From sequence record MT764208.1: a stretch of 64,000 nt of DNA. The stretch is one strand, 5' to 3'. The position numbers were made by a program, and so were the translations under genes. Within the stretch, counting starts at the first letter, position 1. Every line of letters starts with the position of its first letter. Source of the stretch: Escherichia phage JEP8. Under the pieces are notes generated by a model. It saw nothing but the letters and a program-made list of their open reading frames with translations. It was not told the DNA's origin and did no database searches. Positions 1-64,000 of the stretch are shown here, in pieces.

Positions 1-130
1 TATACTTTTTGTATGTACCGTGGTCGGCGTCATCCGCATTAAAGCAGACTACCTTATGACCTGCTTTAGCCCATTCTAGCCCCATTATCCCCGATCCGTC
101 AAAGTTGCAGAATATTAATTTTTGTTTCAT
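1..130 (-). CDS. hypothetical protein, partial (N-terminal 43 codons only; runs off window start)
   Basis: ATG at 128-130 overlaps the TGA of the upstream ORF (ATGA coupling); N-terminus ...NFDGSGIMG... is a glycine-rich loop; product not identifiable. Confidence 0.3.
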   Translation of the reverse strand, partial: MKQKLIFCNFDGSGIMGLEWAKAGHKVVCFNADDADHGTYKKY

Positions 131-372
131 ATACGACCCTTTAACCCAGCACAGATTTTAGTCGGTTCTTTACCGTGCCACATTAAGTAAAGTCCGTTAA
201 TGCGACCTTGTTTTGTGTGTGATTCTTTTCTGATCTTCTTATAGTGTCGTGCTTCCTCAACCGATTGTTTAGAATACCAATCATAAAGGAAGAGGCACAA
301 AGGCCAACCATTAGCGGCCTTAATGCAGTTATTAAGAAATTCCTTATTGCGTTTAATTAATTTTCTTTTCAC
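127..372 (-). CDS. hypothetical small early protein (81 aa)
   Basis: minus-strand ORF, abuts neighbouring ORFs in the same orientation. Confidence 0.45.
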   Translation of the reverse strand: MKRKLIKRNKEFLNNCIKAANGWPLCLFLYDWYSKQSVEEARHYKKIRKESHTKQGRINGLYLMWHGKEPTKICAGLKGRI

Positions 373-620
373 GCTGCCCCCATTGGTTTGATAGTAACAG
401 AATCTAAAAGACCTTTGTTAGCCAGTTCGCGGCAAGTTTTCAGATCCGCAACTTCCCAGCCAGCCGCAATCAGGTTATCAATCAGGCTGTTAGCAACTTC
501 TTCGCTCATGAAAGAGCACTGTTTGCCGATGGTGTAGCGTACACGCTGTAATTTCAGTTTACGGAAGCCTTTAACGTTCAGGTCTTTAGCGATTTTCTTT
601 GCGGTTTCGATGTTAGCCAT
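369..620 (-). CDS. hypothetical small early protein (83 aa)
   Basis: ORF preceded by conserved GGAGAATC RBS and promoter cassette at 661-689. Confidence 0.55.
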   Translation of the reverse strand: MANIETAKKIAKDLNVKGFRKLKLQRVRYTIGKQCSFMSEEVANSLIDNLIAAGWEVADLKTCRELANKGLLDSVTIKPMGAA

Positions 621-660
621 TGTTTGATTCTCCTAAGTGGTATCTCGTCTTGATGGTTGT

Positions 661-689
661 ATTGTAGGGGAGTTATCCTCCCCTGTCAA
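661..689 (-). promoter_or_regulatory. early sigma70-type promoter TTGACA-N17-TACAAT with palindromic spacer
   Basis: spacer GGGGAGGATAACTCCCC; A/T-rich tract upstream; drives 369..620. Confidence 0.6.
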
Positions 690-703
690 CACTTTTTATA
701 AAA

Positions 704-871
704 TTATTTGTTAATTTCTGGTGCGTTGCTAGGATAGTAACCTTCTTTAACTCCGAGGTATTTCGCAACCATCCCTACAATCTTCTGTGCTACTACAATG
801 TCAAATTTCAGATAATCTTCGCCGTGGGTTTCAATGATATATGCTTCACATGCTGCTTTAGTCTCGAACAT
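704..871 (-). CDS. hypothetical 55-aa protein, copy 1 of a duplicated gene (MFETKAACEAYIIETHGEDYLKFDIVVAQKIVGMVAKYLGVKEGYYPSNAPEINK)
   Basis: below the 60-aa track cutoff; hand-translated; near-identical to 3962..4129; RBS and promoter cassette upstream. Confidence 0.5.
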   Translation of the reverse strand: MFETKAACEAYIIETHGEDYLKFDIVVAQKIVGMVAKYLGVKEGYYPSNAPEINK

Positions 872-904
872 TTTGATTCTCCTATTTCGTTTCGGTATGT
901 GTGT

Positions 905-933
905 ATTATAGGGGATCTCCCGATCCCCGTCAA
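905..933 (-). promoter_or_regulatory. early promoter TTGACG-N17-TATAAT with palindromic spacer GGGATCGGGAGATCCCC
   Basis: consensus hexamers, 17-bp spacing; drives 704..871. Confidence 0.65.
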
Positions 934-947
934 CAACTTTTTTAAAA

Positions 948-1229
948 TTATTCGTGATTAGTTTCGATGTTGTGCATTTTGCACCAATTCAGCCAATCAC
1001 CCAGATCCTGATAGTTAATGCTTTTATCTGCTGCCATCGTTTTTGTCTTGATACCCATATGTGCGTTATGAGTAAGCATTTTTACAGTGAACTCAATTTT
1101 ATCGCCTTTAGCTTTAACATCAACCAGTTTGGTCCACTGGCTACCAGCGCCGCGAATGTTCATACCAACGATGTTTCCGATGTATGCTTCTTTGTTTTTC
1201 AGGATTTCGGTTGCTTTGATGAATTTCAT
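948..1229 (-). CDS. hypothetical small early protein (93 aa)
   Basis: ORF with upstream promoter cassette (1263-1291) and RBS. Confidence 0.5.
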   Translation of the reverse strand: MKFIKATEILKNKEAYIGNIVGMNIRGAGSQWTKLVDVKAKGDKIEFTVKMLTHNAHMGIKTKTMAADKSINYQDLGDWLNWCKMHNIETNHE

Positions 1230-1262
1230 TTTTGATTCTCCAGTTCGTTTCGGTATGGGTGT

Positions 1263-1291
1263 ATTATGCTATGTTCTTACTTTGGTGTCAA
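1263..1291 (-). promoter_or_regulatory. early promoter TTGACA-N17-CATAAT
   Basis: consensus -35, 17-bp spacer; drives 948..1229. Confidence 0.55.
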
Positions 1292-1299
1292 CAACTTTT

Positions 1300-1569
1300 T
1301 TAGATATTTTCAGAAATAAATTTTAAAACTTGACGTAAATGTTTCTCATCTTTGATAGTCGCCGGAAGTTCTTCTTTTACTTCCTGTGCAAGATAGATAT
1401 TTCCGTTCCAAGTGAAAGATCCGTCTTCGTTTACGCGATAGCTGAACATCCACTCGCAATCATTTTCGATTTCATATACACACAGAAGAGTGTAATCTTC
1501 AAAGCTATTGAGTTCAAGGTCGAAGCCGTGACGTTTTGCAAAGTTGGTAGTGGTTTTAGTCAGTGCCAT
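1300..1569 (-). CDS. hypothetical small early protein (89 aa)
   Basis: ORF with upstream promoter cassette (1610-1638) and RBS. Confidence 0.5.
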   Translation of the reverse strand: MALTKTTTNFAKRHGFDLELNSFEDYTLLCVYEIENDCEWMFSYRVNEDGSFTWNGNIYLAQEVKEELPATIKDEKHLRQVLKFISENI

Positions 1570-1609
1570 TGTTTGATTCTCCTAAGTGGTATCTCGTTTC
1601 GATGTGTGT

Positions 1610-1638
1610 ATTATGCTATAGGCGTGATCTGGTGTCAA
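1610..1638 (-). promoter_or_regulatory. early promoter TTGACA-N17-CATAAT
   Basis: drives 1300..1569. Confidence 0.55.
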
Positions 1639-1660
1639 TGCCTTTTTTAAAATTTTATGC

Positions 1661-1689
1661 AATAAAAAAGCCGACACTAAGGTCGGCTA
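1661..1689 (-). terminator. intrinsic terminator after 1696..2004
   Basis: hairpin AGCCGAC-N6-GTCGGCT followed by T6 on the minus strand. Confidence 0.6.
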
Positions 1690-1695
1690 ATAAAA

Positions 1696-2004
1696 TCATT
1701 TAGACAAATAATCATTCTGTGCAATCCGGTCGGCGTATGCTGGTGTTATGTCAATCGCCAGCACTTTAACGCGTGCTTTCTTGCGACCTGGGTTTTCTCG
1801 TAACCAGTGCTCATGGCCGTGAACATTTTTATACTGCGATGCTTCTTCGAAGGTACGGATCGGACCTGGGTAATCAGCGTAAAGGATCTCTAGATCTTCG
1901 GTGATGTAAAAATATACATCGTAATTGCTGTTCTCTAGCTTAAGCAGAGACTTTCGGAACATTGGGAGATTTTCGCGGGTAAATTCAAAGATATTATCTT
2001 TCAT
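1696..2004 (-). CDS. hypothetical protein, member 1 of a six-member paralog family (H-x-H-W ... V-L-A-[VI]-D-[VI] motif)
   Basis: shares ordered motifs Y-x-Y-[IV]-x-E/D, HxHW and VLA(V/I)D(V/I) with 2422, 2705, 3426, 4198, 4757; terminator hairpin downstream. Confidence 0.55.
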   Translation of the reverse strand: MKDNIFEFTRENLPMFRKSLLKLENSNYDVYFYITEDLEILYADYPGPIRTFEEASQYKNVHGHEHWLRENPGRKKARVKVLAIDITPAYADRIAQNDYLSK

Positions 2005-2052
2005 AGTATTATCCTCAATAGTTGGATGAAAAGGGGCTTAACGCCCCGTATA

Positions 2053-2340
2053 TTAAAACAGTCCTTCCTGTACACCGTAGTAGAGTTCATCGCTGATAAT
2101 TTCATTAATGCGACGGTGTGCATATTCCTGATTTGCGAAGTTGTCAGCAAGTTCTACTTTAGTTTCGCCGTCATGAGTCCATTTAGTGATAACTTTACCA
2201 TCGGCAAATTTGAAGTTGAACTCTTTAGCTACCGCATCGCGTACCAGACGTGCGAACTTGTTGTTACGGATTGCATTATCGGTTTCGTGTGCAGCGTGAG
2301 CAAATTTGTTAACTTTCAGAGTGATGGTGATGTATGCCAT
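2053..2340 (-). CDS. hypothetical small early protein (95 aa)
   Basis: ORF with promoter cassette 2387-2415 and RBS; AKEFN segment weakly shared with 5346..5657. Confidence 0.5.
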   Translation of the reverse strand: MAYITITLKVNKFAHAAHETDNAIRNNKFARLVRDAVAKEFNFKFADGKVITKWTHDGETKVELADNFANQEYAHRRINEIISDELYYGVQEGLF

Positions 2341-2386
2341 AATTTGATTCTCCTAGTTAGAAAGTGTATCTCGTTTCGATGGGTGT

Positions 2387-2415
2387 ATTATGCTATACAC
2401 CCGATCTTATGTCAA
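2387..2415 (-). promoter_or_regulatory. early promoter TTGACA-N17-CATAAT
   Basis: drives 2053..2340. Confidence 0.55.
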
Positions 2416-2421
2416 CACTTT

Positions 2422-2700
2422 TTATAAAATAATTTTTTGATATTTTTCTATGATGTTTGTGTAGGTCACATCAACCGCGAGCACCGTTGCTTCGAATCCA
2501 CCGTTTAGCCAATGGCTATGATCGTGATCGTTAAAGAAACCGAGGCCAGTGCGAAGACCTTCTTTATATTCGGCGCGTACATTCAGTTTGTCGTCGATAA
2601 ACAGATAAAACCATGAATTTTTACTAGGATTGATGATACAACCTTTCAGATTAGGGAGAATATCACGACTAAGAATAAACTTATCACCTACTTTGAACAT
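2422..2700 (-). CDS. hypothetical protein, paralog family member 2
   Basis: start trimmed to ATG at 2700 (MFKVGDKF...), preceded by GAGGA; motif HDHSHW...VLAVDV. Confidence 0.55.
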   Translation of the reverse strand: MFKVGDKFILSRDILPNLKGCIINPSKNSWFYLFIDDKLNVRAEYKEGLRTGLGFFNDHDHSHWLNGGFEATVLAVDVTYTNIIEKYQKIIL

Positions 2701-2704
2701 AATA

Positions 2705-3025
2705 TTAGTCCTCACTTATAAGGTCAAACCAATTGTTTTTCGCATAATGCTTAATGCGTGCTTGATCTGCTTCCGCTGGTGATAGATTCCATGCAACCAC
2801 TACAACTTCTGACGCATCGTCATCCGTTTTTGATACCCAATGATTGTGATTCATACAGTTATTTGCTATCGAGTGAGCAAATGATTTCATCACTGGAGAC
2901 GTATAATCATAGTAACGGATTTTCAGATTTTCATCAACATACAAGTAGATCGTATACGGCTTATATTCAGTAACCAATAACAGACAGTTACGCAATTCTG
3001 GGAAAATCTTTTTAGTTAATTTCAT
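2705..3025 (-). CDS. hypothetical protein, paralog family member 3
   Basis: motif NHNHW...VVVVAW; same length class and orientation as other members. Confidence 0.5.
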   Translation of the reverse strand: MKLTKKIFPELRNCLLLVTEYKPYTIYLYVDENLKIRYYDYTSPVMKSFAHSIANNCMNHNHWVSKTDDDASEVVVVAWNLSPAEADQARIKHYAKNNWFDLISED

Positions 3026-3239
3026 ATTCTAGTTCTCCGTAATACACAGTAATCCATTTTTCTTCATACTTTGTATCTTTCCAACACACAATCCCGTTTA
3101 CTGTGCAATCTTTGGAATTGACGAATGATTCATATTGTTCTGCATCTTCCATCATTGCATGAGCGGTCTTTTCATCGAATATATCGCAGATCGCTTTATA
3201 TGCTCGATAATCTTTAAATTTGCTCATAATTAACACCAC
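3012..3239 (-). CDS. hypothetical protein, MSKFK tandem paralog A
   Basis: N-terminus MSKFKDYRAY and central IVCWK shared with adjacent 3230..3445. Confidence 0.5.
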   Translation of the reverse strand: MVLIMSKFKDYRAYKAICDIFDEKTAHAMMEDAEQYESFVNSKDCTVNGIVCWKDTKYEEKWITVYYGELEYEIN

Positions 3240-3445
3240 TCAAGAGTTTTTGAAAACACATCTATCCATTGTTGAGTATATGCGGTTTCTTTCCATGACA
3301 CAATACCAGTCGAATAATGGTTTTTGTTTCCAGAAAAGGACGGGCATTTTGATGCATCTTCCATCATCTTTTCGGCGAACTCTGGTGCGTATACTCGCAA
3401 AATCTGTTGATATGCTTTGTATTCTTTAAATTTGCTCATAATCAT
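3230..3445 (-). CDS. hypothetical protein, MSKFK tandem paralog B
   Basis: N-terminus MSKFKEYKAY and central IVSWK; tandem to 3012..3239. Confidence 0.5.
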   Translation of the reverse strand: MIMSKFKEYKAYQQILRVYAPEFAEKMMEDASKCPSFSGNKNHYSTGIVSWKETAYTQQWIDVFSKTLEWC

Positions 3446-3704
3446 TCACTACCTTATCAGCTTCTTTTGTTGTTTTTACATCAACTGCGATAACTCGTAA
3501 AGGTTCGTCATGGTTCCACCAGTGGTCATGAATATCGGCTTGTGATTTATCACCAAAGGAATCACGAATATCATTTTTACATTTATAGCTAATGTGACCG
3601 TCATAGTCAACATAAAGGTAATTATCGAAAATCGGCGTTTTTAAGATCATACCGAAAAATCTTTCTTTGTGTGTCTTATCCAGCGTTGCAGTAATTCGCA
3701 TCAT
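3426..3704 (-). CDS. hypothetical protein, paralog family member 4
   Basis: motif HDHWW...VIAVDV. Confidence 0.55.
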   Translation of the reverse strand: MMRITATLDKTHKERFFGMILKTPIFDNYLYVDYDGHISYKCKNDIRDSFGDKSQADIHDHWWNHDEPLRVIAVDVKTTKEADKVVNDYEQI

Positions 3705-3716
3705 AATATATTCCTC

Positions 3717-3896
3717 TTAGAAAGGGATGGTCATTTCTTGAGCTTGTATGTTCTCGTTAGGATTAAACTTCATCCAACCGATATTGTCTACCAGCATATT
3801 TACATTTTTATCATATCCTACGTGAGTAGTCAACACTAAATGTGCTTTACCTTCAACGATGATTTCCATGTACTTCTGAACTTCGATAGCTTTCAT
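3717..3896 (-). CDS. hypothetical 59-aa protein
   Basis: hand-translated (MKAIEVQKYMEIIVEGK...); conserved RBS and promoter cassette 3930-3958 upstream. Confidence 0.45.
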   Translation of the reverse strand: MKAIEVQKYMEIIVEGKAHLVLTTHVGYDKNVNMLVDNIGWMKFNPNENIQAQEMTIPF

Positions 3897-3929
3897 TTTT
3901 GATTCTCCGTTTGTTGTCTTGATGGGAGT

Positions 3930-3958
3930 ATCTTACTACTCCCTTTAATCATTGTCAA
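3930..3958 (-). promoter_or_regulatory. early promoter TTGACA-N17-TAAGAT with GGGAGTAGTAAGATACTCCC hairpin
   Basis: drives 3717..3896; palindrome overlaps -10. Confidence 0.5.
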
Positions 3959-3961
3959 CTA

Positions 3962-4129
3962 TTATTTGTTAATTTCTGGTGCGTTGCTTGGATAGTAACC
4001 TTCTTTAACACCCAGATATTTTGCAACCATTCCGGTGATCTTCTGTGCTACTACGATATCGAATTTCAGGTAGTCTTCACCGTGGTTTGCTACAATGTAT
4101 GCTTCGCATTCTGCTTTAGTCGGGAACAT
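3962..4129 (-). CDS. hypothetical 55-aa protein, copy 2 of duplicated gene
   Basis: track ORF trimmed to internal ATG (MFPTKAECEAYIVANHGEDYLKFDIVVAQKITGMVAKYLGVKEGYYPSNAPEINK); about 85-90 percent nt identity to 704..871 by eye. Confidence 0.5.
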   Translation of the reverse strand: MFPTKAECEAYIVANHGEDYLKFDIVVAQKITGMVAKYLGVKEGYYPSNAPEINK

Positions 4130-4163
4130 TTTTGATTCTCCTATATCTCGTTGGTATGTGTGC

Positions 4164-4192
4164 ATTATAGGGGATCACCGATCCCCTGTCAA
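4164..4192 (-). promoter_or_regulatory. early promoter TTGACA-N17-TATAAT with palindromic spacer GGGGATCGGTGATCCCC
   Basis: drives 3962..4129. Confidence 0.65.
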
Positions 4193-4197
4193 CAACT

Positions 4198-4491
4198 TTA
4201 TAATGCTTTATATGCGTATTTCATAAATTTGTCTGCCACTTCATTGGCATGTTCAGCTTCTACGCCTGATTCGAGAACAATAGCTAGGTCGGTTTCGTCA
4301 TTCCCGCCGTACCAATGATTTGATGTTCGATTTTTTTCAATTGGAAATTGGTCACTTTTATCTGTGCGACAAAATACATCTAAATGCTCGTCGATGTAAA
4401 AGATCCAATCTTCATAAAGAATAACGGTATTAGCCAGATTTTTATTGCCTTCAACGAAAGGTTCGGCTACAAACAAATTAGTATGTTCCAT
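4198..4491 (-). CDS. hypothetical protein, paralog family member 5
   Basis: start trimmed to ATG 4491 (GAGGA upstream); motif SNHWYGG...LAIVLE. Confidence 0.5.
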   Translation of the reverse strand: MEHTNLFVAEPFVEGNKNLANTVILYEDWIFYIDEHLDVFCRTDKSDQFPIEKNRTSNHWYGGNDETDLAIVLESGVEAEHANEVADKFMKYAYKAL

Positions 4492-4507
4492 AGTAATTTC
4501 CTCAAAA

Positions 4508-4699
4508 TTATACAGCTTCGTAAACTTCCCAATGTCCAACACCAGCACGCTTAACGAAAAGGTTTTCTTTGATGTTATTCATAAACGTCTGGATGGATTT
4601 AATGCGGTTTGAAGGTTTCCATTCTTCGTTGGCATTGCGTCGATACATCATAACATTACCAGTTCGCTTATATTCAGCAACCATTTTAAGACCACACAT
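4508..4699 (-). CDS. hypothetical small protein (63 aa)
   Basis: ORF between family members; putative promoter 4751-4778 upstream. Confidence 0.4.
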   Translation of the reverse strand: MCGLKMVAEYKRTGNVMMYRRNANEEWKPSNRIKSIQTFMNNIKENLFVKRAGVGHWEVYEAV

Positions 4700-4750
4700 A
4701 ATATTATCCTCAATTTGTGGGAGAGTATTACCCCTCCCAATGATTGTTAT

Positions 4751-4778
4751 GTTATATCACACAAAATGGCGTGTCAAT
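4751..4778 (-). promoter_or_regulatory. putative early promoter TTGACA-N16-TATAAC
   Basis: weaker -10; upstream of 4508..4699. Confidence 0.35.
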
Positions 4779-5077
4779 GCTTCTTTTGCGGTTCCGCTAA
4801 GACTTTCGATCTCGCCTGGCATAACATCAACCGCCAGAACTTCTACAACATCCTCGGACCCTAACCAGTGAGTATGACCTTTGTAGAACTTGATAACCAG
4901 ACTACCTTCCTCGTCCCATTTAACGCTATCGCTAGCCCACCACACATCACCGTCGATAAAGTTGATGTAAAGCACACTACGCCACATTGAATTAATTACT
5001 TTCAATACTGCGCCTTTCATCTCTTCCACGGTATGGTCTTCCATTTTGAAGACCTCACCTACCTGAACTTTTGCCAT
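4757..5077 (-). CDS. hypothetical protein, paralog family member 6
   Basis: motif GHTHWLG...VLAVDV. Confidence 0.55.
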   Translation of the reverse strand: MAKVQVGEVFKMEDHTVEEMKGAVLKVINSMWRSVLYINFIDGDVWWASDSVKWDEEGSLVIKFYKGHTHWLGSEDVVEVLAVDVMPGEIESLSGTAKEALTRHFV

Positions 5078-5094
5078 TTAGTCACCTCTCTTTA

Positions 5095-5274
5095 TTACAT
5101 AACAATCACGCCAGCCGTTGAAAGTTGATGTTTCAACTGAGCATTTTCTGCTACCGTCAAATCAATGATTTCTTGTGACGCTGCAATCATATATCCATTG
5201 GTGATATTGTTTTGCATCAGTTCAATGGTTTCTTCGTTGTAGCGGATTTTAGCGATGATTTCGTTGAAGTTCAT
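5095..5274 (-). CDS. hypothetical 59-aa protein
   Basis: track ORF trimmed: N-terminal MLTGDHRSPIL is read-through of the promoter cassette; real start MNFNEII... after GGAGAATC. Confidence 0.45.
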   Translation of the reverse strand: MNFNEIIAKIRYNEETIELMQNNITNGYMIAASQEIIDLTVAENAQLKHQLSTAGVIVM

Positions 5275-5308
5275 GATTGATTCTCCTAGTTCGTTTCGGT
5301 ATGTGTGT

Positions 5309-5337
5309 AGTATAGGGGATCGGTGATCCCCTGTCAA
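5309..5337 (-). promoter_or_regulatory. early promoter TTGACA-N17-TATACT with palindromic spacer GGGGATCACCGATCCCC
   Basis: drives 5095..5274. Confidence 0.6.
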
Positions 5338-5345
5338 CAACTTTT

Positions 5346-5657
5346 TTAAAGTTTTTCCATGATAACGGTCATAATTACATCTTCTGCGCGAGCGGTCAGA
5401 TTATCAGCGTCAGCATGTGGGCGGTTGGTTGTTACAGAGATAACACCGTTGCGCACTGGTTTGATATTGATATCAAGATGATCCGCGAAACGTTCGCCAG
5501 TTACAGAATGAATTTTGGTGTTAAATTCTTTTGCCAGTGCCTTGCGAACTTCACGAATCAGGGTAGCGTTTTTCAGTTGGTTCTCCGCGCTCATGGTCTT
5601 CTGGGTGTTAATGGTTCCGTCGAAGTCAATCATTGGCAGCGTTACGATGTATTTCAT
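5346..5657 (-). CDS. hypothetical small early protein (103 aa)
   Basis: ORF with promoter cassette 5703-5731 and RBS. Confidence 0.5.
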   Translation of the reverse strand: MKYIVTLPMIDFDGTINTQKTMSAENQLKNATLIREVRKALAKEFNTKIHSVTGERFADHLDINIKPVRNGVISVTTNRPHADADNLTARAEDVIMTVIMEKL

Positions 5658-5702
5658 TTTTGATTCTCCGTTTAAGAAAGTGTGTTTCGTTTTGATGTGT
5701 GT

Positions 5703-5731
5703 AGTATAGGGGATACGTGATCCCCTGTCAA
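5703..5731 (-). promoter_or_regulatory. early promoter TTGACA-N17-TATACT with palindromic spacer GGGGATCACGTATCCCC
   Basis: drives 5346..5657. Confidence 0.6.
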
Positions 5732-5744
5732 CAACTTTTTTGAA

Positions 5745-6221
5745 TTATTTTTCTTGATGCTCGCGCTCGTACTTTTCGAAATAAAATTCTACTGGCTGGT
5801 CATGAATTGACAGCAAGCCAAAGCGTTTAGCCGCTCGCAATCCCATATTGCGCTGAATGTACTTCTGGAAGTTCTCGCGTATACACTTACGCCAGTATTC
5901 TAAGCCCATACAGCTTTTATAAAGATTGCATTGCACACACGCCGGATTCATGTTATCAAGTATATCATGCTCCGGTTTATGCATTCCTACGACCTTATAC
6001 TTCCACAATCCATCATCATTACGGGCAATTCGTCCATTTTCATCATAGACTACCTTTGAGCGTCGCAATACTGGTTTGATGTGGTCTGCGTGCCAGCGAT
6101 CCCCTAGTTCCTCGCCACAATAGGCACAACGTCCACCGTATTTCATTTTCAGGATCTGGCGTTGCTCTTTCTTTGACAATTTTTTAGGTTTAGGGGCTTT
6201 CGCCCCTTCATTATCACACAT
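5745..6221 (-). CDS. HNH-family endonuclease (free-standing)
   Basis: C-x2-C ... H-A-D-H-I-K-P ... C-V-Q-C-N signature; directly downstream of ligase; true start may be internal Met (MKYGGR...). Confidence 0.6.
   Translation of the reverse strand: MCDNEGAKAPKPKKLSKKEQRQILKMKYGGRCAYCGEELGDRWHADHIKPVLRRSKVVYDENGRIARNDDGLWKYKVVGMHKPEHDILDNMNPACVQCNLYKSCMGLEYWRKCIRENFQKYIQRNMGLRAAKRFGLLSIHDQPVEFYFEKYEREHQEK
6192..6207 (-). promoter_or_regulatory. RNA stem-loop GGGGCGAAAGCCCC (GAAA tetraloop) at the ligase 3' end
   Basis: same element as at 18921-18936 and 31041-31056. Confidence 0.45.
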
Positions 6222-7710
6222 CGAATACCTCTTTTACTGTATTTGCAGTGGTCTTGTCGTAGCGAATACGTTTGATGATTGGGAGAAATAAAGAGAACTC
6301 CGGTTCATCTTCTTTACGTGATTTGCTGCGAATGTACCCGTTGCATGTCATCTCAATGACTTTTCCAATCAGGTTATGACGGTCAGCCCATAACATTTCT
6401 CGGTCGAGTTCATTTCGACTATCGAACGGAATTACACGTTCGATACCATCATCACCTTTTTCGGTTGTGGTGTCGGTCAATCCCGATCCGGTGTTAGTCA
6501 TCATTCGTCCGCACGCACTACGGACAGTAAAACCGCCTACCTTATTAGGATCTTTACTATGCGGATATACATCAACAATTTCCGCGTCGAAGTCAATCAC
6601 TTCTTTAAATTTAACCTGATCTTTACTGCGACGATCTTCAAATACACCATGCAGATTTTTAAGGATAATACCTTCTAATCCCATGTTTACATAGCGATGA
6701 TATACTTCGCGAGCTTCATCGAGATTGTTAACTACGGTATTTTCGATTATCTGAACACGAGGATCGTTAAGTTCTTCAACAATCTGTTTTAGTTCTTCGA
6801 ATCGATCTTTATACTGCTTCGTTGCTTTCTCGTTACCGTAGTACACATCACGGTCGATAACATCCCAGACAGTGTAAACAATACATTGGGCTTCTTCTTT
6901 TGGAATAGTTCCTTTCAGTGATTTGTTGAGGATACCATTTCCGGTCTGACGATCTGCAACAACGGATTCTTTCACTGCTTCCGCTACTGGCGTTAATGGC
7001 ATTTCCTCTTCTTCAAATATCCATGACAGAGTACCATCATAAACGCTCTCAACGAAGTTCTGCGCTGGTGTTTGCGAAAGGGTAGGCATATATACCAATT
7101 CGCCATCTAGAACAATTCCACGGCCTCGTAGACGCTCTAAAACCGCAAACAAATCATCAAGCCCTTGATAGGTATTACCTGAGCGGGTATAGATTGCTAA
7201 TGTTTCCCCGTCAATATCAGCCATACCACGAGCGCCATCGCTTTTAAGTTGTGCATACGCCGGATACTTGATATTAGCAATAGTCTTATCAGAACATGAC
7301 GATGCAAGGTGGCACGGTTGCTGAGGGATCAGTTTCTTCCATACCTTGTTTGCAGTGGTAGCGGAACAGCCGCATTCCAGATCACGATTCAGGACCATCA
7401 TTGCAACTTTAGCATCATCCTCTGACAAGCAAGTCAGAGTATCGGTAACTAGTTGTAATGCTGCATTACCAGTTACTTGACGCGTGGCAAGTTTATTTTT
7501 AAAGACCTGTAATGCACCGGATAAAGACAATACAGACGAATAGCGAGATGGTTTATCGTATTTCTTTACGCCAAACGTAACCTGTTTGCAATATGCCAGA
7601 TAAAAGCATTCTTTCAGCGTTTCATTGCTCGCGGATTCTTTCAGAATCTTTTCTTTCAGCGATGTTTTGTCTGTTGCTGCAAGCTGATTAATGATATTAA
7701 GAATTGACAT
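6214..7710 (-). CDS. 30: ATP-dependent DNA ligase (T4 gp30 homolog)
   Basis: clear similarity along the length to T4 DNA ligase as recalled (KADGAR lysine motif, C-terminal LEGIILKN, KFKEVID); track start is GTG, trimmed to ATG 7710 preceded by GAGGTGA. Confidence 0.9.
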   Translation of the reverse strand: MSILNIINQLAATDKTSLKEKILKESASNETLKECFYLAYCKQVTFGVKKYDKPSRYSSVLSLSGALQVFKNKLATRQVTGNAALQLVTDTLTCLSEDDAKVAMMVLNRDLECGCSATTANKVWKKLIPQQPCHLASSCSDKTIANIKYPAYAQLKSDGARGMADIDGETLAIYTRSGNTYQGLDDLFAVLERLRGRGIVLDGELVYMPTLSQTPAQNFVESVYDGTLSWIFEEEEMPLTPVAEAVKESVVADRQTGNGILNKSLKGTIPKEEAQCIVYTVWDVIDRDVYYGNEKATKQYKDRFEELKQIVEELNDPRVQIIENTVVNNLDEAREVYHRYVNMGLEGIILKNLHGVFEDRRSKDQVKFKEVIDFDAEIVDVYPHSKDPNKVGGFTVRSACGRMMTNTGSGLTDTTTEKGDDGIERVIPFDSRNELDREMLWADRHNLIGKVIEMTCNGYIRSKSRKEDEPEFSLFLPIIKRIRYDKTTANTVKEVFDV

Positions 7711-8176
7711 TTTCACCTCGTTTTGTTAAACGTTCACGAATATCATTGAGGATACTACAAAATTCCGATTCAGTCAATATAGTCTTTAACGGATCAGTTC
7801 CACCTATACTATGACGCAATTTCTTATTTCCGGTAGCGAGTAATGCTTTACAAAATTCTGGGTTATTCCGTGCCATCGTAACAAATGCCAGATGTACCAG
7901 TCTGTAATAATGCTCACTCATTCGATGAATCGGGCGACCCTGAAAATATAACATGTGATTCTCTATCTTTTCGGTCCTTCCGGTTCTTTTTGCTTTGCCA
8001 CCGTGCATCAAAAAGATTTCTCTTTGTCTCTGAGGGTTCTTAAATCTTAGCCCCTGTAAAAATCCTTCTGTGCTGTTAATATCGCAACCAAATAGACGGA
8101 ATGGTCTTTTATTGAAATTACTCAATTCACCCGATGGATAAGGTCCACCCGCATAGATATCAATTTCAGAAGTCAT
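7697..8176 (-). CDS. NADAR-domain protein (YbiA-like)
   Basis: GELSNFN...F...STEGFLQGLRFK...ALLATGNKKL pattern matches YbiA/NADAR family segments. Confidence 0.6.
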   Translation of the reverse strand: MTSEIDIYAGGPYPSGELSNFNKRPFRLFGCDINSTEGFLQGLRFKNPQRQREIFLMHGGKAKRTGRTEKIENHMLYFQGRPIHRMSEHYYRLVHLAFVTMARNNPEFCKALLATGNKKLRHSIGGTDPLKTILTESEFCSILNDIRERLTKRGENVNS

Positions 8177-8330
8177 TGAAACTAATCTCGCTAATCAGAG
8201 AGAACGGATCATAATCGTCACTAGGAATATCGATAGTAATCGAGTGAGGGTTTACCCATACACCAAACTGGTCTTCTTCGGTGAATACTTCGGTATGGAT
8301 TTCGTGGATGTTTACATTCATAGTTTTCAT
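8166..8330 (-). CDS. hypothetical 54-aa protein
   Basis: hand-translated; stop overlaps the NADAR start (translational coupling). Confidence 0.35.
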   Translation of the reverse strand: MKTMNVNIHEIHTEVFTEEDQFGVWVNPHSITIDIPSDDYDPFSLISEISFNDF

Positions 8331-8369
8331 AATAAAATTCCTTAATAATCAATAACTTACAAAATCATA

Positions 8370-8402
8370 TAGCCAAAATATAGGCGGGATTATTACCCGC
8401 CG
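8370..8402 (-). terminator. intrinsic terminator after gene 31
   Basis: hairpin GGCGGGTAATAATCCCGCC followed by TATATTTT. Confidence 0.55.
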
Positions 8403-8412
8403 TTTAAAATCA

Positions 8413-8736
8413 TTAACCGTAAACTACCACAATATTCTGTTTGTGCGTTACAGTCCATTTCAGGTCGATCTCTTCTTCCTTCTTAACGCCGTTAATAACG
8501 TCTGGATGAGGAACTTTATTCATCTTTCCATGTGGCAGTAAAACAGTTTTACCCAGCAATTCTTTATCTACCGTCTCGCCAATATCAATAATCTTACCTA
8601 CCAGCGGAATCTCACCCATAGTGCGCTTTTGCTCAATAATGATCCCCATAGAGCTTTTTACTTCGGTCCCTGCGCTTTCTGCTTTAGCTTCGATAATTAC
8701 ATAATCACCAAGTGCTTTAGGAGTTTTAACGGTCAT
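8413..8736 (-). CDS. 31: co-chaperonin GroES-like (T4 gp31 homolog)
   Basis: 107 aa, GroES-like pattern (LGDYVII...G.IIDIGE), position between ligase and cd as in T4. Confidence 0.75.
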   Translation of the reverse strand: MTVKTPKALGDYVIIEAKAESAGTEVKSSMGIIIEQKRTMGEIPLVGKIIDIGETVDKELLGKTVLLPHGKMNKVPHPDVINGVKKEEEIDLKWTVTHKQNIVVVYG

Positions 8737-8777
8737 AATTTTATTACCTCTTCAAATCAATACAGTTTAATGATGAA

Positions 8778-9076
8778 TTATTTATAAATTTCGACGATCT
8801 GCGCTGGAGTCAGCCCGTCTACATTAATCAGACTATCAAGCCCAAAACTACGGAAACCTTCAACTGCAATTTCATATACTGGCAAAGATGTTTCTGATTC
8901 TTTACGCGGTTTCTCAACATTCGGAACTAACCACTTTTCGTATGTTTCGAAAGGCATCAGTGCCGGATCTCGCGGACAGTACCATCTTTCTTAGTAAACT
9001 GCAAAGAGTGAGTACCGACCGAAAACATTTTCTTTAGTGCTTCACGAAGTGCGATATTATCAATTTGTTCCGTCAT
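8778..9076 (-). CDS. two overlapping small ORFs (39 aa, 8957..9076; 59 aa, 8778..8957) joined by a TGATG overlap
   Basis: hand-translated; could be two coupled genes or one frameshifted gene. Confidence 0.3.
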
Positions 9077-9575
9077 TATCAATACCCTTCAAATCAGTCA
9101 ATAATGCTTTTGGAATACGCGTAACCGTAATATCGGCATTATTCAGAATATCAGCCCAATCACGCCCACCATTTCGATCATATGTGTCGCAGTAATATAT
9201 GTGTTTAATACCACTGTTTGCAATTGCTTTAGCGCAATCTGGACATGGTGAAGCAGTACACCACATACTAGCGCCTTCAATCGACACACCGCTACGGGCA
9301 GCAAACAAAATAGCATTTAATTCAGCGTGGATCTCGTTTTTCTGCGACCATGCACTATGCTCTGGTCGTTTTTCTGGGATCATTTTGCCTTCATCATCCA
9401 GCCAACCGCTTTTATGTGCATGACAGCTACAGTTTTCTTGCCCTGCTGGAGTGCCGTTAAATCCAGTAGAAATGATTCGCCCGTCTTTTTCGATCAGTGC
9501 GCCTACCTTCCACGAAACACATTTAGAGTTCTTTGCGATTAGATAAGCGATCTGCATGTAAGTTTGTGACAACAT
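9060..9575 (-). CDS. cd: dCMP deaminase
   Basis: zinc-binding H-A-E-x-N-A and P-C-x2-C motifs; T4 cd position. Confidence 0.9.
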   Translation of the reverse strand: MLSQTYMQIAYLIAKNSKCVSWKVGALIEKDGRIISTGFNGTPAGQENCSCHAHKSGWLDDEGKMIPEKRPEHSAWSQKNEIHAELNAILFAARSGVSIEGASMWCTASPCPDCAKAIANSGIKHIYYCDTYDRNGGRDWADILNNADITVTRIPKALLTDLKGIDNDGTN

Positions 9576-9596
9576 AATATAATCCTCACATATTAA

Positions 9597-9800
9597 TTAA
9601 CCGTATACGCGAAAGTATTCTACTGATCCGTCGCTATACTGTTTTACATTGAATGTATTCACACCATGACCATTGCTCATAATGACATATACACTACGAC
9701 GCTCATCGCTAAACGGGTTAACTGGTGCGGGTTCAATTTCAACATTAAAACCACGTTTAGCAAGTGCTTCGCCCAATTGCTTGAGTTTATCGGTAAACAT
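9597..9800 (-). CDS. hypothetical small protein (67 aa)
   Basis: ORF between pseT and cd, same orientation. Confidence 0.45.
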   Translation of the reverse strand: MFTDKLKQLGEALAKRGFNVEIEPAPVNPFSDERRSVYVIMSNGHGVNTFNVKQYSDGSVEYFRVYG

Positions 9801-10678
9801 TAAAAGTCTCCGTAGTTAACCTGAAAACATTCTACACCAATTGCGCGGTACATGTCAACCACTTGATCACGGTCATCTACTGCCAACACAACATGATAAC
9901 GCGGTGCAATTTCAGAGAAGAAAATCTCTTTCTTCACTTCATGGTCAGGACGACGATCATTAGTTTCACGTTGAAAGTGAACACTAGGTTCAATACCCTG
10001 TTCACGCAACCATTGCAGAGTATCTTCTTCGCAAACATCCTCACGCCCTGAGCATGTAATGATACGATAGCCATTATCACGATACAGTTTAAGCATTTCG
10101 ATCACTTGCGGACGTGGTTTATCTTCTTTGACCTTTGTCCAGTCAAACGGATGACGACCGCCCTTATCCGCTAATGTCCCATCAATATCAAAGATCACTG
10201 CCTTTGGCAGCATGGTATTCGGTTTGTATACTTCTTGACCCATATATTCCTGCATCAGATAAAATTGGTTACGCAAATGAGAAAGTGGGATTGCTTTCTC
10301 TCCACGATAGAAATTACGTTTCTTTAGTGTCTCGAATGATTCATTGAACACTTGTTCAGTATACACCGCGTTAAATTCTTTTGCAAGTTCTTTGTAGAAT
10401 ACACGATGTTTTTCTTTCAGGTTAGTATCAGAGATAATGATACTTAATCCGCGTGATAGAGTCTCACGAGCAATCATTCTCTGAATAGACTCTACCAGCT
10501 TTTCTTTTTCCTTAGTATACTTGTATTTCAAATGTGAGTCAACACCAAACAACATAAGACGAAGGTCATCACGATTAACATTACGATAATTACTAAACCG
10601 TTTACATGTCTCCATAGCCCATGTAGTTTTACCGGACCCAGAACAACCAACGGTTAAAATCACTTCACATTTCGGCAT
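9800..10678 (-). CDS. pseT: polynucleotide 5'-kinase / 3'-phosphatase
   Basis: N-terminal P-loop GCSGSGKTT and C-terminal HAD motif DIDGTLAD; track start GTG trimmed to ATG 10678 (TAATG overlap with upstream gene). Confidence 0.9.
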   Translation of the reverse strand: MPKCEVILTVGCSGSGKTTWAMETCKRFSNYRNVNRDDLRLMLFGVDSHLKYKYTKEKEKLVESIQRMIARETLSRGLSIIISDTNLKEKHRVFYKELAKEFNAVYTEQVFNESFETLKKRNFYRGEKAIPLSHLRNQFYLMQEYMGQEVYKPNTMLPKAVIFDIDGTLADKGGRHPFDWTKVKEDKPRPQVIEMLKLYRDNGYRIITCSGREDVCEEDTLQWLREQGIEPSVHFQRETNDRRPDHEVKKEIFFSEIAPRYHVVLAVDDRDQVVDMYRAIGVECFQVNYGDF

Positions 10679-11010
10679 TATTTCTCCTTCGGTTTGCACC
10701 GTTCCTCATTAAGTTCTTTGCGATAATAACACATGATCAACTTACTTTCAAGTGTATATCTCTTAATATCCGCAAGCCAGACTCTGAATTTTTGGGAGTC
10801 CTCCCACGACATAGAAACTCTAGGTTTACCGTCTATTGTATCCACTTTCAGGTCAATGTCAACTTTTTCTATTGGTGCTGGTAGTGGAGGATGTAATTTC
10901 GGTTCCTGTGAATAATAGTCCATTGTACACGAAGAAAGCGCAAATACAATAGGCACAGCGAAGACATGGATTATGGCGGTCTGAAAATTCTTATGTGCTT
11001 TCTTAAACAT
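10678..11010 (-). CDS. putative outer-membrane spanin (lipoprotein, Rz1-like)
   Basis: trimmed to MFKKAHK...; lipoprotein signal peptide with lipobox LSSC; follows a TM/coiled-coil gene; next to pseT where I recall the T4 spanins mapping. Confidence 0.5.
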   Translation of the reverse strand: MFKKAHKNFQTAIIHVFAVPIVFALSSCTMDYYSQEPKLHPPLPAPIEKVDIDLKVDTIDGKPRVSMSWEDSQKFRVWLADIKRYTLESKLIMCYYRKELNEERCKPKEK

Positions 11011-11126
11011 CCAGTGTATCACGAAAATTGAAAACACCATCAGGATAATAATGCTTGCACCTATCCACAGATAATCAACCAGATTAAAATGGCTTATCTG
11101 CTCTTGTGTAGGCAATATTTCTATGC

Positions 11127-11450
11127 TCATTTAGTAGCCTCCTTTAATTCTTCGGTAAACTCCTTAAATGAGTCATTAAGCTGTTTCTCTACCAACTTGG
11201 GTTTTTGTGCGACTACATAGCCTCGTGTAGCGTCTTTCATTGCTTTGTTTTGTTCTTCTGCAAACTTAGTTCTTATCCCGTACATCTCCTTTTGTAGTGA
11301 GTCTACGACCTTCATCTTTTCATCTGTCTTTTTCTTATACTCTGTAAATTCCTGATTCAGTCGATCTACCTCCTTTTTATTTTCCCACCACATATTTCCA
11401 CCTACCCCCAGCAACACAGAGATGATAACAATGTATATCAGCTTTGACAT
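11127..11450 (-). CDS. putative inner-membrane spanin (Rz-like)
   Basis: trimmed to ATG 11450 (MSKLIYIVIISVLLGVGG...): N-terminal TM segment then charged coiled-coil; track start is TTG. Confidence 0.5.
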   Translation of the reverse strand: MSKLIYIVIISVLLGVGGNMWWENKKEVDRLNQEFTEYKKKTDEKMKVVDSLQKEMYGIRTKFAEEQNKAMKDATRGYVVAQKPKLVEKQLNDSFKEFTEELKEATK

Positions 11451-11470
11451 ATTACCCCCAACGACAAAAG

Positions 11471-11488
11471 GCGGGGAACTAGCCCCGC
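11471..11488 (-). terminator. stem-loop / putative terminator after gene 63
   Basis: hairpin GCGGGGCTAGTTCCCCGC followed by CTTTTGT. Confidence 0.4.
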
Positions 11489-11494
11489 TTATTA

Positions 11495-12664
11495 TTACCA
11501 ATCAATCTTATCAGCCGGAATCAGTTTCTTATAATTCCGTAGATAGTAAGTTTTCATTGAATCCAGAATACGGTCATAATCAAGACCATCAAATGCAATC
11601 ATCAGACACATGAAAATATATGCTTGTGCATCACCATGTTTACGCGATTCGATAGTCGCATTGGATGCATATGTCTTTCTATCTTCACCCGCGTGTGCGT
11701 TATAAAACTCTGTTGCTGTCGTAAAGGCATTGCGAAGAATAGACCTGAATGCTTCCTCGAATAGCTCGATTCGTTCCAGTGCTTCCGGTTCGCCTTCATA
11801 TGCAGCACGCAAATCATCGGTTTCGCTTTCTACGACATAGTAGATCAGGTTATTAGGAAACATCGATGTGTTTTTAATGTTATGCACACCAATATACCAT
11901 TCACTCTTCACTTTGAACAGTTGACCGTCTTTAGTGCGTGCAACAATTCCTTCGATACCTTCTGCGGTCCGAACTTCATCAAGAATATTGCTAAAACGCG
12001 CTGAATCAACCTGTAACGCATTTACCAGATGAGGACGTAGGATTGAATCGGCGAATAGCATTTGATGCGGTACATACTCTCCTGTGACGTTATGGCGTAC
12101 ATTCAGAAGTGTTAGCGACGGTTCAGAATATTCTACAACAATTCGGTTGCTGGGTGCTGTATATTCAAAGTTGAAAGTATAATCAGACCCAATATCGGCG
12201 ATCTTAGCGCGTAGATCCGCATACTTCTCGGAATACAGAAGACCGTTTGCTCTCTCTGCCTGGCTTGAGTATAAGGCCGCTTTAGACTTCAACTGAACAT
12301 AGCCGTTATCAATGTATGTGCTTACTAGACTACCGTCCATTTTGTCCATGACCATTTCCACATCTTCCGGCTTAAAGCGAGCGCGATCATTCTCGCCTAA
12401 ATTAAAAAACTTCTCCATAGGACGAGATGCAATGCGGACCGGACTACCTTTATCGTCAATTTCAAACATGATCCCGCGACACTCTAACGCATCTGGTTTA
12501 TTCCACATTTCCGGTTTGCTCAAGTACAGATAACTAAAAATGCGCATACGGGTTTGCATCGCCGTAATTTCATCTTTGTAATAGAACGTATCAGATCCGT
12601 CACATAGTGCCATCAGATTTTTGAACAATGCTAAAACTTTTTTGTTGTTTTCTTTTGTTGACAT
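11495..12664 (-). CDS. 63: RNA ligase 1 / tail-fibre attachment protein (T4 gp63 homolog)
   Basis: PDALECRGIMFE...PVRIASRPMEKFFNL and downstream blocks match T4 Rnl1 as recalled. Confidence 0.9.
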   Translation of the reverse strand: MSTKENNKKVLALFKNLMALCDGSDTFYYKDEITAMQTRMRIFSYLYLSKPEMWNKPDALECRGIMFEIDDKGSPVRIASRPMEKFFNLGENDRARFKPEDVEMVMDKMDGSLVSTYIDNGYVQLKSKAALYSSQAERANGLLYSEKYADLRAKIADIGSDYTFNFEYTAPSNRIVVEYSEPSLTLLNVRHNVTGEYVPHQMLFADSILRPHLVNALQVDSARFSNILDEVRTAEGIEGIVARTKDGQLFKVKSEWYIGVHNIKNTSMFPNNLIYYVVESETDDLRAAYEGEPEALERIELFEEAFRSILRNAFTTATEFYNAHAGEDRKTYASNATIESRKHGDAQAYIFMCLMIAFDGLDYDRILDSMKTYYLRNYKKLIPADKIDW

Positions 12665-13061
12665 AATTTGTGTTCCATTCTGGTTTAAATTTTGTGATCA
12701 AAACAGGTTCTTCGATATCGGCAGTGCTTATAATATCCTTACCCGTTGGATTCTCAATATATAACTCAAAGCACTGGCGGTAATAGAATGTTACTGTCTT
12801 ACCTTCCTCTAGCGCCTTATGAATATTCTTACTCTTGCGAGTATCCGCTGTTGGTGTTTGTCTGTTAATGCTAGTCCGGTAATAGTTGATCCGCTTTCTG
12901 AGATTGACAGTCTGACCAATGTATACCAGTTCATCATCAACTACAATAGCGTAAAGAACATTTAAACGGTTCTTCTGAGGCGGCAGAATCACATCACCAT
13001 CTTTACACTCTAAACATGAATATTTAACGAATCCATAGTTTTCTATTAGCTCATTAATCAT
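12600..13061 (-). CDS. denA: endonuclease II (GIY-YIG family)
   Basis: NVLYAIVVDDELVYIGQTVNLRKRINYYR closely matches T4 EndoII; upstream of nrdB as in T4. Confidence 0.85.
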   Translation of the reverse strand: MINELIENYGFVKYSCLECKDGDVILPPQKNRLNVLYAIVVDDELVYIGQTVNLRKRINYYRTSINRQTPTADTRKSKNIHKALEEGKTVTFYYRQCFELYIENPTGKDIISTADIEEPVLITKFKPEWNTNYVNKRKQQKSFSIVQKSDGTM

Positions 13062-13077
13062 TATCCTTTCCTCACGT

Positions 13078-13105
13078 CACAACAAAGGCGGGATTTCTCC
13101 CGCCC
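13078..13105 (-). terminator. putative terminator after 13112..13510
   Basis: hairpin GGCGGGAGAAATCCCGCC followed by TTTGTTGT. Confidence 0.45.
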
Positions 13106-13111
13106 ACCTTA

Positions 13112-13510
13112 TTAACTTTCCAGAATATCGCGAGCTTCGTTACGCTCCTTGATGATTTTCAGGACAAATTCCAGTTTTTCTTTGTTCAGTGTTCCATTTT
13201 CCATTGCTTCTTTGACGGTAAACACTCCGCCACCTTGCCCGTATACAGTGACAGTGATTTCACCTAACATCGTAGTATGAAAACCGCCAATTTTCGGTGA
13301 TTCGAAAGAAACAATTACCTCGCGGACAGTATTACCGTCGTTGATTTCTGAGAGGGTAATGTCGTTTTTGTAGGCGGTTGCTTTAACCATACGGATCAGC
13401 ATAGTCTGATCTGGGGAGATGGTCATTTTGTCCATTGCATGTTGCAATGCAGCGTAACCGAAAACTTTAACGAAGTCCAGAACGTCTTTGCGAGTTTGAA
13501 ATTTAATCAT
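13112..13510 (-). CDS. hypothetical protein (132 aa)
   Basis: ORF followed by a terminator hairpin at 13087-13104. Confidence 0.5.
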   Translation of the reverse strand: MIKFQTRKDVLDFVKVFGYAALQHAMDKMTISPDQTMLIRMVKATAYKNDITLSEINDGNTVREVIVSFESPKIGGFHTTMLGEITVTVYGQGGGVFTVKEAMENGTLNKEKLEFVLKIIKERNEARDILES

Positions 13511-13543
13511 CTTGATACTCCTTAGTTGTTTTGGTATGGGAGT

Positions 13544-13572
13544 ATCTTACTACTCCCGTGATATGCTGTCAA
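13544..13572 (-). promoter_or_regulatory. early promoter TTGACA-N17-TAAGAT (GGGAGTAGTAAGATACTCCC type)
   Basis: upstream of 13112..13510. Confidence 0.5.
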
Positions 13573-13580
13573 CTGCTTTT

Positions 13581-13730
13581 TTATGCAACCGCAAACATCA
13601 ACATTTGAACATTCTTGGCTGTCTGGCTTTCAAAGTTCTGACATTCTTTGATAATGTCCTCTACTTTCTCGCCGGAGAACTCCGCGTAAATTTCGATTGC
13701 CATTTTCAGTACCGCGTCAAAGTTGTTCAT
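13581..13730 (-). CDS. hypothetical 49-aa protein
   Basis: hand-translated (MNNFDAVLKMAIEIYAEF...); conserved RBS and promoter cassette upstream. Confidence 0.35.
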   Translation of the reverse strand: MNNFDAVLKMAIEIYAEFSGEKVEDIIKECQNFESQTAKNVQMLMFAVA

Positions 13731-13768
13731 TTGATTCTCCTTAAAGTGTATTTCGTTTCGATGGGGGT

Positions 13769-13797
13769 ATATTACTATCCCCGTTTCATGCTGTCAA
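13769..13797 (-). promoter_or_regulatory. early promoter TTGACA-N17-TAATAT
   Basis: drives 13581..13730. Confidence 0.5.
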
Positions 13798-14016
13798 CTA
13801 CTTTTTAATGACAAGTTCGAATTTTGCTACCTTGCGTCCTCGTTTATTGAAAGCAACCCACGGACGGTTTTCAATGTAGAACAATTCTTCACCAATAATG
13901 AATATTGGCTGATTGTAAAGGCGACCCATCAGGTCACGCTGGCGAATGGTAGTAGATTCGTATACTTCGCCTACTACAAAGTGTTTGCTGATAGAGTCGG
14001 TGCAAGTAAATTTCAT
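13798..14016 (-). CDS. hypothetical small protein (72 aa)
   Basis: ORF with promoter cassette 14050-14078 and RBS. Confidence 0.5.
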   Translation of the reverse strand: MKFTCTDSISKHFVVGEVYESTTIRQRDLMGRLYNQPIFIIGEELFYIENRPWVAFNKRGRKVAKFELVIKK

Positions 14017-14049
14017 TTTGATTCTCCTTTGTTTCGTTTCGATGGGAGT

Positions 14050-14078
14050 ATCTTACTACCCCCGTTATTCAGTGTCAA
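14050..14078 (-). promoter_or_regulatory. early promoter TTGACA-N17-TAAGAT
   Basis: drives 13798..14016. Confidence 0.5.
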
Positions 14079-14085
14079 CTACTTT

Positions 14086-14304
14086 TTACTTGTTGTATTC
14101 ATTCCACCATTGGGTGAGCTTATCAATTATTTTTGTGTTTCTATCCAACTTCTCCCACCGTTTTCTAGGGTTTATCAACCGGAATAGGTAAGGTGTACTT
14201 GTTAAGTGAATTTGGTCAATGTAGTGATTGATGTACTGCTTTTCGATTCTAAGTTTCATCTTTTTACGATGAAAATATGCAATGACTTGTTCTTCTGTTT
14301 CCAT
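14086..14304 (-). CDS. hypothetical small protein (72 aa)
   Basis: ORF with promoter cassette 14329-14357. Confidence 0.45.
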   Translation of the reverse strand: METEEQVIAYFHRKKMKLRIEKQYINHYIDQIHLTSTPYLFRLINPRKRWEKLDRNTKIIDKLTQWWNEYNK

Positions 14305-14328
14305 ATGTTCCTCCGTTTCGATGTGTGT

Positions 14329-14357
14329 ATTATGCTATGGCAAGATCAGATTGTCAA
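14329..14357 (-). promoter_or_regulatory. early promoter TTGACA-N17-CATAAT
   Basis: drives 14086..14304. Confidence 0.55.
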
Positions 14358-14365
14358 CACCCAAT

Positions 14366-14395
14366 AACAAAAAAGTCGCCATTATGGGCGACTTT
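14366..14395 (-). terminator. intrinsic terminator after HAD-like gene
   Basis: hairpin AAGTCGCC-N5-GGCGACTT followed by TTTTT. Confidence 0.6.
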
Positions 14396-14404
14396 GAACA
14401 AACA

Positions 14405-14881
14405 TTAATCATGACCGTGATTTGCAATATCCGCTCGCGTCTTATCTTTGTGATTTCCTACGTCAAAGACACGATAACCATTTTCACGCAAAACTTTAAT
14501 CACTTCTGGGTTATCCTCAAAGACTCCGACAACTTCATCTTTATCAAAGGATTTAATTACCTCTAATTTGATGTGATAGTCTTTACGGGAATCGGTACGG
14601 CCTCTCATAAAGATTTTATCAAAACACACCCCGTTAGAAATTAACCAATCAATTGTTTCCATGTAAGCATGTGAACTTCGTCCGGTGAGGATGTAAATCA
14701 AATGCCCGTTGTCGGAAAGAGCATTAATAACACGAATTACATCGTAAATGGGGGAATCTCCCCCACATGCCTTGTTATATTCGATCCATGACTCGACTTT
14801 ATCAAGATTTTCGGTTGGCATCTTTGCTAGTCGATGTGTTGGATCTGTGATCGTAAAATCTAAATCGACAAAATATATCAT
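14405..14881 (-). CDS. HAD-superfamily phosphatase-like protein
   Basis: N-terminal DxDxT motif (FVDLDFTIT), ILTGRS, EDNPE; terminator hairpin downstream. Confidence 0.55.
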   Translation of the reverse strand: MIYFVDLDFTITDPTHRLAKMPTENLDKVESWIEYNKACGGDSPIYDVIRVINALSDNGHLIYILTGRSSHAYMETIDWLISNGVCFDKIFMRGRTDSRKDYHIKLEVIKSFDKDEVVGVFEDNPEVIKVLRENGYRVFDVGNHKDKTRADIANHGHD

Positions 14882-16038
14882 AGATATTTCCCGAATCGGT
14901 TGTAGTCATCGTCTGTTAAATCGGTATTAACCTGAGATACCAGATACATGATCTCTACTTCCTGCGCTGCATTCTGTACTTCGTCAGAGTTCAACCATTT
15001 ACGCATCCACGGTAACGGATGACGACGAACACTAAACGGGCTTTTCAGTCCGGCTGCACGCATACGGGAATCTGCCAGGTATTCTACATAGGTTTTCAGA
15101 ATTTCCGGTGACAGGTTAGGAATTGCCCCCATTGCGAATAGGTGGTCTACCCATTCTTTTTCTTGCTCGACAACATCCAGAAAGATTTTCGTTGCTTCGC
15201 CTTCAAGTTCTTCCGCAATCTGTTTCCACTCATCACCATCAACCCCCGTTTGCCATTGACGAATAATGTATTGTGTGCCTTTTAAGTGAAGTTGTTCATC
15301 ACGCGCAATAAATTTCATGATCTTCGCGTTACCTTCCAGTAAACCACGTTCGGCAAAGCTGAAAGTACATGCAAAGGACACATAAAAACGAATTGCTTCC
15401 AGTGCATTGACGCAGTGTGCACACAGATAAATCGAAGCCATCAGATCTCGTTTTGTATCTTCAAAAAATCTTCTTGCATCATCTAATGCTGTCTGGTCGT
15501 CTCGTTCTTCCCAATAGCGGAGATCTTCTTTTGCATTCTCATACTTACGAATCCAATAAAGAACGTCATCATAATATTTCCCGATAGATTCCGCTCGCTT
15601 CATGATAGCAGGGTTATCGATGATCTGGTCGAACTCACTAGCCGGATCAATGAAACAGTTACGCATAATGTGTGTATAGCTTCGGCTATGAATCGTTTCG
15701 CTGAATGTCCATGTTTGCAACCATGTATCGAGAGTTGGATCAGATACAATTGGACCAAATGCTGCGGACGGTGCGCGACCTTGAATAGAATCAAGTAATG
15801 TCTGATACTTCAAGTTTTCAGTAAAGAAACGCTTTTCAACGTCACCCATATTAAGATATTGAATGCGGTCGGTTGCAAGTGAAATTTCTTCGGGGCGCCA
15901 AAAAAATGACAATTGCTTTTCGATCAGTTCTTCAAATACTTGATGACGCTGAATATCATAGCGAGCGATACCCAACCCACTACCCAGAAACATTGGTTCG
16001 TTCATAATATCAACATGTTCGCGGTTAAATACGCTCAT
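14878..16038 (-). CDS. nrdB: ribonucleotide reductase class Ia small (beta) subunit
   Basis: diiron/tyrosyl-radical NrdB pattern; uninterrupted ORF, no intron. Confidence 0.92.
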   Translation of the reverse strand: MSVFNREHVDIMNEPMFLGSGLGIARYDIQRHQVFEELIEKQLSFFWRPEEISLATDRIQYLNMGDVEKRFFTENLKYQTLLDSIQGRAPSAAFGPIVSDPTLDTWLQTWTFSETIHSRSYTHIMRNCFIDPASEFDQIIDNPAIMKRAESIGKYYDDVLYWIRKYENAKEDLRYWEERDDQTALDDARRFFEDTKRDLMASIYLCAHCVNALEAIRFYVSFACTFSFAERGLLEGNAKIMKFIARDEQLHLKGTQYIIRQWQTGVDGDEWKQIAEELEGEATKIFLDVVEQEKEWVDHLFAMGAIPNLSPEILKTYVEYLADSRMRAAGLKSPFSVRRHPLPWMRKWLNSDEVQNAAQEVEIMYLVSQVNTDLTDDDYNRFGKYL

Positions 16039-16053
16039 TAATTCACCTCACTA

Positions 16054-16221
16054 TCACTTTTTAACACAAAAGAACTTAGTATTTCTGTTAACTTCGCTAT
16101 CCTGCTGCAATTCCTGCACAGCTTCAAAACAATTTTGATATGATGAAAACTCTACGCTGGTAACAGTTCCTTTATTATATACGCCTACGCTAACGGAAAG
16201 CAATAACCATATTGTAGCCAT
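16054..16221 (-). CDS. hypothetical 55-aa protein with hydrophobic N-terminus (MATIWLLLSVSVGVY...)
   Basis: hand-translated; paralog of adjacent ORF; TAATG coupling. Confidence 0.4.
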   Translation of the reverse strand: MATIWLLLSVSVGVYNKGTVTSVEFSSYQNCFEAVQELQQDSEVNRNTKFFCVKK

Positions 16222-16394
16222 TAGTTCACCTTTTGTTTTTCAACGCAATATAGATTCATAAAGCGTTTATTGTCTTCGCGGATAATCTCGCGAGCTTTAA
16301 CGAAATCCTGCTTTGTTGCAAATTCAATGCTTGACATATTTCCGTAATTATACATTGAATTGCTGATTGCAATCAATAACCATACAGTAGCCAT
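16221..16394 (-). CDS. hypothetical 57-aa protein with hydrophobic N-terminus (MATVWLLIAISNSMY...)
   Basis: hand-translated; tandem paralog of 16054..16221. Confidence 0.4.
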   Translation of the reverse strand: MATVWLLIAISNSMYNYGNMSSIEFATKQDFVKAREIIREDNKRFMNLYCVEKQKVN

Positions 16395-16438
16395 TATTCG
16401 ACAACCTCAAAGCATTTATCATCAGGAAGAATAGCCCA

Positions 16439-16561
16439 TTATATGCCGTATTCATCCTCAACGTAGTAGCAACTCCCATCATGTCGAGCATCATATACAT
16501 CACCGACAACAAAGCTATCAGCTAGCTCAAAATCTACAGCAACACATTTTAATTTGGTCAT
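16439..16561 (-). CDS. hypothetical 40-aa protein
   Basis: track ORF trimmed (upstream part is promoter cassette read-through). Confidence 0.3.
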   Translation of the reverse strand: MTKLKCVAVDFELADSFVVGDVYDARHDGSCYYVEDEYGI

Positions 16562-16592
16562 AATAAAATCCTCACTTGTTTTTGATGGTTGA

Positions 16593-16621
16593 ATTATAGC
16601 GGGGATTTCTCCCCGCGTCAA
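16593..16621 (-). promoter_or_regulatory. early promoter TTGACG-N17-TATAAT with palindromic spacer CGGGGAGAAATCCCCGC
   Basis: between nrdA and nrdB. Confidence 0.6.
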
Positions 16622-16629
16622 CACTTATT

Positions 16630-18873
16630 TTACAGCTTGCAAGATGAGCACTCGCTAGAGTCTTCCGTACCATCTGCACCGTCGCGAACGTTCGCATAAT
16701 ACAGGGTTTTCAGACCGTAATATTGAGCAAACAACATATCATCTAAAACATCAGCAATATCGACTTTACCAGTCTTATAAGTGCTTGGATCGTAGGATGT
16801 ATTGGAACTAATCGCCTGATCCACAAACTTCTGCATGATCGCTGCCAGTGTCAGATAAGGCTTGTTACCTTTCTTGATCAGTGTCCAAAGCAGGTCAATA
16901 ACATCAGCATTATTCTCTACGTTCGGAATGACCTGATTAAATTGCCCTTCTTTCGATCCTTTAACCGATACAATCCCGCGAGGCGGTTCAATACCGTTTG
17001 TGCTGTTAGATACCTGAGAAGACGACTCACACGGCATCAGCGCCGAAAGTGTACTGTTACGAATGCCATATTTTTTCAGGTCTTCGCGCAGTTCTTCCCA
17101 ATCCATCTCATACACAGGATCAACCAGTTCATCTACTGTCTTTTTGTACCAGTCGATAGGAAGTTCACCGCGACCATAGCGTGTTTCGTGCATCAGTTCG
17201 CAAGCACCCTTCTCTTTAGCCAGTTGCACACTAGCCTTAATCAGAGCATATTGCAAGCGTTCAAACGTTTTATGCGTAAACTCGTTAGCGTCTTCATATG
17301 TGAAGAAATTATCTGCTAGATATGATGCAAAGTTAGTCACACCAACACCCAGAGAGCGACGTTTTTTGGCTGTCAGAGCTTGTTCTACAGGATAATCCTG
17401 GTAATCTAACAGGTTGTCAAGTGCACGCACCATAACCATAGCGATCCGCTCTACTTCTTCCATATTTTCGATATCAAAGTTTCCTAAAACATATGCTGCC
17501 AAAGTACATAGGCTGATCTCTGAATCATCACGACCCATCGGTTTAGTAGGCAGAGCAATTTCACAACACAGGTTAGATTGTTTAATCGGTGCTACATTAC
17601 GAATAAACGCCCCGTGATTGTTCATGTTGTCTGTGAACGTTGGGTAGATTCGACCAGTGTTAAAACGTTCAATTGCCACCGCTAAAAACAGGTCTTCGGC
17701 TTTAACACGAGTTTTACGAACACTCGGATCTTTTTCCAGTTTTTCGTAAAGCTGACGGAAACCTTCCTCATCTCGGAAGTATAGATCCCACAACAAGCCA
17801 CCTGCAACATCTGGACTAAACAGAGTAATGTAATCCCGTTTAAGGAATCGCTCTACCATCAGGTTATTAATCTGTACGCCGTAATCAAGATGACGAATGC
17901 GGTTATCTTCCACCCCCTTATTGTTCTTTAACACAATCAGACTTTCAAACTCTAAATGCCACATTGGGTAATAGAGAGTCGCCGCCCCGCCACGAATACC
18001 GCCTTGTGAGCATGACTTAACAGCAGTCTGAAAATGTTTCCAGAATGGGATAACGCCAGTATGACGAACTTCACCATGCCCGATCTTAGATCCTTCCGCG
18101 CGAATCATGCCAGCGTTGATACCGATACCAGCACGCTTGCTAATATACTTGATGATTGCATTTGCTGTTTCGTTGATGCCCTGCAATGAGTCATCACTTT
18201 CAATCACAACACACGAACTAAATTGGCGTGTTGGTGTACGCACACCTGCCATAATCGGAGTAGGCAGAGAGATTTGCTTATTCGCAACAGCATTATAAAA
18301 ATCAATCACATGTTCAAGTCGATTTTCTGTCTCTTCTTGATGCAAGCACATACCGATCAGCATATACGCAAATTGCGGTGTTTCGATGATTTTCTTAGTG
18401 CTGCGATCCTGAACAAGATATTTCTCTTTTAACTGCATAGCACCAGCATAGGTCATTTTAAAATCAAGTTTATGGTCGATGAATTTCTCCAGATATTCCA
18501 CTTCTTCACGGGAATACTTTTGTAGAATTTCACGATCATATTTTCCGGTTGCAATATTACGCTCAATATGGCTGTAAAAATCAATCGGTTGGAATTGACC
18601 GTATACTGATTTGCGAAGCGCGAACATTGCAAGGTTACTTGCTACATATTGATAATCTGGTGTTTCTACAGTAATGTTATCTGCGGCGACCTTAATCAAT
18701 ACTTTCTGGATATCATTGGTAGACATACCTTCTGTCAGAAGTGGTTCAACCATATCAAACAATTCATATGGATCAACGTTATGACCTTCGGCTGCCGCTT
18801 CCAGAATTTTCATTACTTTTTCTTTTTCAAACGGAACAGTCAGACCGGAAGACTTAACAACATTTTTAATCAT
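16630..18873 (-). CDS. nrdA: ribonucleotide reductase class Ia large (alpha) subunit
   Basis: 747 aa with N-terminal ATP-cone and C-terminal cysteines; similar to T4/E. coli NrdA. Confidence 0.93.
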   Translation of the reverse strand: MIKNVVKSSGLTVPFEKEKVMKILEAAAEGHNVDPYELFDMVEPLLTEGMSTNDIQKVLIKVAADNITVETPDYQYVASNLAMFALRKSVYGQFQPIDFYSHIERNIATGKYDREILQKYSREEVEYLEKFIDHKLDFKMTYAGAMQLKEKYLVQDRSTKKIIETPQFAYMLIGMCLHQEETENRLEHVIDFYNAVANKQISLPTPIMAGVRTPTRQFSSCVVIESDDSLQGINETANAIIKYISKRAGIGINAGMIRAEGSKIGHGEVRHTGVIPFWKHFQTAVKSCSQGGIRGGAATLYYPMWHLEFESLIVLKNNKGVEDNRIRHLDYGVQINNLMVERFLKRDYITLFSPDVAGGLLWDLYFRDEEGFRQLYEKLEKDPSVRKTRVKAEDLFLAVAIERFNTGRIYPTFTDNMNNHGAFIRNVAPIKQSNLCCEIALPTKPMGRDDSEISLCTLAAYVLGNFDIENMEEVERIAMVMVRALDNLLDYQDYPVEQALTAKKRRSLGVGVTNFASYLADNFFTYEDANEFTHKTFERLQYALIKASVQLAKEKGACELMHETRYGRGELPIDWYKKTVDELVDPVYEMDWEELREDLKKYGIRNSTLSALMPCESSSQVSNSTNGIEPPRGIVSVKGSKEGQFNQVIPNVENNADVIDLLWTLIKKGNKPYLTLAAIMQKFVDQAISSNTSYDPSTYKTGKVDIADVLDDMLFAQYYGLKTLYYANVRDGADGTEDSSECSSCKL

Positions 18874-18920
18874 ATTACCTCACTTCATATTTTAGCAGGA
18901 ACAAGTTTATCCTCCATATT

Positions 18921-18936
18921 GGGGGCTTTCGCCCCC
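18921..18936 (-). promoter_or_regulatory. RNA stem-loop GGGGGCGAAAGCCCCC immediately after td stop
   Basis: 6-bp GC stem with GAAA tetraloop 7 nt after the td stop, upstream of nrdA RBS. Confidence 0.55.
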
Positions 18937-18942
18937 TTTTGT

Positions 18943-20175
18943 TTATACTGCCATTTGAGCGGTGATCGCTGGATGGCTTTGATAGTTGTGAATTTTAAAG
19001 TCTTTCGGAGTCTTTGTCAATACCTCATCTAAAGATTTAAATTCCGGCAACTCGATTGTTGGTTTATCAAACGGAACACGGCTTAACTGTTCCATAACTT
19101 GATCAAAATGGTTTTTGTAAATGTGAGTATCTCCACCAGAGAAAATCAGTTCTCCTACCTCAAGGTCACACATTTTAGCTATGATGTGAGTTAACAGCGC
19201 ATAGCTGGCGACGTTAAAGGGCAAGCCCAAAAAGCTGTCTACGCTTCGCTGAAACCACATACAAGACAGTTTACCCTCATTGACATAGAATTGCACGAAC
19301 GGATGACATACACCTAATACAGCATTATGTGTTCCTTGTACGTTCCATGAGTCAATGATGATACGTCGATCCGTTGGATTGTTTTTAATTTGTTCAATCA
19401 CGTTTTGTAACTGGTCTTCCCAAATCTTCGGGCGATAGACATATTCTTCATCGTCTTTAGTGCTCGATGTGTCTACGTCCATACTAGCAAAGATCGTGGT
19501 ATCGGGTGCTAAAATATCCCCACCCAGATAATCACTATCAAGCAGATAACCGAAATAACCATCATCTACCCATTCCTGGAATCCCCACAAGCAATATGCA
19601 TCATTAACAAAATTAGATTGAGTCTTCCAGTGATCTGCTACTAAGAATTGATTATATTCAGAATCAAACTCTTCATAACGCATACCACGCCAGATAGCAC
19701 ATAAACGGTCTTCTGTGTCGTTGGTTGGCGTAAAGTCTTCTACCCACGGGTGTTTAAATGTATGTGTATATTTGCTCTTAACGCGCTTAATTTTGATTTC
19801 ACCGTGTGGATGAATCGGTTTGCGTCGCCATGCCATACCATACATATTGCCAACATTATAGCCGTTGAATCGTAGCGGATTCTTTTCTTTCATATCAAGA
19901 CAGTTGCCGCGCCAAATGTCGAAGGCTTCTTCGTCAAACTGACCGCGTGTAATTTCCTGTAATCGACGGCGGTCAAGTGATCCCTCCATAAACCATAGCA
20001 ACTCGCCAATTACAGAGGCTGTAGCCATCTTTTTAGTGGTCAGTAATGGGAAACCCTTGCTTAAATCAATTCGCATCTCTGCGCCGAATTTAGAGAGCGT
20101 ACCTACCCCCGTGCGGTCTTCACGAGGCCAGCCATTATCAAGAACATCACGCAATAGTTTCAAATATTCTTTCAT
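18943..20175 (-). CDS. td: thymidylate synthase with ~110-aa internal insertion
   Basis: N-terminal (DRTGTGT, TTKK), catalytic (CH.F.QF), and C-terminal (LGLPFNIASYALL, HPAITAQMAV) TS blocks present; 410 aa versus ~286 for T4 Td. Confidence 0.88.
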   Translation of the reverse strand: MKEYLKLLRDVLDNGWPREDRTGVGTLSKFGAEMRIDLSKGFPLLTTKKMATASVIGELLWFMEGSLDRRRLQEITRGQFDEEAFDIWRGNCLDMKEKNPLRFNGYNVGNMYGMAWRRKPIHPHGEIKIKRVKSKYTHTFKHPWVEDFTPTNDTEDRLCAIWRGMRYEEFDSEYNQFLVADHWKTQSNFVNDAYCLWGFQEWVDDGYFGYLLDSDYLGGDILAPDTTIFASMDVDTSSTKDDEEYVYRPKIWEDQLQNVIEQIKNNPTDRRIIIDSWNVQGTHNAVLGVCHPFVQFYVNEGKLSCMWFQRSVDSFLGLPFNVASYALLTHIIAKMCDLEVGELIFSGGDTHIYKNHFDQVMEQLSRVPFDKPTIELPEFKSLDEVLTKTPKDFKIHNYQSHPAITAQMAV

Positions 20176-20416
20176 CCCACATCACCTTTTTCTTATTGAT
20201 TGCTTTCTTACGCAGTTTTGCTACTGTCTCGTCAATATTGATAAAGACAACGCCCGGATCGAATACAGTAACAGGTCTTGAAATGTCGCTATTTTCCTGT
20301 ACTGGAAGCCATGACGCTTGAGCTTCATCATAGAGATATTGTAAGCCGTAATAATCTACGGCTACTGCGTAGTTTTCACTGGTAGCCGTCCATAATTGAA
20401 TAATACTGATTTTCAT
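20147..20416 (-). CDS. hypothetical protein (89 aa after trimming)
   Basis: trimmed to ATG 20416, coupled (TAATG) to the upstream micro-ORF. Confidence 0.4.
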   Translation of the reverse strand: MKISIIQLWTATSENYAVAVDYYGLQYLYDEAQASWLPVQENSDISRPVTVFDPGVVFINIDETVAKLRKKAINKKKVMWDERIFETIA

Positions 20417-20508
20417 TATTGTTCCCGTCCACAATGTAAACACCGACTACCAGCAAACATCAAAGATTCACCACAATGTTTGCACTCATAATCTGTCAGA
20501 ATTTTCAT
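20416..20508 (-). CDS. 30-aa zinc-ribbon micro-protein (MKILTDYECKHCGESLMFAGSRCLHCGREQ)
   Basis: hand-translated; two C-x2-C pairs; directly after frd stop. Confidence 0.35.
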   Translation of the reverse strand: MKILTDYECKHCGESLMFAGSRCLHCGREQ

Positions 20509-20509
20509 G

Positions 20510-21091
20510 TTACGCCTTCTTACGTTCTAAAATTTGTTCGCTGACCAGGTAATCATCAAGGAAGTAATTATGTTCTTCTTTTGTTGCAAAGTTAAAATAT
20601 AATTCCTGAATCATTTCCTTAGAGATTCCAACATCATGTTCAAATGGATCGTTGATCCCTGAACGTTGAACATACGTTAACACAATACGGTCCGCAAAGT
20701 CAACCGCTTTTTCAATCAGGGAAGGTCCACCGATAACACTTACCAAACCTTGCAATTTCTCTATGACTTCTAATAATTCCTTCAATCCACCATCATTAGT
20801 AATCGCGGTATACACATCAGGTTGTTCGCCGTTTTTTGCTTTCGGTGCTGGCTTACTGGTATCGGTACTAACAACCACATTCACACGACCTTCCAGTGCT
20901 TTAGGGAGACTTTCAAAGGTATTACGTCCCATTACAACCGCCGCAAGATCAACATCTCCCATAGTGCGCATTTTAAAGTTTTCCATGTCCTTTTTGATTG
21001 GACGACCCCACGGTAAACCGCCTTTAAAACCAAACGCCCAATTTTCATCTGACATTTTAGTGTCACCAATCGCAAATACACATTGAATCAT
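20510..21091 (-). CDS. frd: dihydrofolate reductase
   Basis: 193 aa; DHFR pattern (GLPW, GR.T..S, VIGG); adjacent to td as in T4. Confidence 0.85.
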   Translation of the reverse strand: MIQCVFAIGDTKMSDENWAFGFKGGLPWGRPIKKDMENFKMRTMGDVDLAAVVMGRNTFESLPKALEGRVNVVVSTDTSKPAPKAKNGEQPDVYTAITNDGGLKELLEVIEKLQGLVSVIGGPSLIEKAVDFADRIVLTYVQRSGINDPFEHDVGISKEMIQELYFNFATKEEHNYFLDDYLVSEQILERKKA

Positions 21092-21106
21092 AATATAAAT
21101 CTCCCA

Positions 21107-21436
21107 TCAAATCAGTTTGAAATAGTTTTCGTTTACATTTTCTTCTGTGATTGCTGTCTTAAATTCTTGACCGTTATCCGGTGTGATGAAATAACGGTCA
21201 GAATAATCACGAAAACGTTTTAAGTGAGATACCCCAACATTAACACCATTTTCCCAAAAACGAAAGGTAATCATTTTTGGTTCATATCGATAGTCGCTGG
21301 TTAACACAGTACCATCCCCGCGACGGGCTTCATAAACCGTAATACATTCACGATTGGCGGCTTTTAGGCATTCTTCAATAGTGCCGCACGAGATAATACT
21401 TACTTTTTCATCTACGATTTGTTCTACAGTCCACAT
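21107..21436 (-). CDS. hypothetical protein (109 aa after trimming)
   Basis: start trimmed to ATG 21436 downstream of promoter 21468-21495. Confidence 0.5.
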   Translation of the reverse strand: MWTVEQIVDEKVSIISCGTIEECLKAANRECITVYEARRGDGTVLTSDYRYEPKMITFRFWENGVNVGVSHLKRFRDYSDRYFITPDNGQEFKTAITEENVNENYFKLI

Positions 21437-21467
21437 AATATAATCCTCTCTTTGTTTCGATATGTGC

Positions 21468-21495
21468 ATTATACACTATTGCGTTACGCTGTCAA
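21468..21495 (-). promoter_or_regulatory. early promoter TTGACA-N16-TATAAT
   Basis: drives 21107..21436. Confidence 0.55.
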
Positions 21496-23112
21496 CTCTT
21501 TTTCAAAAGTTTTTACGATATACATGATAGTGCTCAATTCAGACGGCGCTACTGTTTCTGTGTAGCCATCCGGCATATCTTCTTTTGAGATATAGGAAGT
21601 TTTACCTTTCATCGCTTCCTTGATCTTGTTCTCTAAGTCTAAGATCTTTTGACCGTCTTGTAAAGTCAATTCATAAAAGATCTCGTGGTTGAATTTGGAA
21701 AGTCGAGATTGACCTCCAATTCGTTCTTTTGTTGTTCTATTGGTTATTCCAAATTTAACGCCAACGAATATTTTTTCTTTTATTAGTTTTTGAATATACA
21801 ATACTCCTTTTTTTAAGGTATTATATCCATATTGTGCGCATTTAGGACAACGAGTTCCTTTCTGAAAGTTTGTTATTGTCGGTGTAAATTCATGGCCTTC
21901 ACTACACACCAAATTTAACTTTGTAGACACACCGTTCCATTCTCCAATAAATCCATTAAATATGATATTTTCTTTTTCGAAAATTGGTTTAAGTCTTTCA
22001 AGATATTCTTCTTTTGATAATGCATAATTATTTGCACATTTAGGACAACGAGTTCCATTCTGAAAACTGGATATGATAGGAGTGAAATTGTGGCCTTCAC
22101 AACACACCAAATCCAATTTTGTTACGTTACCTTTCCACTCACCAACGATTCCATTACAGGTTATATTTTCTTTAATAAATATCGGTGCTAATTTTTCGAA
22201 ATATTCTTCCTTTGGAATCAATTTACGTTCTCTTAATTTAAGAGCTTTACATTTCGGACAGCGGCGACCTTGTTGAAAAACTGCTATGCTCGGGGTGTAA
22301 TTGTGTTTTTCATTACACACCAAATTCAGCCTAGTTCTGCTACCTTTCCACTCACCAACGATTCCATTACAGGTTATATTTTCTTCAACGAAGATTGGTT
22401 TTAATCTTTTAAAATATTCTTCTTTTGATATTTTTCTACTGTTTCTCCAGTTGATAATACCGCAGGTCGAACACCTATTACCGGATTGAAAACCGTTTAC
22501 AGTCGGTGTAAATTTATGGCCTTCACTACACAATAAATTCATTTTTGTTGTGCTTCCGTTCCATTCTCCAATAAATCCATTAAATACGATATTTTCTTTT
22601 TCGAAAATTGGTTTAAGTCTTTCAAGATATTCTTCTTTTGATAGTAATTTCAATTCTCTTAATTTAAGAGCTTTACATTTAGGACAACGACTTCCGACCT
22701 GAAATGCTGTTATCGTCGGAGTAAATTCATGATCCTCACAACATGTTAAGTTTAGTTTTGTGTGCACGCCTTTCCATTCTCCGACGAATCCATTAAACTT
22801 TATATTTTCCTCAATAAAGATTGGTTTAAGTTTTTTATAATATTCTTCTTTTGATAGGGCATAATTATTTGCGCATCTAGAGCATCGTTTACCTTTTTGA
22901 AAATCTGATATTCTTGGTGTAAATTCATGTCCTTCACAACACACCAAACCCAATTTTGTTACGTTACCTTTCCACTCACCAACAAATCCATTAAATACGA
23001 TATTTTCTTTTTCGAAAATTGGTTTAAGTCTTTCGTAATATTCCAATGGGCTAATCGAGTTATAATTTTTCTTAACCCATTCAATCTCATGCGCCTTACG
23101 TACCAACATCAT
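21484..23112 (-). CDS. six-repeat Cys/His-rich protein with C-terminal T5orf172/GIY-YIG-like domain
   Basis: six ~70-aa tandem units (EEY.E.LKPIF..ENI.FNG..GEW.G...KLNL.C.EGH.FTP.I..FQ.G.RC..C) then GVLYIQKL...VGVKFGITNRTTKERI; start trimmed to ATG 23112. Confidence 0.6.
   Translation of the reverse strand: MMLVRKAHEIEWVKKNYNSISPLEYYERLKPIFEKENIVFNGFVGEWKGNVTKLGLVCCEGHEFTPRISDFQKGKRCSRCANNYALSKEEYYKKLKPIFIEENIKFNGFVGEWKGVHTKLNLTCCEDHEFTPTITAFQVGSRCPKCKALKLRELKLLSKEEYLERLKPIFEKENIVFNGFIGEWNGSTTKMNLLCSEGHKFTPTVNGFQSGNRCSTCGIINWRNSRKISKEEYFKRLKPIFVEENITCNGIVGEWKGSRTRLNLVCNEKHNYTPSIAVFQQGRRCPKCKALKLRERKLIPKEEYFEKLAPIFIKENITCNGIVGEWKGNVTKLDLVCCEGHNFTPIISSFQNGTRCPKCANNYALSKEEYLERLKPIFEKENIIFNGFIGEWNGVSTKLNLVCSEGHEFTPTITNFQKGTRCPKCAQYGYNTLKKGVLYIQKLIKEKIFVGVKFGITNRTTKERIGGQSRLSKFNHEIFYELTLQDGQKILDLENKIKEAMKGKTSYISKEDMPDGYTETVAPSELSTIMYIVKTFEKELTA
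21800..23055 (-). repeat. six tandem ~210-bp coding repeats inside the 542-aa gene
   Basis: repeat units evident in protein and DNA (recurring tttccactcaccaacgattccattacaggttatattttc-type segments). Confidence 0.7.
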
Positions 23113-23139
23113 TTTATCCTCCGTTGTTTCGATGTGTGC

Positions 23140-23167
23140 ATTATACATTACATCATCAGCATGTCAA
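23140..23167 (-). promoter_or_regulatory. early promoter TTGACA-N16-TATAAT
   Basis: drives the 542-aa repeat-protein gene. Confidence 0.55.
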
Positions 23168-23191
23168 CACCTTTTTCATAAAATTTTAGGC

Positions 23192-23220
23192 AATAAAAAA
23201 GCCTCCCCGAAGGGAGGCTT
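23192..23220 (-). terminator. intrinsic terminator after gene 32
   Basis: hairpin AGCCTCCC-TTCG-GGGAGGCT followed by T6ATT. Confidence 0.7.
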
Positions 23221-23229
23221 TAAAATTCA

Positions 23230-24198
23230 TTACATCGCTAACAGAGAATCCAGGTCATCCAGATCAGAAGCGGAGGAAGTACCGCCACCCAGGTCCAGAG
23301 ATGCCATCAGATCATCAGCGGAAGAATCTAACGCCGTGCTAGCTGCGTTAATACCAACTACAGTGCTAGCTGCGGTAGTACCAGCGTCGAATGCATTCAT
23401 CTGTGCGTCAAAATCATCAAGCTGGCTGTTAATCGCTGCCGCAGCACTGGAAGCCGCAGAACCAGCTACCATAGAAACGCCCATAGTTTTCTTAAATTTG
23501 GTTTCCAGTTCATCGAACGGTTTAAACTGGCTAGGCGCTACAATCTCACTCAGATCAACCATGTTTTCCATCAGATATTTCTGATATGCTTCGTCTTCAA
23601 TTTTCGGAAGCTGTGATTGCTGCATGAAACGAGAATCATCATAGTTCTGGTGTTTATCAACCTTCTTAGCTTTCAGGAGGAAGTTAGCACCGGAGAACAC
23701 ACAAGTTACATCTACCGGAACTTCGCCCATGTCGGTATTCACGTTCACCATTGCAACGATCTTATCATAAATTTTCTGACCGAAGCGGAATTTGAATACC
23801 TTACCTTCATTTTCTGGTGCTTGAGGATCTTTCAGTACCAGAATATTTGCGTAGTAAGACGCTTTACGCTTAATCAGTTGCCATTCTGTTTTATCGGTAT
23901 TGTACAGATCTTTTTCGTTAATATATTTGCACACAGGGCAAGAATCAAAATCACCGTGGGTGCTGGAGCAGTTTTCCCAATACCATTTGCCATTAACTTT
24001 GAAGGAATGGTTTACCAGTTTCACAATCGGCAGACCGTCTTCTGTCTTAGACGGCAGGAAGCGAATCAGGGCTTCACCGTTACCTGCTGCATCAGTCTTA
24101 ATCTTCCACTCTTTCGGATCTTCTTTGGAGAAACCGTTGCCACCTTTCAGTGCGGCCAGTTGAGCTTGCAGTTTGGAAGAATCTTGGCGTTTAAACAT
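23230..24198 (-). CDS. 32: single-stranded DNA-binding protein (T4 gp32 homolog)
   Basis: MFKRQ...[11 protein letters not shown]...LIRFLPSK...[36 protein letters not shown] matches T4 gp32; track start GTG trimmed to ATG 24198. Confidence 0.93.
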
Positions 24199-24234
24199 AT
24201 TCACTATTCCTTCTTTTGATTAATTTACTAGACT

Positions 24235-24262
24235 ATTATACAGATTTAAATTTACTTGTCAA
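24235..24262 (-). promoter_or_regulatory. promoter TTGACA-N16-TATAAT upstream of gene 32
   Basis: overlaps the gene 59 stop. Confidence 0.55.
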
Positions 24263-24939
24263 CTATTTGTTTCGGCTTTTAATTGAGATATTTCTTTACA
24301 CTCTTTAACTACTTTAACAAATAATGCTCTTGCTTTTGCGGCGTCAATAACAAGTAGTTTCTTGTACGCCTTCATTTTAACACTATAAGTTTGCCAAATC
24401 AAGTCTTTGGCTACCTTGTCGTGTGCGTCGATTATATTTAGAAAGCTATCTAACAACATAAACGACTCAAACGATATAATCCGATTTTGCAGTAGTTTAA
24501 AGATACCGCTAGTTTCGGTTGCGGGATTGTATGTAATTAGCTCTTTAAGAGTAACCCCGCGTTTCTCTGAGAAGTATACCAGACTTTTAATGTCATCGTC
24601 AAATCGTGTTGCTGCATCGGTTATCTTTCCTATGTATTCCATATAAAAGCCGTATGCGTCAACATCAGTGATTTCACCTACCCATGCATCGGTATTAGCT
24701 ACCAGATTGCTTAGGAATAGGAAGTATAATTCTCTTAGATTGTACTTTTCCGCTAATTTTGCGAAATAATACTTATCTCTGCGTTTATTGAATGCGGTAT
24801 CAGACAACCGCATCCTCCAATTGTATTTTACGCAATCATAACGCCCGTTCATGTGAGCTTTCATCATGCAATATAACATATACACAGATTTAGCATTAAT
24901 TCGCATATCTGGATCTGGAGGAAGACGGTTTCTGATCAT
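24259..24939 (-). CDS. 59: helicase loader (T4 gp59 homolog)
   Basis: GKSVYMLY..MK.HMNGRYD..KYNW.MR.SD.A..KRRDKYYF and LSNLVAN.DAW.G match T4 gp59. Confidence 0.9.
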   Translation of the reverse strand: MIRNRLPPDPDMRINAKSVYMLYCMMKAHMNGRYDCVKYNWRMRLSDTAFNKRRDKYYFAKLAEKYNLRELYFLFLSNLVANTDAWVGEITDVDAYGFYMEYIGKITDAATRFDDDIKSLVYFSEKRGVTLKELITYNPATETSGIFKLLQNRIISFESFMLLDSFLNIIDAHDKVAKDLIWQTYSVKMKAYKKLLVIDAAKARALFVKVVKECKEISQLKAETNS

Positions 24940-24948
24940 ACATACCCC

Positions 24949-25218
24949 TTAAATATCGAGAGTGTTGGTCGGTTCGTCGATCACTCCCTTCCTGAGCGTT
25001 CTATTTACTATACATTCTTGTGTGATCTTGTCAATAATGGACACCGGAATATACTTCTGATAGTGACCATATTCTATAGAGTTTTCCTCTACAAACTGAG
25101 TTGTCGCTTCAAGATAAGTCAATCCCTCTTCAACAACCAGTTTTTCGATTGCAAGACCGTTTGCTGTTTTATTCGCGGCTTTTACCGCATGTTCATTAAG
25201 CATTGAACACCCGATCAT
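24949..25218 (-). CDS. 33: late-transcription accessory protein (T4 gp33 homolog)
   Basis: IEKLVVEEGLTYLEATTQFVEENSI matches T4 gp33 central block; position between 59 and dsbA. Confidence 0.8.
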   Translation of the reverse strand: MIGCSMLNEHAVKAANKTANGLAIEKLVVEEGLTYLEATTQFVEENSIEYGHYQKYIPVSIIDKITQECIVNRTLRKGVIDEPTNTLDI

Positions 25219-25471
25219 AGAGTTCTACTGCCTCATCGCGTTCTGCTTCGAAGGTTTCGCGCTGTTGCTGGTGATACAGTTTAAACAGAATGCCCCACAT
25301 TTTACCATCTACGCCTAATTCTTCTTTAGCACGCTGCTTGATCTCTTTGATCTTATCGCCATATGCTTCTTGAATGGTTTTCTGATCGCTGGCTTCTTTA
25401 ATCAGTTGTGCCAGGGTATTTCCGTGCACTGCTTCGTCAAATACTACTTTTTCTTTTTTCTGTTCAGCCAT
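25196..25471 (-). CDS. dsbA: dsDNA-binding protein DsbA
   Basis: FDEAVHG..LAQLIKEASD...ELGVDGKM...FEAERDEAVELYD.VF matches T4 DsbA. Confidence 0.8.
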   Translation of the reverse strand: MAEQKKEKVVFDEAVHGNTLAQLIKEASDQKTIQEAYGDKIKEIKQRAKEELGVDGKMWGILFKLYHQQQRETFEAERDEAVELYDRVFNA

Positions 25472-25475
25472 AATA

Positions 25476-26072
25476 TTAACCCTCTTTCGTCATTAATTGA
25501 AAACCACGTTCAGCTTTTGAAATTTCGCTAGGACTTAAATCGTCACCAACATATTCTAGCATCATTTCTCGGATAATGTCAAGTGCTTTTTCATCACCTG
25601 ATTTTAACTCGAACTCAAGTTCATAGTGAGCATCTCCCATTACTTCGCCGACTTTGCAATAATAGAAAGTGTCTTTGCACATTTCCACTATAGCACCCTC
25701 AAGGTCAAGTGTCAATGACTTGCGGTATGTCATTACTTGCAACAAAGGAACTATAAGGTCGGAGTTTACGCCTAGACTATCAACATAGTGATAGAAATCA
25801 TCCATTGTTGAAAAAGTAATTTCTTCTCGGTTGAATAGTCCAGATTCACCATCACCTATTTTGACCATGATCAATGATCTATTAACGTCAAGTCGAGCAT
25901 AAATTCCTTTTCGACGCAGTGCATGATCTTCGGTATCATAATAAAATTCGTGTTTTAGAGTGTTAGCATGATCTACGATATTGTACCCGTCATACATTGC
26001 TACCCACAAATCACGGATTGTTTCTACACCATCCTGTGAATGAGCATAGTATTTTAATTCAAGTTCTTTCAT
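25476..26072 (-). CDS. CYTH-like (triphosphate tunnel metalloenzyme) domain protein
   Basis: N-terminal E-L-E-L-K-Y (ExExK), central basic LRRKGIYARL, C-terminal YELEFELK (ExExE); ~198 aa; absent at this position in T4. Confidence 0.5.
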   Translation of the reverse strand: MKELELKYYAHSQDGVETIRDLWVAMYDGYNIVDHANTLKHEFYYDTEDHALRRKGIYARLDVNRSLIMVKIGDGESGLFNREEITFSTMDDFYHYVDSLGVNSDLIVPLLQVMTYRKSLTLDLEGAIVEMCKDTFYYCKVGEVMGDAHYELEFELKSGDEKALDIIREMMLEYVGDDLSPSEISKAERGFQLMTKEG

Positions 26073-26082
26073 GTGTCAACCC

Positions 26083-27030
26083 TTAGAACTCACCAATTTT
26101 CTGCAACATTTTAACTAACGCATTTGTTACAAAATAGTTATAAATTTTACCGCGTGGTGCTGGTTTAGATTTTTCCCATGCTAACAAAATTTCATATTCG
26201 ATGTTATCGGGAATAAATTCAAAATCAATAAGTTCGCGGTTTTCGTCAAAGCGTCGTGCTTCTTCCTCTGTCATCAAAGACTTTGGATCTTCGGCATCGA
26301 AAATTTGCTCCAACCATTTGGTTGCAATTGGTTTAGCTCGTTCCCCTTCCAGTCGTGAGATAATGAAATCACTACGGCACTTGATAGAAGCTACACCGTC
26401 TTTTGCGTCACCCTTAACACATTTTACCATAAGGTCTTTGTAAGGGCTACCATATTTGCATTTCTTCCACGCTTTCTGTACTGGCGCCCACTGTTTCACG
26501 TTTTTGTATTTGTGCAACTGTGTGTAGTCACCATCGCCGGAGTTGATCAGCACCTGGCGACCTTCTACAGAAAACTTTTTAGTTAACACAGCGATTATAT
26601 CATCTGCTTCAACTTTGTCAACCTTAATAACGTGATAAGGCATGTTCTCTTTAAACTCTTCGGTGATCTTATTGATTGCAGCAAAGATCATCTCCCAATC
26701 ACGCGGATCTGCGTCTCGCTTTTCCTTACGGTTGCGTTTATAGTAAGGGGCGATATCACGTCGCCAGTAACCTTTGCTTGAATCAAAAGCAAGCACCGTA
26801 ATAGGGTATTGCTCTTTGAATTTTGTCATATTATAACGCATGGTGTCAAGAATAAGATGACGGATCATGCCTTCATTAATGGGATCTTCCGGTTTAAAGG
26901 TATGCGAGATAGTAGCAATCATAAGCTGCGACATATCAATCAAATGCACACCTTCCGGCAGTTTATCTTCTGGATCATCGAAGAAATCATTAAGTGTAGC
27001 GGTAGTTTTTGTAAACGGGTTATACGTCAT
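26083..27030 (-). CDS. rnh: RNase H / FEN-1-type 5'-3' exonuclease
   Basis: GYWRRD.A.YYK.NR, EADD.IAVL.KKFS.EG, DGD.TQLHKY.NVKQW, GDKKD.VASIK.RSDF match T4 RNase H. Confidence 0.92.
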   Translation of the reverse strand: MTYNPFTKTTATLNDFFDDPEDKLPEGVHLIDMSQLMIATISHTFKPEDPINEGMIRHLILDTMRYNMTKFKEQYPITVLAFDSSKGYWRRDIAPYYKRNRKEKRDADPRDWEMIFAAINKITEEFKENMPYHVIKVDKVEADDIIAVLTKKFSVEGRQVLINSGDGDYTQLHKYKNVKQWAPVQKAWKKCKYGSPYKDLMVKCVKGDAKDGVASIKCRSDFIISRLEGERAKPIATKWLEQIFDAEDPKSLMTEEEARRFDENRELIDFEFIPDNIEYEILLAWEKSKPAPRGKIYNYFVTNALVKMLQKIGEF

Positions 27031-27032
27031 AA

Positions 27033-27230
27033 TTAAGTTCTCTCCACTCTCACAACAACATATTCGCCAAACGAGTTAGATACTTCACGATCATACCCGT
27101 ATTTCTCCATAACTCGCAGAATTGCATTGTTTAATTCGGCGCGGAAATAATTGTAATCCTTATCAGGGATTCTGTCAACTACCCATTTTGCACCGTCTGA
27201 CAAATCAACTTTAACCATAATATATATCAT
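27033..27230 (-). CDS. hypothetical small protein (65 aa)
   Basis: ORF immediately upstream of rnh, divergent from gene 34. Confidence 0.45.
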   Translation of the reverse strand: MIYIMVKVDLSDGAKWVVDRIPDKDYNYFRAELNNAILRVMEKYGYDREVSNSFGEYVVVRVERT

Positions 27231-27258
27231 CCTCTTTTGTTTCTATCAAGCCTTATTT

Positions 27259-27266
27259 TATAAATA
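27259..27266 (+). promoter_or_regulatory. T4-type late promoter TATAAATA for gene 34
   Basis: exact TATAAATA about 28 nt upstream of the gene 34 ATG, followed by AAGGAG RBS. Confidence 0.7.
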
Positions 27267-27294
27267 TGAACATACTATAAAAGGAGACCCAATA

Positions 27295-30200
27295 ATGGCA
27301 GATTTTTCTCAACATTTCAAGGCCACATTTGGCTTTGACGCTGGTAATGAAAAGGTCGTCAATGTAGCATTGGCTGATAAGAATGTCAACACCGATGCGG
27401 TCAACGTTGAATTTTTCAATTACCATAATGGTATTACTCAGTATGACACAACTCGCGGTTATGATCAATACGGAACTACAATCTATCAAAACCGTCCGTA
27501 TTATGCAAAAGAAGATATCACAAAACCAGCAGGTGATTTTGACCCGACTAAATGGCAAGCACTGCGCACGGACCCACGTTGGGATTATATTGCAGCAACT
27601 TCCGGTGATACTCCTTTACAGTCTGGTGATTATATCGCAGCAGATGGTCAATTTGCAAACTTGACTTTCTCTATGCCAACTAAACCAGCAGAGGGAGACA
27701 CTATAACAGTAAAAGATATCGGTGGCAAGTGTGGTGTTAACGAATTATCGTTCTTGAGTTCAGGACATGAGTTTTACCATAACGGTAATGTGTATAACCG
27801 AAAATGGTATTGCACTACCCCGTATGCAATGAACTATTTCATCTTTGTTCGTAATCGTTGGCATGTTTATCAGACAGGAACAGAGCCACGCGGTGTGTAC
27901 GCACAGCCAGCGATTGATGCTATTCAAATGCAGAATGGTGATCAGGTCTTTCGTCGTAGTTCGTTGGGTAATATTACCTTAGTGCTTCCTAAGTTTGCCA
28001 ACAATGGCGACATGATCCAGACTACAGACCTTGACGGATTAACCGCAACCAACCACGTTACGGTTAAAGTTCATGAGCACGCAGAAGAACAATCAATTGG
28101 CACGTCCGGTCTAAAAGAGATTATCGGTAAGCGTAGCGGTCATGGTGTATTCATCTTTGACAAGACGGAAAACTTATGGCGTTTGTGGGATGGTGATCAG
28201 TCTGTTCGTCTTAAACCGATCATCGATGACACTCGCTTGCAACCTAATAGCTATGTTGCTGTATTTGGTGGTCGTGATGTTACTCTGACGCTGCCGACCA
28301 ATGTCGAGCCGGGTGATCGTATTCAAGTTTCTATGCAGTATATGCACGGAAACCAGAATTGCCGTATTATCACCCCCACAGAGGATACAAAAATCCTTAT
28401 GCAGAAAAACATGGTTCAGTTTCCTAAGCGTAGCGAGTACCCATTCAATGGGACCGATACATGGACTGGAGTGTCTGAATTGTCTTTCAACGCTGCAAAT
28501 GATTATGTACCTTATCTGGAGTTCTCTTATTCAGAAGGTGATGATGGTAAGAAATACTGGTTGGTGGCACATGCTCACCCGATTGTAGAACGAGTAGATC
28601 CGACTCGTAAAGACCGTGTTGGTGTAATTGCACTGGCTACCCAGGATGAAACAAACAAAAACCATGAAGATAATCCTAGCGACGAAGTTGCGGTGACTCC
28701 AAAGGTTCTGGCTAATAAAACAGCCAACGAAACTCGACGCGGTATTGCTCGCATTGCAACTCAAGCGGAAACGCATCAAGATACTGGTTCCAACTTCCTG
28801 GATGATGTTATCGTTACGCCTAAAAAGTTAAATGACTGTGTTGCTACCGAAGCCCGTCGTGGTGTGATGGAAATTGCAACCCAGCACGAAACCAATGAAG
28901 GTTTAGACGATACCCGCGCTATTACTCCTAAGAAATTAGAAGAACGTCGCGCTTCCGAAGATCTCGCTGGTATTGCTGAAATTGTTCAGGTTGGCGGTAG
29001 TGCTGCCGCTCGACGTGGCGAAGCTGGTACAGGGATCTATAACATCAACGACCATGCTAAAATTGTTACGCCAAAAAACATCAACGAGGTCAAGGCGACC
29101 GAAACTTCCCGTGGTGTTGGCTATCTGGCAACTGACGCGGAAGTGCAAGGGGCTACAGAATCAACCCCGCAAGATGCTTTACTAATCACGACTCGCACGC
29201 TAACGAAACGTACTGCTACCGAATCGCGCACTGGTATCGCTGAAATTGCAACTCAGGAAGAAACAAACTTAGGTCAAAGTGATAACCATATCATCACGCC
29301 TAAAAAGCTGCATACTCGCCGCGCAACGGAAACTTTACACGGTTTAGCAGAAATTGCAACTCAGCCGGAATTTGACGCAGGTCTTGACGATGCTCGCATT
29401 TCTACCCCATTGAAGATTAAAACCTTCTTTGAGAATGCACAGCGTTTGAAAGTAGATCCGACTCAGGGGCTTAACCTTACTGGTGATTTGTGGCAAGGTA
29501 TCATGATCCGTGGTCTGGACGCAACCGAAGACACAAAAGGTGTCGCTAAAGTTGCTACTACTCAGCTTACGGATGCTGGTCAAGATGATACTACAATCAT
29601 CACGCCTAAAAAGCTGCAAGACAAAAAGGCCACAGAAGGTAAAGAAGGTATTATCCGAGTTGGTACTCAAGCCGAAACCGTGGCTGGTACACTGGCTAAT
29701 GTAGCAATTTCTCCGAAGAACTTCAAATATGTTGTTCAGACAGAGGATACATGGAAAGCAACCGAAGCGCGTCGTGGTTTCTTGAAAGTTGCCACTCAGG
29801 AAAACTGTTTTGTTGGTGATAATCTGCAAGGTTCTACTCAAGAACTAGGAAACTACCAGCATGACGGAATTGCTGTTACTCCTAAAGGATTAAACTACGC
29901 TCTTGCTAATTTCTTACCTAAGATGGCAACCGCTCAGAATAGTTTGAAATTGGGTAACGTAGAGGCCGCTAAATGGGCGCGTAGAGACATTGACCAGACC
30001 ATAGAGAGCAATTACACGTTTAATAAAAACGTTAACGTGAAGGGCGATTTAGGGTGCTTAAAATCCGGTTCCTTTGAAACTCTGTCTGTGACTAAGAACT
30101 CTACTGATGTTCCGAGTAATGGTCATCTGGTGTTGGGTGAGCGTGGAGTTGACGGTCACACCGGAATTACATTGCATGGCACAACCGCATCGGAAGGCAT

Positions 30201-31035
30201 GAAAAACTCCTGGTCTATTATCGTTGGTGGTACTGGAACGGCGCAAGCAGTTAATAGTGGCGCTATCGCTTTCGGTCAAATCAATGATGGTGGAGTCGTC
30301 GAGCATTACGCCTTTGCTATGGAACACAATGGCGACGCGACAGCATATAGAGACTTTATTGCAGGTCGCAACCTGTATGCGAAACAAGGCGGTTTATACA
30401 TTGTTGACCAGTCTAATCCGGCAATGACTCGTTCCCCAGATGGTATGCTGAATATCGGTCACGGTGGAAGTGTTAACATCAAGGCAGGTCATCAAACGTT
30501 AACTACAGAGATCGCCGGACAGAAATATCAGATCGTACACGCAGGAAACGCCGACGAAGTTCTTAACCGTCGGTTTGTTAAGAATGCTGGCGATACAATG
30601 GTCGGTAAGCTGACTATGGATAATGCGCCTATTGTTTCTGTTAAACATGAAGCTAGCGCGGCAACCGCTCCGGCAATTGGTAACATCGGTTTCTGGAATA
30701 TGCGAGTTACTACCCAGAACATCAAAGAAACTTATCCAGAGAAGAAAAACGGTACTCTGATGCAATGGGGTACTGACGCGGACGGGCTTACCCAGCTTTG
30801 GTCCCCTGATGGTACTCATAAACATTATATCCGTTCCGGTACTGGTGGTCAATGGACCGCATGGGGTGAAATTTACACCAAACAGAATAAGCCTACCGCT
30901 CAGGAAATCGGGGCAGTAGTTGCAGAAGGTGGTTTAATGAACTCTATGACGGTGCGTGACTGGATCAAGGTTGGTAATGTTAAAATCATCGCCAATAATC
31001 TGACTCGTACCGTAGATTTTATCTGGGAAGACTAA
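27295..31035 (+). CDS. 34: long tail fibre proximal subunit (T4 gp34 homolog)
   Basis: 1246 aa; extensive blocks shared with T4 gp34 (ISTPLKIKT, SPKNFK...TW.A, RRGIARIAT repeats, C-terminal VRDWIKVGNV). Confidence 0.93.
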   Translation: MADFSQHFKATFGFDAGNEKVVNVALADKNVNTDAVNVEFFNYHNGITQYDTTRGYDQYGTTIYQNRPYYAKEDITKPAGDFDPTKWQALRTDPRWDYIAATSGDTPLQSGDYIAADGQFANLTFSMPTKPAEGDTITVKDIGGKCGVNELSFLSSGHEFYHNGNVYNRKWYCTTPYAMNYFIFVRNRWHVYQTGTEPRGVYAQPAIDAIQMQNGDQVFRRSSLGNITLVLPKFANNGDMIQTTDLDGLTATNHVTVKVHEHAEEQSIGTSGLKEIIGKRSGHGVFIFDKTENLWRLWDGDQSVRLKPIIDDTRLQPNSYVAVFGGRDVTLTLPTNVEPGDRIQVSMQYMHGNQNCRIITPTEDTKILMQKNMVQFPKRSEYPFNGTDTWTGVSELSFNAANDYVPYLEFSYSEGDDGKKYWLVAHAHPIVERVDPTRKDRVGVIALATQDETNKNHEDNPSDEVAVTPKVLANKTANETRRGIARIATQAETHQDTGSNFLDDVIVTPKKLNDCVATEARRGVMEIATQHETNEGLDDTRAITPKKLEERRASEDLAGIAEIVQVGGSAAARRGEAGTGIYNINDHAKIVTPKNINEVKATETSRGVGYLATDAEVQGATESTPQDALLITTRTLTKRTATESRTGIAEIATQEETNLGQSDNHIITPKKLHTRRATETLHGLAEIATQPEFDAGLDDARISTPLKIKTFFENAQRLKVDPTQGLNLTGDLWQGIMIRGLDATEDTKGVAKVATTQLTDAGQDDTTIITPKKLQDKKATEGKEGIIRVGTQAETVAGTLANVAISPKNFKYVVQTEDTWKATEARRGFLKVATQENCFVGDNLQGSTQELGNYQHDGIAVTPKGLNYALANFLPKMATAQNSLKLGNVEAAKWARRDIDQTIESNYTFNKNVNVKGDLGCLKSGSFETLSVTKNSTDVPSNGHLVLGERGVDGHTGITLHGTTASEGMKNSWSIIVGGTGTAQAVNSGAIAFGQINDGGVVEHYAFAMEHNGDATAYRDFIAGRNLYAKQGGLYIVDQSNPAMTRSPDGMLNIGHGGSVNIKAGHQTLTTEIAGQKYQIVHAGNADEVLNRRFVKNAGDTMVGKLTMDNAPIVSVKHEASAATAPAIGNIGFWNMRVTTQNIKETYPEKKNGTLMQWGTDADGLTQLWSPDGTHKHYIRSGTGGQWTAWGEIYTKQNKPTAQEIGAVVAEGGLMNSMTVRDWIKVGNVKIIANNLTRTVDFIWED

Positions 31036-31040
31036 TTAAA

Positions 31041-31056
31041 GGGGGCGAAAGCCCCC
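31041..31056 (+). promoter_or_regulatory. RNA stem-loop GGGGGCGAAAGCCCCC (GAAA tetraloop) between genes 34 and 35
   Basis: perfect 6-bp GC stem with GNRA loop immediately after gene 34 stop; same element recurs at 6192-6207 and 18921-18936. Confidence 0.55.
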
Positions 31057-31068
31057 TATGGGGTTATT

Positions 31069-32208
31069 ATGACACAAGATATAGAATTACGCAACACTGG
31101 AATTAGGTTTGCGCATTTCGATGAGGACTCCGCGACATTTACCAGCATTTCAGAAAACAACTCTGTGATGTATAAGCTGGAAGTGCGCGGATCTAATGCG
31201 GATTCTACCAAACCAGCAAGGATTAGATTTAATGGAGTGGAGATCGTTGGCACTGGCTATGAAAATGGCCTAAATTTTAAAGTTCTTACTCCAACTGGAC
31301 AACTACACGAAGAAAAGGTATTCTATGGTCGCGGTGCTGTTTTGGCAATGCGTGATTATCTTTCTTTGCTGAAAGGTGACTATATCATTGCGATGGCAAC
31401 GCATGGAGAATTGTTTGCAGATCCGGTAAGTGATGTTGTATTTTCTAAGCTGGGTTCTGTATCATTCCCGAATCACATTTTGTTACAGCAAATGCCTCGT
31501 GTATCCTATGCAGCAATTTATTCTACGAAAATGGGTAAAATTGTGTGCGAAGGTATGCAAGCGACCCACGGGGAAGGACAAGATTCATCTATACAAATTG
31601 AGAAAGTCTATGATACTATAGATGATCTTGCTATAACAGGAACACCACAACGATTTTTAGATTATCCGGTTGAGTATGTTAGCGAAGATGCCGAACATTT
31701 CGAGCTAATACAATGGCCTCACGATGAGATCAGCGCCCCACTTGAGGATTTTAACATAAAGGCAGGTGACAAACTATCAATATCCTTTGAATTGTTCCGT
31801 GATAGTGCCGCAGCCGCAGCCAACGTAACAGCGCGTTTCTATCACAACTACTTCACCGATGGACAATATAAAACTGGTGTTCGATACAATGCCAGCAAAA
31901 AAGATCAATGGGAAAAGTTTGAAGCCGTCTATACCGTACCGGAAGGAGTTGATAGTGTAGTAACTGGTTGTATCAGATATCCAACCAACTCAAATGAAGG
32001 TATTGTTAAAATTAGAAACATACTAATAACGCCGATCAGTGGAGTCGTCAAAACTACTGGTCCTACTTCATTTGGTGTTAATGGTGTTAGAACAACTCAT
32101 ATTCAGGATAACGGTGATTTTACTAACCCTGTAATGAGTCTTCTTAAGCTGCCTAGAGACAATAAACATATCACATCCAACAACTTTAAAGAGTTCGATG
32201 TTGATTAA
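31069..32208 (+). CDS. 35: long tail fibre hinge connector (T4 gp35 homolog)
   Basis: 379 aa (T4 gp35 372 aa) in the gene 35 position. Confidence 0.8.
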   Translation: MTQDIELRNTGIRFAHFDEDSATFTSISENNSVMYKLEVRGSNADSTKPARIRFNGVEIVGTGYENGLNFKVLTPTGQLHEEKVFYGRGAVLAMRDYLSLLKGDYIIAMATHGELFADPVSDVVFSKLGSVSFPNHILLQQMPRVSYAAIYSTKMGKIVCEGMQATHGEGQDSSIQIEKVYDTIDDLAITGTPQRFLDYPVEYVSEDAEHFELIQWPHDEISAPLEDFNIKAGDKLSISFELFRDSAAAAANVTARFYHNYFTDGQYKTGVRYNASKKDQWEKFEAVYTVPEGVDSVVTGCIRYPTNSNEGIVKIRNILITPISGVVKTTGPTSFGVNGVRTTHIQDNGDFTNPVMSLLKLPRDNKHITSNNFKEFDVD

Positions 32209-32218
32209 CATTTTTTTA

Positions 32219-32250
32219 CAAGCCGATCCATGTGGTCGGCTTTATTTTTA
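32219..32250 (+). terminator. putative intrinsic terminator after gene 35
   Basis: hairpin AGCCGA-N9-TCGGCT followed by TTATTTTTAT. Confidence 0.55.
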
Positions 32251-32370
32251 TACAGTTGGTTAAAATGTAACCAAAACGAAGAAAGATCTTTAGAATAATA
32301 GAAAATTTGTTTCGGTTAAAAATTAGTCAGTGCCTACGGCACGTCGCGAAGCGATATTTTGTTAACATTC

Positions 32371-32378
32371 TATAAATA
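32371..32378 (+). promoter_or_regulatory. T4-type late promoter TATAAATA for gene 36
   Basis: exact TATAAATA ~33 nt upstream of gene 36 ATG. Confidence 0.65.
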
Positions 32379-32411
32379 CTCGGAACTATAACTAATTTTT
32401 GAGGTTACTTT

Positions 32412-33902
32412 ATGGCAGATTTGAAATATGGATCTACTGTAGGTGGATCTCCCATTTGGACGCAAGGAAACTTGACGATCCAGCCAGCAGGGGATCAGCT
32501 TTTCTACAAAGGTCATAAAATCTATACCGCTTTTGATAGACCTTCGGCTACCGATTTTGATGCTGTTAGTGCATCCGAAGGTGGCACATTTCAAAAGCAA
32601 GTTCATTTCGAGGAAGGTTTAAGCGTAGGTAGCGCATCGGCTGGAGAAACCAAAAAGAATGGTATCTTTAAAGGTCAGAGTGATGCTGCTAATTTTGACG
32701 GTGTAAGCTGGGGTTTGCATTCATGGAAGTCAATAGGCTTTGTTAATGCCCGTGATGGCGTTATTATGGCGTATATTGACACCACAACGGGCGAATTTAA
32801 GTCTAAAGGGACTATCGAAGGGACAACCATTAAAGACACAGGTCAACGCGTCTATAGCCCTGTTAATAAACCAACGAATAATGATTTAGATTTGGTGTCT
32901 CGTCGCGGTGATACTCTCACAGGAACATATAATTTAAACACTGTCACTGTTAAACTATCGGTTGATTCTAAATTAATTGCAAGGGAACGTGATTTAATTA
33001 ATTTTGATGCGACTAAGATCTATTATGGTAACGTTCTTGATACGTTGGTCTTCCGAAGTAAAGATGAGCCTACCATTTTTGTTAATGGCAGAGAAGGTCG
33101 TTTTTATCACACCAATAATAAACCAACTAAAGCCGATGTTGGGCTAGGCAATGTCACCAATGATGCACAGGTTAAACGTGCTGGTGATATTATGGAAGGT
33201 AACTTGCAAGCGCCTAGAATGTTGGCGACAAACGATCCTGCTGGTCCGAATGAATTGGTTCGTTTGAGCTACTTTGAGAGAAAATCAATGGTAGCAAATC
33301 CAACCATCATTGGAAACGTTGATTGGAACACTCTTATTAATCGCGGTATCTATCGTGTGGAAAATGCTGGGTCGGGTACTAATAAACCGTCTGATAGCTA
33401 TTATAACGGCGTTTTGATGGTATATCGCCCAGAAGATGCGGTCGGTACTCGTCGAATTGTTCAGGTGTATTATCCTGAATCTATTGACCATCCGATGTGC
33501 TGGCGTTCTTGTTCTAATGAATCATGGACTGCATGGAACTATGTAGATCACCGTAAATTAGCCGATATTCGCTATGTTAACGTAACTGGCGATACCATGA
33601 CAGGACCGTTAACTGTTCCGGCTGCAAACGGTGTTAGAACGGCTAAAACTAACTATAACGGGGATAACTGTTATGCGGCGTTAAGCGGTGCTGATGGTAC
33701 TGCTATGATTCACCGCATTAGTGATATTAAAGGGACCGAAAAGCTGGGGATCACCCATGACTCAAAGGTCGTGTTTTTCCGTTCTAGAAACAATACTCAA
33801 ACCGTGGACCGCTATCAGCTTTATCATGAAGGTAATAAACCTACTCCGGCTGATGTTGGAGCGGTTCCACTTAATGCGGTGATTGATTTTGGTACTTTCT
33901 AA
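32412..33902 (+). CDS. 36: long tail fibre distal connector (T4 gp36 homolog), enlarged
   Basis: N-terminus MADLKYGSTVGGSPIWTQGN...PAGD matches T4 gp36 (MADLKVGSTTGGSVIWHQGN); 496 aa versus 221 in T4. Confidence 0.8.
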   Translation: MADLKYGSTVGGSPIWTQGNLTIQPAGDQLFYKGHKIYTAFDRPSATDFDAVSASEGGTFQKQVHFEEGLSVGSASAGETKKNGIFKGQSDAANFDGVSWGLHSWKSIGFVNARDGVIMAYIDTTTGEFKSKGTIEGTTIKDTGQRVYSPVNKPTNNDLDLVSRRGDTLTGTYNLNTVTVKLSVDSKLIARERDLINFDATKIYYGNVLDTLVFRSKDEPTIFVNGREGRFYHTNNKPTKADVGLGNVTNDAQVKRAGDIMEGNLQAPRMLATNDPAGPNELVRLSYFERKSMVANPTIIGNVDWNTLINRGIYRVENAGSGTNKPSDSYYNGVLMVYRPEDAVGTRRIVQVYYPESIDHPMCWRSCSNESWTAWNYVDHRKLADIRYVNVTGDTMTGPLTVPAANGVRTAKTNYNGDNCYAALSGADGTAMIHRISDIKGTEKLGITHDSKVVFFRSRNNTQTVDRYQLYHEGNKPTPADVGAVPLNAVIDFGTF

Positions 33903-33906
33903 TTTT

Positions 33907-33927
33907 AGCGGGGATTATCTCCCCGCT
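33907..33927 (+). promoter_or_regulatory. stem-loop AGCGGGGA-ttatc-TCCCCGCT between genes 36 and 37
   Basis: 8-bp stem followed by TTTTC; possible attenuator or RNA-stability element. Confidence 0.4.
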
Positions 33928-33972
33928 TTTCTAAATAATGTTATTCTAATAACCGTTTAAGGATTTTATAAA

Positions 33973-36741
33973 ATGGCAGATTTAAGCAGAATCCAATTTA
34001 AACGTACTAGCACTAAAGGCCGTCGACCTGATGCTGGTACGATGAATCCGGGGGAATTGGCAATCAACCTTGCGGATCAATATCTTCTTACTAAAAATGA
34101 TTCCGGTGCTATTATCAATTTAAGTTGTCCTCCGGTTTATGACCGCGATGTTACAATGGCAGGTAAGGTTAAAGGTAATAATTATATCTTAAGTAAAACC
34201 GCTAACTATCTGGAAGATCAGACAGCGCGAGATCTTAACTACTTTGGTGCTTTCCGTACCAATGGTCTTGATGGTTTTCTCGAACTCACGCTAAACGTTC
34301 CTCATTCTTCTGGTGTTCAGCATGGTCGAGGATTTACTTTCCAGTATGGACACACTGGATCGCGTGTAGAAACTTATGGCTATAATAAAGAAGGTCAAAA
34401 AGCATTTAGCTATAAAATGTATCATGAAGGTGATAAACCAACTCCAGGAGAATTGAACGTTTATAGCAAACAAGAAGTTGACCGTATGTTTGTTAAGAAC
34501 GTTAAACTTGCTACATCTCCTAGTGATATCGTTGAAGGCTATTTTAAATTAGCAACTGCAATGATTCCACAAAACGGTCTTAGCGTATTTTTCCGTATTC
34601 ATGGTGGTAACGGATATAACGTTACTGCATACGATCAAGTTGATATTGTAGAAATTGTTATTCGCAGTGGAAATGGTCGCCCTAAAGGTGTTAACGTTAT
34701 TGCATATCGCCGAAATACAAACAAATCATTTGATGTTTTGGCTGTTAATACTTCTGGTGATAACTATGATATCTATGTGAAATATCAGCGTTACACTGAT
34801 AACGTTATTGTTGAATTTGGTAAAAGTGTTGGTGTTAATCTGGTAGTTCATGACGTTCCAGATTTTGTTGCTGATCGTCCTGCTGGCGATAATGTTATTG
34901 GCGGTCGCGCGGTAACTCTTTTTAATACTGAAAATAAACGTGGTGTGTTAAGTTTTGATGATAACACACAAAACAGCTATGACATTGTTCACTTGAGTAA
35001 TGATAGGGGTACAGGACGAAAATATATTCGTAAATTCCGTAGCAACTATAATGAAATGATCTGGCATGAGACGGTTCAAGGTGCTACTTATCGTCTGGCT
35101 ACTGGTGCAACTGATGTTCAGGATATTCTAACCGTTGAATCTGTTAGCTCAATTTCTGGAACTCATAAAGGTAATATTACTTCTGGTCGTATGCTGTTAA
35201 ATGGTGGTAGTAATGTTATTACCTTGCGGCGTCCTGCTGGTCAATCCAACCATATTGCGTTTCAAGATAATCGTACTGGAGATATTACCCGTCAAGGATG
35301 GATCGGTTATGCCAATGCTAATACTAACGTTTTTGAATGGTATAGTGATGTAGGTGGCAGTTCTATTCGTCAACATATCGACGGACAGATCGAATTTCAG
35401 ACAGGTAGCATGAAGCGAGTTTATACTAACGGACAATTCATTTCATTATATGCCGATGGCTTCCGTACTGTATATGGTAACTATGGTTCATGGTGGCGAA
35501 ATGACGGTAGTAACGTTTATCTGATGAGCACAAAATCAGGCGACACTATGGGTCCGTGGAATACCTTTAGGCCGTTCATCTATAGCCTAGCCAATGGTAA
35601 CGTTACATTGGGGGGTAGTGATGCTGGCAACCATTTAATGCGTCTCAATAATGAAAGTAAACGAGTTGAAGTGAACGCAACCACACATCTTGGAAGCAGA
35701 CTGTATTGGGAACGTAACGACGAAGGATCGAAATCTGTATTCTTTGTTAAATCTTGGGGTAATGAAACTCGCGCTCAAGTGTGGGAACTTGCAGACGAAA
35801 CAAGCTATCATCTATATTCTCAGCGTGATTCTAACGGATCGATTCAATTTCGTGTTGCTGGTAGTTTGGAAACTGGAGGCCGCGCCCAGATTAATGGCGA
35901 TTTGGTCGTTACTAATGTTCTTCGTACAAATAACCAAATACAGATTTATAGAGATAACAACAAAGAGATCTGGTTTAAAGATGCTAATGGTACTAACCGT
36001 GGTGTTATCTGGGGAGATGGTGGCGGCAAAATGAGATTGCGTAACTATTCTGGTGGAGAATATGACCATGTGTTCGAAGCTGGTATGATTCGCCTTGAGC
36101 GTGGTTACGCCAATGGACAAGGTGCTGGGTTGATTCGCGGAGAAGTACAAGGTGGAGCATGGTCTGAATGGAGAACTCGCGCTGCTGGCTTATTGGTTGA
36201 CTGTCCAAATGCTCAAACTTCCGCATATAACGTATGGAAAGCGACCAAATGGGGTTTAGACCACATCGCGGCAATGGGTGTTCATGTTCCTAACGGTAAT
36301 GTTGGTAACTCTATTGCGCGTCTGCATGTTGGTGGCACTAACTTTGACTTTAACGCCTCCGGTGATTTCCAGGCAGGTCGTAACGGTAATTTTAACGATG
36401 TTTATATTCGCTCTGATGCTCGCCTTAAAATCAATAAGGAAGAGTATAAAGAGAATGCCACCGATAAAGTTAATCGCTTGACTGTGTACACCTACGATAA
36501 GGTTAAGTCTTTGACGGACCGCACTGTTATCGCTCATGAAGTTGGTATTATTGCTCAGGATCTTGAAAAAGAATTGCCGGAAGCAGTAACAACTTCTAAG
36601 ATCGGCGATCCTGATAAGCCAGAAGAGATCTTAACAATTTCTAACTCTGCTGTCAACGCTCTTTTAATTAAGGCGTTTCAGGAAATGAGCGAAGAATTGA
36701 AAGCCGTTAAAGCTGAACTAGCGGAACTTAAAAAGAATTAA
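33973..36741 (+). CDS. 37: long tail fibre distal subunit / receptor-binding protein (gp37) with C-terminal intramolecular chaperone domain
   Basis: 922 aa in gene 37 position; C-terminal ~110 aa (SDARLKINKEEYKE...IAQDLEKELPEAV...coiled coil) resembles the auto-cleaving S74-type chaperone of T5 pb1 / endosialidases. Confidence 0.85.
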   Translation: MADLSRIQFKRTSTKGRRPDAGTMNPGELAINLADQYLLTKNDSGAIINLSCPPVYDRDVTMAGKVKGNNYILSKTANYLEDQTARDLNYFGAFRTNGLDGFLELTLNVPHSSGVQHGRGFTFQYGHTGSRVETYGYNKEGQKAFSYKMYHEGDKPTPGELNVYSKQEVDRMFVKNVKLATSPSDIVEGYFKLATAMIPQNGLSVFFRIHGGNGYNVTAYDQVDIVEIVIRSGNGRPKGVNVIAYRRNTNKSFDVLAVNTSGDNYDIYVKYQRYTDNVIVEFGKSVGVNLVVHDVPDFVADRPAGDNVIGGRAVTLFNTENKRGVLSFDDNTQNSYDIVHLSNDRGTGRKYIRKFRSNYNEMIWHETVQGATYRLATGATDVQDILTVESVSSISGTHKGNITSGRMLLNGGSNVITLRRPAGQSNHIAFQDNRTGDITRQGWIGYANANTNVFEWYSDVGGSSIRQHIDGQIEFQTGSMKRVYTNGQFISLYADGFRTVYGNYGSWWRNDGSNVYLMSTKSGDTMGPWNTFRPFIYSLANGNVTLGGSDAGNHLMRLNNESKRVEVNATTHLGSRLYWERNDEGSKSVFFVKSWGNETRAQVWELADETSYHLYSQRDSNGSIQFRVAGSLETGGRAQINGDLVVTNVLRTNNQIQIYRDNNKEIWFKDANGTNRGVIWGDGGGKMRLRNYSGGEYDHVFEAGMIRLERGYANGQGAGLIRGEVQGGAWSEWRTRAAGLLVDCPNAQTSAYNVWKATKWGLDHIAAMGVHVPNGNVGNSIARLHVGGTNFDFNASGDFQAGRNGNFNDVYIRSDARLKINKEEYKENATDKVNRLTVYTYDKVKSLTDRTVIAHEVGIIAQDLEKELPEAVTTSKIGDPDKPEEILTISNSAVNALLIKAFQEMSEELKAVKAELAELKKN

Positions 36742-36781
36742 GGAAACTCCCAGGGAAGGGAACTACTAAGGAGAAACGGCT

Positions 36782-37021
36782 ATGGTCTATAATATCGTCA
36801 TTGGCGCTTTGTCTAATTTCGGAATGAAATTATTGTCAAAGTTAATTAGTGAAAAGATGCTCACTAAAATTTTCTTCTATTGCGCTCGTCGTCTTGCGGC
36901 TTATACCAATACGCCAATTGATGATCGTTTTGTGGAAGAACTTTATAAGGAGTTTAATAAAGATCAGTCAGAAGATAGTAACGAGCAAGATAAATCTAGT
37001 GATAGTCAACTACCTAAATAA
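36782..37021 (+). CDS. hypothetical 79-aa protein in the position T4 uses for gp38
   Basis: AAGGAG RBS 8 nt upstream of ATG; amphipathic N-terminus, acidic Ser-rich C-terminus. Confidence 0.5.
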   Translation: MVYNIVIGALSNFGMKLLSKLISEKMLTKIFFYCARRLAAYTNTPIDDRFVEELYKEFNKDQSEDSNEQDKSSDSQLPK

Positions 37022-37054
37022 GAGTACACTGTCATAGTTATCTTAGGGCATTAT

Positions 37055-37711
37055 ATGCAAGTTTCTGAAAAAGGGAAAGACTTTGCTATCTCAAATGTCC
37101 TGCGCGCTATTTTCACAACTAAAAGCACGGAGTTGCTCGTACTTCGTGTTTTTGCTGCCGTCGTGTTGTCTATATTGGCATTTGTCGTTTATAGTAAAAA
37201 CGAGTTATTTGCGCTTTATAAAGAGACTCGTTATGAGACTTATGCTCACATTCTCCAGGTAGAGAAAGACCGCAATTTTGATAATGCAGCACAGGAGCAG
37301 TTACAGATAGTTCATGTGTCGGCTGATGCCGATTTTTCTGCTGTTTTTAGTTTTCGTCCGAAAAACCTAAACTATTTTGTTGATTTGGTGGCATATGAAG
37401 GAAAGCTACCACATACAATCGATGAAAAGAATTTAGGCGGATTCCCTATCAATAAAACGAGTGAAGAATATCGTAGACATCTTTTAGGTAAATCATATTT
37501 TACCGATAAAGATTTCCAGTATATTCCATCAAGAGAAAAGAAATTAGAGAATATCGATATAGGTTTCATGTATTCTTGTCCTATATTCAATCTCGATAAT
37601 GTCTATTCTGGTAGTATCGCCATTTCATGGAAGAATAAACCGGATATTGACATTGAGAATTTAGATACTCTTTGCAATCAATCTGCCAGAATCCTCGGAA
37701 GGATTAGATAA
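37055..37711 (+). CDS. t: holin (T4 gpt homolog)
   Basis: 218 aa as in T4 T; N-terminal TM segment; blocks LEQLQIVH.S.EADFSAV.SFRPKNLNYFVD..AYEGKLP, MYSCP.FNLDN.Y.G, ARILGR match T4 holin. Confidence 0.92.
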   Translation: MQVSEKGKDFAISNVLRAIFTTKSTELLVLRVFAAVVLSILAFVVYSKNELFALYKETRYETYAHILQVEKDRNFDNAAQEQLQIVHVSADADFSAVFSFRPKNLNYFVDLVAYEGKLPHTIDEKNLGGFPINKTSEEYRRHLLGKSYFTDKDFQYIPSREKKLENIDIGFMYSCPIFNLDNVYSGSIAISWKNKPDIDIENLDTLCNQSARILGRIR

Positions 37712-37714
37712 CTT

Positions 37715-37750
37715 AAAGGGGAAGCCTTTCGGCCTCCCCTTCTTTTTATT
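37715..37750 (+). terminator. putative intrinsic terminator after holin (convergent junction)
   Basis: GC-rich hairpin (AAGGGGAAGCC/GGCCTCCCCTT) followed by CTTTTTATT. Confidence 0.55.
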
Positions 37751-37994
37751 GGCGCATAGACGCGCCTGAATCACATTTTGACGCTGTATGATGAAAACAG
37801 GTAGCGTACCAGTCATCGGCTTGTTTGTCTTCGTCAGAAAACGCGTAATTTCGTTGTACGCCGTTTTCTACTTTGACCAGTGCAATAGCTGTTTCTGGAA
37901 GATCAATCAATCGGACAAAATCACCATCTTCCCACTCTACACGAGCAATATCATAGCCCATCTCAAAGTATACAATCGCTTGTTCTAATTTCAT
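37746..37994 (-). CDS. hypothetical protein (82 aa)
   Basis: first minus-strand ORF after the tail-fibre operon. Confidence 0.45.
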   Translation of the reverse strand: MKLEQAIVYFEMGYDIARVEWEDGDFVRLIDLPETAIALVKVENGVQRNYAFSDEDKQADDWYATCFHHTASKCDSGASMRQ

Positions 37995-38320
37995 TCTGGA
38001 AACTTCCCGTAAACATTCTCTGCCAACTTACGTGCATCTTTTACAATATCTTTCATGTAATGACTATAATTTTTAGCTAGATCAATGATGCAATCAACAA
38101 AGAAGTAATAGCGTCGCAGTGCGACCAGCTCAACATCTTCAAGATGACCATTTTCTCCAATCGCTGAAATATGTTTAAATTCCTTTCGGATCGCGTCCAT
38201 CGCTACATTAACTTCTTTTATAATATCTTTCGTATTATATGCACCTCGACTAATCAAAATTTTGGTTAGGTCTTCTGCTTTTTCGTGAAAGTTGTCAATT
38301 TCAAACTCGATCATAATCAC
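37991..38320 (-). CDS. hypothetical protein (109 aa), tandem paralog A
   Basis: C-terminus ...ENVYGKFPE and overall pattern shared with 38429..38761. Confidence 0.5.
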   Translation of the reverse strand: MIMIEFEIDNFHEKAEDLTKILISRGAYNTKDIIKEVNVAMDAIRKEFKHISAIGENGHLEDVELVALRRYYFFVDCIIDLAKNYSHYMKDIVKDARKLAENVYGKFPE

Positions 38321-38428
38321 CTCTCATAATTTCACGCTGTTGTTTCAACATTTTTTCGTGGTTTGCTAATTCTATACCTTGTAATAGCATAACCAGTGCA
38401 ATTTTCAATGATTCATCATCTTTCATAA

Positions 38429-38761
38429 TCAAAATTTACCGAAAATATTCTCTGTCATAATTCTTGCTTCGTCGATTATTTTCGTCATGTTCATGGTGTA
38501 GTTATGATCATTTAGTGCTTTAATAACAACGAGCAAGGAATCTAAAAACACTCGATACCGGGTATATTCTACGCTATTTGTGAATACCGATGTTTTCTCT
38601 ACTTTATCGATCAGATAGCCTAAAGCCGATAGCGCCTCGTTTACTTCCCGTGTTACTTTATCGGCGCTAAACAACACCGGATAAAGACGCGGTGTGATTA
38701 ACCGCGCTGCCTCTTTCAATTCGGTCGCTTTCCATGATTCATATTTGTCAAAATTAAACAT
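38429..38761 (-). CDS. hypothetical protein (110 aa), tandem paralog B
   Basis: C-terminus ...ENIFGKF; paralog of 37991..38320. Confidence 0.5.
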   Translation of the reverse strand: MFNFDKYESWKATELKEAARLITPRLYPVLFSADKVTREVNEALSALGYLIDKVEKTSVFTNSVEYTRYRVFLDSLLVVIKALNDHNYTMNMTKIIDEARIMTENIFGKF

Positions 38762-38773
38762 TGTATAATGTCC

Positions 38774-39106
38774 TTACAGATGAAAACCTGTTACAATTAC
38801 CGCATCGATCATACCGCTAGGAATAAACGGTTCACCCTCTTTTATTTCAACTTTGAATTGATGCCATTTCGCCAATACTTCTTCCGGTACACCCAGCGAT
38901 TCGGCGTCTGCTTTAGTTTCATCCATAATCCAACTAGGCTGCATGAGAGCATAGTTTACATAGTCCATTTCTGGGGTCATGTCATCAATGTTAATATATT
39001 TGCAGTTGACGCGTTTCAGAATTTCAAATTCTTTATTGTCAACCTGTACCATGTATAATTCAGTAGTTTCTGGAATCACTTCCCACACAATCAGTACATT
39101 TTTCAT
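38774..39106 (-). CDS. hypothetical protein (110 aa)
   Basis: ORF in accessory cluster. Confidence 0.45.
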   Translation of the reverse strand: MKNVLIVWEVIPETTELYMVQVDNKEFEILKRVNCKYINIDDMTPEMDYVNYALMQPSWIMDETKADAESLGVPEEVLAKWHQFKVEIKEGEPFIPSGMIDAVIVTGFHL

Positions 39107-39114
39107 AGTTCACC

Positions 39115-39483
39115 TCACTTAACAAAGATTTTCTTTAATGCTTTCAGGATCGTTGCTTCCGGCGCTTCTTCCGGTGGAGGAAGCAATTCTACCACTTCCT
39201 CTTCCAACTCGATATAGTCTACCAGATATTCTACATAGAATGCAAGTGCTTCCATGAAATTAGATGCTACATCCGATTCGCCACACGCGCCCACATGCAT
39301 TGTATAAACATCACTGCGATCAAGTTTGTGGATGCTTCCCAGATAGTTTCGGTTATACCAGACTTCCCACACTTTCAGCTTTCCGGTTTTGGTTGATGTT
39401 TTATAATCGGTTTCGTAATGATGCAATTGACGTTGCAGATCATTGATAATAACACATTTTTCGTAATTGTTTTGAATTTCCAT
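39115..39483 (-). CDS. hypothetical protein (122 aa)
   Basis: ORF in accessory cluster. Confidence 0.45.
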   Translation of the reverse strand: MEIQNNYEKCVIINDLQRQLHHYETDYKTSTKTGKLKVWEVWYNRNYLGSIHKLDRSDVYTMHVGACGESDVASNFMEALAFYVEYLVDYIELEEEVVELLPPPEEAPEATILKALKKIFVK

Positions 39484-39493
39484 GATGTAATCC

Positions 39494-39685
39494 TCACTTA
39501 TCGTTAAGAAGTTCTAAAACTTTCTGTCGTACTTTGTCAATATTAGTTGATTCAAAAACTGTACGGTATCCCCAGCTTTGACCGTATGAGCGGTTGCAAT
39601 CTCCATATCCCCATTGTTCAACCTGATAGTATTCAAGGAATGGGTGCTGCCGAACTATGATACCATCGCGATTAAAAATTACCAT
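39494..39685 (-). CDS. hypothetical protein (63 aa)
   Basis: ORF in accessory cluster. Confidence 0.4.
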   Translation of the reverse strand: MVIFNRDGIIVRQHPFLEYYQVEQWGYGDCNRSYGQSWGYRTVFESTNIDKVRQKVLELLNDK

Positions 39686-39708
39686 AATATAATCCTCACG
39701 TCAACAAC

Positions 39709-39996
39709 TTATTTTCGGTTGTGGTCACGATATGTTTTAAAATATCCCTCGTACCACGGTAAAACATCTGGATTTTTACCACTATACAGACCTTTAACCA
39801 TCATGTCAATAAGGCCATCCGGTGTTTGATAGTTTCCAGCTTTTATAAGCTCTCTGATTAAAATCTCTCTGTATATGTCTTTCGGATCTTCGTAATCAAC
39901 TTGTATTGTGGTTGTGGTCTCATTCAATTTGGTTTCTGGAGTATCTCGCATTGCATCCCACCAATCTTTTGTGACCTTCATGTTATTGAATTGCAT
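39709..39996 (-). CDS. hypothetical protein (95 aa)
   Basis: ORF in accessory cluster. Confidence 0.45.
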   Translation of the reverse strand: MQFNNMKVTKDWWDAMRDTPETKLNETTTTIQVDYEDPKDIYREILIRELIKAGNYQTPDGLIDMMVKGLYSGKNPDVLPWYEGYFKTYRDHNRK

Positions 39997-40007
39997 AATT
40001 TAACCTC

Positions 40008-40766
40008 TTACTTGCAAACGTATTGGTCTACATCAATTGCTCCACCGAATGTAGGATGACGTTTTTCAAATCGAATAGTTCCGTCGTTTGGTTCGAAAAC
40101 GGAGTATTCATATAGATCTTTCTTGCCAACATTCTTATAAAACCCGCCTTTAGTCATAACGGTTTCTTGTACGTTTGCTTTGTGTACGTTGTATTCATCA
40201 ATGTATACAAAATCAACCATCTTCCCATTTTTAATTGTTACTTTAAGATCACCCGGTTGATTTCCATATTTGGCATACAGTGGCGCTTCTTTAATTTTTG
40301 TGGAAATTCCATCTTTCATACTCCACTCATAACGAACGGTGCATTGATAGGTAAAAGTTTCGACCTTCGGTTCTTCTACCACTTTTGCTTCCTGTTTCTG
40401 TTGTTCTTCTTCAACCTTTGCAGAAGTCTCTGAATCGCTTTCTGACGAGGTTTCTTCTTTAGGTAATACATTCATCAAGTTTTGGATTTGAGCGTTATAT
40501 ACAGCCTCCAGTGGCTGAATCTGCCCGATATTGATCATTGTATCACGAACAGTTTTATTCCAGTTTCGTTGCTCTTGTTTCAGAGACGGATCAATCTTAA
40601 CAGCCTTAACATACACTTCATGAAGTTTAGAGTCCAGTGCGGAGATAGACTCATTAGCACAAATAAACTTCTCTGATTTGGTAGTAGCTTTAGCGCAATC
40701 AAAGGACGCAGCATTAGCACCGAAAGCAGTAGCGGAAAGAACGATAGCAGCGATAATGTTTTTCAT
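40008..40766 (-). CDS. secreted DUF1311 / LprI-like (lysozyme-inhibitor-like) domain protein
   Basis: signal peptide MKNIIAAIVLSATAFGANA; then DCAKATTKSEKFICANESISALDSKLHEVY...QRNWNKTVRD typical of DUF1311; extra ~130-aa C-terminal domain. Confidence 0.55.
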   Translation of the reverse strand: MKNIIAAIVLSATAFGANAASFDCAKATTKSEKFICANESISALDSKLHEVYVKAVKIDPSLKQEQRNWNKTVRDTMINIGQIQPLEAVYNAQIQNLMNVLPKEETSSESDSETSAKVEEEQQKQEAKVVEEPKVETFTYQCTVRYEWSMKDGISTKIKEAPLYAKYGNQPGDLKVTIKNGKMVDFVYIDEYNVHKANVQETVMTKGGFYKNVGKKDLYEYSVFEPNDGTIRFEKRHPTFGGAIDVDQYVCK

Positions 40767-40800
40767 AATATATTCCTCAATGTTTTGTCTTGATGGGAGT

Positions 40801-40829
40801 ATCTTACTACTCCCTTAATCCTGTGTCAA
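40801..40829 (-). promoter_or_regulatory. early promoter TTGACA-N17-TAAGAT (GGGAGTAGTAAGATACTCCC type)
   Basis: upstream of the DUF1311 gene. Confidence 0.5.
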
Positions 40830-40836
40830 CTAATTT

Positions 40837-40992
40837 TTAAATTTCTTCTACAGTAAAGTCTTCAATGTTGTTGTGCTCGGCGAACGTTGCCAGACCAGCA
40901 TTCCATGCATCATCCTCAGAGAAGAATACACCGTAACGTTCATATCCTTTAGCGCCTTCAAATTTAACCATTAATTTGTGAGTATGTTTCAT
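40837..40992 (-). CDS. hypothetical 51-aa protein
   Basis: track ORF trimmed (MLTGDRRSPIL is promoter-cassette read-through); start MKHTHKLMV... Confidence 0.4.
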   Translation of the reverse strand: MKHTHKLMVKFEGAKGYERYGVFFSEDDAWNAGLATFAEHNNIEDFTVEEI

Positions 40993-41022
40993 TTTGATTC
41001 TCCTTCGTTGTCTTGATGAGTT

Positions 41023-41051
41023 TAGTATAGGGGATCGCCGATCCCCTGTCA
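41023..41051 (-). promoter_or_regulatory. early promoter TTGACA-N17-TATACT with palindromic spacer GGGGATCGGCGATCCCC
   Basis: drives 40837..40992. Confidence 0.6.
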
Positions 41052-41061
41052 ACAACTATTT

Positions 41062-41274
41062 TTAATTTTTACCCGCTCGTGCATTAATACGCATTTTCTG
41101 CATAGCCATGATCTGGCTTACTGCTTCTTCTTTACGTTTTTGCGTGATAACGTGACCAGATTCCGCAAACTCTCCCGCAACTTCTTCTACAATCTCGCGA
41201 ACTTGAGAACGTCCAAAGATGCGGTTTCCTTCGTAGCTCATAAATTCAGTCACTACTTGCTCAATAGATTTCAT
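41062..41274 (-). CDS. hypothetical 70-aa protein
   Basis: trimmed to ATG downstream of promoter 41304-41332. Confidence 0.4.
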   Translation of the reverse strand: MKSIEQVVTEFMSYEGNRIFGRSQVREIVEEVAGEFAESGHVITQKRKEEAVSQIMAMQKMRINARAGKN

Positions 41275-41303
41275 GTGATTCTCCTTTCGTTTGGTATGGG
41301 AGT

Positions 41304-41332
41304 ATAATACTACTCCCATTTCTTTACGTCAA
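41304..41332 (-). promoter_or_regulatory. early promoter TTGACG-N17-TATTAT
   Basis: drives 41062..41274. Confidence 0.5.
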
Positions 41333-41335
41333 CAA

Positions 41336-41497
41336 CTATTTTAAATTATTTTCGACCTTCACCCATTCCGCGTATTCTTGCGCGGCTACTTTCGGATTTA
41401 AGCCGTCTTCGTACATTGCATCAAGTAATTCTTTGTCGGTGGGCTTATACCCTAGATAAGCCTCCACCTGATTTTTCCAAATTTTATACCAGTTCAT
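41336..41497 (-). CDS. hypothetical 53-aa protein
   Basis: trimmed to internal ATG (MNWYKIWK...). Confidence 0.35.
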   Translation of the reverse strand: MNWYKIWKNQVEAYLGYKPTDKELLDAMYEDGLNPKVAAQEYAEWVKVENNLK

Positions 41498-41501
41498 ATT
41501 A

Positions 41502-41774
41502 TCACCAATCAAGAGCGCGTGTCTCTGCGTCTTCCCATGCTTGATCCATAACAGCCTTGAAAACATATTCTAGAGTATCATCTTTAGAGAATCCGAAGAC
41601 TTTAGACGGAATATCTTCGATTGCTACTCCCGCAACTTCTGCATTACGCGCTTGGCAATAATGCAACTCTAAGTTATCGAGATAGCGACCGCCTAATTTC
41701 TCCATATCATCCCAGCATTTCCAGTAACCTACTTTATCTGCAATTGCCAACACTTTGCTGTTTTCGTTGCACAT
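41502..41774 (-). CDS. hypothetical 90-aa protein
   Basis: trimmed to ATG downstream of promoter 41806-41834; length equals T4 AsiA but no sequence resemblance seen. Confidence 0.45.
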   Translation of the reverse strand: MCNENSKVLAIADKVGYWKCWDDMEKLGGRYLDNLELHYCQARNAEVAGVAIEDIPSKVFGFSKDDTLEYVFKAVMDQAWEDAETRALDW

Positions 41775-41805
41775 CTTTGATTCTCCTTTTGTTTGGTATG
41801 TGTGT

Positions 41806-41834
41806 ATTATGCAATGTTGGATTCTGTAAGTCAA
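41806..41834 (-). promoter_or_regulatory. early promoter TTGACT-N17-CATAAT
   Basis: drives 41502..41774. Confidence 0.5.
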
Positions 41835-41845
41835 CAACTTTTTAA

Positions 41846-41875
41846 AATAAAAAAGCCGACCACAAGGATCGGCTT
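41846..41875 (-). terminator. intrinsic terminator after 41885..42280
   Basis: hairpin AGCCGATCC-TTGTGG-TCGGCT followed by T5ATTTT. Confidence 0.6.
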
Positions 41876-41884
41876 AATAATCAG

Positions 41885-42280
41885 TTACTTACTAAATTTC
41901 TTTTTGGCTTCGTCTACCGCATGAGATGCCAGTACCGCAGCCGCATGTGCACTTTTATCTGTGTTGCAGAGAACGCCCAGATAAACATCACGCCAAAGTT
42001 TAATCATCTCGTAGATCATATCAATATCATTTTCTTGTTTGTTGGCGATGCTATTCGTCGTTATCTGGTAAGGTAACGGCTTGATCTGTACTGGTTCCGC
42101 CATCGGGCTAATCGGCTTCGGATCAGTCATAATAGGTGCTGTTGTGGGTGGTGTTTTCCATACGCCATTATTCCACGGTTTAATCGTTGTATCGTAAAGT
42201 TTATAAGGATTTTTGTCTGGGTCAACCATCCAGGCATGATGAGTACCCAAACCATTTGAAGTAATGCGTCGTTCAGTCAT
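41885..42280 (-). CDS. hypothetical protein (131 aa)
   Basis: ORF followed by terminator hairpin 41854-41874. Confidence 0.45.
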   Translation of the reverse strand: MTERRITSNGLGTHHAWMVDPDKNPYKLYDTTIKPWNNGVWKTPPTTAPIMTDPKPISPMAEPVQIKPLPYQITTNSIANKQENDIDMIYEMIKLWRDVYLGVLCNTDKSAHAAAVLASHAVDEAKKKFSK

Positions 42281-42482
42281 ACTTTCCCTCCAAAAATTCT
42301 TTCATCAAATAGTCTATCGTTGCTCTGTGTTCTGGTGTGTTTGTGATCTCTGCTAACTTATTCAGAGATTCAATAGTGATCCGGTTGGCTTCTTCCATAG
42401 TCTCAACGACCATTGGCGCAATCTTTTTATTGTTGTACACGAAAGCCACATAACCGCCTTCTGGATATTCTTTCATAATCAA
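42273..42482 (-). CDS. hypothetical protein (69 aa)
   Basis: ORF immediately downstream of gene 52. Confidence 0.45.
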   Translation of the reverse strand: MIMKEYPEGGYVAFVYNNKKIAPMVVETMEEANRITIESLNKLAEITNTPEHRATIDYLMKEFLEGKYD

Positions 42483-43843
42483 CCCTTCTTAAGTTCTTTA
42501 AGATCTTTCTTATATTCCTTCATTGCGGTCGTCTTTGTCCAATACTCATATTCACTATGATGTTTATCGGCATCTTTGACCAGTCGACCATACTCTTCTT
42601 GAGTAACGCTATACAATGGCATAGAAACTAGCTTATCGGCGTATGGACGCAGTTTTTCATGTCCATTGATGGATTGCATTACCTCGGCCTTTTTCTTGCC
42701 CTGTAGCTCGATTTCGCCCTTAATTACGCGATCGATAAATTCGGCTTTAGCCATTGCATAATTGTATGCTTCCAGTGTTTCCGCTTGCATCAATTCAATG
42801 CGTTTATCTACATAGCCTAATCGGATTTCGACGAATCGACGGATCAGATCGCTCGCTTTTTCGAATACTTCTACTAAACCACGTTCGTTAACTACTACGA
42901 TATTCTGGGCTACTAACTGCGTTAGTTTAAAATCCTTCATGATTTGCTCATGTCGAGCGGATTCATCTTCGCTTTTGAAATAATCGCGTTTCAGTGTTAC
43001 TTCAAATCTGAATCCGTCCTTAGAGCAACGGTCATTATACGATACAATCAGATCTTTTTCTTCCAGTGCATCCAGTACCGCTACATATTCTTCACGGTCG
43101 AACTTATAAGGAACTTCTGATATTGTCAGTTTAGTCTTGCCGTTTAGTTCATATGTACCCTCAAGAATCACACCATCGCGATCATCTCGCGGGATAACTT
43201 TACCCTTGAATTTCGGGAATTGAACACTAGGTTCTTTATCCAGTTTTCCGGCAAGTGCTAGCTCTGTGCATTCAATAAGGCTTTCCAGTGAATGCGGTAA
43301 AATGTCAGTTTTATACCCTGTAGCAATACCACTAATACCATTAGCTAGTACCATTGGCACAACTGGCAAGTAGAACGCTGGCGGGATGTGTTCCAGATCT
43401 TCGTGCTTAGGTGCGCAATTCATATCTTTATAGATTTTAAAGAAGTTTTCATGCACACGAGCAAAGATATAACGTGCCGCACCTGCTTTCTGGACTAAAC
43501 GCGATCCGAAGTTACCTTGACCGTCAAGCAGTGGAGTATTATTGCTCCATGTATTCGCCATGAGTGATCCGGCTTCTACGGCATTAGTTTCCCCGTGGTG
43601 ATAACCCAACTCAGCAACACCAGATCCAATATCTGCCATCTTACGGAATTTCTTACGGTCGCCTTTACTCTTTTGAAGTGCGCACTCCATAACAAAGCGT
43701 TGCACTGGTTTAAGCCCATCCACTAATTGAGGAATCCCGCGTTCCTCGGCAGAATAGATCGCATATTCCTTAGCTTCATTATGTACAATGCTTTCAAGGC
43801 TGCGGTAAGTAAATGTGTTTACAATTTGACTAATTTTATCCAT
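42479..43843 (-). CDS. 52: DNA topoisomerase II medium subunit (T4 gp52 homolog, GyrA-like)
   Basis: DGLKPVQRFV, GYHHGE, LLDGQGNFGSR, ARYIFARV blocks as in T4 gp52; track GTG start trimmed to ATG 43843 after GAGGTGA. Confidence 0.9.
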   Translation of the reverse strand: MDKISQIVNTFTYRSLESIVHNEAKEYAIYSAEERGIPQLVDGLKPVQRFVMECALQKSKGDRKKFRKMADIGSGVAELGYHHGETNAVEAGSLMANTWSNNTPLLDGQGNFGSRLVQKAGAARYIFARVHENFFKIYKDMNCAPKHEDLEHIPPAFYLPVVPMVLANGISGIATGYKTDILPHSLESLIECTELALAGKLDKEPSVQFPKFKGKVIPRDDRDGVILEGTYELNGKTKLTISEVPYKFDREEYVAVLDALEEKDLIVSYNDRCSKDGFRFEVTLKRDYFKSEDESARHEQIMKDFKLTQLVAQNIVVVNERGLVEVFEKASDLIRRFVEIRLGYVDKRIELMQAETLEAYNYAMAKAEFIDRVIKGEIELQGKKKAEVMQSINGHEKLRPYADKLVSMPLYSVTQEEYGRLVKDADKHHSEYEYWTKTTAMKEYKKDLKELKKG

Positions 43844-43850
43844 CTTCACC

Positions 43851-44213
43851 TCATACACGCTTACAAATCACATTCTTTACTTTATCAGATTTATCAGCCC
43901 AATCCAATAGCCATTTTAACGGAAGGATTGAAACAATAAACGGGGCAGCAATCAAAGCAAACATGATACACCTGATAATCAGGAAAACGCAAGTGACAAA
44001 ACTAGCGATAGTGATCCCGACAAAACAAAATACCATAGAAAACAGAGTAATGATATAGAAAGGCCAGAATACCCACTCCCGCATCTTAACTCCTTTGTAT
44101 TCTCTGAATTGCTTAAAATCTACAAACAACTCTCGGATAGACGCGTACAGGACCGAAAAATCATCTTTCATTGCTCTGAATGAGCAATCTTCTATTTTAG
44201 AATGACCTAGCAT
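43851..44213 (-). CDS. hypothetical membrane protein (120 aa)
   Basis: two or three predicted TM segments. Confidence 0.45.
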   Translation of the reverse strand: MLGHSKIEDCSFRAMKDDFSVLYASIRELFVDFKQFREYKGVKMREWVFWPFYIITLFSMVFCFVGITIASFVTCVFLIIRCIMFALIAAPFIVSILPLKWLLDWADKSDKVKNVICKRV

Positions 44214-44215
44214 TA

Positions 44216-44509
44216 TTAACCGCCTTTAACCATTGATACAGGAATTGTTTTCTGATTTGTGTATAATTGGCCTACTTCAATTTTTTCTTGAATCACCACG
44301 ACGTTACAATATCCACTGTCTTTAAGTTTTCTGATAATGACTCGCTTTTGTTCGTCGGTGATAGGATTGACTGTTCTCACCAATTCACCGCAAATAATAG
44401 CACCATCTTTACAATTGCCAGTAACTTTCATGCTACGACCGTGAACAACAACCACATCACCGTAAATCACATTTTCGTCGTCGTATTTGGTAATAACCGT
44501 GACTGTCAT
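44216..44509 (-). CDS. hypothetical protein (97 aa)
   Basis: ORF between rIIB and gene 52. Confidence 0.45.
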   Translation of the reverse strand: MTVTVITKYDDENVIYGDVVVVHGRSMKVTGNCKDGAIICGELVRTVNPITDEQKRVIIRKLKDSGYCNVVVIQEKIEVGQLYTNQKTIPVSMVKGG

Positions 44510-44554
44510 AATGTATTCCCTCTAAGAAAGGCCGCTTTGCGCGGCCTATGTTGA

Positions 44555-44881
44555 TTATTGTTCTACAGTATAACCGTTGTTTTCAAGCCATGCAATAACA
44601 ATCTTTTCGCCAATTTCATCGAGCATTTCATCAGCGCCGTATTCTTTAATGAAAGTCGATGGATCATTATTGCTTACTACGTGCTGGATCACAACATGTT
44701 CAGGAATTGCGTCTAGCAGTTCGCTATGATCATACTCATTAACGATATCTTCAACACTAACATTATTAACCAAATCAACATCATCCATAGTCACAGTAAC
44801 GCGACCGGACGGACGCAATGAATATTGGCTACTTTCAACTTCAACATGTGCACTTTCGCAAGTAACTTTCATATCAATCAT
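44555..44881 (-). CDS. hypothetical acidic protein (108 aa)
   Basis: ORF immediately downstream of rIIB; not similar to T4 DenB. Confidence 0.45.
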   Translation of the reverse strand: MIDMKVTCESAHVEVESSQYSLRPSGRVTVTMDDVDLVNNVSVEDIVNEYDHSELLDAIPEHVVIQHVVSNNDPSTFIKEYGADEMLDEIGEKIVIAWLENNGYTVEQ

Positions 44882-44895
44882 AATTAATTCCTCTG

Positions 44896-45897
44896 TTAGT
44901 AATGGCTAAACCCTTCGGTCACATCTTCAACCACATAGTAACGATGACAGCGCATTTTGGCATTCGCATAATCTTTCGGGATACTTACAACGTGACGCGG
45001 ATCAACTTTACATTTAATGATTCGGCCTCGTCCACCGCCATAGTGCGGAATATAGTGTTTCGCTGCAACGTGGAGGCCATTAGAGCAAGTGCGATCATCA
45101 TCCGGGTCCACGTCTTTACGCTTCATTTTAACCGTGCGACCTGGGCTATTATCAAACGTATGCGTAAAGAAATCTTTATAATCAACATCAACACGTTTCC
45201 ATGCATAGAAACAACCATCTTCCACGATCTCAATGTCGTTGTGCTCTAAGAAGTCAAACAGACGATCTACGGCCTTACGGCTAGGGTTTTTCTTGCACTT
45301 CTCAAAGAAGTTCAGATAGTGCGTATATGGCTTATTCTCTTTAATCGACTCCACAACTCGACGAGTCAGATTATTATCAAGAACAATATTATGATAATAC
45401 ACAATACCATTTTCGATACGGAAAGCGCCGTGATAATATACTTCAACCGCTTTCTTAATGTCAATCAGCGTAATAGCTTTGATGAAATCATTATGTTTAA
45501 TCGCTTCCAGTGCTTCATTAAAGTTAACATGCGACGGATCAGCAGTATAAACAATGTCACCACATGTAATAGTAATAAACTTAGTTGAGGCTATTGCTAC
45601 GATTTTTGAGGAAGTAGTCACGGGCTTTTTTGCGCGTTCACCGCCTTTTCCTTTACTGGTTTTACGGCGTGCTTTACGTTTTTCTAGTGCCTTGCGACCT
45701 TCCGCTACTGCGTCTTTCTGAATCAGTAATACACGGGAGGCAGTACGACGAGATACCCCAAATGCTGCCGCAAGTGCTTCGCGGGTAGTAAACTTACCTT
45801 CGCCCCACTGTTTAGCCAGTTTGATTTGTTTTTCAGAATCCAGGCATTGAACGTTACGGTCAGAGACGGTGATTTTTGCTTTAGTCATAGTATTCAT
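44896..45897 (-). CDS. rIIB: rIIB protein
   Basis: KAVDRLFDFL...DIEI.EDG.FYAWK, TFDNSPG..VKM, HPR.VVSIP.DY..AKMR...Y.VVEDVTE match T4 rIIB. Confidence 0.92.
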   Translation of the reverse strand: MNTMTKAKITVSDRNVQCLDSEKQIKLAKQWGEGKFTTREALAAAFGVSRRTASRVLLIQKDAVAEGRKALEKRKARRKTSKGKGGERAKKPVTTSSKIVAIASTKFITITCGDIVYTADPSHVNFNEALEAIKHNDFIKAITLIDIKKAVEVYYHGAFRIENGIVYYHNIVLDNNLTRRVVESIKENKPYTHYLNFFEKCKKNPSRKAVDRLFDFLEHNDIEIVEDGCFYAWKRVDVDYKDFFTHTFDNSPGRTVKMKRKDVDPDDDRTCSNGLHVAAKHYIPHYGGGRGRIIKCKVDPRHVVSIPKDYANAKMRCHRYYVVEDVTEGFSHY

Positions 45898-45949
45898 TCC
45901 TCTATTAGTTGGGCGACTATCGCCGCCCGATTCACATCATTATACCAGA

Positions 45950-46081
45950 ATTATTTTGCTTCTACAACCTTGCGGATTGTGCGGTCTGATACATTATAGA
46001 TTCGTGCCAGTTCGCCTTTAGTCAAGCCGCGAGCGTATTGTTTACGGATGGTTTCTTTCTGGATAGCGGTCAGTTTAGTCA
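45950..46081 (-). CDS. 43-aa helix-turn-helix micro-protein (MTKLTAIQKETIRKQYARGLTKGELARIYNVSDRTIRKVVEAK)
   Basis: hand-translated; GAGGTGA RBS 5 nt upstream; resembles the N-terminal HTH of rIIB. Confidence 0.5.
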
Positions 46082-46093
46082 TAATATCACCTC

Positions 46094-48202
46094 TTAAAAT
46101 TTAACATTCTTAACCAGTTTCATAAAGTCTTGTGCGCGTTTGTCGTTATGCAGAATACGATACCAGTTATCTACAATATCATACAGTAACGGGCTATTCT
46201 CTTTAAACTTCGCACAAACTGCTTTAATTCGTTCGTTTGCTGCCGTGAATTTTTCATCACAGATCTTTTTAGTTTCTTCGTCCATAATCCAACGAGTAAT
46301 AAGGAGTAACTTGGAAACCTCTTTATTATAATGACGACCGTACAGTCTGTCAATAAATTCTGGAATACAGCGTTCTAATTCATCGTCATGAAACAACATA
46401 GTGATCACACCCAGATATTCGCCATACCCCAGATGATTGGTCTTAACCTTCTTAGCCAGACCAGCCAGCTTACCGCGAACAAATTCTAGCGCACATTCCA
46501 ATTGTTCGTCAACGAGATATTTTTGTGTCTCGTTACGGGTAATAATATACTTTGTTACCCCGAAGTAGTCAAGCGCCGTGTGTAATGTATTTTCATTATA
46601 GATCGATTGACGGCTACGGCTTTCGAATGCATCACCCACGCGGAACATGTGCAAGCCTGATAACTCGCGAATCTCTGCCGCTTTCATGTGATGGCTGGTT
46701 TTATGCCAACTGTCACCAATCTTTTCCATGATATACACGTTAGGCAGCTTGGGAGTAGCTTCACGTTGTGTACGCTCGGTCTTCTCCGGCTTAACTGCTT
46801 TAGCACGCAGATCATCGGCCTCTGATACCTTAATCACGGTCATTTCAGAATCATCATAATACTGTTTGATGTACTCGAAAGTCTCCATATGTTTTTCGTT
46901 GCGCTGACGGAACACAAGTACCTTTTTATTGATGCCGTATTCCTGGACCATGCCGTTAAGAGTCAGTGCACGCAGTTTCGGTTTATCGGTATCATCAATA
47001 AGACACGTAATATCTTCTTTATGCATCCATACAAAATGCGTAATGTTGTATTGACTGCTAACGAAAGCAGGGCGCAATTTACTGATTGTGTGACGAGTAC
47101 GATACAGAGTATACACCTGACCTTCTACGTCGTTAGGCGAATCTTTACCCGCATTCACAAACTTATTATAGATTGCTACCGGATCATCCCACTTCCCGAT
47201 CTTACCCATCTTGCTAATAATATTGCGTTGAGTCGATGAATACTCGCTCATAAATTGCGCAAGTTTACGCTCTGTTTTAATGTTGGCGATCTTTTCTTTA
47301 ACCTTTTCCAACATCATTTCATTGATTTCTGCAATACGTTTTTCGATGTTTGCTTTAGTCTCAATTGACAAGTGAACTTCTTCACGCGATGGCATCAGGT
47401 CCAGATCACCCAACTCAAAATTAATGTAAATGGTCTGGTGCTGGCGGTTTACAGCTTCTAACCATGTTCCGCGAACATATTCATACGGGATCGGATACTG
47501 AATCTTACCCATGATTGCATATACTACATAGGAATCGTTATCACGCCCATTGCAAACATAATAATTATCAAAGCTAGGGAAATAATTAATTTCGATTGCA
47601 TTGATATTAGGTTTGTGTTCCCCAAAATGACGCAGTACAAATTGCGCTTCTCGATGCCATGTCTGAATATCTTTTTCTTTCACCGGAATAGTGATTTTCA
47701 GACCATTGTCTTCATAGGTCGGTTCGTCGAAAATCTGCACCATTTTCGGCATAGAGTTTTGCACAAATGCCGTAAAGCCATAAGCGCGACCATTGTAATA
47801 GTTTACGATTGTAAAGGTGTCAGTGTAGCTATAAGCAGATTTCGCACCTAAACCAAAAGATCCGATATAATCATTAGTTTGGTCTTTTGTTGATTCAAAG
47901 TAAACCGTAAACAGTTGTTCTAATTCTTTCTTAGACGGAATACCCGTACCATAATCACGCACAGAGAAATAAGGTTCAATTGCGGTAGGCAAATGAATAT
48001 CAAACGGACGATCTAAGGTTCCGGCTTCTTTGTGAGTGTCGGTAGCATTGCACGAATACTCACGGACGCAAGCACGTTCACAATATTGATAAGTGTTCTT
48101 AGAAAGCACCATAAAAGCCTTGCTACTTGCTTTCAGTGAAAAATCAACCGCACCGCTCAAGTCACTGCCAAATACTTCTTCATTATCAATATGCATTTTC
48201 AT
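46094..48202 (-). CDS. rIIA: rIIA protein
   Basis: 702 aa (T4 rIIA 725); N-terminal GHKL-ATPase-like motifs (DYGTGIP, GSFGLGAKSAY); upstream of rIIB. Confidence 0.9.
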   Translation of the reverse strand: MKMHIDNEEVFGSDLSGAVDFSLKASSKAFMVLSKNTYQYCERACVREYSCNATDTHKEAGTLDRPFDIHLPTAIEPYFSVRDYGTGIPSKKELEQLFTVYFESTKDQTNDYIGSFGLGAKSAYSYTDTFTIVNYYNGRAYGFTAFVQNSMPKMVQIFDEPTYEDNGLKITIPVKEKDIQTWHREAQFVLRHFGEHKPNINAIEINYFPSFDNYYVCNGRDNDSYVVYAIMGKIQYPIPYEYVRGTWLEAVNRQHQTIYINFELGDLDLMPSREEVHLSIETKANIEKRIAEINEMMLEKVKEKIANIKTERKLAQFMSEYSSTQRNIISKMGKIGKWDDPVAIYNKFVNAGKDSPNDVEGQVYTLYRTRHTISKLRPAFVSSQYNITHFVWMHKEDITCLIDDTDKPKLRALTLNGMVQEYGINKKVLVFRQRNEKHMETFEYIKQYYDDSEMTVIKVSEADDLRAKAVKPEKTERTQREATPKLPNVYIMEKIGDSWHKTSHHMKAAEIRELSGLHMFRVGDAFESRSRQSIYNENTLHTALDYFGVTKYIITRNETQKYLVDEQLECALEFVRGKLAGLAKKVKTNHLGYGEYLGVITMLFHDDELERCIPEFIDRLYGRHYNKEVSKLLLITRWIMDEETKKICDEKFTAANERIKAVCAKFKENSPLLYDIVDNWYRILHNDKRAQDFMKLVKNVKF

Positions 48203-48216
48203 AATATAATCCTCAC

Positions 48217-48474
48217 TTAATTAAAATCTTCTTTGTCCATCTCTGCGTAGATTACATCCCACGCCCATAAATCAATAAACGCATTATATGTCACGGTGCA
48301 ATCGTTGTCAATCACTTCTTTCGCATATTTCTTGATGTTTTCGTAGGCAACTTGCGGATCAATTTTGTGTTTACGAAGGTGTGCATATTCATACCTCAAA
48401 CATTTCATAAACAGGTCCATCGATTTCTTTTCTCGATGACACTTGGCGATCAGAAAATCAAAACTTCGACTCAT
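48217..48474 (-). CDS. hypothetical protein (85 aa)
   Basis: ORF directly upstream of rIIA. Confidence 0.45.
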   Translation of the reverse strand: MSRSFDFLIAKCHREKKSMDLFMKCLRYEYAHLRKHKIDPQVAYENIKKYAKEVIDNDCTVTYNAFIDLWAWDVIYAEMDKEDFN

Positions 48475-48484
48475 TTTCTACTCC

Positions 48485-48679
48485 TTATACATTTTCAATC
48501 ACCCATTGCAGATGGGCTTCTGCGTCAACCAATTCAGCGCGGCTTTTCTCTAAGCACTTGCTGTATTCTTTACGTTCCCAATCAGCAATTTCGTTTTTCA
48601 GGACTTCTTCATAGTAAGCAATTACGCCTTTCAGGTCTGAAACTTTACGGCTTGCCAATTCGATGTAATGGTTACGCAT
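48485..48679 (-). CDS. hypothetical protein (64 aa)
   Basis: ORF with conserved RBS. Confidence 0.45.
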   Translation of the reverse strand: MRNHYIELASRKVSDLKGVIAYYEEVLKNEIADWERKEYSKCLEKSRAELVDAEAHLQWVIENV

Positions 48680-48870
48680 TTTGATTCTCCTTTGTTACTA
48701 GATAACGAATTTGGTCTTGCATTGCGATCAGTTCCCAGCGTGCTACTTTCATCATGGAAACCGACTCTTTGAACATAATATTAGCTTTTTCCTTATTCCC
48801 TGTCAAGTAGATTTCTGCAATTTTTCACAAAATTTTTGAGTTTCTTCATTCTTAAACGGTTTCATATAAG

Positions 48871-49230
48871 TCAACCTTTTGTTTTCGATGGGGATATTAT
48901 GATATATCCCCGATCCAGTGTCAACAGATTTTTAATCTTTTTCAATGCATCCATTACTCGCTCTGCGATCAGTTCTCGTAAGCACTGATAACCATGATAT
49001 TTGATGGCAATGTCACGCAGATCATTAACCAGTTCCCGTACTTCATGGTCTTTCAAATCGTCTCTGTATTTCGATTTAACCGTGTCTTTAGGTGGATTTC
49101 TGATAACCTGAAAACCTTGTTCTGCAATCACTGCGGCTTCGCGCTGGCGTTCATGCTGTACTGTATTTTTGATCAGGTCTGCTTCCATGAACTTTGCCAT
49201 ACTCATCATCATGTTATTCTTTTTGCTCAT
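48871..49230 (-). CDS. hypothetical protein (119 aa after trimming)
   Basis: trimmed to ATG 49230 downstream of promoter 49255-49282. Confidence 0.45.
   Translation of the reverse strand: MSKKNNMMMSMAKFMEADLIKNTVQHERQREAAVIAEQGFQVIRNPPKDTVKSKYRDDLKDHEVRELVNDLRDIAIKYHGYQCLRELIAERVMDALKKIKNLLTLDRGYIIISPSKTKG
48896..48924 (-). promoter_or_regulatory. early promoter TTGACA-N17-CATAAT with palindromic spacer
   Basis: spacer CTGGATCGGGGATATAT; upstream of 48485..48679. Confidence 0.5.
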
Positions 49231-49254
49231 TATTAAATCCTCATAAAAGAAAAG

Positions 49255-49282
49255 GGAGACTCCCATTATAGAGAATCTCCCT
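49255..49282 (-). promoter_or_regulatory. early promoter TTGACA-N16-TATAAT
   Basis: between gene 39 and 48871..49230. Confidence 0.55.
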
Positions 49283-49295
49283 TGTATGTCAAGTG

Positions 49296-51119
49296 TTATG
49301 ATTGCATCCACGCTTTTCTGCGATCGGAATCTTCACTATAGAGCAAATCGAATAGCTCTTTATAGTTTTCTGGTAACGTGATGACCTCCATTACAGGATC
49401 GTTGATCACGCGATGATAGTCTGATTCTGTGAGTGATGCCAACCCTTTGATATATCGAATGTTATAGCCTTTGATATTGTCTCGATCGTTCTCGAAATCT
49501 TCTAGGTCATAATACCATCGAACATCGTCACCTTTCTTTGGTTCCGCAATGATAATAGGCGTTTTGATAAACCGGATTCGTCCATCTTCGAACAATTCAG
49601 GCCAACGTGCAAAGAAAGAGATCAGACTAGGCTTAATAGACCCGGTCCCGTCAGTATCAGCGTCTGTCATAATCGCAATATTTTTGTATTGCATAACTTC
49701 CAACGCATCAACACCAAATTGCAAACCAGTGATCGCCATGATGTTAAAAATTTCGGCGTTCTTAACGATCTTTGCCTCCGGTTGTTCCCACGTTGTAAGA
49801 GTTTTGCCTCGCAACGGGAAACCTCCATGTAAATCTTGATCACGTACAGAGATCAGATAGTTGATCGCGGAATCACCTTCCGTCAAAAACAGGGTAGTTT
49901 CTGCGTCAGTTCCAATAAGGTTAGCTTTAACGTGTTTTGCCACCTTAGCCCGTTTCGCTGCCTTTGCTGCCTTAGTCGCTGCCGCTTTATCTGCTGCCTC
50001 TTTGCGTGCCAGGACTACAGCAATAATAGGCATGATAATGTTTTCTTTCTTAGCAATGACTTTAGCCAGCTTTTTAAAATCAAGATCAATATGACGCTTG
50101 ATATCACCAGTTGGATTAGTCAATCGTTCTTTTGTCTGTGAATCAAAACGAAGGTTAGGCAATTCACGAACAATAAGAATACAGGTCAATCCAGACTTAA
50201 CCGCAGCTTTAGTAACATCAACCTTATATTCTTTCTTGATTCGTTTTACAATCTCTTCACAAAGATCATCTGTCACATAATCAACGTGTGTTCCCCCGTT
50301 TTTGGTAAACAGACCATTAGCAAAGGATACTGATTTAAAACCTTCTCCCTCGACCGCAGGAACTAGGGCAAGTGAAAAGTTTTTATCTTCAATGACAAAC
50401 GGGTCATCATTGTATAGTTTAGCATAGTCCTTGAACTTGCTGGTTATCTTTTTGCCATTAAACTTAAACGTGATCTTAGGAAAGATTACACTTAAGGAAT
50501 ACATACGGTCACAAATCACATCTGAAATTTCTTGTGACATGATCATGCCTTCAAAATGATCGAAATCAGGGCAGAATGTAACCTTAGTCCCTTTCAGCTT
50601 TGATGGTTTAGATGACCAACTAATATTTTCAGCACCATTGGTGCATTGTACGGTCAATTCATTCTCACCATCGCATGTCACACCAGTAAACCACGATGAG
50701 AAAAATGATGTGAGCGCGCTTCCTATCCCATTCATCCCCATAGTGACACGATTTGTATCATCAAAGTTAGATCCTGCTTTAGCTCGTGTCCATGCAGCCA
50801 CTGGTTGGGGAATCTGTTTCCCTTCTGGTGTAGTGACTATATGTTGTGGAATGCCGCGACCGTTATCTGTTACCGACACAATGTTATCTTTGATATCTAC
50901 GCTAATAACATTAGCGTATTCAAAATTAGTGCGGATCGCTTCGTCTACCGAGTTGTCGATAATCTCATCAATAATTTTAACTAGACCGGGAACATATGAT
51001 ACTTTGGTCCATTTTCCAAAAAGGAAACGATTATGTGATTCATAAGTCGTTGACCCTATGTACATAGAAGGTCTTTTAAGACAGTGAGCGCGATCATCTA
51101 ACAGCAAAAATTCAGACAT
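49296..51119 (-). CDS. 39: DNA topoisomerase II large subunit, GyrB-like (T4 gp39 plus gp60 equivalent as one ORF)
   Basis: GHKL ATPase motifs (IIDNSVDEA, DNGRGIP), TOPRIM region; 607 aa continuous. Confidence 0.9.
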   Translation of the reverse strand: MSEFLLLDDRAHCLKRPSMYIGSTTYESHNRFLFGKWTKVSYVPGLVKIIDEIIDNSVDEAIRTNFEYANVISVDIKDNIVSVTDNGRGIPQHIVTTPEGKQIPQPVAAWTRAKAGSNFDDTNRVTMGMNGIGSALTSFFSSWFTGVTCDGENELTVQCTNGAENISWSSKPSKLKGTKVTFCPDFDHFEGMIMSQEISDVICDRMYSLSVIFPKITFKFNGKKITSKFKDYAKLYNDDPFVIEDKNFSLALVPAVEGEGFKSVSFANGLFTKNGGTHVDYVTDDLCEEIVKRIKKEYKVDVTKAAVKSGLTCILIVRELPNLRFDSQTKERLTNPTGDIKRHIDLDFKKLAKVIAKKENIIMPIIAVVLARKEAADKAAATKAAKAAKRAKVAKHVKANLIGTDAETTLFLTEGDSAINYLISVRDQDLHGGFPLRGKTLTTWEQPEAKIVKNAEIFNIMAITGLQFGVDALEVMQYKNIAIMTDADTDGTGSIKPSLISFFARWPELFEDGRIRFIKTPIIIAEPKKGDDVRWYYDLEDFENDRDNIKGYNIRYIKGLASLTESDYHRVINDPVMEVITLPENYKELFDLLYSEDSDRRKAWMQS

Positions 51120-51125
51120 ATTATA

Positions 51126-51869
51126 TCATTCTCCGTCAGTTCGTTTCAGGTATTCCAACGCTGCATATAGTCTTTGCGGATCGTCTTTGAACATTCCTAA
51201 TCCGGCGTTACATTTTCCACAAAGAACACCTCTTATCTTACCAGTCTTATGATTATGGTCAAGATGTTTCCACTTTTGGCGTTTTCTCTCGCCGCATCGT
51301 TCATTTATGAATTTTACACCGCATATCTCGCAATTGTCAACTCTGTCTAAAATTTCTAACGCTTCTCGTTTTGTTATTTTTATACCATCTTCGGCGTGGT
51401 GATATGGTCTATCTAGTTCTCGTTCTCGTTTCTCAAACAATCGACACTCATCAGAACAATACTTTTGAGATGCGTTTATTGCAACAAATGGTTTACCACA
51501 TTTAGCGCATTCTCGTTCAATCTTTATGTTTTGTGCCTGATCCAACGATGCGCAACGAGAACAGCAAAATTTATGATAGCCTCTAGAGTATGTATGATAA
51601 TTTACAGGATTTGGGCATCTTGCACATTTAACTATTCCTGTTATTCCGTGGCGCAATCTATAAACAGCCTCGTTATATGGTTGTTGATTTCTGAGACCTC
51701 CATTACAGAACTTAAACTCATTCCTTATAATCTGAAATTCCGCAGGATACAATTTTTCCATTTCTGGAATTTTATTTTCTTTAAAAAGATTTGAGTTTAG
51801 TCTATTTCCGCTTTTCGCCTCCAGAACATCAACAATAAACTTTTTGATGTTCACTTTTTCTCTCTCCAA
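51126..51869 (-). CDS. endonuclease VII-family (HNH-like) protein, likely free-standing homing endonuclease
   Basis: multiple C-x2-C zinc ribbons and C-terminal HLDHNHKTGKIRGVLCGKCNAGLGMF. Confidence 0.6.
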   Translation of the reverse strand: MEREKVNIKKFIVDVLEAKSGNRLNSNLFKENKIPEMEKLYPAEFQIIRNEFKFCNGGLRNQQPYNEAVYRLRHGITGIVKCARCPNPVNYHTYSRGYHKFCCSRCASLDQAQNIKIERECAKCGKPFVAINASQKYCSDECRLFEKRERELDRPYHHAEDGIKITKREALEILDRVDNCEICGVKFINERCGERKRQKWKHLDHNHKTGKIRGVLCGKCNAGLGMFKDDPQRLYAALEYLKRTDGE

Positions 51870-51957
51870 TACATAACATAACCATAACTTACTGCAACCG
51901 CCACAAAGACGGCTGCAACAATCATATTAAAAATTGAGTGATTGTCAAGTATATGAT

Positions 51958-52131
51958 TCATGACACGCGCACATTTTTATCGTAATACCCGCCATTAATC
52001 CCGCGCGGGGCAGTTAATCCCTGTTTGCATTCTTTACCACATTCAGGGCATTCTGCCTTTTCACGCTCGGAAATTTTGCGGATTTTCTGAAATTGACCGT
52101 GTTCTTCACAAGAATAATCATATAATGGCAT
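51958..52131 (-). CDS. zinc-ribbon protein (FmdB-like), 57 aa
   Basis: trimmed to MPLYDYSCEEHG...CPECG; two C-x2-C pairs. Confidence 0.4.
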   Translation of the reverse strand: MPLYDYSCEEHGQFQKIRKISEREKAECPECGKECKQGLTAPRGINGGYYDKNVRVS

Positions 52132-52132
52132 A

Positions 52133-52801
52133 TTATCCCCTTTGTTTCTTAACTGAATTTGGATCTGGATTTTCTGGCAAGTCTTCCAGACCCATAGCAT
52201 AACGTTGTGCATAGATTAGCATAAGAATATCGCGAGCGCAATCATGAATCGCATCATGGGCGATAAACCCATCTAGCGTACCCATTGGTAACGGACACTC
52301 ACACATCCCGCGATGCATCAATGTACGCTCAATGGCGGTACGAACATCTCGGATGTTCCAGAATCGCACAGGTTCAAGATTGAACGTCTCTCGTGTATTG
52401 TGTGCACGGCGGATCATATCAACTAGTAACGGAATATCAAACGCATTACCGCGTGACCACATTACTGATTTAACCGGATCTACTCCTACGGATTCACAGA
52501 ATGCGTTAAAACGCGCTAAACCTTCTTTAGTTGATACTTCCGTACCATTTGTGATTAATTGCTTTCTCATGCCTTCTGAGGCGGTATTCTTCCACCATTC
52601 AACCACACCATGATCAAACACTCTTACACCTTTCTGGGAAGGAATATCAAATTTTACCAGAAAGGAATTGTCAACCAGTTCTTTAAATGTAGGTGGGTTG
52701 TGCGGATCTTCTTTAAATCCGATTGCCGCCATATTGATAACCGCCCCATCAGGCGGATAACCTAAACTTTCAAAGTCAATCATTAAATCCACTGGAAGCA
52801 T
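52133..52801 (-). CDS. dexA: exonuclease A (DnaQ-like 3'-5' exonuclease)
   Basis: trimmed to ATG 52801 after GGAGGA; DnaQ Exo I motif LMIDFESLG; T4 dexA position upstream of dda. Confidence 0.75.
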   Translation of the reverse strand: MLPVDLMIDFESLGYPPDGAVINMAAIGFKEDPHNPPTFKELVDNSFLVKFDIPSQKGVRVFDHGVVEWWKNTASEGMRKQLITNGTEVSTKEGLARFNAFCESVGVDPVKSVMWSRGNAFDIPLLVDMIRRAHNTRETFNLEPVRFWNIRDVRTAIERTLMHRGMCECPLPMGTLDGFIAHDAIHDCARDILMLIYAQRYAMGLEDLPENPDPNSVKKQRG

Positions 52802-52802
52802 T

Positions 52803-53045
52803 TTAAATATCCTCCGCGATATGCCGGAACAACTCCAGATCGTTTTTATCCAGAATGAAACCGCTACAATCAATAATCCCGTTACCGTAATTATCGGTTA
52901 ACAGTCGTTCCGTTGCCATGTATGCGCGTACTTTGTTGTTAAAATTCATTACATGTTGTGCATAGTCACAATGAATCTTTTGACGGTTCCAAGCGACAAT
53001 TGATTGTAGATGTATTACATTAGCCACATTATTAATAACAACCAT
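52803..53045 (-). CDS. hypothetical protein (80 aa)
   Basis: ORF between dda and dexA. Confidence 0.45.
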   Translation of the reverse strand: MVVINNVANVIHLQSIVAWNRQKIHCDYAQHVMNFNNKVRAYMATERLLTDNYGNGIIDCSGFILDKNDLELFRHIAEDI

Positions 53046-53224
53046 ATCAAAAACCTCGCTTAGTGAAATATTCGATCATTTTATTGATACATTCAGCTTC
53101 ACTGTCGCCGGACACGTTCCATCCATAATAACCCCAACAAAAACACATGGTAACAGTTCCATTGTGACGGCGTACCGTCACTTCGTCAAATTCGGGGATA
53201 TTTCGCATAATCATAATAGTTTCC

Positions 53225-54616
53225 TCAAATATAGTCTACCCGATAACGTGCACGGGTAACACCCACATATAATAACTGCATTGCCAGTTCAAAGTCAACA
53301 TTATCTGTACACATGCAAGGAGTATACAGGAACACGCGGTCTACGCTGATCCCTTGTGACTTATGAATAGTGCAAGCTGGTAATGCTTTTACATTCAGGA
53401 ACATACGTTTCATCGTCCAGAAAGAATCCCAATCTGGTTTAAAGTTTGGATTCTCTTTCTTCATTTCGCGATATTGTCCGGCGACCGTATTCAGGTAGAT
53501 AGAGAAAATGTTCTTCTGTCGTTGTTCTGTCAGAATATTGATTTCTACTAAATCCGGTTTGTCGGTAGTGATTCCGACTGCATCTAAACCAACTTTCTGA
53601 TTCAGGATCTCTTTGACTTCGTCATTATCTACGCTTTCCACTTTAAGAGTATACCCTAAAACTGGTTGCGGATCTACCCCCGTGCAACGTAATGTAAATT
53701 CGCGCGGTATAACCTCTTTAACTCGGATCATCTCACCGTTGTTAAAAATCACATTAGGAATCTTCTTCCCGCGTTCATCTCGCAGATATTCGATCAACGG
53801 TTCCTGAGTAACCAGAATTTCATCTACAATGACCGGATCTTCTGTATTGTAAATGCGCTTACGCACAATTTCATTGAGTTTTTCGACACTCTTATTAGTG
53901 TAAGCCAGAATACGGTTTTCTAACAGGTCTTCCGGCGTTTTAACTGCTTCAAAATAACGAGTCATAAACTCCGGCAGAGTTGAGCTATGGAATACACCCT
54001 CGTTACCGCACTGCTTTTCGAATACCCATTTACCGTTACGGACAGCGGTCGCCACATCAATTATTGGTGCATTAGATCGTTTAATCTCTGTAAGTTCTAC
54101 ATTATGAAACCTTTCATCGGTGAAGAAAGGAGAGATCGACGTTGCACCGCTCGGATCAACTGGTCGTAACTGGTACAGATCACCCACGGCAATAATAACA
54201 ATTCGACCGTTGATACTCTTCATGAGAATATCAAATAGTTTCTTATCGACCATACTCGCTTCATCAACAATGATGATCTGAACATCATCTAGCTTAGGAG
54301 TATCTTTTTGCTCAAATACTTGAGTATCTTCATAGTTGGTCGGGTTTAGTCGCAGTAGTGCATGTAAAGTAAATGCTTGACGACCTACCGCTTTACTCAA
54401 AACTTTTTTAGCCTGGTGGGTAGGCGTTGCCAAAACCACACCAGTTACACCACGGCGGACCATTTCCTGAACAATGAATTTCATCATTGCGGTTTTACCA
54501 GTACCCGCCGCACCACGGACAGTTGTATGCTTCTTTTGTTCAATGCGTTTCATTAGAACATCAAAAGCATGTTTTTGCCCGTCTGTTAACATATCGAAAG
54601 TTAATACTCTGCTCAT
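53225..54616 (-). CDS. dda: Dda DNA helicase (SF1B)
   Basis: LT.GQK.AF...MK.I..KKH.T..G.AGTGKT, APTH.AKK.LSK, RSNAPIIDVAT.VRNGKW, LYVGVTR match T4 Dda. Confidence 0.92.
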   Translation of the reverse strand: MSRVLTFDMLTDGQKHAFDVLMKRIEQKKHTTVRGAAGTGKTAMMKFIVQEMVRRGVTGVVLATPTHQAKKVLSKAVGRQAFTLHALLRLNPTNYEDTQVFEQKDTPKLDDVQIIIVDEASMVDKKLFDILMKSINGRIVIIAVGDLYQLRPVDPSGATSISPFFTDERFHNVELTEIKRSNAPIIDVATAVRNGKWVFEKQCGNEGVFHSSTLPEFMTRYFEAVKTPEDLLENRILAYTNKSVEKLNEIVRKRIYNTEDPVIVDEILVTQEPLIEYLRDERGKKIPNVIFNNGEMIRVKEVIPREFTLRCTGVDPQPVLGYTLKVESVDNDEVKEILNQKVGLDAVGITTDKPDLVEINILTEQRQKNIFSIYLNTVAGQYREMKKENPNFKPDWDSFWTMKRMFLNVKALPACTIHKSQGISVDRVFLYTPCMCTDNVDFELAMQLLYVGVTRARYRVDYI

Positions 54617-54930
54617 TATCCTAAAATCCTCACCTTGCGAACACAGATAGTATTGAGTTCTCGCCGTACCCGTTCTTTTTCATATTCAGGAATTTTATAT
54701 TCGATACCATCCCGAACAATTTCAGAAGACCGGATTATGCCAAATTTTCGTTTAGGTACAACCTTGTATTTCGGTTCACCCGCCAATAGACTCTCACAAT
54801 AATCTATCTGATCACACATTGACGCTAACGCAGCATCATGTGTTTCGCAAGTTAGGACGCGACCCTTCGCGTCCACTGAGTATTGAAAGAATCCGTCTTT
54901 ATCACGATAACATACAGCAAATACATGCAT
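54616..54930 (-). CDS. hypothetical protein (104 aa)
   Basis: ORF upstream of dda, coupled start/stop. Confidence 0.45.
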   Translation of the reverse strand: MHVFAVCYRDKDGFFQYSVDAKGRVLTCETHDAALASMCDQIDYCESLLAGEPKYKVVPKRKFGIIRSSEIVRDGIEYKIPEYEKERVRRELNTICVRKVRILG

Positions 54931-55685
54931 TATAAACCTACCTTCGCTTTCATCAATTCAATCCACGACGCATCAATCGGAAGCCCGTATTTCACGCGTT
55001 CTTTTTGTGCTGGCGTTAAGTTCTCATACTTAGAAAGAGATTCAATCAAAACGCTGGTATATTTTAGCACGATTTCGGTATTGTTTGCAATAGCCTTAAG
55101 TTTTTCTTCTTTCTTGTTGATTTCGCTAAGGGCTTGCTTGAGATCTGCAATTTTCTGATAACGTTCTTCCATACGGAAGAGAGTATTTTTAATCGCTCGC
55201 TCGGCTGCCTCTGCTTTCTCCGGTTCGTTGTGCTTTTTATGGCGCTCGATTGCTAATTTCTTTTCTTCGATTGCCATTTCCTGATTTTTGATGCGATTCT
55301 CGTTAAGTTCGATCCACTCGATGTACTTCGCACGTAGGGCAATTTCATCATCAGAAAGTTTACCGTTAGTTCCTAGTTCCTGGATCTCTTTAAGAGATTC
55401 GATAGTGTGATTGCCACGGAAAGAATTGTATTTCAGTTTAACCGGAATTACATTGCCATCAACATATCCCAGATTGCAATCAATGCGCTCTAAGGAGAGT
55501 CCATCATCACCTTCACCGAAAGCCTCACCGGAATAGGCGCAATGAGTCTGACGGTAAATGTTACGCACAGTGACTAAGCTCATAGAGAAGTCTTTGTTGC
55601 GACGTGAAGCACCAGCCATGATAGAGTTCAGCCGGAAAACAACCAGCGCCAATTCTTCGTTAGATTTAAAAGCAAACAGTTTCAT
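54930..55685 (-). CDS. hypothetical coiled-coil protein (251 aa)
   Basis: ORF with promoter 55715-55743 and conserved RBS. Confidence 0.5.
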   Translation of the reverse strand: MKLFAFKSNEELALVVFRLNSIMAGASRRNKDFSMSLVTVRNIYRQTHCAYSGEAFGEGDDGLSLERIDCNLGYVDGNVIPVKLKYNSFRGNHTIESLKEIQELGTNGKLSDDEIALRAKYIEWIELNENRIKNQEMAIEEKKLAIERHKKHNEPEKAEAAERAIKNTLFRMEERYQKIADLKQALSEINKKEEKLKAIANNTEIVLKYTSVLIESLSKYENLTPAQKERVKYGLPIDASWIELMKAKVGL

Positions 55686-55714
55686 AATTGATTCTCCTTA
55701 GTTGGTATGTGTGT

Positions 55715-55743
55715 ATTATTGTCTATCTGGTTTGTGCTGTCAA
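55715..55743 (-). promoter_or_regulatory. early promoter TTGACA-N17-AATAAT
   Basis: drives 54930..55685. Confidence 0.5.
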
Positions 55744-55746
55744 CAC

Positions 55747-56250
55747 TTAAATTAAAGAAAATTTGTAAATCTCTATCAGATCGCCATTACACGCGTAAAC
55801 TTCCTCGATCTCATCAAGGATCATGGTCGTCCCTGTCTTGTATATGCACTCGCGCTCATCTGCCAACATAGCATACAAAGACAGTCGAGTAGTCGGATTG
55901 TCATACTCTTTAGACACCACTCGGTCAATAGCATGTTCGTAATAATTCATGCAAGGCTTGGTAGGTTTTATTGCAATAATCTTTCCTGTTGCATAAACAT
56001 CGGTTGCAAAGTCCTCTGCTGTTGATTGCAGTGGCGTAAAGCTCATAGGACGCTCTACAACGAAAGAATCGCCTACAATTAAGGTATCCAGCTTACGGCC
56101 TTCTCTTTTGCTCACACCGCGATACAAGGCTTCATGATGCACTAACCGCTCAGTCTTTTCAATCAATCCATTAAGGATCGACATATCGATATTTTCTTTA
56201 GAGTTCATCACCTCATCAATGATGTTAAGTTCTTCTGGTGTAAATTGCAT
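55747..56250 (-). CDS. hypothetical protein; possible ADP-ribosyltransferase fold
   Basis: ordered R (LYRGV) ... S-x-T (PMSFT/STAE) ... E-x-E (DERE) residues; sits in the region where I recall T4 modA/modB mapping; weak. Confidence 0.35.
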   Translation of the reverse strand: MQFTPEELNIIDEVMNSKENIDMSILNGLIEKTERLVHHEALYRGVSKREGRKLDTLIVGDSFVVERPMSFTPLQSTAEDFATDVYATGKIIAIKPTKPCMNYYEHAIDRVVSKEYDNPTTRLSLYAMLADERECIYKTGTTMILDEIEEVYACNGDLIEIYKFSLI

Positions 56251-56253
56251 AAT

Positions 56254-56283
56254 AAAAAAGCCTCCAATCTTTCGACGGGAGGC
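56254..56283 (-). terminator. hairpin plus U-run between gp56 and the ART-like gene; 3' arm contains GGAGG
   Basis: GCCTCC-N11-GGGAGGC followed by T6ATT then ATG; overlaps promoter 56284-56312. Confidence 0.45.
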
Positions 56284-56312
56284 ATAATAAAACCATGATA
56301 GAGTAGTGTCAA
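56284..56312 (-). promoter_or_regulatory. early promoter TTGACA-N17-TATTAT
   Basis: drives 55747..56250. Confidence 0.5.
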
Positions 56313-56319
56313 CTAATTT

Positions 56320-56844
56320 TTAGTAGCCGCGTTCTTGACGGGCGAAGTTTTCAGCATTTTTCAGATAGTACAGAATAAAGAGTTCTTGAGCGTCAATACC
56401 CAGCGGGATCATCTTTGACAGAATGAAGTGGATCGCGTCCACAAATTCAAATTTCACTTCAAGCTGATCTTCTGGTGACAGTTCAGAGAATTTACGCGCT
56501 CGCGCTTCCCCGTGGTTCTTTTTCCACATTTTCCAGATTGCACTTGCATCTTTACCATTGGACATTCCACCCAGCGATGTGTAAAGCTCTCGTGTTTCGT
56601 CTGCGATAGCGTCATCCATCCGTTGCATCCAATCCAGCATTTCACCGCAAGTCTCTAGCTTAGTTGGATTTGGGACCCAATCAAATTTTTCGGATAATGC
56701 AACCTGTAAACCAGTTTGCATTTCGAGCATCACCTGAAACGGATCTTTACCTTCTGCAATCGCGTGATGATATGCGGCGATAGCCGCGTCAATATTTTTT
56801 TCGTTAACCAGACCAGCACAAGAATTAAATTCTGACATATTCAC
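56320..56844 (-). CDS. 56: dCTP pyrophosphatase (T4 gp56 homolog)
   Basis: C-terminal YYLKN.ENFARQ.RGY and internal blocks match T4 gp56 as recalled; adjacent to gene 61. Confidence 0.8.
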   Translation of the reverse strand: MNMSEFNSCAGLVNEKNIDAAIAAYHHAIAEGKDPFQVMLEMQTGLQVALSEKFDWVPNPTKLETCGEMLDWMQRMDDAIADETRELYTSLGGMSNGKDASAIWKMWKKNHGEARARKFSELSPEDQLEVKFEFVDAIHFILSKMIPLGIDAQELFILYYLKNAENFARQERGY

Positions 56845-56852
56845 CTCATTAA

Positions 56853-57881
56853 TTAAAATTTACAATATTTCATAAACCGCATTTTAGCCATCAGACCTTG
56901 TACGGTGTTCTCTTTGATATATTCCATGATCTGGTCGCGTGTAGCGCCCTCGTCCTGAATCATGGCGTTAACGTCTTTAGAATGCCACGGACAACGATCC
57001 CACAAAACAATCTTTTCCCCTGCATTGATAAACTTTTCCAGTCGGTGCATTGTATCGGCAGACCGTGGTTCCGCATCAAGTACAAACACTCGCTGGTCTG
57101 GGAAAGGGATTTCATCTAATCCCAAAGTACCGCCAGTAATTGCACACCCGTTATCAATAAACAATGAATCGATCGGACCTTCTAAGAAATACACTGGTTT
57201 ACTCGGATCGGCGCGTTCAAGACCATAGACCTTACTCGCTAACTCATGAGTTTTAATCGTCATATATTTGGTCTTTCCGTAATCCTTTCTCAATGCTCGC
57301 CCCTGAATGGATTCTATCTTGTTCTCGCGGTTAAAGATAGGAATCACTAAACGCGGTTCCGGTTGTGGATTCTTGAAAGTATCAGCCTTAATGTGATTTG
57401 CTACCTTTTGCCATTCTCTCGTGAAATACAGAAGATCCCATTTATCGTGAGGAATACAGCGATCACTGACATACTTTATTATAGGATGATTAGCCGGAAG
57501 AGTATCTAACCTCTCGCAGAAAGGCAATGTTTGCACTTTCTTAATCTCCGGCTTTTCTACCTTTTTCAGTGGCTTGAACGTGGTGTTCTTGTGGTCGCCT
57601 TGTTCCTTCCGTCGTTCCATAAGCCATTCCCTGAATAGGTCCGGCTTATACTGTTTGAGAAATTCACCCAACGGCTGATTGTAGTTACAGTTGAAACATC
57701 CGGCTCGCAAACTATCCTTATAGGTATAGATACGGAATCGCGCTTGAGTATGATTTTTCTTTGAGTCACCGCAGATCGGACAACTACAGACCAGCGTAAA
57801 TGAGCTAGTATGCAACCGTTTAAAATTTCGTTCGCCGTATATGGCTTTTTCCGCTATTTCATAATCTGCGTAGTAAATCAT
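56853..57881 (-). CDS. 61: DNA primase (T4 gp61 homolog)
   Basis: 342 aa as in T4; N-terminal zinc ribbon (CSCPICGD...CFNC) and TOPRIM region. Confidence 0.88.
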   Translation of the reverse strand: MIYYADYEIAEKAIYGERNFKRLHTSSFTLVCSCPICGDSKKNHTQARFRIYTYKDSLRAGCFNCNYNQPLGEFLKQYKPDLFREWLMERRKEQGDHKNTTFKPLKKVEKPEIKKVQTLPFCERLDTLPANHPIIKYVSDRCIPHDKWDLLYFTREWQKVANHIKADTFKNPQPEPRLVIPIFNRENKIESIQGRALRKDYGKTKYMTIKTHELASKVYGLERADPSKPVYFLEGPIDSLFIDNGCAITGGTLGLDEIPFPDQRVFVLDAEPRSADTMHRLEKFINAGEKIVLWDRCPWHSKDVNAMIQDEGATRDQIMEYIKENTVQGLMAKMRFMKYCKF

Positions 57882-57890
57882 ATTAACCTC

Positions 57891-58094
57891 TTATAGCTCA
57901 AATTTCATGAAAGTTCCCACACTTTCATTTTCATTCTCTCCGTTTTCATCTAAGCCAAATTTGTAGACACTACCATCTGGCGATGTGTAAGAGAATACAC
58001 GAAAACGGCCTACCGAATCAAGTTCTGCAAATTCATATTCTTTTCCGGCTTCAAAAAGTGCATATGTGCTTTTAAGACATTTCATCGTAATCAT
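57891..58094 (-). CDS. hypothetical protein (67 aa)
   Basis: ORF; two further coupled micro-ORFs (a 2-TM peptide and a ~58-aa peptide) lie at 58094-58406. Confidence 0.4.
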   Translation of the reverse strand: MITMKCLKSTYALFEAGKEYEFAELDSVGRFRVFSYTSPDGSVYKFGLDENGENENESVGTFMKFEL

Positions 58095-58414
58095 TTAAGC
58101 GCCACCGACAACAGAATGAGAACTACACCAACATACATTGTGATCTCGGATAACTTTTCTGTTTTTGTTTTGTGTCCAGATAATCCGAAAACAACAACAC
58201 CGACAATAGCGGACAGCAAGCCAACGATAAACATGATGATACTAAGCACCGTCTTTCTCCTTTTTGCGTTTTTCTTTACCCGCTACACTAGGTCCACGAT
58301 TGGTAATAGATCCGCTCGTTTCACCTGCTGCGATCTTCTCAGGATTGCCGCCAGCATCGCCAGCGGTCATATCTTCTTTGAGTTTATTTTCTTCAACAAA
58401 CTGTTTAAATCCAA

Positions 58415-58792
58415 TCATAGAATAATCTCTTTCAGTAAGTCAACAATCTGGTCTTTCGTCAGTTTATCCTGATTCTCTACAATCTTGATAACACAAGCAT
58501 TAACATCTTTTCGAGTCACGCGGGAGATCGTTTTAATACGATGAAACGGTTCGTAGAAATATACTGCTTCATTATAGAGCGCAGCAATTTTTCGACGCAT
58601 TTGATCTTTATCTGACAAGAAAACAAGTGCTGTTTTATGACCTTCTACACCCGCCACGTTATATAGTTCAGCAACACCCCAGCGACCTTCCGGTTCAATC
58701 ATTCCGGCGTGTTTACCGTCGATAAAAATAAGAATATCTCCGTTGAATGCGGTTTTGAATGCTACATCTTCCGGCGTAATCATATTTTTCAT
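58415..58792 (-). CDS. hypothetical protein (125 aa)
   Basis: ORF between genes 41 and 61. Confidence 0.45.
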   Translation of the reverse strand: MKNMITPEDVAFKTAFNGDILIFIDGKHAGMIEPEGRWGVAELYNVAGVEGHKTALVFLSDKDQMRRKIAALYNEAVYFYEPFHRIKTISRVTRKDVNACVIKIVENQDKLTKDQIVDLLKEIIL

Positions 58793-58822
58793 AATATAGT
58801 CTCCTTAGAGTTTCATTATAGA

Positions 58823-59458
58823 TCAAGCGAATGTAGAAAGCAAATGTTTTGTTTCTTTCAGTTGTCGTTCAAGATCTTTGCGTTTCTCTTTAAGTTGCAT
58901 TTTAGCATTATTTCGCTGTTTTTCAACATCTTTATCAATGCTCTTATTCCAGTTATCAATATCAGAATAAGTTGGCATACCCAATTCTAGACCTAATGCG
59001 GTTGGATACAGGGTAACAGTCCATAAACCGCTAATCTTCTTAAATAGGTCTGGGTGTAGTGTACTATCTACATCTTCCGGTGTCAACTCTTTTTCTTCTT
59101 TCAGTGGTGGGATCTCGTCATATGGTTCCAGCGCATTTACTTTAATATCAGATACCTCATCAAAGAATCCGCGTACATCCGCAGGAAATACACAAGCAAT
59201 TTCCCAACCGTGATCACGCAGAGAAGTAATATTTTTCACTCCCCCACCATGTGTGATGATTGATGTGACATTGCCATCGAGGTCCACCGAATTTACGAGA
59301 AATGGCTTATCGTCTGTCAGATCATTATAAAACTGTGCTTCGGCTGTAGTCATCTCCAGAAACAGATCTCGGATCGGACGACCATCAGGTGCGTTACCTT
59401 CCTTGAGAGTATAAAAGCGACTTACGATCCATTTTGGCGGTAAAGCATTAGCGGTCAT
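58823..59458 (-). CDS. hypothetical protein (211 aa)
   Basis: ORF immediately downstream of gene 41. Confidence 0.5.
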   Translation of the reverse strand: MTANALPPKWIVSRFYTLKEGNAPDGRPIRDLFLEMTTAEAQFYNDLTDDKPFLVNSVDLDGNVTSIITHGGGVKNITSLRDHGWEIACVFPADVRGFFDEVSDIKVNALEPYDEIPPLKEEKELTPEDVDSTLHPDLFKKISGLWTVTLYPTALGLELGMPTYSDIDNWNKSIDKDVEKQRNNAKMQLKEKRKDLERQLKETKHLLSTFA

Positions 59459-59508
59459 GTTATATCTCCTATCAAATCATTCACCAGCGCCCCGCAGGGC
59501 GCATTTTA

Positions 59509-60921
59509 TTAGAAAGTCATGGTATTTGCTAGCTCGTCGAGTTTTTCGCGTTTCTCGGCTTGCTGTGCGCTTTGTGGTTTAACTTGTGCATTCTCCTGAT
59601 CTGCGATCTGGTTTGGTACTTCATACCAACGCTGATTGCCTTTCTTCACACCAACGTTAAACCGTGAATAATAGTTCTTATCACCGTAACGAGACTTGAT
59701 CTGCTTCATGAGTTGGACGCCCATTTTAGCCAGGTCTTCGGTTTCGATAACACCCAACATAAAGTCGGCAGTAGCCGGAAGACCTGCTGATTCAGCGGTA
59801 TCACTCATGTTAAGGTCGGAAGCATCCCAACCCGCGCGGGTAGTCTGTGCCGCAGTCCAACCAACAACATCCCACTTAACAAAAAATCCTCGCAGTTCTT
59901 CCGCAATCGCCTTAACTAGTGTGTAACTATTTTCAGAGTATACACGCAAGCGAGACGATGCGCAAATCCCCAGATAGTCAACAATCACAACATCAGGTTT
60001 AAACTGTTTCTTGAGTCGCAATTCATTCATTAACGCCTCAAAGTGATTGGAGTTCGCGCCACCAGTCGGATACTGCTTGATCATCAATTTTCCAACCGGA
60101 CGATCTCCGATCTTCTTATTCTTAACACGCTTCATGCGTGCGGAATATTCCGCAAAAGAAACATTACCATTATCCAATTCATCTAATGTAATGTCAAGCA
60201 AGTTTGCGTCGATACGTTTTGCTACTACATGCTCTGCCATCTCCATTGAGATATACAATACATCATAACCACATTCCATATAATCCGCAGCAAGAGAACA
60301 CAAGCCAAGCGATTTACCAACGTTTACACCAGCAAGCAACACATTTAGCGTTTTTCTTTCCGCCCCTCCTTTCGTGATTTTATTCAACATCGGCAGCTTA
60401 AACGGGATCTTATTCGCCTTAGTCTGATATAGCAAGAATCGTTTTTCAAAGTCATTAAACCAGTCATGACCTACATCAGAATCAAACGTAATGGATAGTG
60501 CTTCCTGCATGATCTCAGGAATAGCACCCTCACTCGGCAATTTCTTATTCTGTTTCTCTTTTGGTAGTTGTGCGTTCGCCTGAATCTCTAGCGCCCGTGA
60601 CATTGCATTATACATGGCACGGTCACGAATAAATTTTTCGGTTTCCTTCATTAACCAATCAAGGTCTTCCGGTGTATTCTCAAGCGAATCAAGAAGAGTT
60701 TTAGCCCCTTCATATGTTGTCTGATTGCCTCTCTCCTTGTCTAAAGCAATCTGTAATGCAGTTGGCGTAGGAATATTGGAATATTCGTCTACGTGCTTTT
60801 TAATCAGCTTATAAATCAGTTTTTCTTCGTCTTCGGTGAAGTAGTCCGCTTTAAGGTGAGGCCATACATTCGTAAAGAATGCGCCATTGTAAATCAACTG
60901 TGAAAAGATAGTTTTAATCAT
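59509..60921 (-). CDS. 41: replicative DNA helicase (T4 gp41 homolog, DnaB-like)
   Basis: 470 aa; Walker A GVNVGKS and RecA-like core; between 61 and uvsX as in T4. Confidence 0.9.
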   Translation of the reverse strand: MIKTIFSQLIYNGAFFTNVWPHLKADYFTEDEEKLIYKLIKKHVDEYSNIPTPTALQIALDKERGNQTTYEGAKTLLDSLENTPEDLDWLMKETEKFIRDRAMYNAMSRALEIQANAQLPKEKQNKKLPSEGAIPEIMQEALSITFDSDVGHDWFNDFEKRFLLYQTKANKIPFKLPMLNKITKGGAERKTLNVLLAGVNVGKSLGLCSLAADYMECGYDVLYISMEMAEHVVAKRIDANLLDITLDELDNGNVSFAEYSARMKRVKNKKIGDRPVGKLMIKQYPTGGANSNHFEALMNELRLKKQFKPDVVIVDYLGICASSRLRVYSENSYTLVKAIAEELRGFFVKWDVVGWTAAQTTRAGWDASDLNMSDTAESAGLPATADFMLGVIETEDLAKMGVQLMKQIKSRYGDKNYYSRFNVGVKKGNQRWYEVPNQIADQENAQVKPQSAQQAEKREKLDELANTMTF

Positions 60922-60923
60922 AC

Positions 60924-61235
60924 TTATCCCCCAACTACACGCATAACAAAGGTCTTAAGTTTATACCAGAAAGTTTCCTTTTTCAACTTTTCTTCTGCTT
61001 CTTTGATCTGCGCGGTTAACGCCTTAATGATGTGAGGATATACCACATCACGATCTGACGGCGTGGAGTAGTCGACCACAATACCTTTAGTGTCTGGATC
61101 GTATTCAACATTATGAATATAGACAATATGATGTTCTCCCTCTTCATCAACAATTATCAGTTCCTGAATAACTGTCTTCATTGCTTCTTGAATCAAGCCG
61201 TGTGCTTCTTCTAAACTTGTTGGTTTCTTATCCAT
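60924..61235 (-). CDS. hypothetical protein in gene 40 position (possible gp40 homolog)
   Basis: 103 aa with hydrophobic C-terminus; positional inference only. Confidence 0.4.
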   Translation of the reverse strand: MDKKPTSLEEAHGLIQEAMKTVIQELIIVDEEGEHHIVYIHNVEYDPDTKGIVVDYSTPSDRDVVYPHIIKALTAQIKEAEEKLKKETFWYKLKTFVMRVVGG

Positions 61236-61261
61236 AATATAATCCTCTCAGTAAAAATCTC

Positions 61262-61290
61262 ATTTTACTACTTTAATTATTCTATGTCAA
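61262..61290 (-). promoter_or_regulatory. promoter TTGACA-N17-TAAAAT upstream of gene 40 position ORF
   Basis: consensus -35, 17-bp spacing. Confidence 0.5.
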
Positions 61291-62026
61291 CAAATTTCCA
61301 ATTTGGAAAGTCTGGACACATACAACGACGGCGAACGGTTCCGCGCTCGTTTCCTAGTACCTTAGATACTTCCGATACAGATTTATAGATCACACCATCA
61401 ACAGATACAGCCTTTCGGTCTTTTCTGTTTTGTTTCTTGCTCTTTTCTCGTCTGGCTTCGACATTCTCCGAATCATTCCATTGTCTCTTTGCTGTCTCGC
61501 GGGAAGATATTGTCTTTTGTTCTTTAACAATATCTTTAACAAGTTGTTCTTGTCCTGTTATCTTCGCCCACACATTAACAGACTGAATAGCATTAGCCTC
61601 ACTCATTCCCCAACGTTTACCGGATATATTCTTACGACGAACGCGTAGAAATTCGTTAAAGACTTCTTCGCATTGGTGCATATAATCACGAAAACCATAT
61701 TTCTTAGCCCATGCCTCTTTAATTGCACCAGACATATTTTCGGCAATACGTCTACGCACCCATGCATACTCCTTATTATTGCGACCGTGACTGGTCATAC
61801 ACATCATACGTGCAGCCATAATAAGACCAACATTCTTAGGATACATTTTAGCTAACAATAAGTGAGCGGTAAAGTGTTCCTCCGGTGTCAATGGAACGAG
61901 ATTTTCCTGTTCATCCGTGCCGCCCATACAACGTGGTTTAACGTGATGGATCTCTATGTATCCGGTCGGCTTCTCTCGGTTTCTTGCTCGTTCAATCAAT
62001 CTTTCGTAATGTGTTTTGTAGTTCAT
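61277..62026 (-). CDS. HNH homing-endonuclease-like protein (free-standing)
   Basis: YIEIHHVKPRCMGGTDEQENLVPLTPEEHFTAH HNH motif plus C-terminal DNA-binding-like module (SVDGVIYKSVSEVSKVLG); start ambiguous (ATG 62038 or 62026). Confidence 0.65.
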   Translation of the reverse strand: MNYKTHYERLIERARNREKPTGYIEIHHVKPRCMGGTDEQENLVPLTPEEHFTAHLLLAKMYPKNVGLIMAARMMCMTSHGRNNKEYAWVRRRIAENMSGAIKEAWAKKYGFRDYMHQCEEVFNEFLRVRRKNISGKRWGMSEANAIQSVNVWAKITGQEQLVKDIVKEQKTISSRETAKRQWNDSENVEARREKSKKQNRKDRKAVSVDGVIYKSVSEVSKVLGNERGTVRRRCMCPDFPNWKFVDIE

Positions 62027-62039
62027 GTGATCCTCCATA

Positions 62040-62064
62040 TGAAAAAGGGGCATAAAGCCCCTTA
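62040..62064 (-). terminator. intrinsic terminator after uvsX
   Basis: hairpin GGGGC-UUUAU-GCCCC followed by TTTTTC; overlaps the annotated start region of the HNH gene. Confidence 0.55.
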
Positions 62065-62077
62065 ACTGCCACTGATA

Positions 62078-63148
62078 TTATGCTAACATATCCTCGACTT
62101 CTTTGTCAACTGCTTCGTCGCTGATAACTTGACCTAACTGATAGTGATCGTTGATCGCTTTCTGGAAGTGTTCATTGGTCAGAAGTGGTTTCCAAAAATC
62201 AACACTATCCGTTTCTTTAGCGCGGAACTTGCGGTCTTCGGTTTCCATTTCTCCTGTTTCAGCATTCAGGATTGAGCGAGAATACCAACCATTCGACGGT
62301 TTAACAATCCAACCCAACTCGATAGCCAGTTCAAGCAATCCAGAGTAAGGATCAATGCCACCGCTAAAGGTTACGCTAATCGGGAACTTCGATTTTTCTT
62401 TAACGGTTCGTGATTTTTCCGCATTCAGGATAAAATCATAACCAGTAATTTCGGTTCCTTCTTTCTGCTGACGACGGCTAATAATGAATACTTCGTTTGC
62501 ACTGTACATACCACCAGTACCACCCGACATAATCTCTTTCGGATACAGAGACATTTCAGAGTAAGTATGGTTAATAGCGATGCACGGGATATCATTCATA
62601 GTCAGATAAGGTGTCATCATACGGAACAAGCCTTTAAGTGCTTTAGCTCGCGTCATATCCTGCGCTGATTTCTCATTAATCGCGTCTTCAACTTCTTTTT
62701 TGCTTGCCAAGTTACCGATTGAGTCGATAAAGATGATCACTTTATCTTCACGGGTAATTTGCTCAAGCTGGTTCATGATTTCAAATTTAAGTTCTTCGAT
62801 GTTCTTGATTGGAACATGCACCACGCGATCAGGATCTACACCCATAGATGACAGATAAGCGGACGTAATACCGAACTCAGAATCAAAGAACAAACACGCC
62901 GCATCAGGATTCTGTTTCATGTATGCACTAACACAAGTTAATCCCATGTTTGATTTAAAGTGCTTAGACGGACCAGCAAAGAAAATCAGACCAGATTGAA
63001 AGCCCTTTTTAAGATCACCTGAAAACGCAATATTCAGCATCGGGATCTTAGTGCGAGTATTTGTTTTTTCGTTAAAGAAGCTGGATTTAGACAGTACCGC
63101 AGTAGTTTTCAGGGTAGAGTTCTTTTTCAGTTTTTCCAGTACAGACAT
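62078..63148 (-). CDS. uvsX: UvsX recombinase (RecA-like)
   Basis: TKIPM.NIA.SG...G.QSGL...AGPSK.FKSN, FYDSEFGIT.AYL.SMGVDP.RV, IDS.GNLASKKE.EDA.NEK match T4 UvsX. Confidence 0.92.
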   Translation of the reverse strand: MSVLEKLKKNSTLKTTAVLSKSSFFNEKTNTRTKIPMLNIAFSGDLKKGFQSGLIFFAGPSKHFKSNMGLTCVSAYMKQNPDAACLFFDSEFGITSAYLSSMGVDPDRVVHVPIKNIEELKFEIMNQLEQITREDKVIIFIDSIGNLASKKEVEDAINEKSAQDMTRAKALKGLFRMMTPYLTMNDIPCIAINHTYSEMSLYPKEIMSGGTGGMYSANEVFIISRRQQKEGTEITGYDFILNAEKSRTVKEKSKFPISVTFSGGIDPYSGLLELAIELGWIVKPSNGWYSRSILNAETGEMETEDRKFRAKETDSVDFWKPLLTNEHFQKAINDHYQLGQVISDEAVDKEVEDMLA

Positions 63149-63159
63149 TATTAATACCT

Positions 63160-63387
63160 CTATTCAGTTAATCCGTAATACTTTAATTGCTTCATTGTTA
63201 TTCGATCTTTGTAGTGCTCTTGAATTAACTTTTTCATCGCATCAACATCGATCGTCACAAATACTTCGTTGCTGTGATTTCCGTGAACTTTCTTGAAATG
63301 CTCTATGCCTTCCTCACGTTCACGTTTAATCTTTTCAATGTCTCTCATAATATATTTCTCACATTGGCGGGTATCGTAACCCAACAC
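63160..63387 (-). CDS. hypothetical protein (75 aa)
   Basis: ORF upstream of uvsX. Confidence 0.45.
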   Translation of the reverse strand: MLGYDTRQCEKYIMRDIEKIKREREEGIEHFKKVHGNHSNEVFVTIDVDAMKKLIQEHYKDRITMKQLKYYGLTE

Positions 63388-63409
63388 CCGCCATTATACA
63401 CACTTTATC

Positions 63410-63979
63410 TTAAATGTCAAACAGGTCCGTAAGCGATGCCACCTTTTCATATTGCAGCTTTGCAGCCGTGGTAATGTTCTCCAGTGGTTTGACGAAAGTC
63501 TTATTAAACAACAAAGGCCAGTCTAACCACTTTAACACCTCGCTTTCAATCTCTGGAGGAATACGAGTACCGGACAACCAACCAAAACAGATTTCTCCAA
63601 ACGGATTTCGATCTTTCAGCGGTACAATCATAACCTTCTCGCCTTCACGAATCGGATCTAGTCCGAATTTTCGAGCATTACGATTATAACACAATACACT
63701 CTTAACCGCATACGGACAACCCTTAATCGGATACCCGTTTGAATCGCTGTATTTCTGTAGGTTGTTTGCAGATGATACCGCAGCAACATCAAGATAGTCA
63801 AGTTTTCTAAATTCTTGCTCAAAAATACCGTAGTATTCCTGCAATGACTCTTCACCTTCCTGCAACATACGGCGAATACATTCTTTCAGTGATTTCTGAC
63901 ATGCTTTCGGGGTGGAGCTACGTTGCGTTTCCAAGCCCATGATTTTTAGCTTAGGTTCAGCAAAGCGCGTTCCTTCCAT
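63410..63979 (-). CDS. hypothetical protein (189 aa; start near window end is uncertain)
   Basis: ORF at window edge; not similar to T4 beta-glucosyltransferase as recalled. Confidence 0.4.
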   Translation of the reverse strand: MEGTRFAEPKLKIMGLETQRSSTPKACQKSLKECIRRMLQEGEESLQEYYGIFEQEFRKLDYLDVAAVSSANNLQKYSDSNGYPIKGCPYAVKSVLCYNRNARKFGLDPIREGEKVMIVPLKDRNPFGEICFGWLSGTRIPPEIESEVLKWLDWPLLFNKTFVKPLENITTAAKLQYEKVASLTDLFDI

Positions 63980-64000
63980 ATCCCAAACATTAAGAGCATA

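Follow-up and report, generated by a model that had tools for sequence, protein, structure and literature searches.

NADAR proteins hydrolyze the guanine-N2-ADP-ribose that is made by DarT1, and their catalytic Glu, phosphate-binding Lys, and a third acidic residue were mapped by Schuller et al. 2023 (PMC11543638). The gp30.3 proteins were set apart by De Souza and Aravind (2012), as cited in later papers, as the "phage NADAR" branch, which is recognized by a His in the last β-strand. The T4 gene 30.3 was renamed adfN (anti-DarT factor NADAR) by Johannesman et al. 2025 in Nat Commun; it is necessary and sufficient for the resistance of T-even phages to DarTG1 (PMC11825919). T4 AdfN does not bind DarT1, acts independently of DNA hypermodification, and fully works only during T-even infection, possibly needing another T-even protein (PMC11825919). 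In vitro, the T4 phage NADAR removes G-ADPr and not T-ADPr, as reported in a 2024 paper in Toxins (PMC11125620), and a 2026 paper found that it does not remove C-ADPr (PMC12945103); among the nucleic-acid substrates tested, guanosine-linked ADPr alone is hydrolyzed (PMC11125620, PMC12945103). In a transposon screen of T4, adfN was conditionally essential on DarTG1 hosts, and tk.4 (adfM, macrodomain) appeared as the anti-DarTG2 counterpart. On a K-12 strain of E. coli without DarTG1, the fitness of T4 adfN insertion mutants is not impaired.

Other NADARs differ in architecture and in the residue of the last β-strand, which is His in phage NADARs, Glu in YbiA, and Asp in DarG1 (PMC11125620, PMC11543638). 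The DarG1 NADAR (E. coli C7; G. lovleyi, PDB 8bat) is longer and encoded beside DarT1, and its N-terminal extra elements form an electropositive channel (PMC12945103). YbiA of E. coli (PDB 2b3w), compared here along with Pfam NADAR (PF08719), gives no protection from DarT1 in vivo (PMC11125620). AdfN-Bas32 and AdfN-Bas60, from T5-like and Vequintavirinae phages, are phage-encoded anti-DarTG1 NADARs as well; they were acquired independently, belong to other NADAR branches than the gp30.3 family, and need no T-even context (PMC11825919).

The gene described in this article is the T4 30.3/adfN ortholog of RB49/Phi1-type phages (Krischvirus), and its product probably removes the ADP-ribose that DarT1 places on guanine of the phage DNA. 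The family has been characterized before, GenBank lists even the RB49 protein under the name gp30.3, and the finding introduces no new principle.

Position of the 30.3 gene and its relatives

The window, i.e., the whole stretch of 64,000 nucleotides of Escherichia phage JEP8 (MT764208.1) that was analyzed, corresponds to Phi1 117884..164270 joined to 1..16561. At the DNA level, the region shares 97-98% identity with the Escherichia phages Phi1 and RB49 and with further members of Krischvirus. The features around 30.3 are as follows.

5745..6221, minus strand: HNH endonuclease (PF01844, phrog_2118)
6214..7710, minus strand: gene 30, ATP-dependent DNA ligase, 498 aa (PF01068, phrog_114, Phi1 annotation)
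7697..8176, minus strand: 30.3/adfN ortholog, 159-aa single-domain phage NADAR, predicted guanine-N2-ADP-ribosyl DNA glycohydrolase
8166..8330, minus strand: 54-aa ORF of no known function, RB49 '31.-1' (phrog_15277)
8383..8401, minus strand: putative terminator-like hairpin after gene 31, from a consensus scan alone

The 30.3 ORF starts with ATG, encodes 159 aa, and ends with TAA. The translated ORF contains each of the three segments quoted in the original prediction, i.e., GELSNFN (residues 16-22), STEGFLQGLRFK (residues 35-46), and ALLATGNKKL (residues 111-120). The placement of the ORF directly upstream of the DNA ligase gene is likewise correct on the transcribed strand, with an overlap of 14 nt that puts the ATG of the ligase at 7710. 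The Shine-Dalgarno motif GAGGTG and the ATG of the ligase sit within the last codons at the 3' end of 30.3. The ligase gene, as judged from this sequence, is translationally coupled to 30.3 via the overlap. On the other side, the 3' end of the acidic 54-aa ORF overlaps the start of 30.3 by 11 nt. Because of these overlaps, the Shine-Dalgarno motif inside 30.3, and the nearby hairpin, 30.3 is placed in a tightly packed block of 31.-1, 30.3, 30, and the HNH gene, the boundary of which is probably marked by the hairpin. The promoter scan yielded no more sites than were found in shuffled sequence.

Some further features of the neighborhood can be described. The 54-aa ORF is translationally coupled to the start of 30.3 through its 11-nt overlap, an arrangement that is kept in a 69%-identical relative (3847..4011). 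The HNH endonuclease gene lies directly downstream of the ligase with an 8-nt overlap and is probably a mobile homing-endonuclease insertion; in T4, this slot holds alt.1 and alt. Elsewhere in the window, an rnlA-like RNA ligase ORF (11495..12664, minus strand) and the upstream denA-like ORF (12600..13061, minus strand) overlap by 65 nt, as in the Phi1 annotation. An overlap of this length is unusual in coupled genes, so the start codon of rnlA may have been assigned wrongly.

The protein is 100% identical to gp30.3 of RB49 and of Phi1, and at least 59 phage records carry it at ≥95% identity, among the matches listed. By tblastn, 1,509 phage records contain a homolog, and these come almost without exception from T4-like myoviruses infecting enterobacteria, Acinetobacter, Aeromonas, and Vibrio. 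The majority of the 60 records listed out of these 1,509 are labeled "hypothetical protein"; hence, the assignment is useful for annotation.

Family, fold, and active-site residues

The protein matches the family PF08010 (Phage_30_3) with 132.5 bits against a cutoff of 36 bits (E = 1.2e-38), covering profile positions 2-138 of 138, and it also matches phrog_652 (E = 2.5e-45). The match to the gp30.3 family is thus far beyond chance. When 1.84 billion representative proteins were searched with a profile, 1,665 members were obtained at E ≤ 1e-3, and 457 of these at E ≤ 1e-30.

The assignment to the NADAR/YbiA family made in the original prediction holds at the level of the fold, and the Pfam NADAR search named there as its check formally fails: PF08719 is reached with 15.5 bits (E = 0.021), below its gathering threshold of 35.1 bits. 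At E < 0.01, PF08719 is reached by 14 of 69 gp30.3-family members, and a profile built from these 69 matches YbiA weakly among PDB sequences (E = 0.017). With the single protein, phmmer found no NADAR match among PDB sequences. Since sequence alone is insufficient for the link to the NADAR superfamily, as the E-value for YbiA illustrates, a fold comparison was needed. The modeled structure of the 30.3 protein contains the YbiA/NADAR fold, i.e., a helical core flanked by small sheets. Accordingly, the protein belongs to the sister family Phage_30_3 and not to Pfam NADAR proper; it is linked to NADAR at the fold level, and the profile-level signal is weak.

The top phmmer match in the PDB was DltA (E = 4e-4), which was rejected as compositional or due to chance since structural support was lacking. 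The gp30.3-type NADAR domain also occurs outside phages (noted for P0073, P0110, P0086, P0114, P0014, P0031, and P0058, none of which lies in the window). Long family members carry the NADAR domain fused to BspA-type leucine-rich repeats, to Lgt (prolipoprotein diacylglyceryl transferase), or to an FtsW/RodA-like membrane region, and a subgroup of ~290-aa proteins contains an internally duplicated half-domain.

The active-site elements of the protein are located as follows.

8066..8068, minus strand: codon 37 (GAA, Glu37), catalytic Glu position by pairwise alignment with T4 AdfN
8045..8047, minus strand: codon 44 (AGA, Arg44), phosphate-coordinating position, Lys in T4 (K43)
7811..7813, minus strand: codon 122 (CAT, His122), phage-NADAR His of the last β-strand
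7706..7771, minus strand: C-terminal α-helix, residues 136-157, from the secondary structure of the model at high confidence

Conservation was counted in 161 aligned gp30.3-family proteins. The position of Glu37 is occupied by Glu in 156 of them; its equivalents are E36 in T4 AdfN, E88 in the E. coli C7 NADAR, and E43 in PnNADAR (PMC11825919, PMC11543638). The E36A variant of T4 AdfN gives partial rescue only (PMC11825919). His122, which directly follows the modeled strand 119-121, is equally conserved (His in 156/161). Both residues are invariant in one further alignment, and His122 is also invariant in a second. The C-terminal helix is intact, and the alignment reaches the final residue of T4 gp30.3; this helix is needed for full activity and is lost in the naturally DarTG1-sensitive phage RB69 (PMC11825919).

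Compared with T4 AdfN, the protein aligns end to end at 38% identity. Both are PF08010 members with a single-domain NADAR core, and they share the catalytic Glu, the phage-type His, and the C-terminal helix. Both 30.3 genes lie in the early region between gene 31 and gene 30 of a T4-like myovirus of E. coli. The systems differ in that T4 AdfN has the phosphate-binding Lys (K43) where this phage has Arg, and in that T4 is a T-even phage, whereas this phage is a Krischvirus outside Tevenvirinae and lacks adfA. Furthermore, 30.3 directly overlaps the ligase gene here, unlike in T4, owing to the absence of 30.1 and 30.2.

The differences from DarG1 and YbiA are larger. In contrast to DarG1, the phage protein is an orphan, core-only NADAR of 159 aa with His in the last strand, and it shows no similarity to DarG1 detectable by phmmer. 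It has neither the last-strand Asp nor the N-terminal extension of DarG1, and no darT1 is adjacent to it; its neighbors are the 54-aa ORF and the DNA ligase gene, and no ADP-ribosyltransferase gene adjoins it. YbiA is distinguished by Glu where the phage protein has His.

Other ADP-ribosylation genes of the phage

In the window, homologs of T4 30.1, 30.2, AdfA (61.2), ModA, Alt, and Tk.4 were searched for and not found; a ModB-like ORF was the sole match. Two ORFs are herein of relevance.

55747..56250, minus strand: ModB-like ADP-ribosyltransferase, 167 aa, 33% identity to T4 ModB over 113 aa (phrog_832)
58823..59458, minus strand: 211-aa ORF of no known function between primase (gene 61) and helicase (gene 41) (phrog_16187)

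The ModB-like ORF is ~40 aa shorter than T4 ModA or ModB, and there is one mod gene here in place of the modA-modB pair of T4. The 211-aa ORF occupies the slot of T4 61.2, i.e., AdfA (208 aa). It was considered as a diverged AdfA and rejected, since BLASTP detects no similarity between the two and their PHROGs differ; it may be a positional analogue.

The same search of the complete Phi1 genome detected Alt, an Alt-like ADP-ribosyltransferase (ORF183), the ModB-like enzyme, and a homolog of the Tk.4/AdfM macrodomain, and no homolog of AdfA, 30.1, or 30.2. The Tk.4/AdfM homolog is located at Phi1 49740..50195, outside the window, and has 44% identity to T4. With AdfN and the Tk.4/AdfM homolog both present in Phi1, Krischvirus thus appears to carry both DarG-mimicking hydrolases. 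The annotation of the complete Phi1 record includes no gene 42, a-gt, or b-gt, as would fit a DNA with unmodified cytosine.

Arg44 and the proposed function

The phosphate-coordinating position 44 is Lys in 154 of the 161 family proteins and Arg in this phage, so that the basic character is retained. Arg seemingly occurs in five of the 161 proteins. Two of these, P0031 and P0058, are internally duplicated and contain a normal, intact E...K motif in the first copy, and they were rejected as true Lys-to-Arg substitutions. Therefore, a real Arg is confined to the phage clade (P0001, P0002) and to P0144, a bacterial protein encoded on a 789-kb contig. A metagenomic relative with 69% protein and 72% DNA identity keeps AGA at codon 44 and shares the synteny of rnlA, the spanins, pseT, cd, 31, the 54-aa ORF, 30.3, and the ligase gene. 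Between 30.3 and this relative, 48 synonymous and 50 nonsynonymous codon differences are counted. These counts fit a protein that is still under selection better than one in decay. Arg44 is not a recent lesion.

The following mechanism is proposed by analogy to T4 AdfN. When a DarTG1 host is infected, DarT1 would ADP-ribosylate the N2 of guanine in the phage DNA, by which replication is blocked. The diphosphate of the ADP-ribose would then be bound by Arg44, in place of the Lys found in most relatives, and the distal ribose held between Glu37 and His122 while the N-glycosidic bond is hydrolyzed. Unmodified guanine would thereby be restored and replication could continue. AdfN would hence give the phage an orphan version of the DarG1 antitoxin activity, expressed together with the DNA ligase from the tightly overlapped gene block. 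Observed here are the gene and its synteny, the family to which it belongs, the fold, and the conserved active-site residues; the enzymatic activity and the anti-DarTG1 role are inferred from the 38%-identical T4 ortholog.

A counter-measure to DarT-type defenses had been suggested in the original prediction. The published role of T4 gp30.3/AdfN (PMC11825919) together with the retained fold, Glu, His, and helix speaks for this suggestion, with the likely target narrowed to DarT1 (guanine-ADPr) and DarT2 (thymine-ADPr) set aside. Against it, the phosphate-binding Lys is replaced by Arg, and the identity to T4 is just 38%. The corresponding K95R variant of the E. coli C7 NADAR hydrolyzed G-ADPr in vitro and left cells unprotected from DarT1 (PMC11543638), and the T4 AdfN variant K43A gives partial rescue only (PMC11825919). 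In addition, T4 AdfN is fully effective only in a T-even infection (PMC11825919), whereas Krischvirus is not part of Tevenvirinae and has no 30.1, 30.2, or adfA, so that a direct transfer of the T4 function is not guaranteed. When the literature was searched for papers linking Krischvirus to DarTG, none was obtained. It is distinctly unlikely that the protein is an active NADAR with a main target other than DarT1-modified phage DNA, such as G-ADPr on RNA or YarT-like and pierisin/ScARP-like lesions, with the exchange of Lys for Arg as tuning. All NADAR families tested also clear G-ADPr from RNA (PMC12945103), further toxin-antitoxin pairs of ADP-ribosyltransferase and NADAR exist, e.g., YarT-YbiA (PMC11125620), NADARs with equal activity in vitro differ strongly in their protection in vivo (PMC11825919, PMC11125620), and Arg44 is a rare variant that is fixed in the clade. 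However, the sole demonstrated in vivo role of the gp30.3 family is directed against DarTG1, DarTG1 occurs in E. coli, to which the host belongs, and the sequence gives no pointer to a different substrate.

The exchange could also weaken the enzyme, leaving RB49-type phages DarTG1-sensitive or reliant on another factor. The loss of protection in C7 K95R, the prevalence of Lys at position 44, and the precedent of RB69 as a T4-like phage with a defective adfN allele (PMC11825919) would fit such an attenuated or nonprotective allele, which is nevertheless considered very unlikely: E37, H122, and the C-terminal helix are all retained in a gene of full length, the protein is nearly invariant among the listed phage records, and Arg is kept in the 69%-identical relative under the codon pattern described above. 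Moreover, Arg preserves the charge, and even K43A of T4 AdfN rescues partly. The second role given in the original prediction, a regulator of the phage's own ADP-ribosyltransferases, found no support. Erasure or regulation of the products of Alt, the Alt-like ORF183, and the short ModB-like enzyme could be derived from the presence of these genes in Phi1 or the window and from T4 alt adjoining gene 30. The Alt and Mod enzymes of T4, however, modify proteins on arginine. In the papers cited here, NADAR activity is reported only for the bases of nucleic acids: for guanine and, in some NADARs that do not come from phages, for cytosine (PMC11543638, PMC11125620, PMC12945103). Because of this substrate range and the normal growth of T4 adfN mutants without DarTG1, the erasure of the phage's own modifications is disfavored and appears extremely improbable.

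If the anti-DarT1 reading applies, the "orphan antitoxin" strategy against DarTG1 would extend to RB49-type phages outside Tevenvirinae, which helps to predict the host range of phages on DarTG-bearing E. coli. The rare, clade-fixed Lys-to-Arg exchange is the sole feature worth following. Speculatively, and with rather low probability, it may mark a retuned AdfN with altered kinetics or substrate range, or with independence of the T-even cofactor that T4 AdfN seems to need; RB49-type phages would then counter DarT1 or another guanine-directed ADP-ribosyltransferase in a manner measurably unlike T4. As a natural K→R variant, the protein is a ready-made test of the weight of the phosphate-binding residue in vivo.

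Follow-up and report, generated by a model that had tools for sequence, protein, structure and literature searches.

Tandem mini-protein genes between nrdA and nrdB of Escherichia phage JEP8 belong to a widespread, uncharacterised phage protein family

The spacer between nrdA and nrdB of Escherichia phage JEP8 raises the question of what is encoded by two small open reading frames (ORFs) that lie in it: that is, whether they are genes, which proteins they resemble, and where in the cell their products would act. A sequence-only reading of the 64,000-nucleotide stretch analysed here (the window) had described them as paralogous, translationally coupled ORFs with signal-like N-termini. We find both on the minus strand in the ORF list: an upstream ORF of 57 aa at 16221..16394, which begins MATVWLLIAISNSMY / MATVWLLIAISNSMYNYG and is the ortholog of RB49p232, and a downstream ORF of 55 aa at 16054..16221, which begins MATIWLLLSVSVGVY / MATIWLLLSVSVGVYNKG and is the ortholog of RB49p231; each is a member of the family phrog_5579. 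The two proteins are 36% identical, with 73% positives, over their full length (BLASTP, E 2e-14), a similarity far beyond chance that bears out the paralogy, and they are missing from the 60-aa ORF track because they are only 57 and 55 aa long. The spacer is flanked upstream by nrdA (16630..18873, minus) and downstream by nrdB (14878..16038, minus), which starts 15 nt downstream of the 55-aa ORF and has its own ribosome-binding site, GAGGTG; the assignment of both flanks, and with it the placement of the pair between nrdA and nrdB, agrees with the RB49 annotation. The spacer also holds a third small ORF (16439..16561, minus; 40 aa here), the ortholog of RB49p233 (phrog_16302, E 5e-28), and a strong promoter-like site, both of which the earlier reading had overlooked. 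No further family copies emerged when every stop-to-stop segment in the 64-kb window was scanned with an HMM, and an Rfam search of 15900..16800 gave only a chance-level snoRNA match (E 0.33) and no sign of a structured RNA in place of the genes.

Two genes beyond the nrd flanks are recorded here as side observations. The nrdB stop codon is overlapped (ATGA) by an ORF at 14405..14881 (minus) whose product, a HAD phosphatase of 158 aa, is similar to polynucleotide kinase in the 3'-phosphatase domain only (PF25109, E 3e-13); its counterpart is called 'polynucleotide kinase' in the RB49 record, and a kinase domain was not detected in the window protein. On the far side of nrdA, a thymidylate synthase gene (18943..20175, minus) encodes a protein of 410 aa, as long as that of RB49, in which the match to the Pfam Thymidylat_synt profile is split past profile position about 110 by an insertion of about 140 aa. 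The T4 td gene carries a group I intron with I-TevI.

The junction between the paired ORFs can be read directly from the sequence. The stop codon of the 57-aa ORF, TAA (16223..16221), and the start codon of the 55-aa ORF, ATG (16221..16219), have one base in common and so form the overlap TAATG (16219..16223, minus), as had been claimed. A Shine-Dalgarno-like AGGTG (16227..16231, minus) lies 5 nt ahead of the ATG of the 55-aa ORF, within the last codons (..K V N) of the 57-aa ORF, and its equivalent is annotated as a ribosome-binding site in the Makalu_003 record; a Shine-Dalgarno-like GAGG (16405..16408, minus) lies 10 nt ahead of the ATG of the 57-aa ORF, again at a position annotated as a ribosome-binding site in Makalu_003. 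The junction, TAATGGC, is kept in 16 of 16 Krischvirus loci inspected, and in RB49 all three small ORFs are chained through TAATG overlaps, the end of RB49p233 overlapping the 57-aa ORF in this way. The layout is that of a coupled pair, with a stop/start overlap and a ribosome-binding site inside the upstream ORF, and we infer that translation of the two ORFs would be tightly linked.

Conservation in related phages, which the sequence-only reading had proposed as a check, is readily found. Over the 801 bases around the ORF pair, 58 phage records show 96-98% identity, and almost all of them come from Escherichia or Shigella Krischvirus (RB49, Phi1, GEC-3S, ELT4); the Krischvirus records that carry the 55-aa and the 57-aa gene number 54 and 52, respectively, and a scan of viral contigs for related loci added two Krischvirus contigs only. 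Across a sample of 13-15 Krischvirus loci, pN/pS for the 57-aa ORF is 0.07 in frame vs. 1.2 and 4.3 in the shifted frames, and pN/pS for the 55-aa ORF is 0.22 in frame vs. 0.84 and 1.18 in the shifted frames; the pairwise sums are phylogenetically non-independent, which makes the ratios descriptive, but the frame contrast is still clear. Variable sites fall at codon positions 1, 2, and 3 in the numbers 4, 1, and 10 for the 57-aa ORF and 10, 5, and 21 for the 55-aa ORF, third positions dominating in both. Purifying selection confined to the coding frame indicates selection on the amino acids, beyond selection on the DNA or on the mere fact of translation. We conclude with high confidence that the ORFs are real, conserved genes of the phrog_5579/3766 family.

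Two differences set the window locus apart from its relatives. In the 57-aa ORF, codon 31 (16302..16304, minus) reads TTC instead of TGC, replacing by Phe a Cys that is present at position 31 in 12 of 12 other sampled loci with the 57-aa gene; the change, C31F, is private to this window (among the 52 Krischvirus records the best match is 98.2%, and none is identical) and makes the window 57-aa protein the sole one-Cys member among 82 family sequences. In the RB49p233 ortholog, a GAA-to-TAA nonsense change at codon 41 (stop at 16439..16441) shortens the product from 55 to 40 aa, and beyond the nonsense codon the old frame runs on without a stop as far as the TAATG overlap at 16394. On the coding strand, C31F and the nonsense change alike replace G with T, and they may be real variants or errors of sequencing or stock. 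RB49p233 is also broken, independently, in G37-3 (E12*) and FL20 (a frameshift), and thus looks dispensable; its ortholog here shows weak similarity to DUF7244.

The promoter-like site offers a candidate start for a transcript across the spacer. A consensus scan places a σ70-type TTGACG-17-TATAAT, with 11 of 12 matches, at 16593..16621 (minus), 8 nt past the nrdA stop, and its 17-nt spacer is a GC hairpin, CGGGGAGAAATCCCCG. The site is identical in 15 of 16 Krischvirus loci and is annotated as a promoter in GEC-3S and as a terminator (hairpin) in Makalu_003; it may serve in both roles. For T-even phages without mobE, Wilson and Edgell (PMC2790892) report a middle promoter of nrdB located at the nrdA 3' end or within the spacer, and the position of 16593..16621 suggests, by analogy, that it matches the role of that promoter. 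As a predicted promoter, the site would probably start a transcript spanning the RB49p233 ortholog, the two paralogs, and nrdB, and the paralogs would probably be transcribed, early, as the leader part of the nrdB transcript. A literature search for a Krischvirus transcriptome returned unrelated papers only.

The spacer is plastic. KMB43 has a DNA-cytosine methyltransferase gene inserted after nrdA; phiS, SSG23, and G5211 have an annotated HNH/homing endonuclease between the 55-aa ORF and nrdB; and G37-3 has, at the endonuclease position before nrdB, an unnamed ORF of 179 aa, the same length as the endonucleases of phiS, SSG23, and G5211. Free-standing homing endonucleases are known to land in the T4 nrdA-nrdB slot (PMC2790892), and because the insertions in these five phages mirror mobE in T4, we regard the spacer as a recurrent landing slot for mobile genes. 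The T4 spacer, with mobE and nrdB.1, is 696 nt long vs. 591 nt in the window, contrary to the earlier suggestion that T4 is the more compact.

The pair itself is also subject to change. G37-3 (locus L007, 1501..1668) and FL20 (locus L008, 1501..1668) carry a single hybrid copy, in which the upstream flank and the first 21 nt derive from the 57-aa gene and the rest derives from the 55-aa gene, a structure implying that one unit was deleted by recombination across the common 5' 21 nt. A metagenomic protein, P0013, is a 44-aa in-frame chimera of both paralogs joined at a GCAGGAT microhomology, and, together with the hybrids, it points to ongoing unequal recombination between the paralogs. In a metagenomic relative (locus L017, 37..204 and 217..717), the nrdB protein is 93% identical but the preceding family member, which has a TAATG junction to a different upstream ORF, is only 51% identical, which indicates that evolution or exchange is much faster for the small gene than for nrdB, the core gene beside it. 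Judged from these sequences, the paralogs appear to be dispensable and to turn over fast.

To which family do the proteins belong, and how far does it extend? The 55-aa protein matches phrog_5579 with E 4.3e-24 (residues 2-55 on profile positions 1-52 of 52), and the 57-aa protein matches it with E 1e-20 (residues 2-53 on profile positions 1-52 of 52); the family hallmarks W5, L7, F25, C31, A34, and C52-V53 are all present in the 55-aa protein and, with the exception of C31, in the 57-aa protein. A word-indexed search returned mostly Krischvirus copies plus a few distant members, and an exhaustive HMMER search (13-sequence profile, E <= 1e-3) returned 98 clusters, counted as representatives at 50% identity, of which 97 have 44-72 aa and one has 113 aa; in most of them the match covers nearly the full length. 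Among 82 aligned members, 76 match phrog_5579 and 28 match phrog_3766. Searches with both proteins against Pfam, NCBIfam, and PDB sequences, and searches with the 82-member alignment against Pfam and PDB sequences, gave no significant match, and a search for literature on DUF1482, the RB49 locus tags, and the PHROG families returned no papers.

The members lie in phages of several kinds and in varied settings. In the Drexlerviridae phage JeanPiccard, the member is bas02_0072, in a block of small early ORFs; in an Enterobacter Autographiviridae phage, it is an unannotated ORF between an AAA ATPase gene and the DNA polymerase gene; on metagenomic phage contigs, members adjoin Dam or GIY-YIG genes; and in P22/lambda-like prophages of Citrobacter and Salmonella, it lies in a nin-type region between O/P-type replication genes and RusA/Q. 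These prophage members (L029, 8001..8171; L030, 7395..7565) overlap an Ead/Ea22-like gene. An all-against-all BLAST comparison of flanking ORFs from eight non-identical loci, in search of a conserved partner gene, linked only nrdB, and no neighbour is common to all of these settings. Krischvirus alone showed the tandem arrangement; each of the other phages examined carries a single copy. We conclude that the pair is a tandem duplication within a widespread, uncharacterised family, phrog_5579/3766, of mini-proteins of about 50-65 aa.

The predicted fold bears directly on the location of these proteins. With the 82-sequence alignment, AlphaFold2 models the 55-aa protein as β-β-α-α-β at pLDDT 94.1 and pTM 0.73, with predicted elements β1 (5-11), β2 (20-25), α1 (28-39), α2 (42-47), and β3 (48-54); with a shallower alignment, the topology is the same and pLDDT is 79.7. 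The hydrophobic N-terminus (W-L-L-I...) therefore corresponds to strand β1 of a three-stranded sheet, since residues 5-11 are modelled in the sheet at pLDDT of about 91. The best-conserved block of the family is residues 1-11, with a mean entropy of 1.84 bits vs. 2.3-3.7 bits elsewhere; conserved positions are W5 (69 of 82), L7 (79 of 82), C31 (81 of 82), and C52 (82 of 82), and 79 of 82 members have exactly two Cys, the Cys sites being in helix α1 and strand β3. In the 82-member alignment, β1 is hydrophobic at nearly every position, and a monomer of 55 residues cannot bury a strand that is hydrophobic on both faces, which suggests a dimer or a bound partner. Foldseek found nothing in the PDB better than an E of 1, and the fold neighbours in BFVD are dozens of uncharacterised phage proteins of 50-70 aa, one of which is named a DUF1482 family protein.

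According to the alternative that the proteins are membrane-anchored or secreted, which the sequence-only reading had suggested, the N-terminus serves as a short signal or as an anchor, and the mature peptide, of about 40 aa, would have its Cys pair joined as a disulfide in the periplasm and would act, for example, in superinfection exclusion or as an envelope modulator. Several features fit: S-V-G and S-N-S follow the hydrophobic run and obey the signal peptidase (-3,-1) rule, the 15-residue Kyte-Doolittle maximum of the 55-aa protein is 1.82, an invariant pair of Cys would be expected of an exported protein with a disulfide bond, or of a metal site, more than of a plain cytoplasmic binder, and the possibly related YebW/DUF1482 proteins are auto-labelled 'secreted protein' in some sources. 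However, by the criterion of a mean Kyte-Doolittle value of >= 1.6 over about 19 residues for a transmembrane segment (and of about 10-15 residues for the h-region of a signal), which is heuristic only, the 19-residue maxima of the window proteins, 1.11 and 0.61, are too low; only 9 of 82 members reach 1.6, and the median length of the hydrophobic run across the 82 members is 9 residues. The putative signal would be only about 13 residues long; the window proteins begin M-A-T, with no Lys or Arg ahead of the hydrophobic core, and in 74 of 82 family members the net charge before the core is <= 0. The JeanPiccard-type members lack the S-x-G/S motif, and their hydrophobic run, of about 10 residues, is followed by a turn shortened by an indel, as fits a hairpin loop, which tolerates shortening, and not a membrane helix, which would not. 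Signal peptides are not conserved in the way that this N-terminal block, with its near-invariant Trp and Leu, is conserved, and the model places it in the sheet. We conclude that the signal-like, membrane or secreted interpretation is decidedly unlikely, and that the proteins are quite probably soluble domains in which the N-terminus is a β-strand.

The position of the pair suggests two further alternatives, both tied to nrdB. One is that the proteins serve the phage ribonucleotide reductase as accessory factors, such as a thiol/redox or assembly partner, as would suit two near-invariant cysteines, a location between nrdA and nrdB with probable co-transcription with nrdB, and a more distant relative that keeps a family member directly before nrdB. 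Yet outside Krischvirus-like phages the members have no nrd neighbours, lying instead near genes for DNA polymerase, Dam, or GIY-YIG endonuclease, near nin-region genes, or amid small ORFs that carry no annotation; the T4 spacer genes are unrelated, and an HMM scan of about 12 kb around T4 nrdA/nrdB found no family member; the proteins have no CxxC motif and match no thioredoxin or glutaredoxin model; and insertions at the endonuclease position part the family genes from nrdB in phiS, SSG23, G5211, and G37-3, with the 57-aa copy lost in some phages. This makes a reductase factor very improbable. The other alternative, that the ORFs form a translated leader that tunes nrdB expression and that the peptides themselves are functionless, draws on the series of ORFs, overlapping or set close together, that precedes nrdB downstream of the predicted promoter. 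To this we give almost no credence, given the strong purifying selection on the amino acids, the full-length homologs in unrelated phages with other neighbours, the confident predicted fold, and the retention of the ORFs in relatives with an endonuclease gene inserted before nrdB (phiS, SSG23, and G5211).

On balance, and with modest confidence, we lean towards the explanation that the pair comprises duplicated accessory genes for early, cytoplasmic, soluble mini-domain proteins that bind another protein. The paralogs would probably act as homodimers or heterodimers, covering the hydrophobic β1, and would bind another protein, for example a host or defence factor, in the manner of many small early phage proteins; the binding step is the weakest in the proposed sequence. 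Size, fold, genomic setting, and turnover hint weakly at such binding, and the more specific suggestion of a protein-binding modulator of a host or defence factor, made by analogy, is tentative and on the doubtful side. Roles as enzymes or envelope proteins appear unlikely. A broader conjecture, which we consider unlikely as it stands, is that phrog_5579/3766, possibly together with DUF1482/YebW, is one widespread two-Cys mini-domain, made early in T4-like, T1-like, T7-like, and lambdoid phages, that neutralises one common host or defence target, and that the Krischvirus duplication gave rise to two specificities or to a heterodimer; if so, the tandem pair would be a handle on an undescribed class of counter-defence or host-takeover proteins.

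The finding is genuine but fairly ordinary, and adds little as it stands. Its value lies in correcting a tempting "signal peptide" interpretation and in gaining, for a family that spans four kinds of phage and 98 clusters (at 50% identity) but has no Pfam model, solved structure, or literature, a confident fold prediction and two invariant cysteines as targets for mutation. Small early phage proteins of this kind have repeatedly proved to be inhibitors of host or defence proteins. The genes are conserved, duplicated, and easy to delete, and they belong to a tractable E. coli phage, so that a functional screen could reasonably include them at low cost.

Several known systems offer a comparison with the pair. 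To the small phage inhibitors AcrIC8, AcrIIC3, and T4/RB69 Dmd, the likeness suggests functional analogy only, not membership: identities are about 8%, scores are like those of generic split β-α-β matches, and the Foldseek comparison with Dmd gives E 3.9. A further comparison is with DUF1482/YebW (PF07358). Alignment of the family profile with a YebW/DUF1482 profile, prompted by the name of the BFVD neighbour, gives an hhalign probability of 59.5% and E 8.9e-5 over only 17 columns (strand 2 and the Cys at the helix start), which is suggestive of a link but not proof; with the DUF1482 Pfam HMM, the window proteins gave no match at E <= 1, and the 82 relatives gave none at E <= 0.1. The two groups are alike in size and in the order of a hydrophobic N-terminal strand, a Gly-rich turn, a second strand, a helix starting S/T-x-x-x-C, and a later Cys in the final strand. 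They differ in that YebW is chromosomal in Enterobacteriaceae and has four conserved Cys and a C-terminal tail, FIDGFW.PA, whereas the present family has two Cys and stops immediately beyond strand 3. Since the function of YebW is also uncharacterised, the link adds no mechanism. E. coli yebW adjoins pphA, a relative of the lambda NinI phosphatase, and this adjacency and the prophage members in nin-type regions may reflect a shared nin-region origin.

Nearer to the locus itself, T4 mobE and nrdB.1 occupy the same genomic slot as the window pair, but their sequences are unrelated to it, and the window ORFs are not endonucleases; nrdB.1, tried as a candidate relative, was rejected at an hhalign probability of 0.2%. 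The closest counterparts are RB49p231 (NP_891802) and RB49p232 (NP_891803) and their equivalents in Phi1, GEC-3S, and other Krischvirus, which are alike in position, order, lengths (55 and 57 aa), and TAATG junction and are orthologs of the window genes. The genes are thus already known, as RB49 hypothetical proteins that have been in databases for two decades and as members of families catalogued in PHROGs, phrog_5579 and phrog_3766, both of uncharacterised function. The window 55-aa and 57-aa proteins are 96% and 98% identical to RB49p231 and RB49p232, respectively, and the window locus differs from the RB49 pair in the F that replaces the conserved C31 of the 57-aa copy and in the nonsense-truncated ortholog of the neighbouring RB49p233.

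Follow-up and report, generated by a model that had tools for sequence, protein, structure and literature searches.

Hairpins with GAAA tetraloops after the td, gene 34 and gene 30 stop codons of a Krischvirus belong to a known class of gene-end stem-loops

Stable tetraloop hairpins downstream of stop codons have been known since the 1980s. Tuerk and colleagues in 1988 and d'Aubenton-Carafa and colleagues in 1990 reportedly described terminators with extra-stable tetraloops (GNRA or UUCG) in E. coli and in the intercistronic regions of phage T4. RNA structure is also known to throttle the homing-endonuclease genes of T4-type phages, I-TevI and Aeh1 mobE being examples.

The stem-loops of phages Phi1 and RB49 are the closest described relatives of the hairpins considered here. 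They lie downstream of stop codons and have been published as the terminator/attenuator part of PeSLs, or promoter-early stem-loop cassettes, of which 52 are listed for Phi1 (Arbiol et al. 2010, PMC2839356), with "GN-loop-CN" as the stem-loop consensus (Comeau et al. 2014, PMC4122927). One PeSL stem-loop, which has no U-run, cut lacZ expression as strongly as rrnB T1, and PeSL-mediated shuffling and mini-circles have been documented (PMC2839356). In E. coli, processed 3ʹ ends are likewise known to carry stem-loops without a U-tract (Dar & Sorek 2018, cited by PMC13613805). Finally, intercistronic stabiliser hairpins set subunit stoichiometry through selective RNA processing and stabilisation (e.g. 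PMC4423207).

The DNA analysed here is a stretch of 64,000 nt from record MT764208.1 (Escherichia phage JEP8), which we refer to in its entirety as the window. Queries of 4 kb and then 25 kb identified it as a Krischvirus, an RB49/Phi1-like T4-type coliphage; about 60 Krischvirus genomes, RB49, Phi1 and JSE among them, match the window queries with 95–98% identity. Gene names follow the Phi1 annotation. It assigns td to the ORF that ends at 18943, with nrdA next; gene 34 to a 1246-aa ORF with its end at 31035, with gene 35 next; and gene 30 (DNA ligase) to a 500-aa ORF with its end at 6214, with a gene for an HNH endonuclease next. These names agree with the assignments of td, gene 34 and gene 30 made in an earlier note on this DNA. 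For genome-wide searches, the complete Phi1 genome (164 kb) was put together from five loci. An Rfam scan of the whole window gave no matches at the gathering threshold, and hence no curated RNA family, and a literature search found no transcript-end data for Krischvirus. The three hairpins, and the stop codons that they follow, are listed below.

6192–6207, − strand: copy 1, the AGGGGCGAAAGCCCCU hairpin, 6 nt past the gene 30 stop codon; predicted dG −11.6 kcal/mol
6214–6216, − strand: stop codon (TGA) of gene 30 (DNA ligase)
18921–18936, − strand: copy 2, the GGGGGCGAAAGCCCCC hairpin, 6 nt past the td stop codon; predicted dG −13.3 kcal/mol
18943–18945, − strand: stop codon (TAA) of td
31041–31056, + strand: copy 3, the GGGGGCGAAAGCCCCC hairpin, 5 nt past the gene 34 stop codon; 7 bp if the pair A31040-U31057 is counted
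31033–31035, + strand: stop codon (TAA) of gene 34

The earlier note had described one identical 16-nt element in three places. All three hairpins are where it had put them, and two, copies 2 and 3, are exact copies of GGGGGCGAAAGCCCCC; copy 1 reads AGGGGCGAAAGCCCCT, with two substitutions that change the outermost G-C pair to A-U. The proposed structure, a 6-bp stem with a GAAA loop in the transcribed orientation, was reproduced by folding of each copy (dG −11.6 to −13.3 kcal/mol), and the hairpin survives when each copy is folded in 81–96 nt of context. Likewise, the claim that the element lies within ~10 nt of a stop codon was confirmed, since each copy starts 5–6 nt past the stop on the transcribed strand. 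No match to the 16-mer, with up to two mismatches allowed, was found in 100 dinucleotide shuffles. A search for further copies, which the note had proposed, was run on the complete Phi1 genome and found these three alone; the closest other sequence, and the only relative found genome-wide, is GGGGGCAAATGCCCCC, within gene 49.

With respect to stem (5–14 bp), loop (3–8 nt) and G/C content, each copy has the hairpin of a canonical Rho-independent terminator. In all three copies the loop on the sense strand is a GNRA tetraloop (G-N-R-A), GAAA closed by C-G, although the loop is not kept in relatives, being UAAA in phage Skers and UUU in a metagenomic relative (L140). The U-tract of such a terminator, ~5 or more U in the 8 nt 3ʹ of the stem on the transcribed strand, is missing, as the earlier note had pointed out: the sense-strand tails of the three copies, AAACCUAA, AAUAUGGA and UAUGGGGU, have 1–3 U in 8 nt (one for copy 1, two for copy 2 and three for copy 3). 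Furthermore, no copy closes a transcription unit. On the opposite strand, the tails of copy 2 (TTTTGTTT), copy 3 (TTTAATTA) and copy 1 (TCATTATC) are rich in T, more so than the sense tails, an observation that does not favour a sense-strand reading. A terminator scanner called copy 2 canonical on the opposite (+) strand only, and called copy 3 weakly, again only on the opposite strand. The hairpins of copies 2 and 3 are set in common flanks, AAA...(A)AUAUGG, a sign that copying may have occurred.

The transcription unit around copy 3 is delimited by two features.

27259–27266, + strand: late promoter TATAAATA upstream of gene 34, the sole one for genes 34–35
32220–32252, + strand: canonical intrinsic terminator after gene 35, with a 9-bp stem followed by TATTTTTAT

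There are only two + strand late promoters, at 27259 (before gene 34) and at 32371 (before gene 36), and there is no promoter between copy 3 and the gene 35 ATG (31069), which is 12 nt away. Since the sole late promoter is at 27259 and a canonical terminator is found only after gene 35, gene 35 has to be transcribed through copy 3. Judged by its sequence, the terminator at 32220–32252 is the true end of the 34–35 transcription unit. Copy 3 was found in 58 of 58 Krischvirus records, with no replacement seen; it varies only in the loop (UAAA in Skers) and by 1-nt indels in the flanks. Sigma-70-like sites occur on the − strand within genes 35–37.

Copy 2 is flanked by a promoter and by a candidate processing site.

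18992–19020, − strand: sigma-70-type promoter TTGACA-17-TAAAAT inside the 3ʹ end of td, with 11 of 12 matches
18905–18915, − strand: RegB/S1-like candidate site GGAGGAUAAAC, beginning 5 nt past copy 2

The promoter is ~55 nt upstream of copy 2, is kept in 10 genomes and is the only strong sigma-70-type promoter upstream of nrdA. Hence, the nrdA 5ʹ leader would contain copy 2, which precedes the ATG of that gene (18873) by 47 nt. That nrdA has its own promoter, upstream of the hairpin, does not sit well with the idea that copy 2 lowers nrdA expression. On the + strand, no late promoter was found in the 18.9 kb upstream of copy 2. Taken together, the promoterless gene 35, the position of the nrdA promoter upstream of copy 2, and the location of copy 1 within the HNH ORF argue that the copies are not efficient terminators.

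The candidate site past copy 2 agrees at 10 of 11 positions with the RegB/S1 target consensus, GGAGRAYARAA (PMC1702504), but sites of this type are not enriched (five in the genome versus 3.1 in shuffles), so that we regard it as a weak lead and not as an established RegB processing site. No RegB-like motif adjoins copies 1 and 3. GGAGGAUAAAC could be the source of a cut downstream of copy 2; it also resembles a Shine-Dalgarno sequence for a 9-codon mini-ORF with a TTG start (18875–18904), which ends 1 nt before the nrdA ATG.

Of 58 Krischvirus records, 50 have an intact copy 2; in the other eight (LF73P4, Makalu_001–003, SSG23, SFHK24, E26 and probably 011D4), another hairpin and an nrdA.1 ORF stand in its place. 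The segment lost consists of the hairpin and the following 35 nt of the 47-nt spacer, and the segment gained consists of GCGGGGAGAAAUCCCCGC and a DUF4326 ORF annotated as NrdA.1. The left junction of the replacement is the edge of the hairpin, and the incoming hairpin has the same sequence as the one after nrdA, which is part of a textbook PeSL.

16593–16621, − strand: PeSL after nrdA, with the GAAA-loop hairpin GCGGGGAGAAAUCCCCGC and the promoter TTGAC-17-TATAAT

Copy 1 differs from the others in that it overlaps a coding sequence.

5745–6221, − strand: HNH endonuclease ORF, whose ATG (6219–6221) follows an AGAGG Shine-Dalgarno sequence and shares nucleotides with the end of gene 30

The hairpin starts 14 nt into the annotated HNH ORF, spans +14 to +29 and forms codons 5–10 (EGAKAP). 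It is carried by an N-terminal insert of eight codons, DNEGAKAP, encoded by GATAATGAAGGGGCGAAAGCCCCT. In an alignment, HNH homologues begin at residues equivalent to KKLSKKEQ, and the closest homologue from outside Krischvirus (70% identity) begins MC-KPKKLTKK, with exactly DNEGAKAP missing. The contig of that homologue (L149) has the same ligase-HNH order, a ligase that is 70% identical, and a TAATG overlap, and no hairpin is present at its ligase-HNH junction. Relative to this junction, copy 1 is an in-frame 24-nt indel, from +7 to +30 of the HNH ORF; in Krischvirus, the 24 extra nt also provide the stop codon of the ligase gene, 6 nt ahead of the stem. That the reading frame is kept across the indel argues for translation of HNH from the upstream ATG and on through the hairpin. 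In the 10 Krischvirus genomes fetched, the copy 1 region shows no differences, but the whole neighbourhood is just as invariant, and we therefore do not take this invariance as a mark of selection or of homing sweeps.

Among the many post-stop G/C stem-loops of this phage, the three copies form a single small sequence family. We surveyed Phi1 for hairpins with at least five G-C pairs located 0–25 nt past the stop codons of ORFs no shorter than 50 aa. This census gave 50 hairpins, some of which are opposite-strand readings of the same hairpin. Automatic sorting assigned a T-run to 17, placed 8 in TTGAC-17-TATAAT and left 25 with neither. The T-run hairpins are canonical terminators, including those with UUCG loops after genes 32 and 38, and the promoter-linked hairpins sit between or over the hexamers. 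Once antisense artefacts are removed, ~10 hairpins are genuinely naked, among them the three copies and those after genes 41, 19 and uvsW. GNRA or UUCG tetraloops of the Phi1 post-stop hairpins are in the sense orientation in 10 cases and reversed in none. Moreover, several further families of near-identical hairpins, such as AGGGGAUCGGUGAUCCCCU and GGGGGUAGUAAUAUACCCCC, are present in the genome, so that the recurrence of one hairpin sequence is not unusual here.

Much connects the copies to the stem-loop of PeSLs: they occur in the same genomes, have the same G-run/C-run stem (G5C-GAAA-GC5, 5–6 nt past stops, and inside an ORF for copy 1), are placed between a stop codon and the next Shine-Dalgarno sequence, and are tied to cassette exchange by the swapping of copy 2 in 8 of 58 genomes. 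In contrast, the PeSL promoter, TTGACA-N17-TATAAT overlapping or adjoining the hairpin, is lacking at copies 1 and 3, and the nearest to copy 2 is 55 nt upstream, inside td. PeSLs are also found beside ORFans in hyperplastic regions, whereas the copies flank the core genes td/nrdA, 34/35 and 30/HNH, and copy 1 is within an ORF. We therefore reject full PeSL membership on the grounds of promoter and hyperplastic-region association. A change between related genomes is seen at the junction of copy 2 (8 of 58) and is suggested for copy 1 (the indel relative to L149), and none is seen at copy 3. If the strong reduction of reporter expression by the PeSL stem-loop of Arbiol et al. is valid here, the word "leaky", which we use below, may be wrong.

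At least five Krischvirus GenBank records already annotate putative terminators at copies 2 and 3, those of G37-3, G2248, TB34 and Makalu phages carrying ARNOLD-type "terminator" features; in the Makalu_003 record, both junction terminators are annotated on the strand opposite to the genes. The earlier note had seen in the copies a dedicated RNA element rather than a terminator. The second half of this claim holds to the extent that the copies are not efficient terminators: read-through is needed and the U-tract is missing. "Dedicated" has to be dropped, given ~50 post-stop G/C hairpins in Phi1, a published PeSL class (PMC2839356, PMC4122927), the terminators annotated in at least five records, and the combination of hairpin and U-run at the three junctions in distant relatives. 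The copies belong to a known class, that of the Krischvirus GN-loop-CN stem-loops and terminator-type tetraloop hairpins; the finding is an ordinary one, and there is no dedicated novel element.

The same 16-mer is found in many other phages. An exact-match scan of IMG/VR gave at least 121 occurrences in at least 120 stretches, on unrelated contigs with a G+C content of 30–71%. Of the 121 occurrences listed, 98 (81%) are 0–25 nt past the stop of an ORF of at least 60 codons in the GAAA orientation, and only 7 of the 121 are post-ORF solely in the TTTC orientation. For the 98 post-ORF matches among those listed, the modal distance from stop to hairpin is 6 nt, and the 8 nt past the hairpin contain five or more T in 31, four in 28 and three or fewer in 39. 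A Shine-Dalgarno sequence and a start codon follow within 60 nt in ~40% (29 of 70 scored among the matches listed), whether or not there is a U-run; the upstream flank is A-rich in 5 of the 39 U-poor copies listed. From these sequence patterns, we conclude that the 16-mer is a convergent, sense-oriented gene-end hairpin that is often but not always a canonical terminator. The bias in loop orientation, seen in 3 of 3 copies here, in Phi1 (10 versus 0) and among the listed IMG/VR matches (98 versus 7), bears out the earlier suggestion of an RNA-level element oriented with transcription, and favours RNA-level selection over a purely DNA-level role.

Comparison of the same junctions in more distant phages suggests that gene-end hairpins recur there but are labile. 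In the metagenomic relative L140 (87% gp35 identity), the 34/35 junction keeps the stem, as GGGGGC-UUU-GCCCCC, with the tail UUUUGGAG (UUUU). Pseudomonas phage PspYZU05 has AGGAGGC-GAAA-GCCUCCU followed by UUUUUAUC (UUUUU) between td and nrdA, 5 nt past the td stop; this stem is unlike copy 2 in sequence, and still fully paired. A third relative (L148, 51% ligase identity) has, after gene 30, a 9-bp stem with a GUAA loop and the tail UUUUUGUU (UUUUU). No 34/35 hairpin is present in T2, RB43 or TG1, where the gap of 0–8 nt leaves no room for one; in T2, a UUCG hairpin is placed after gene 35 instead. Hence, we reject the hairpin as a conserved feature of T4-type 34/35 junctions, and it is dispensable for tail-fibre gene expression in general. 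Within the 58 Krischvirus genomes, identity at the copy 2 and copy 3 sites is 95–100%, but stem conservation carries little weight because sequences within the genus are 95–99% identical. Thus, as far as these comparisons go, junction hairpins recur, shift, are exchanged, and gain or lose U-tracts; they are labile punctuation and not a conserved dedicated device.

What is the function of the three hairpins? From their presence, stability, position and sense orientation, the absent U-tract, the operon architecture, the class membership and the polymorphisms that we observed, we infer attenuation, 3ʹ-end protection and an effect on expression ratios. Specifically, we propose, with moderate confidence, that the three RNA hairpins are of the terminator type but leaky, marking or protecting the 3ʹ end of the cistron before them and reducing expression of what follows. 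Once the stop codon of td, gene 34 or gene 30 has been transcribed, six base pairs, five or six of them G-C, would form in the nascent RNA as a stem under a C(GAAA)G tetraloop. With no U-tract, most polymerases would read through, as they have to for gene 35, for nrdA transcripts begun inside td and for the HNH ORF, and the hairpin would end only a minority of transcripts. Its chief role would come after cleavage or termination of the RNA downstream, when it would bar 3ʹ→5ʹ exonucleases, such that the upstream cistron (td, 34 or ligase) would hold a protected 3ʹ end and out-express the downstream one. At copy 3, unequal output would suit the need for gp34 and gp35, expected to be 3:1. At copy 1, ligase would be expected far above the homing endonuclease, and since the hairpin begins so early in the HNH ORF, at +14, it probably also restricts de novo starts of HNH translation. 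At the DNA level, the same hairpins may mark module boundaries for cassette exchange and serve as recombination junctions.

The copies resemble tetraloop Rho-independent terminators in their short G/C stem, their C(GAAA)G loop and their position a few nt past a stop; furthermore, the identical 16-mer has a U-run in about a third of the listed matches in other phages, and relatives have U-runs at the same junctions. They differ in that they have no sense U-tract and stand in operons whose layout requires read-through. With stabiliser or protective 3ʹ stem-loops at processed or Rho-dependent ends, they have in common a stable U-less hairpin on the 3ʹ side of a cistron within an operon, genes that plausibly need to be expressed unequally (gp34 over gp35, ligase over homing endonuclease) and, just downstream of copy 2, the candidate endonuclease site; this resemblance would be one of mechanism only, by analogy. 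The control of I-TevI and Aeh1 mobE by RNA structure is matched by copy 1 only, which falls where translation of HNH starts, in a free-standing gene that is coupled to the essential gene before it. Here the difference is that copy 1 follows the start codon and leaves the Shine-Dalgarno sequence free.

Other readings have to be weighed against our proposal. If the transcripts of td, gene 34 and gene 30 ended efficiently at the hairpins, as at plain Rho-independent terminators, this would account for the ARNOLD-type features in the G37-3, G2248, TB34 and Makalu records, for the canonical terminators at the same junctions in L140, PspYZU05 and L148, and for the rrnB T1-like activity of a U-less PeSL stem-loop in the lacZ assay (PMC2839356). 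We nonetheless consider efficient termination very unlikely, given 1–3 T in 8 nt on the sense strand, a gene 35 without a promoter past copy 3 in an operon whose canonical terminator follows gene 35, an nrdA promoter upstream of copy 2, and a copy 1 within the HNH ORF. Termination on the opposite strand, of anti-late or anti-early RNA, would render the sense position after stop codons incidental. This is suggested by the T-rich opposite tails, the + strand call for copy 2, the Makalu_003 annotation and the sigma-70-like sites on the − strand within genes 35–37. However, A-richness next to the copies is due in part to TAA stops and AT-rich spacers, and U-poor copies elsewhere mostly lack A-rich upstream flanks (present in 5 of 39 among the matches listed). 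Moreover, the 18.9 kb that precede copy 2 contain no + strand late promoter, and the sense strand carries GAAA in every copy and in 98 versus 7 of the listed IMG/VR matches; we therefore regard opposite-strand termination as highly improbable.

A role mainly in DNA, with the hairpins as recombination junctions or module boundaries, promoterless relatives of PeSLs spread by copying without a selected RNA function, draws on the exchange of copy 2 for a hairpin and ORF in 8 of 58 genomes with a junction at the hairpin edge, on the discrete 24-nt indel at copy 1, on the common flanks of copies 2 and 3, and on several near-identical hairpin families in a genome type for which PeSL shuffling and mini-circles are documented (PMC2839356). 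Neither sense orientation of the loop nor position after a stop would matter for DNA recombination, yet both biases are seen here and in unrelated phages; L140 keeps the stem under a different loop and PspYZU05 has a different stem that is fully paired. A role mainly at the DNA level thus seems very unlikely to us. The last reading is that of a barrier in translational coupling, whereby HNH, gene 35 or the mini-ORF in the nrdA leader would be translated only or mainly by ribosomes that terminate upstream and melt the stem. The constant distance of 5–6 nt from the stop would allow a terminating ribosome to open the 5ʹ arm. Copy 1 lies at +14 of an ORF whose ATG overlaps the ligase stop, and its in-frame insertion has been kept despite eight added codons; copy 3 ends 3 nt before the gene 35 Shine-Dalgarno sequence, GGGG, with which its C-run could pair alternatively. 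RNA structure throttling T4-type homing-endonuclease genes provides a precedent. Against this, 47 nt separate copy 2 from the start codon of nrdA, the 16-mer has no fixed distance to the next start among the matches listed (within 60 nt in 29 of 70), and the main stem is predicted to be far more stable than the CCCC/GGGG alternative. A coupling gate is thus plausible for copies 1 and 3 and does not fit copy 2, and as an account of the hairpins it is unlikely.

Beyond this phage, U-tract-less C(GAAA)G G/C hairpins ~6 nt past stops might constitute a widespread, unformalised class of cistron-end punctuation in phages: non-terminating, 3ʹ-protecting, ratio-setting and copied between gene ends. 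We offer this as a speculation, and a doubtful one. In its favour are the ~40% of the 98 listed post-ORF 16-mers with three or fewer T in the next 8 nt, and the insertion of one hairpin, in frame, into a homing-endonuclease ORF.

In general terms, this biology was known before; the stem-loops of this genome family were described in 2010. Automated pipelines annotate the hairpin sites inconsistently, as a terminator on either strand or as nothing; according to the operon layout, the sites cannot be full stops. If our proposal of leaky, end-protecting hairpins is correct, they would help an RB49-type phage, which lacks the middle-mode transcription of T4, to tune the output of neighbouring genes without extra promoters, and they would explain the swapping of cassettes at defined boundaries.

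The td/nrdA junction differs among Krischvirus genomes. In roughly 8 of 58 (variant loci L129 and L152), a DUF4326 ORF lies between td and nrdA; it carries the annotation NrdA.1, as in T4, and its stop codon overlaps the ATG of nrdA. In the remaining genomes, the window included, td and nrdA are separated only by a 47-nt spacer that contains a different hairpin (window 18875-18920, - strand). Hence, the genus is polymorphic for the nrdA.1 module. The td product also varies in length between phages: it is 410 aa in the window (18943-20175, - strand) and 406-411 aa in relatives, roughly 120 residues longer than the ~286-aa products of T2 and TG1. The T4 product is likewise ~286 aa.

Three features of the window lie around this junction and beyond nrdA:

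18992-19020, - strand: near-consensus σ70 promoter, TTGACA-17-TAAAAT, within td, at the 3ʹ end of its coding region
18875-18915, - strand: GGAGGAUAAAC and adjoining mini-ORF, between nrdA and copy 2, the GAAA-loop hairpin that follows td
16593-16621, - strand: textbook promoter-early stem-loop (PeSL) after nrdA, TTGACG + GCGGGGAGAAAUCCCCGC + TATAAT

The promoter inside td presumably drives early transcription of nrdA. The mini-ORF begins 0 nt after GGAGGAUAAAC with a TTG start and encodes nine codons (LFLLKYEVR), and its TAA is 1 nt upstream of the nrdA ATG. Together, GGAGGAUAAAC and the mini-ORF may form an nrdA-coupled leader ORF or serve as a target of the endonuclease RegB; two other Phi1 ORFs use the same GGAGGATAAA motif as a Shine-Dalgarno sequence. 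The PeSL is 13 nt downstream of the nrdA stop codon, and GCGGGGAGAAAUCCCCGC fills the whole 17-nt spacer between TTGACG and TATAAT. In genomes that carry nrdA.1, copy 2 gives way to a hairpin of this sequence.

The Phi1 genome holds several hairpin families whose members are nearly identical (examples are in the window 5657-5745 region and in L002). Five or more copies of AGGGGAUC-NNN-GAUCCCCU are present, every one within a promoter, and the three copies of GGGGGUAGUAAUAUACCCCC have a −10-like TAATAT in the loop. One hairpin related to the GAAA-loop copies is intragenic, with UUUGUCAAUUG on its 3ʹ side:

L134:39157-39172 (Phi1, outside the window): GGGGGCAUUUGCCCCC, in the 5ʹ part of gene 49 (endonuclease VII)

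In T4 gene 49, an internal hairpin controls nested products.

Among the late genes, two σ70-like sites are antisense to the gene 34/35 region, and a T2 hairpin occupies the tail-fibre cluster:

30824-30852, - strand: TTGACC-17-TATAAT, 11/12
31320-31348, - strand: TTGCCA-17-TAGAAT, 10/12
L131:21065-21110 (T2): hairpin GGGAGCC-UUCG-GGUUCCC + UUUUU, after gene 35

Early “anti-late” RNA might originate from the antisense sites. The T2 hairpin immediately precedes the gene 36 late promoter, TATAAATA, whereas in Krischvirus gene 35 is followed by a terminator, and hairpins follow genes 34 and 36. The punctuation of the tail-fibre operon has thus moved between genera.
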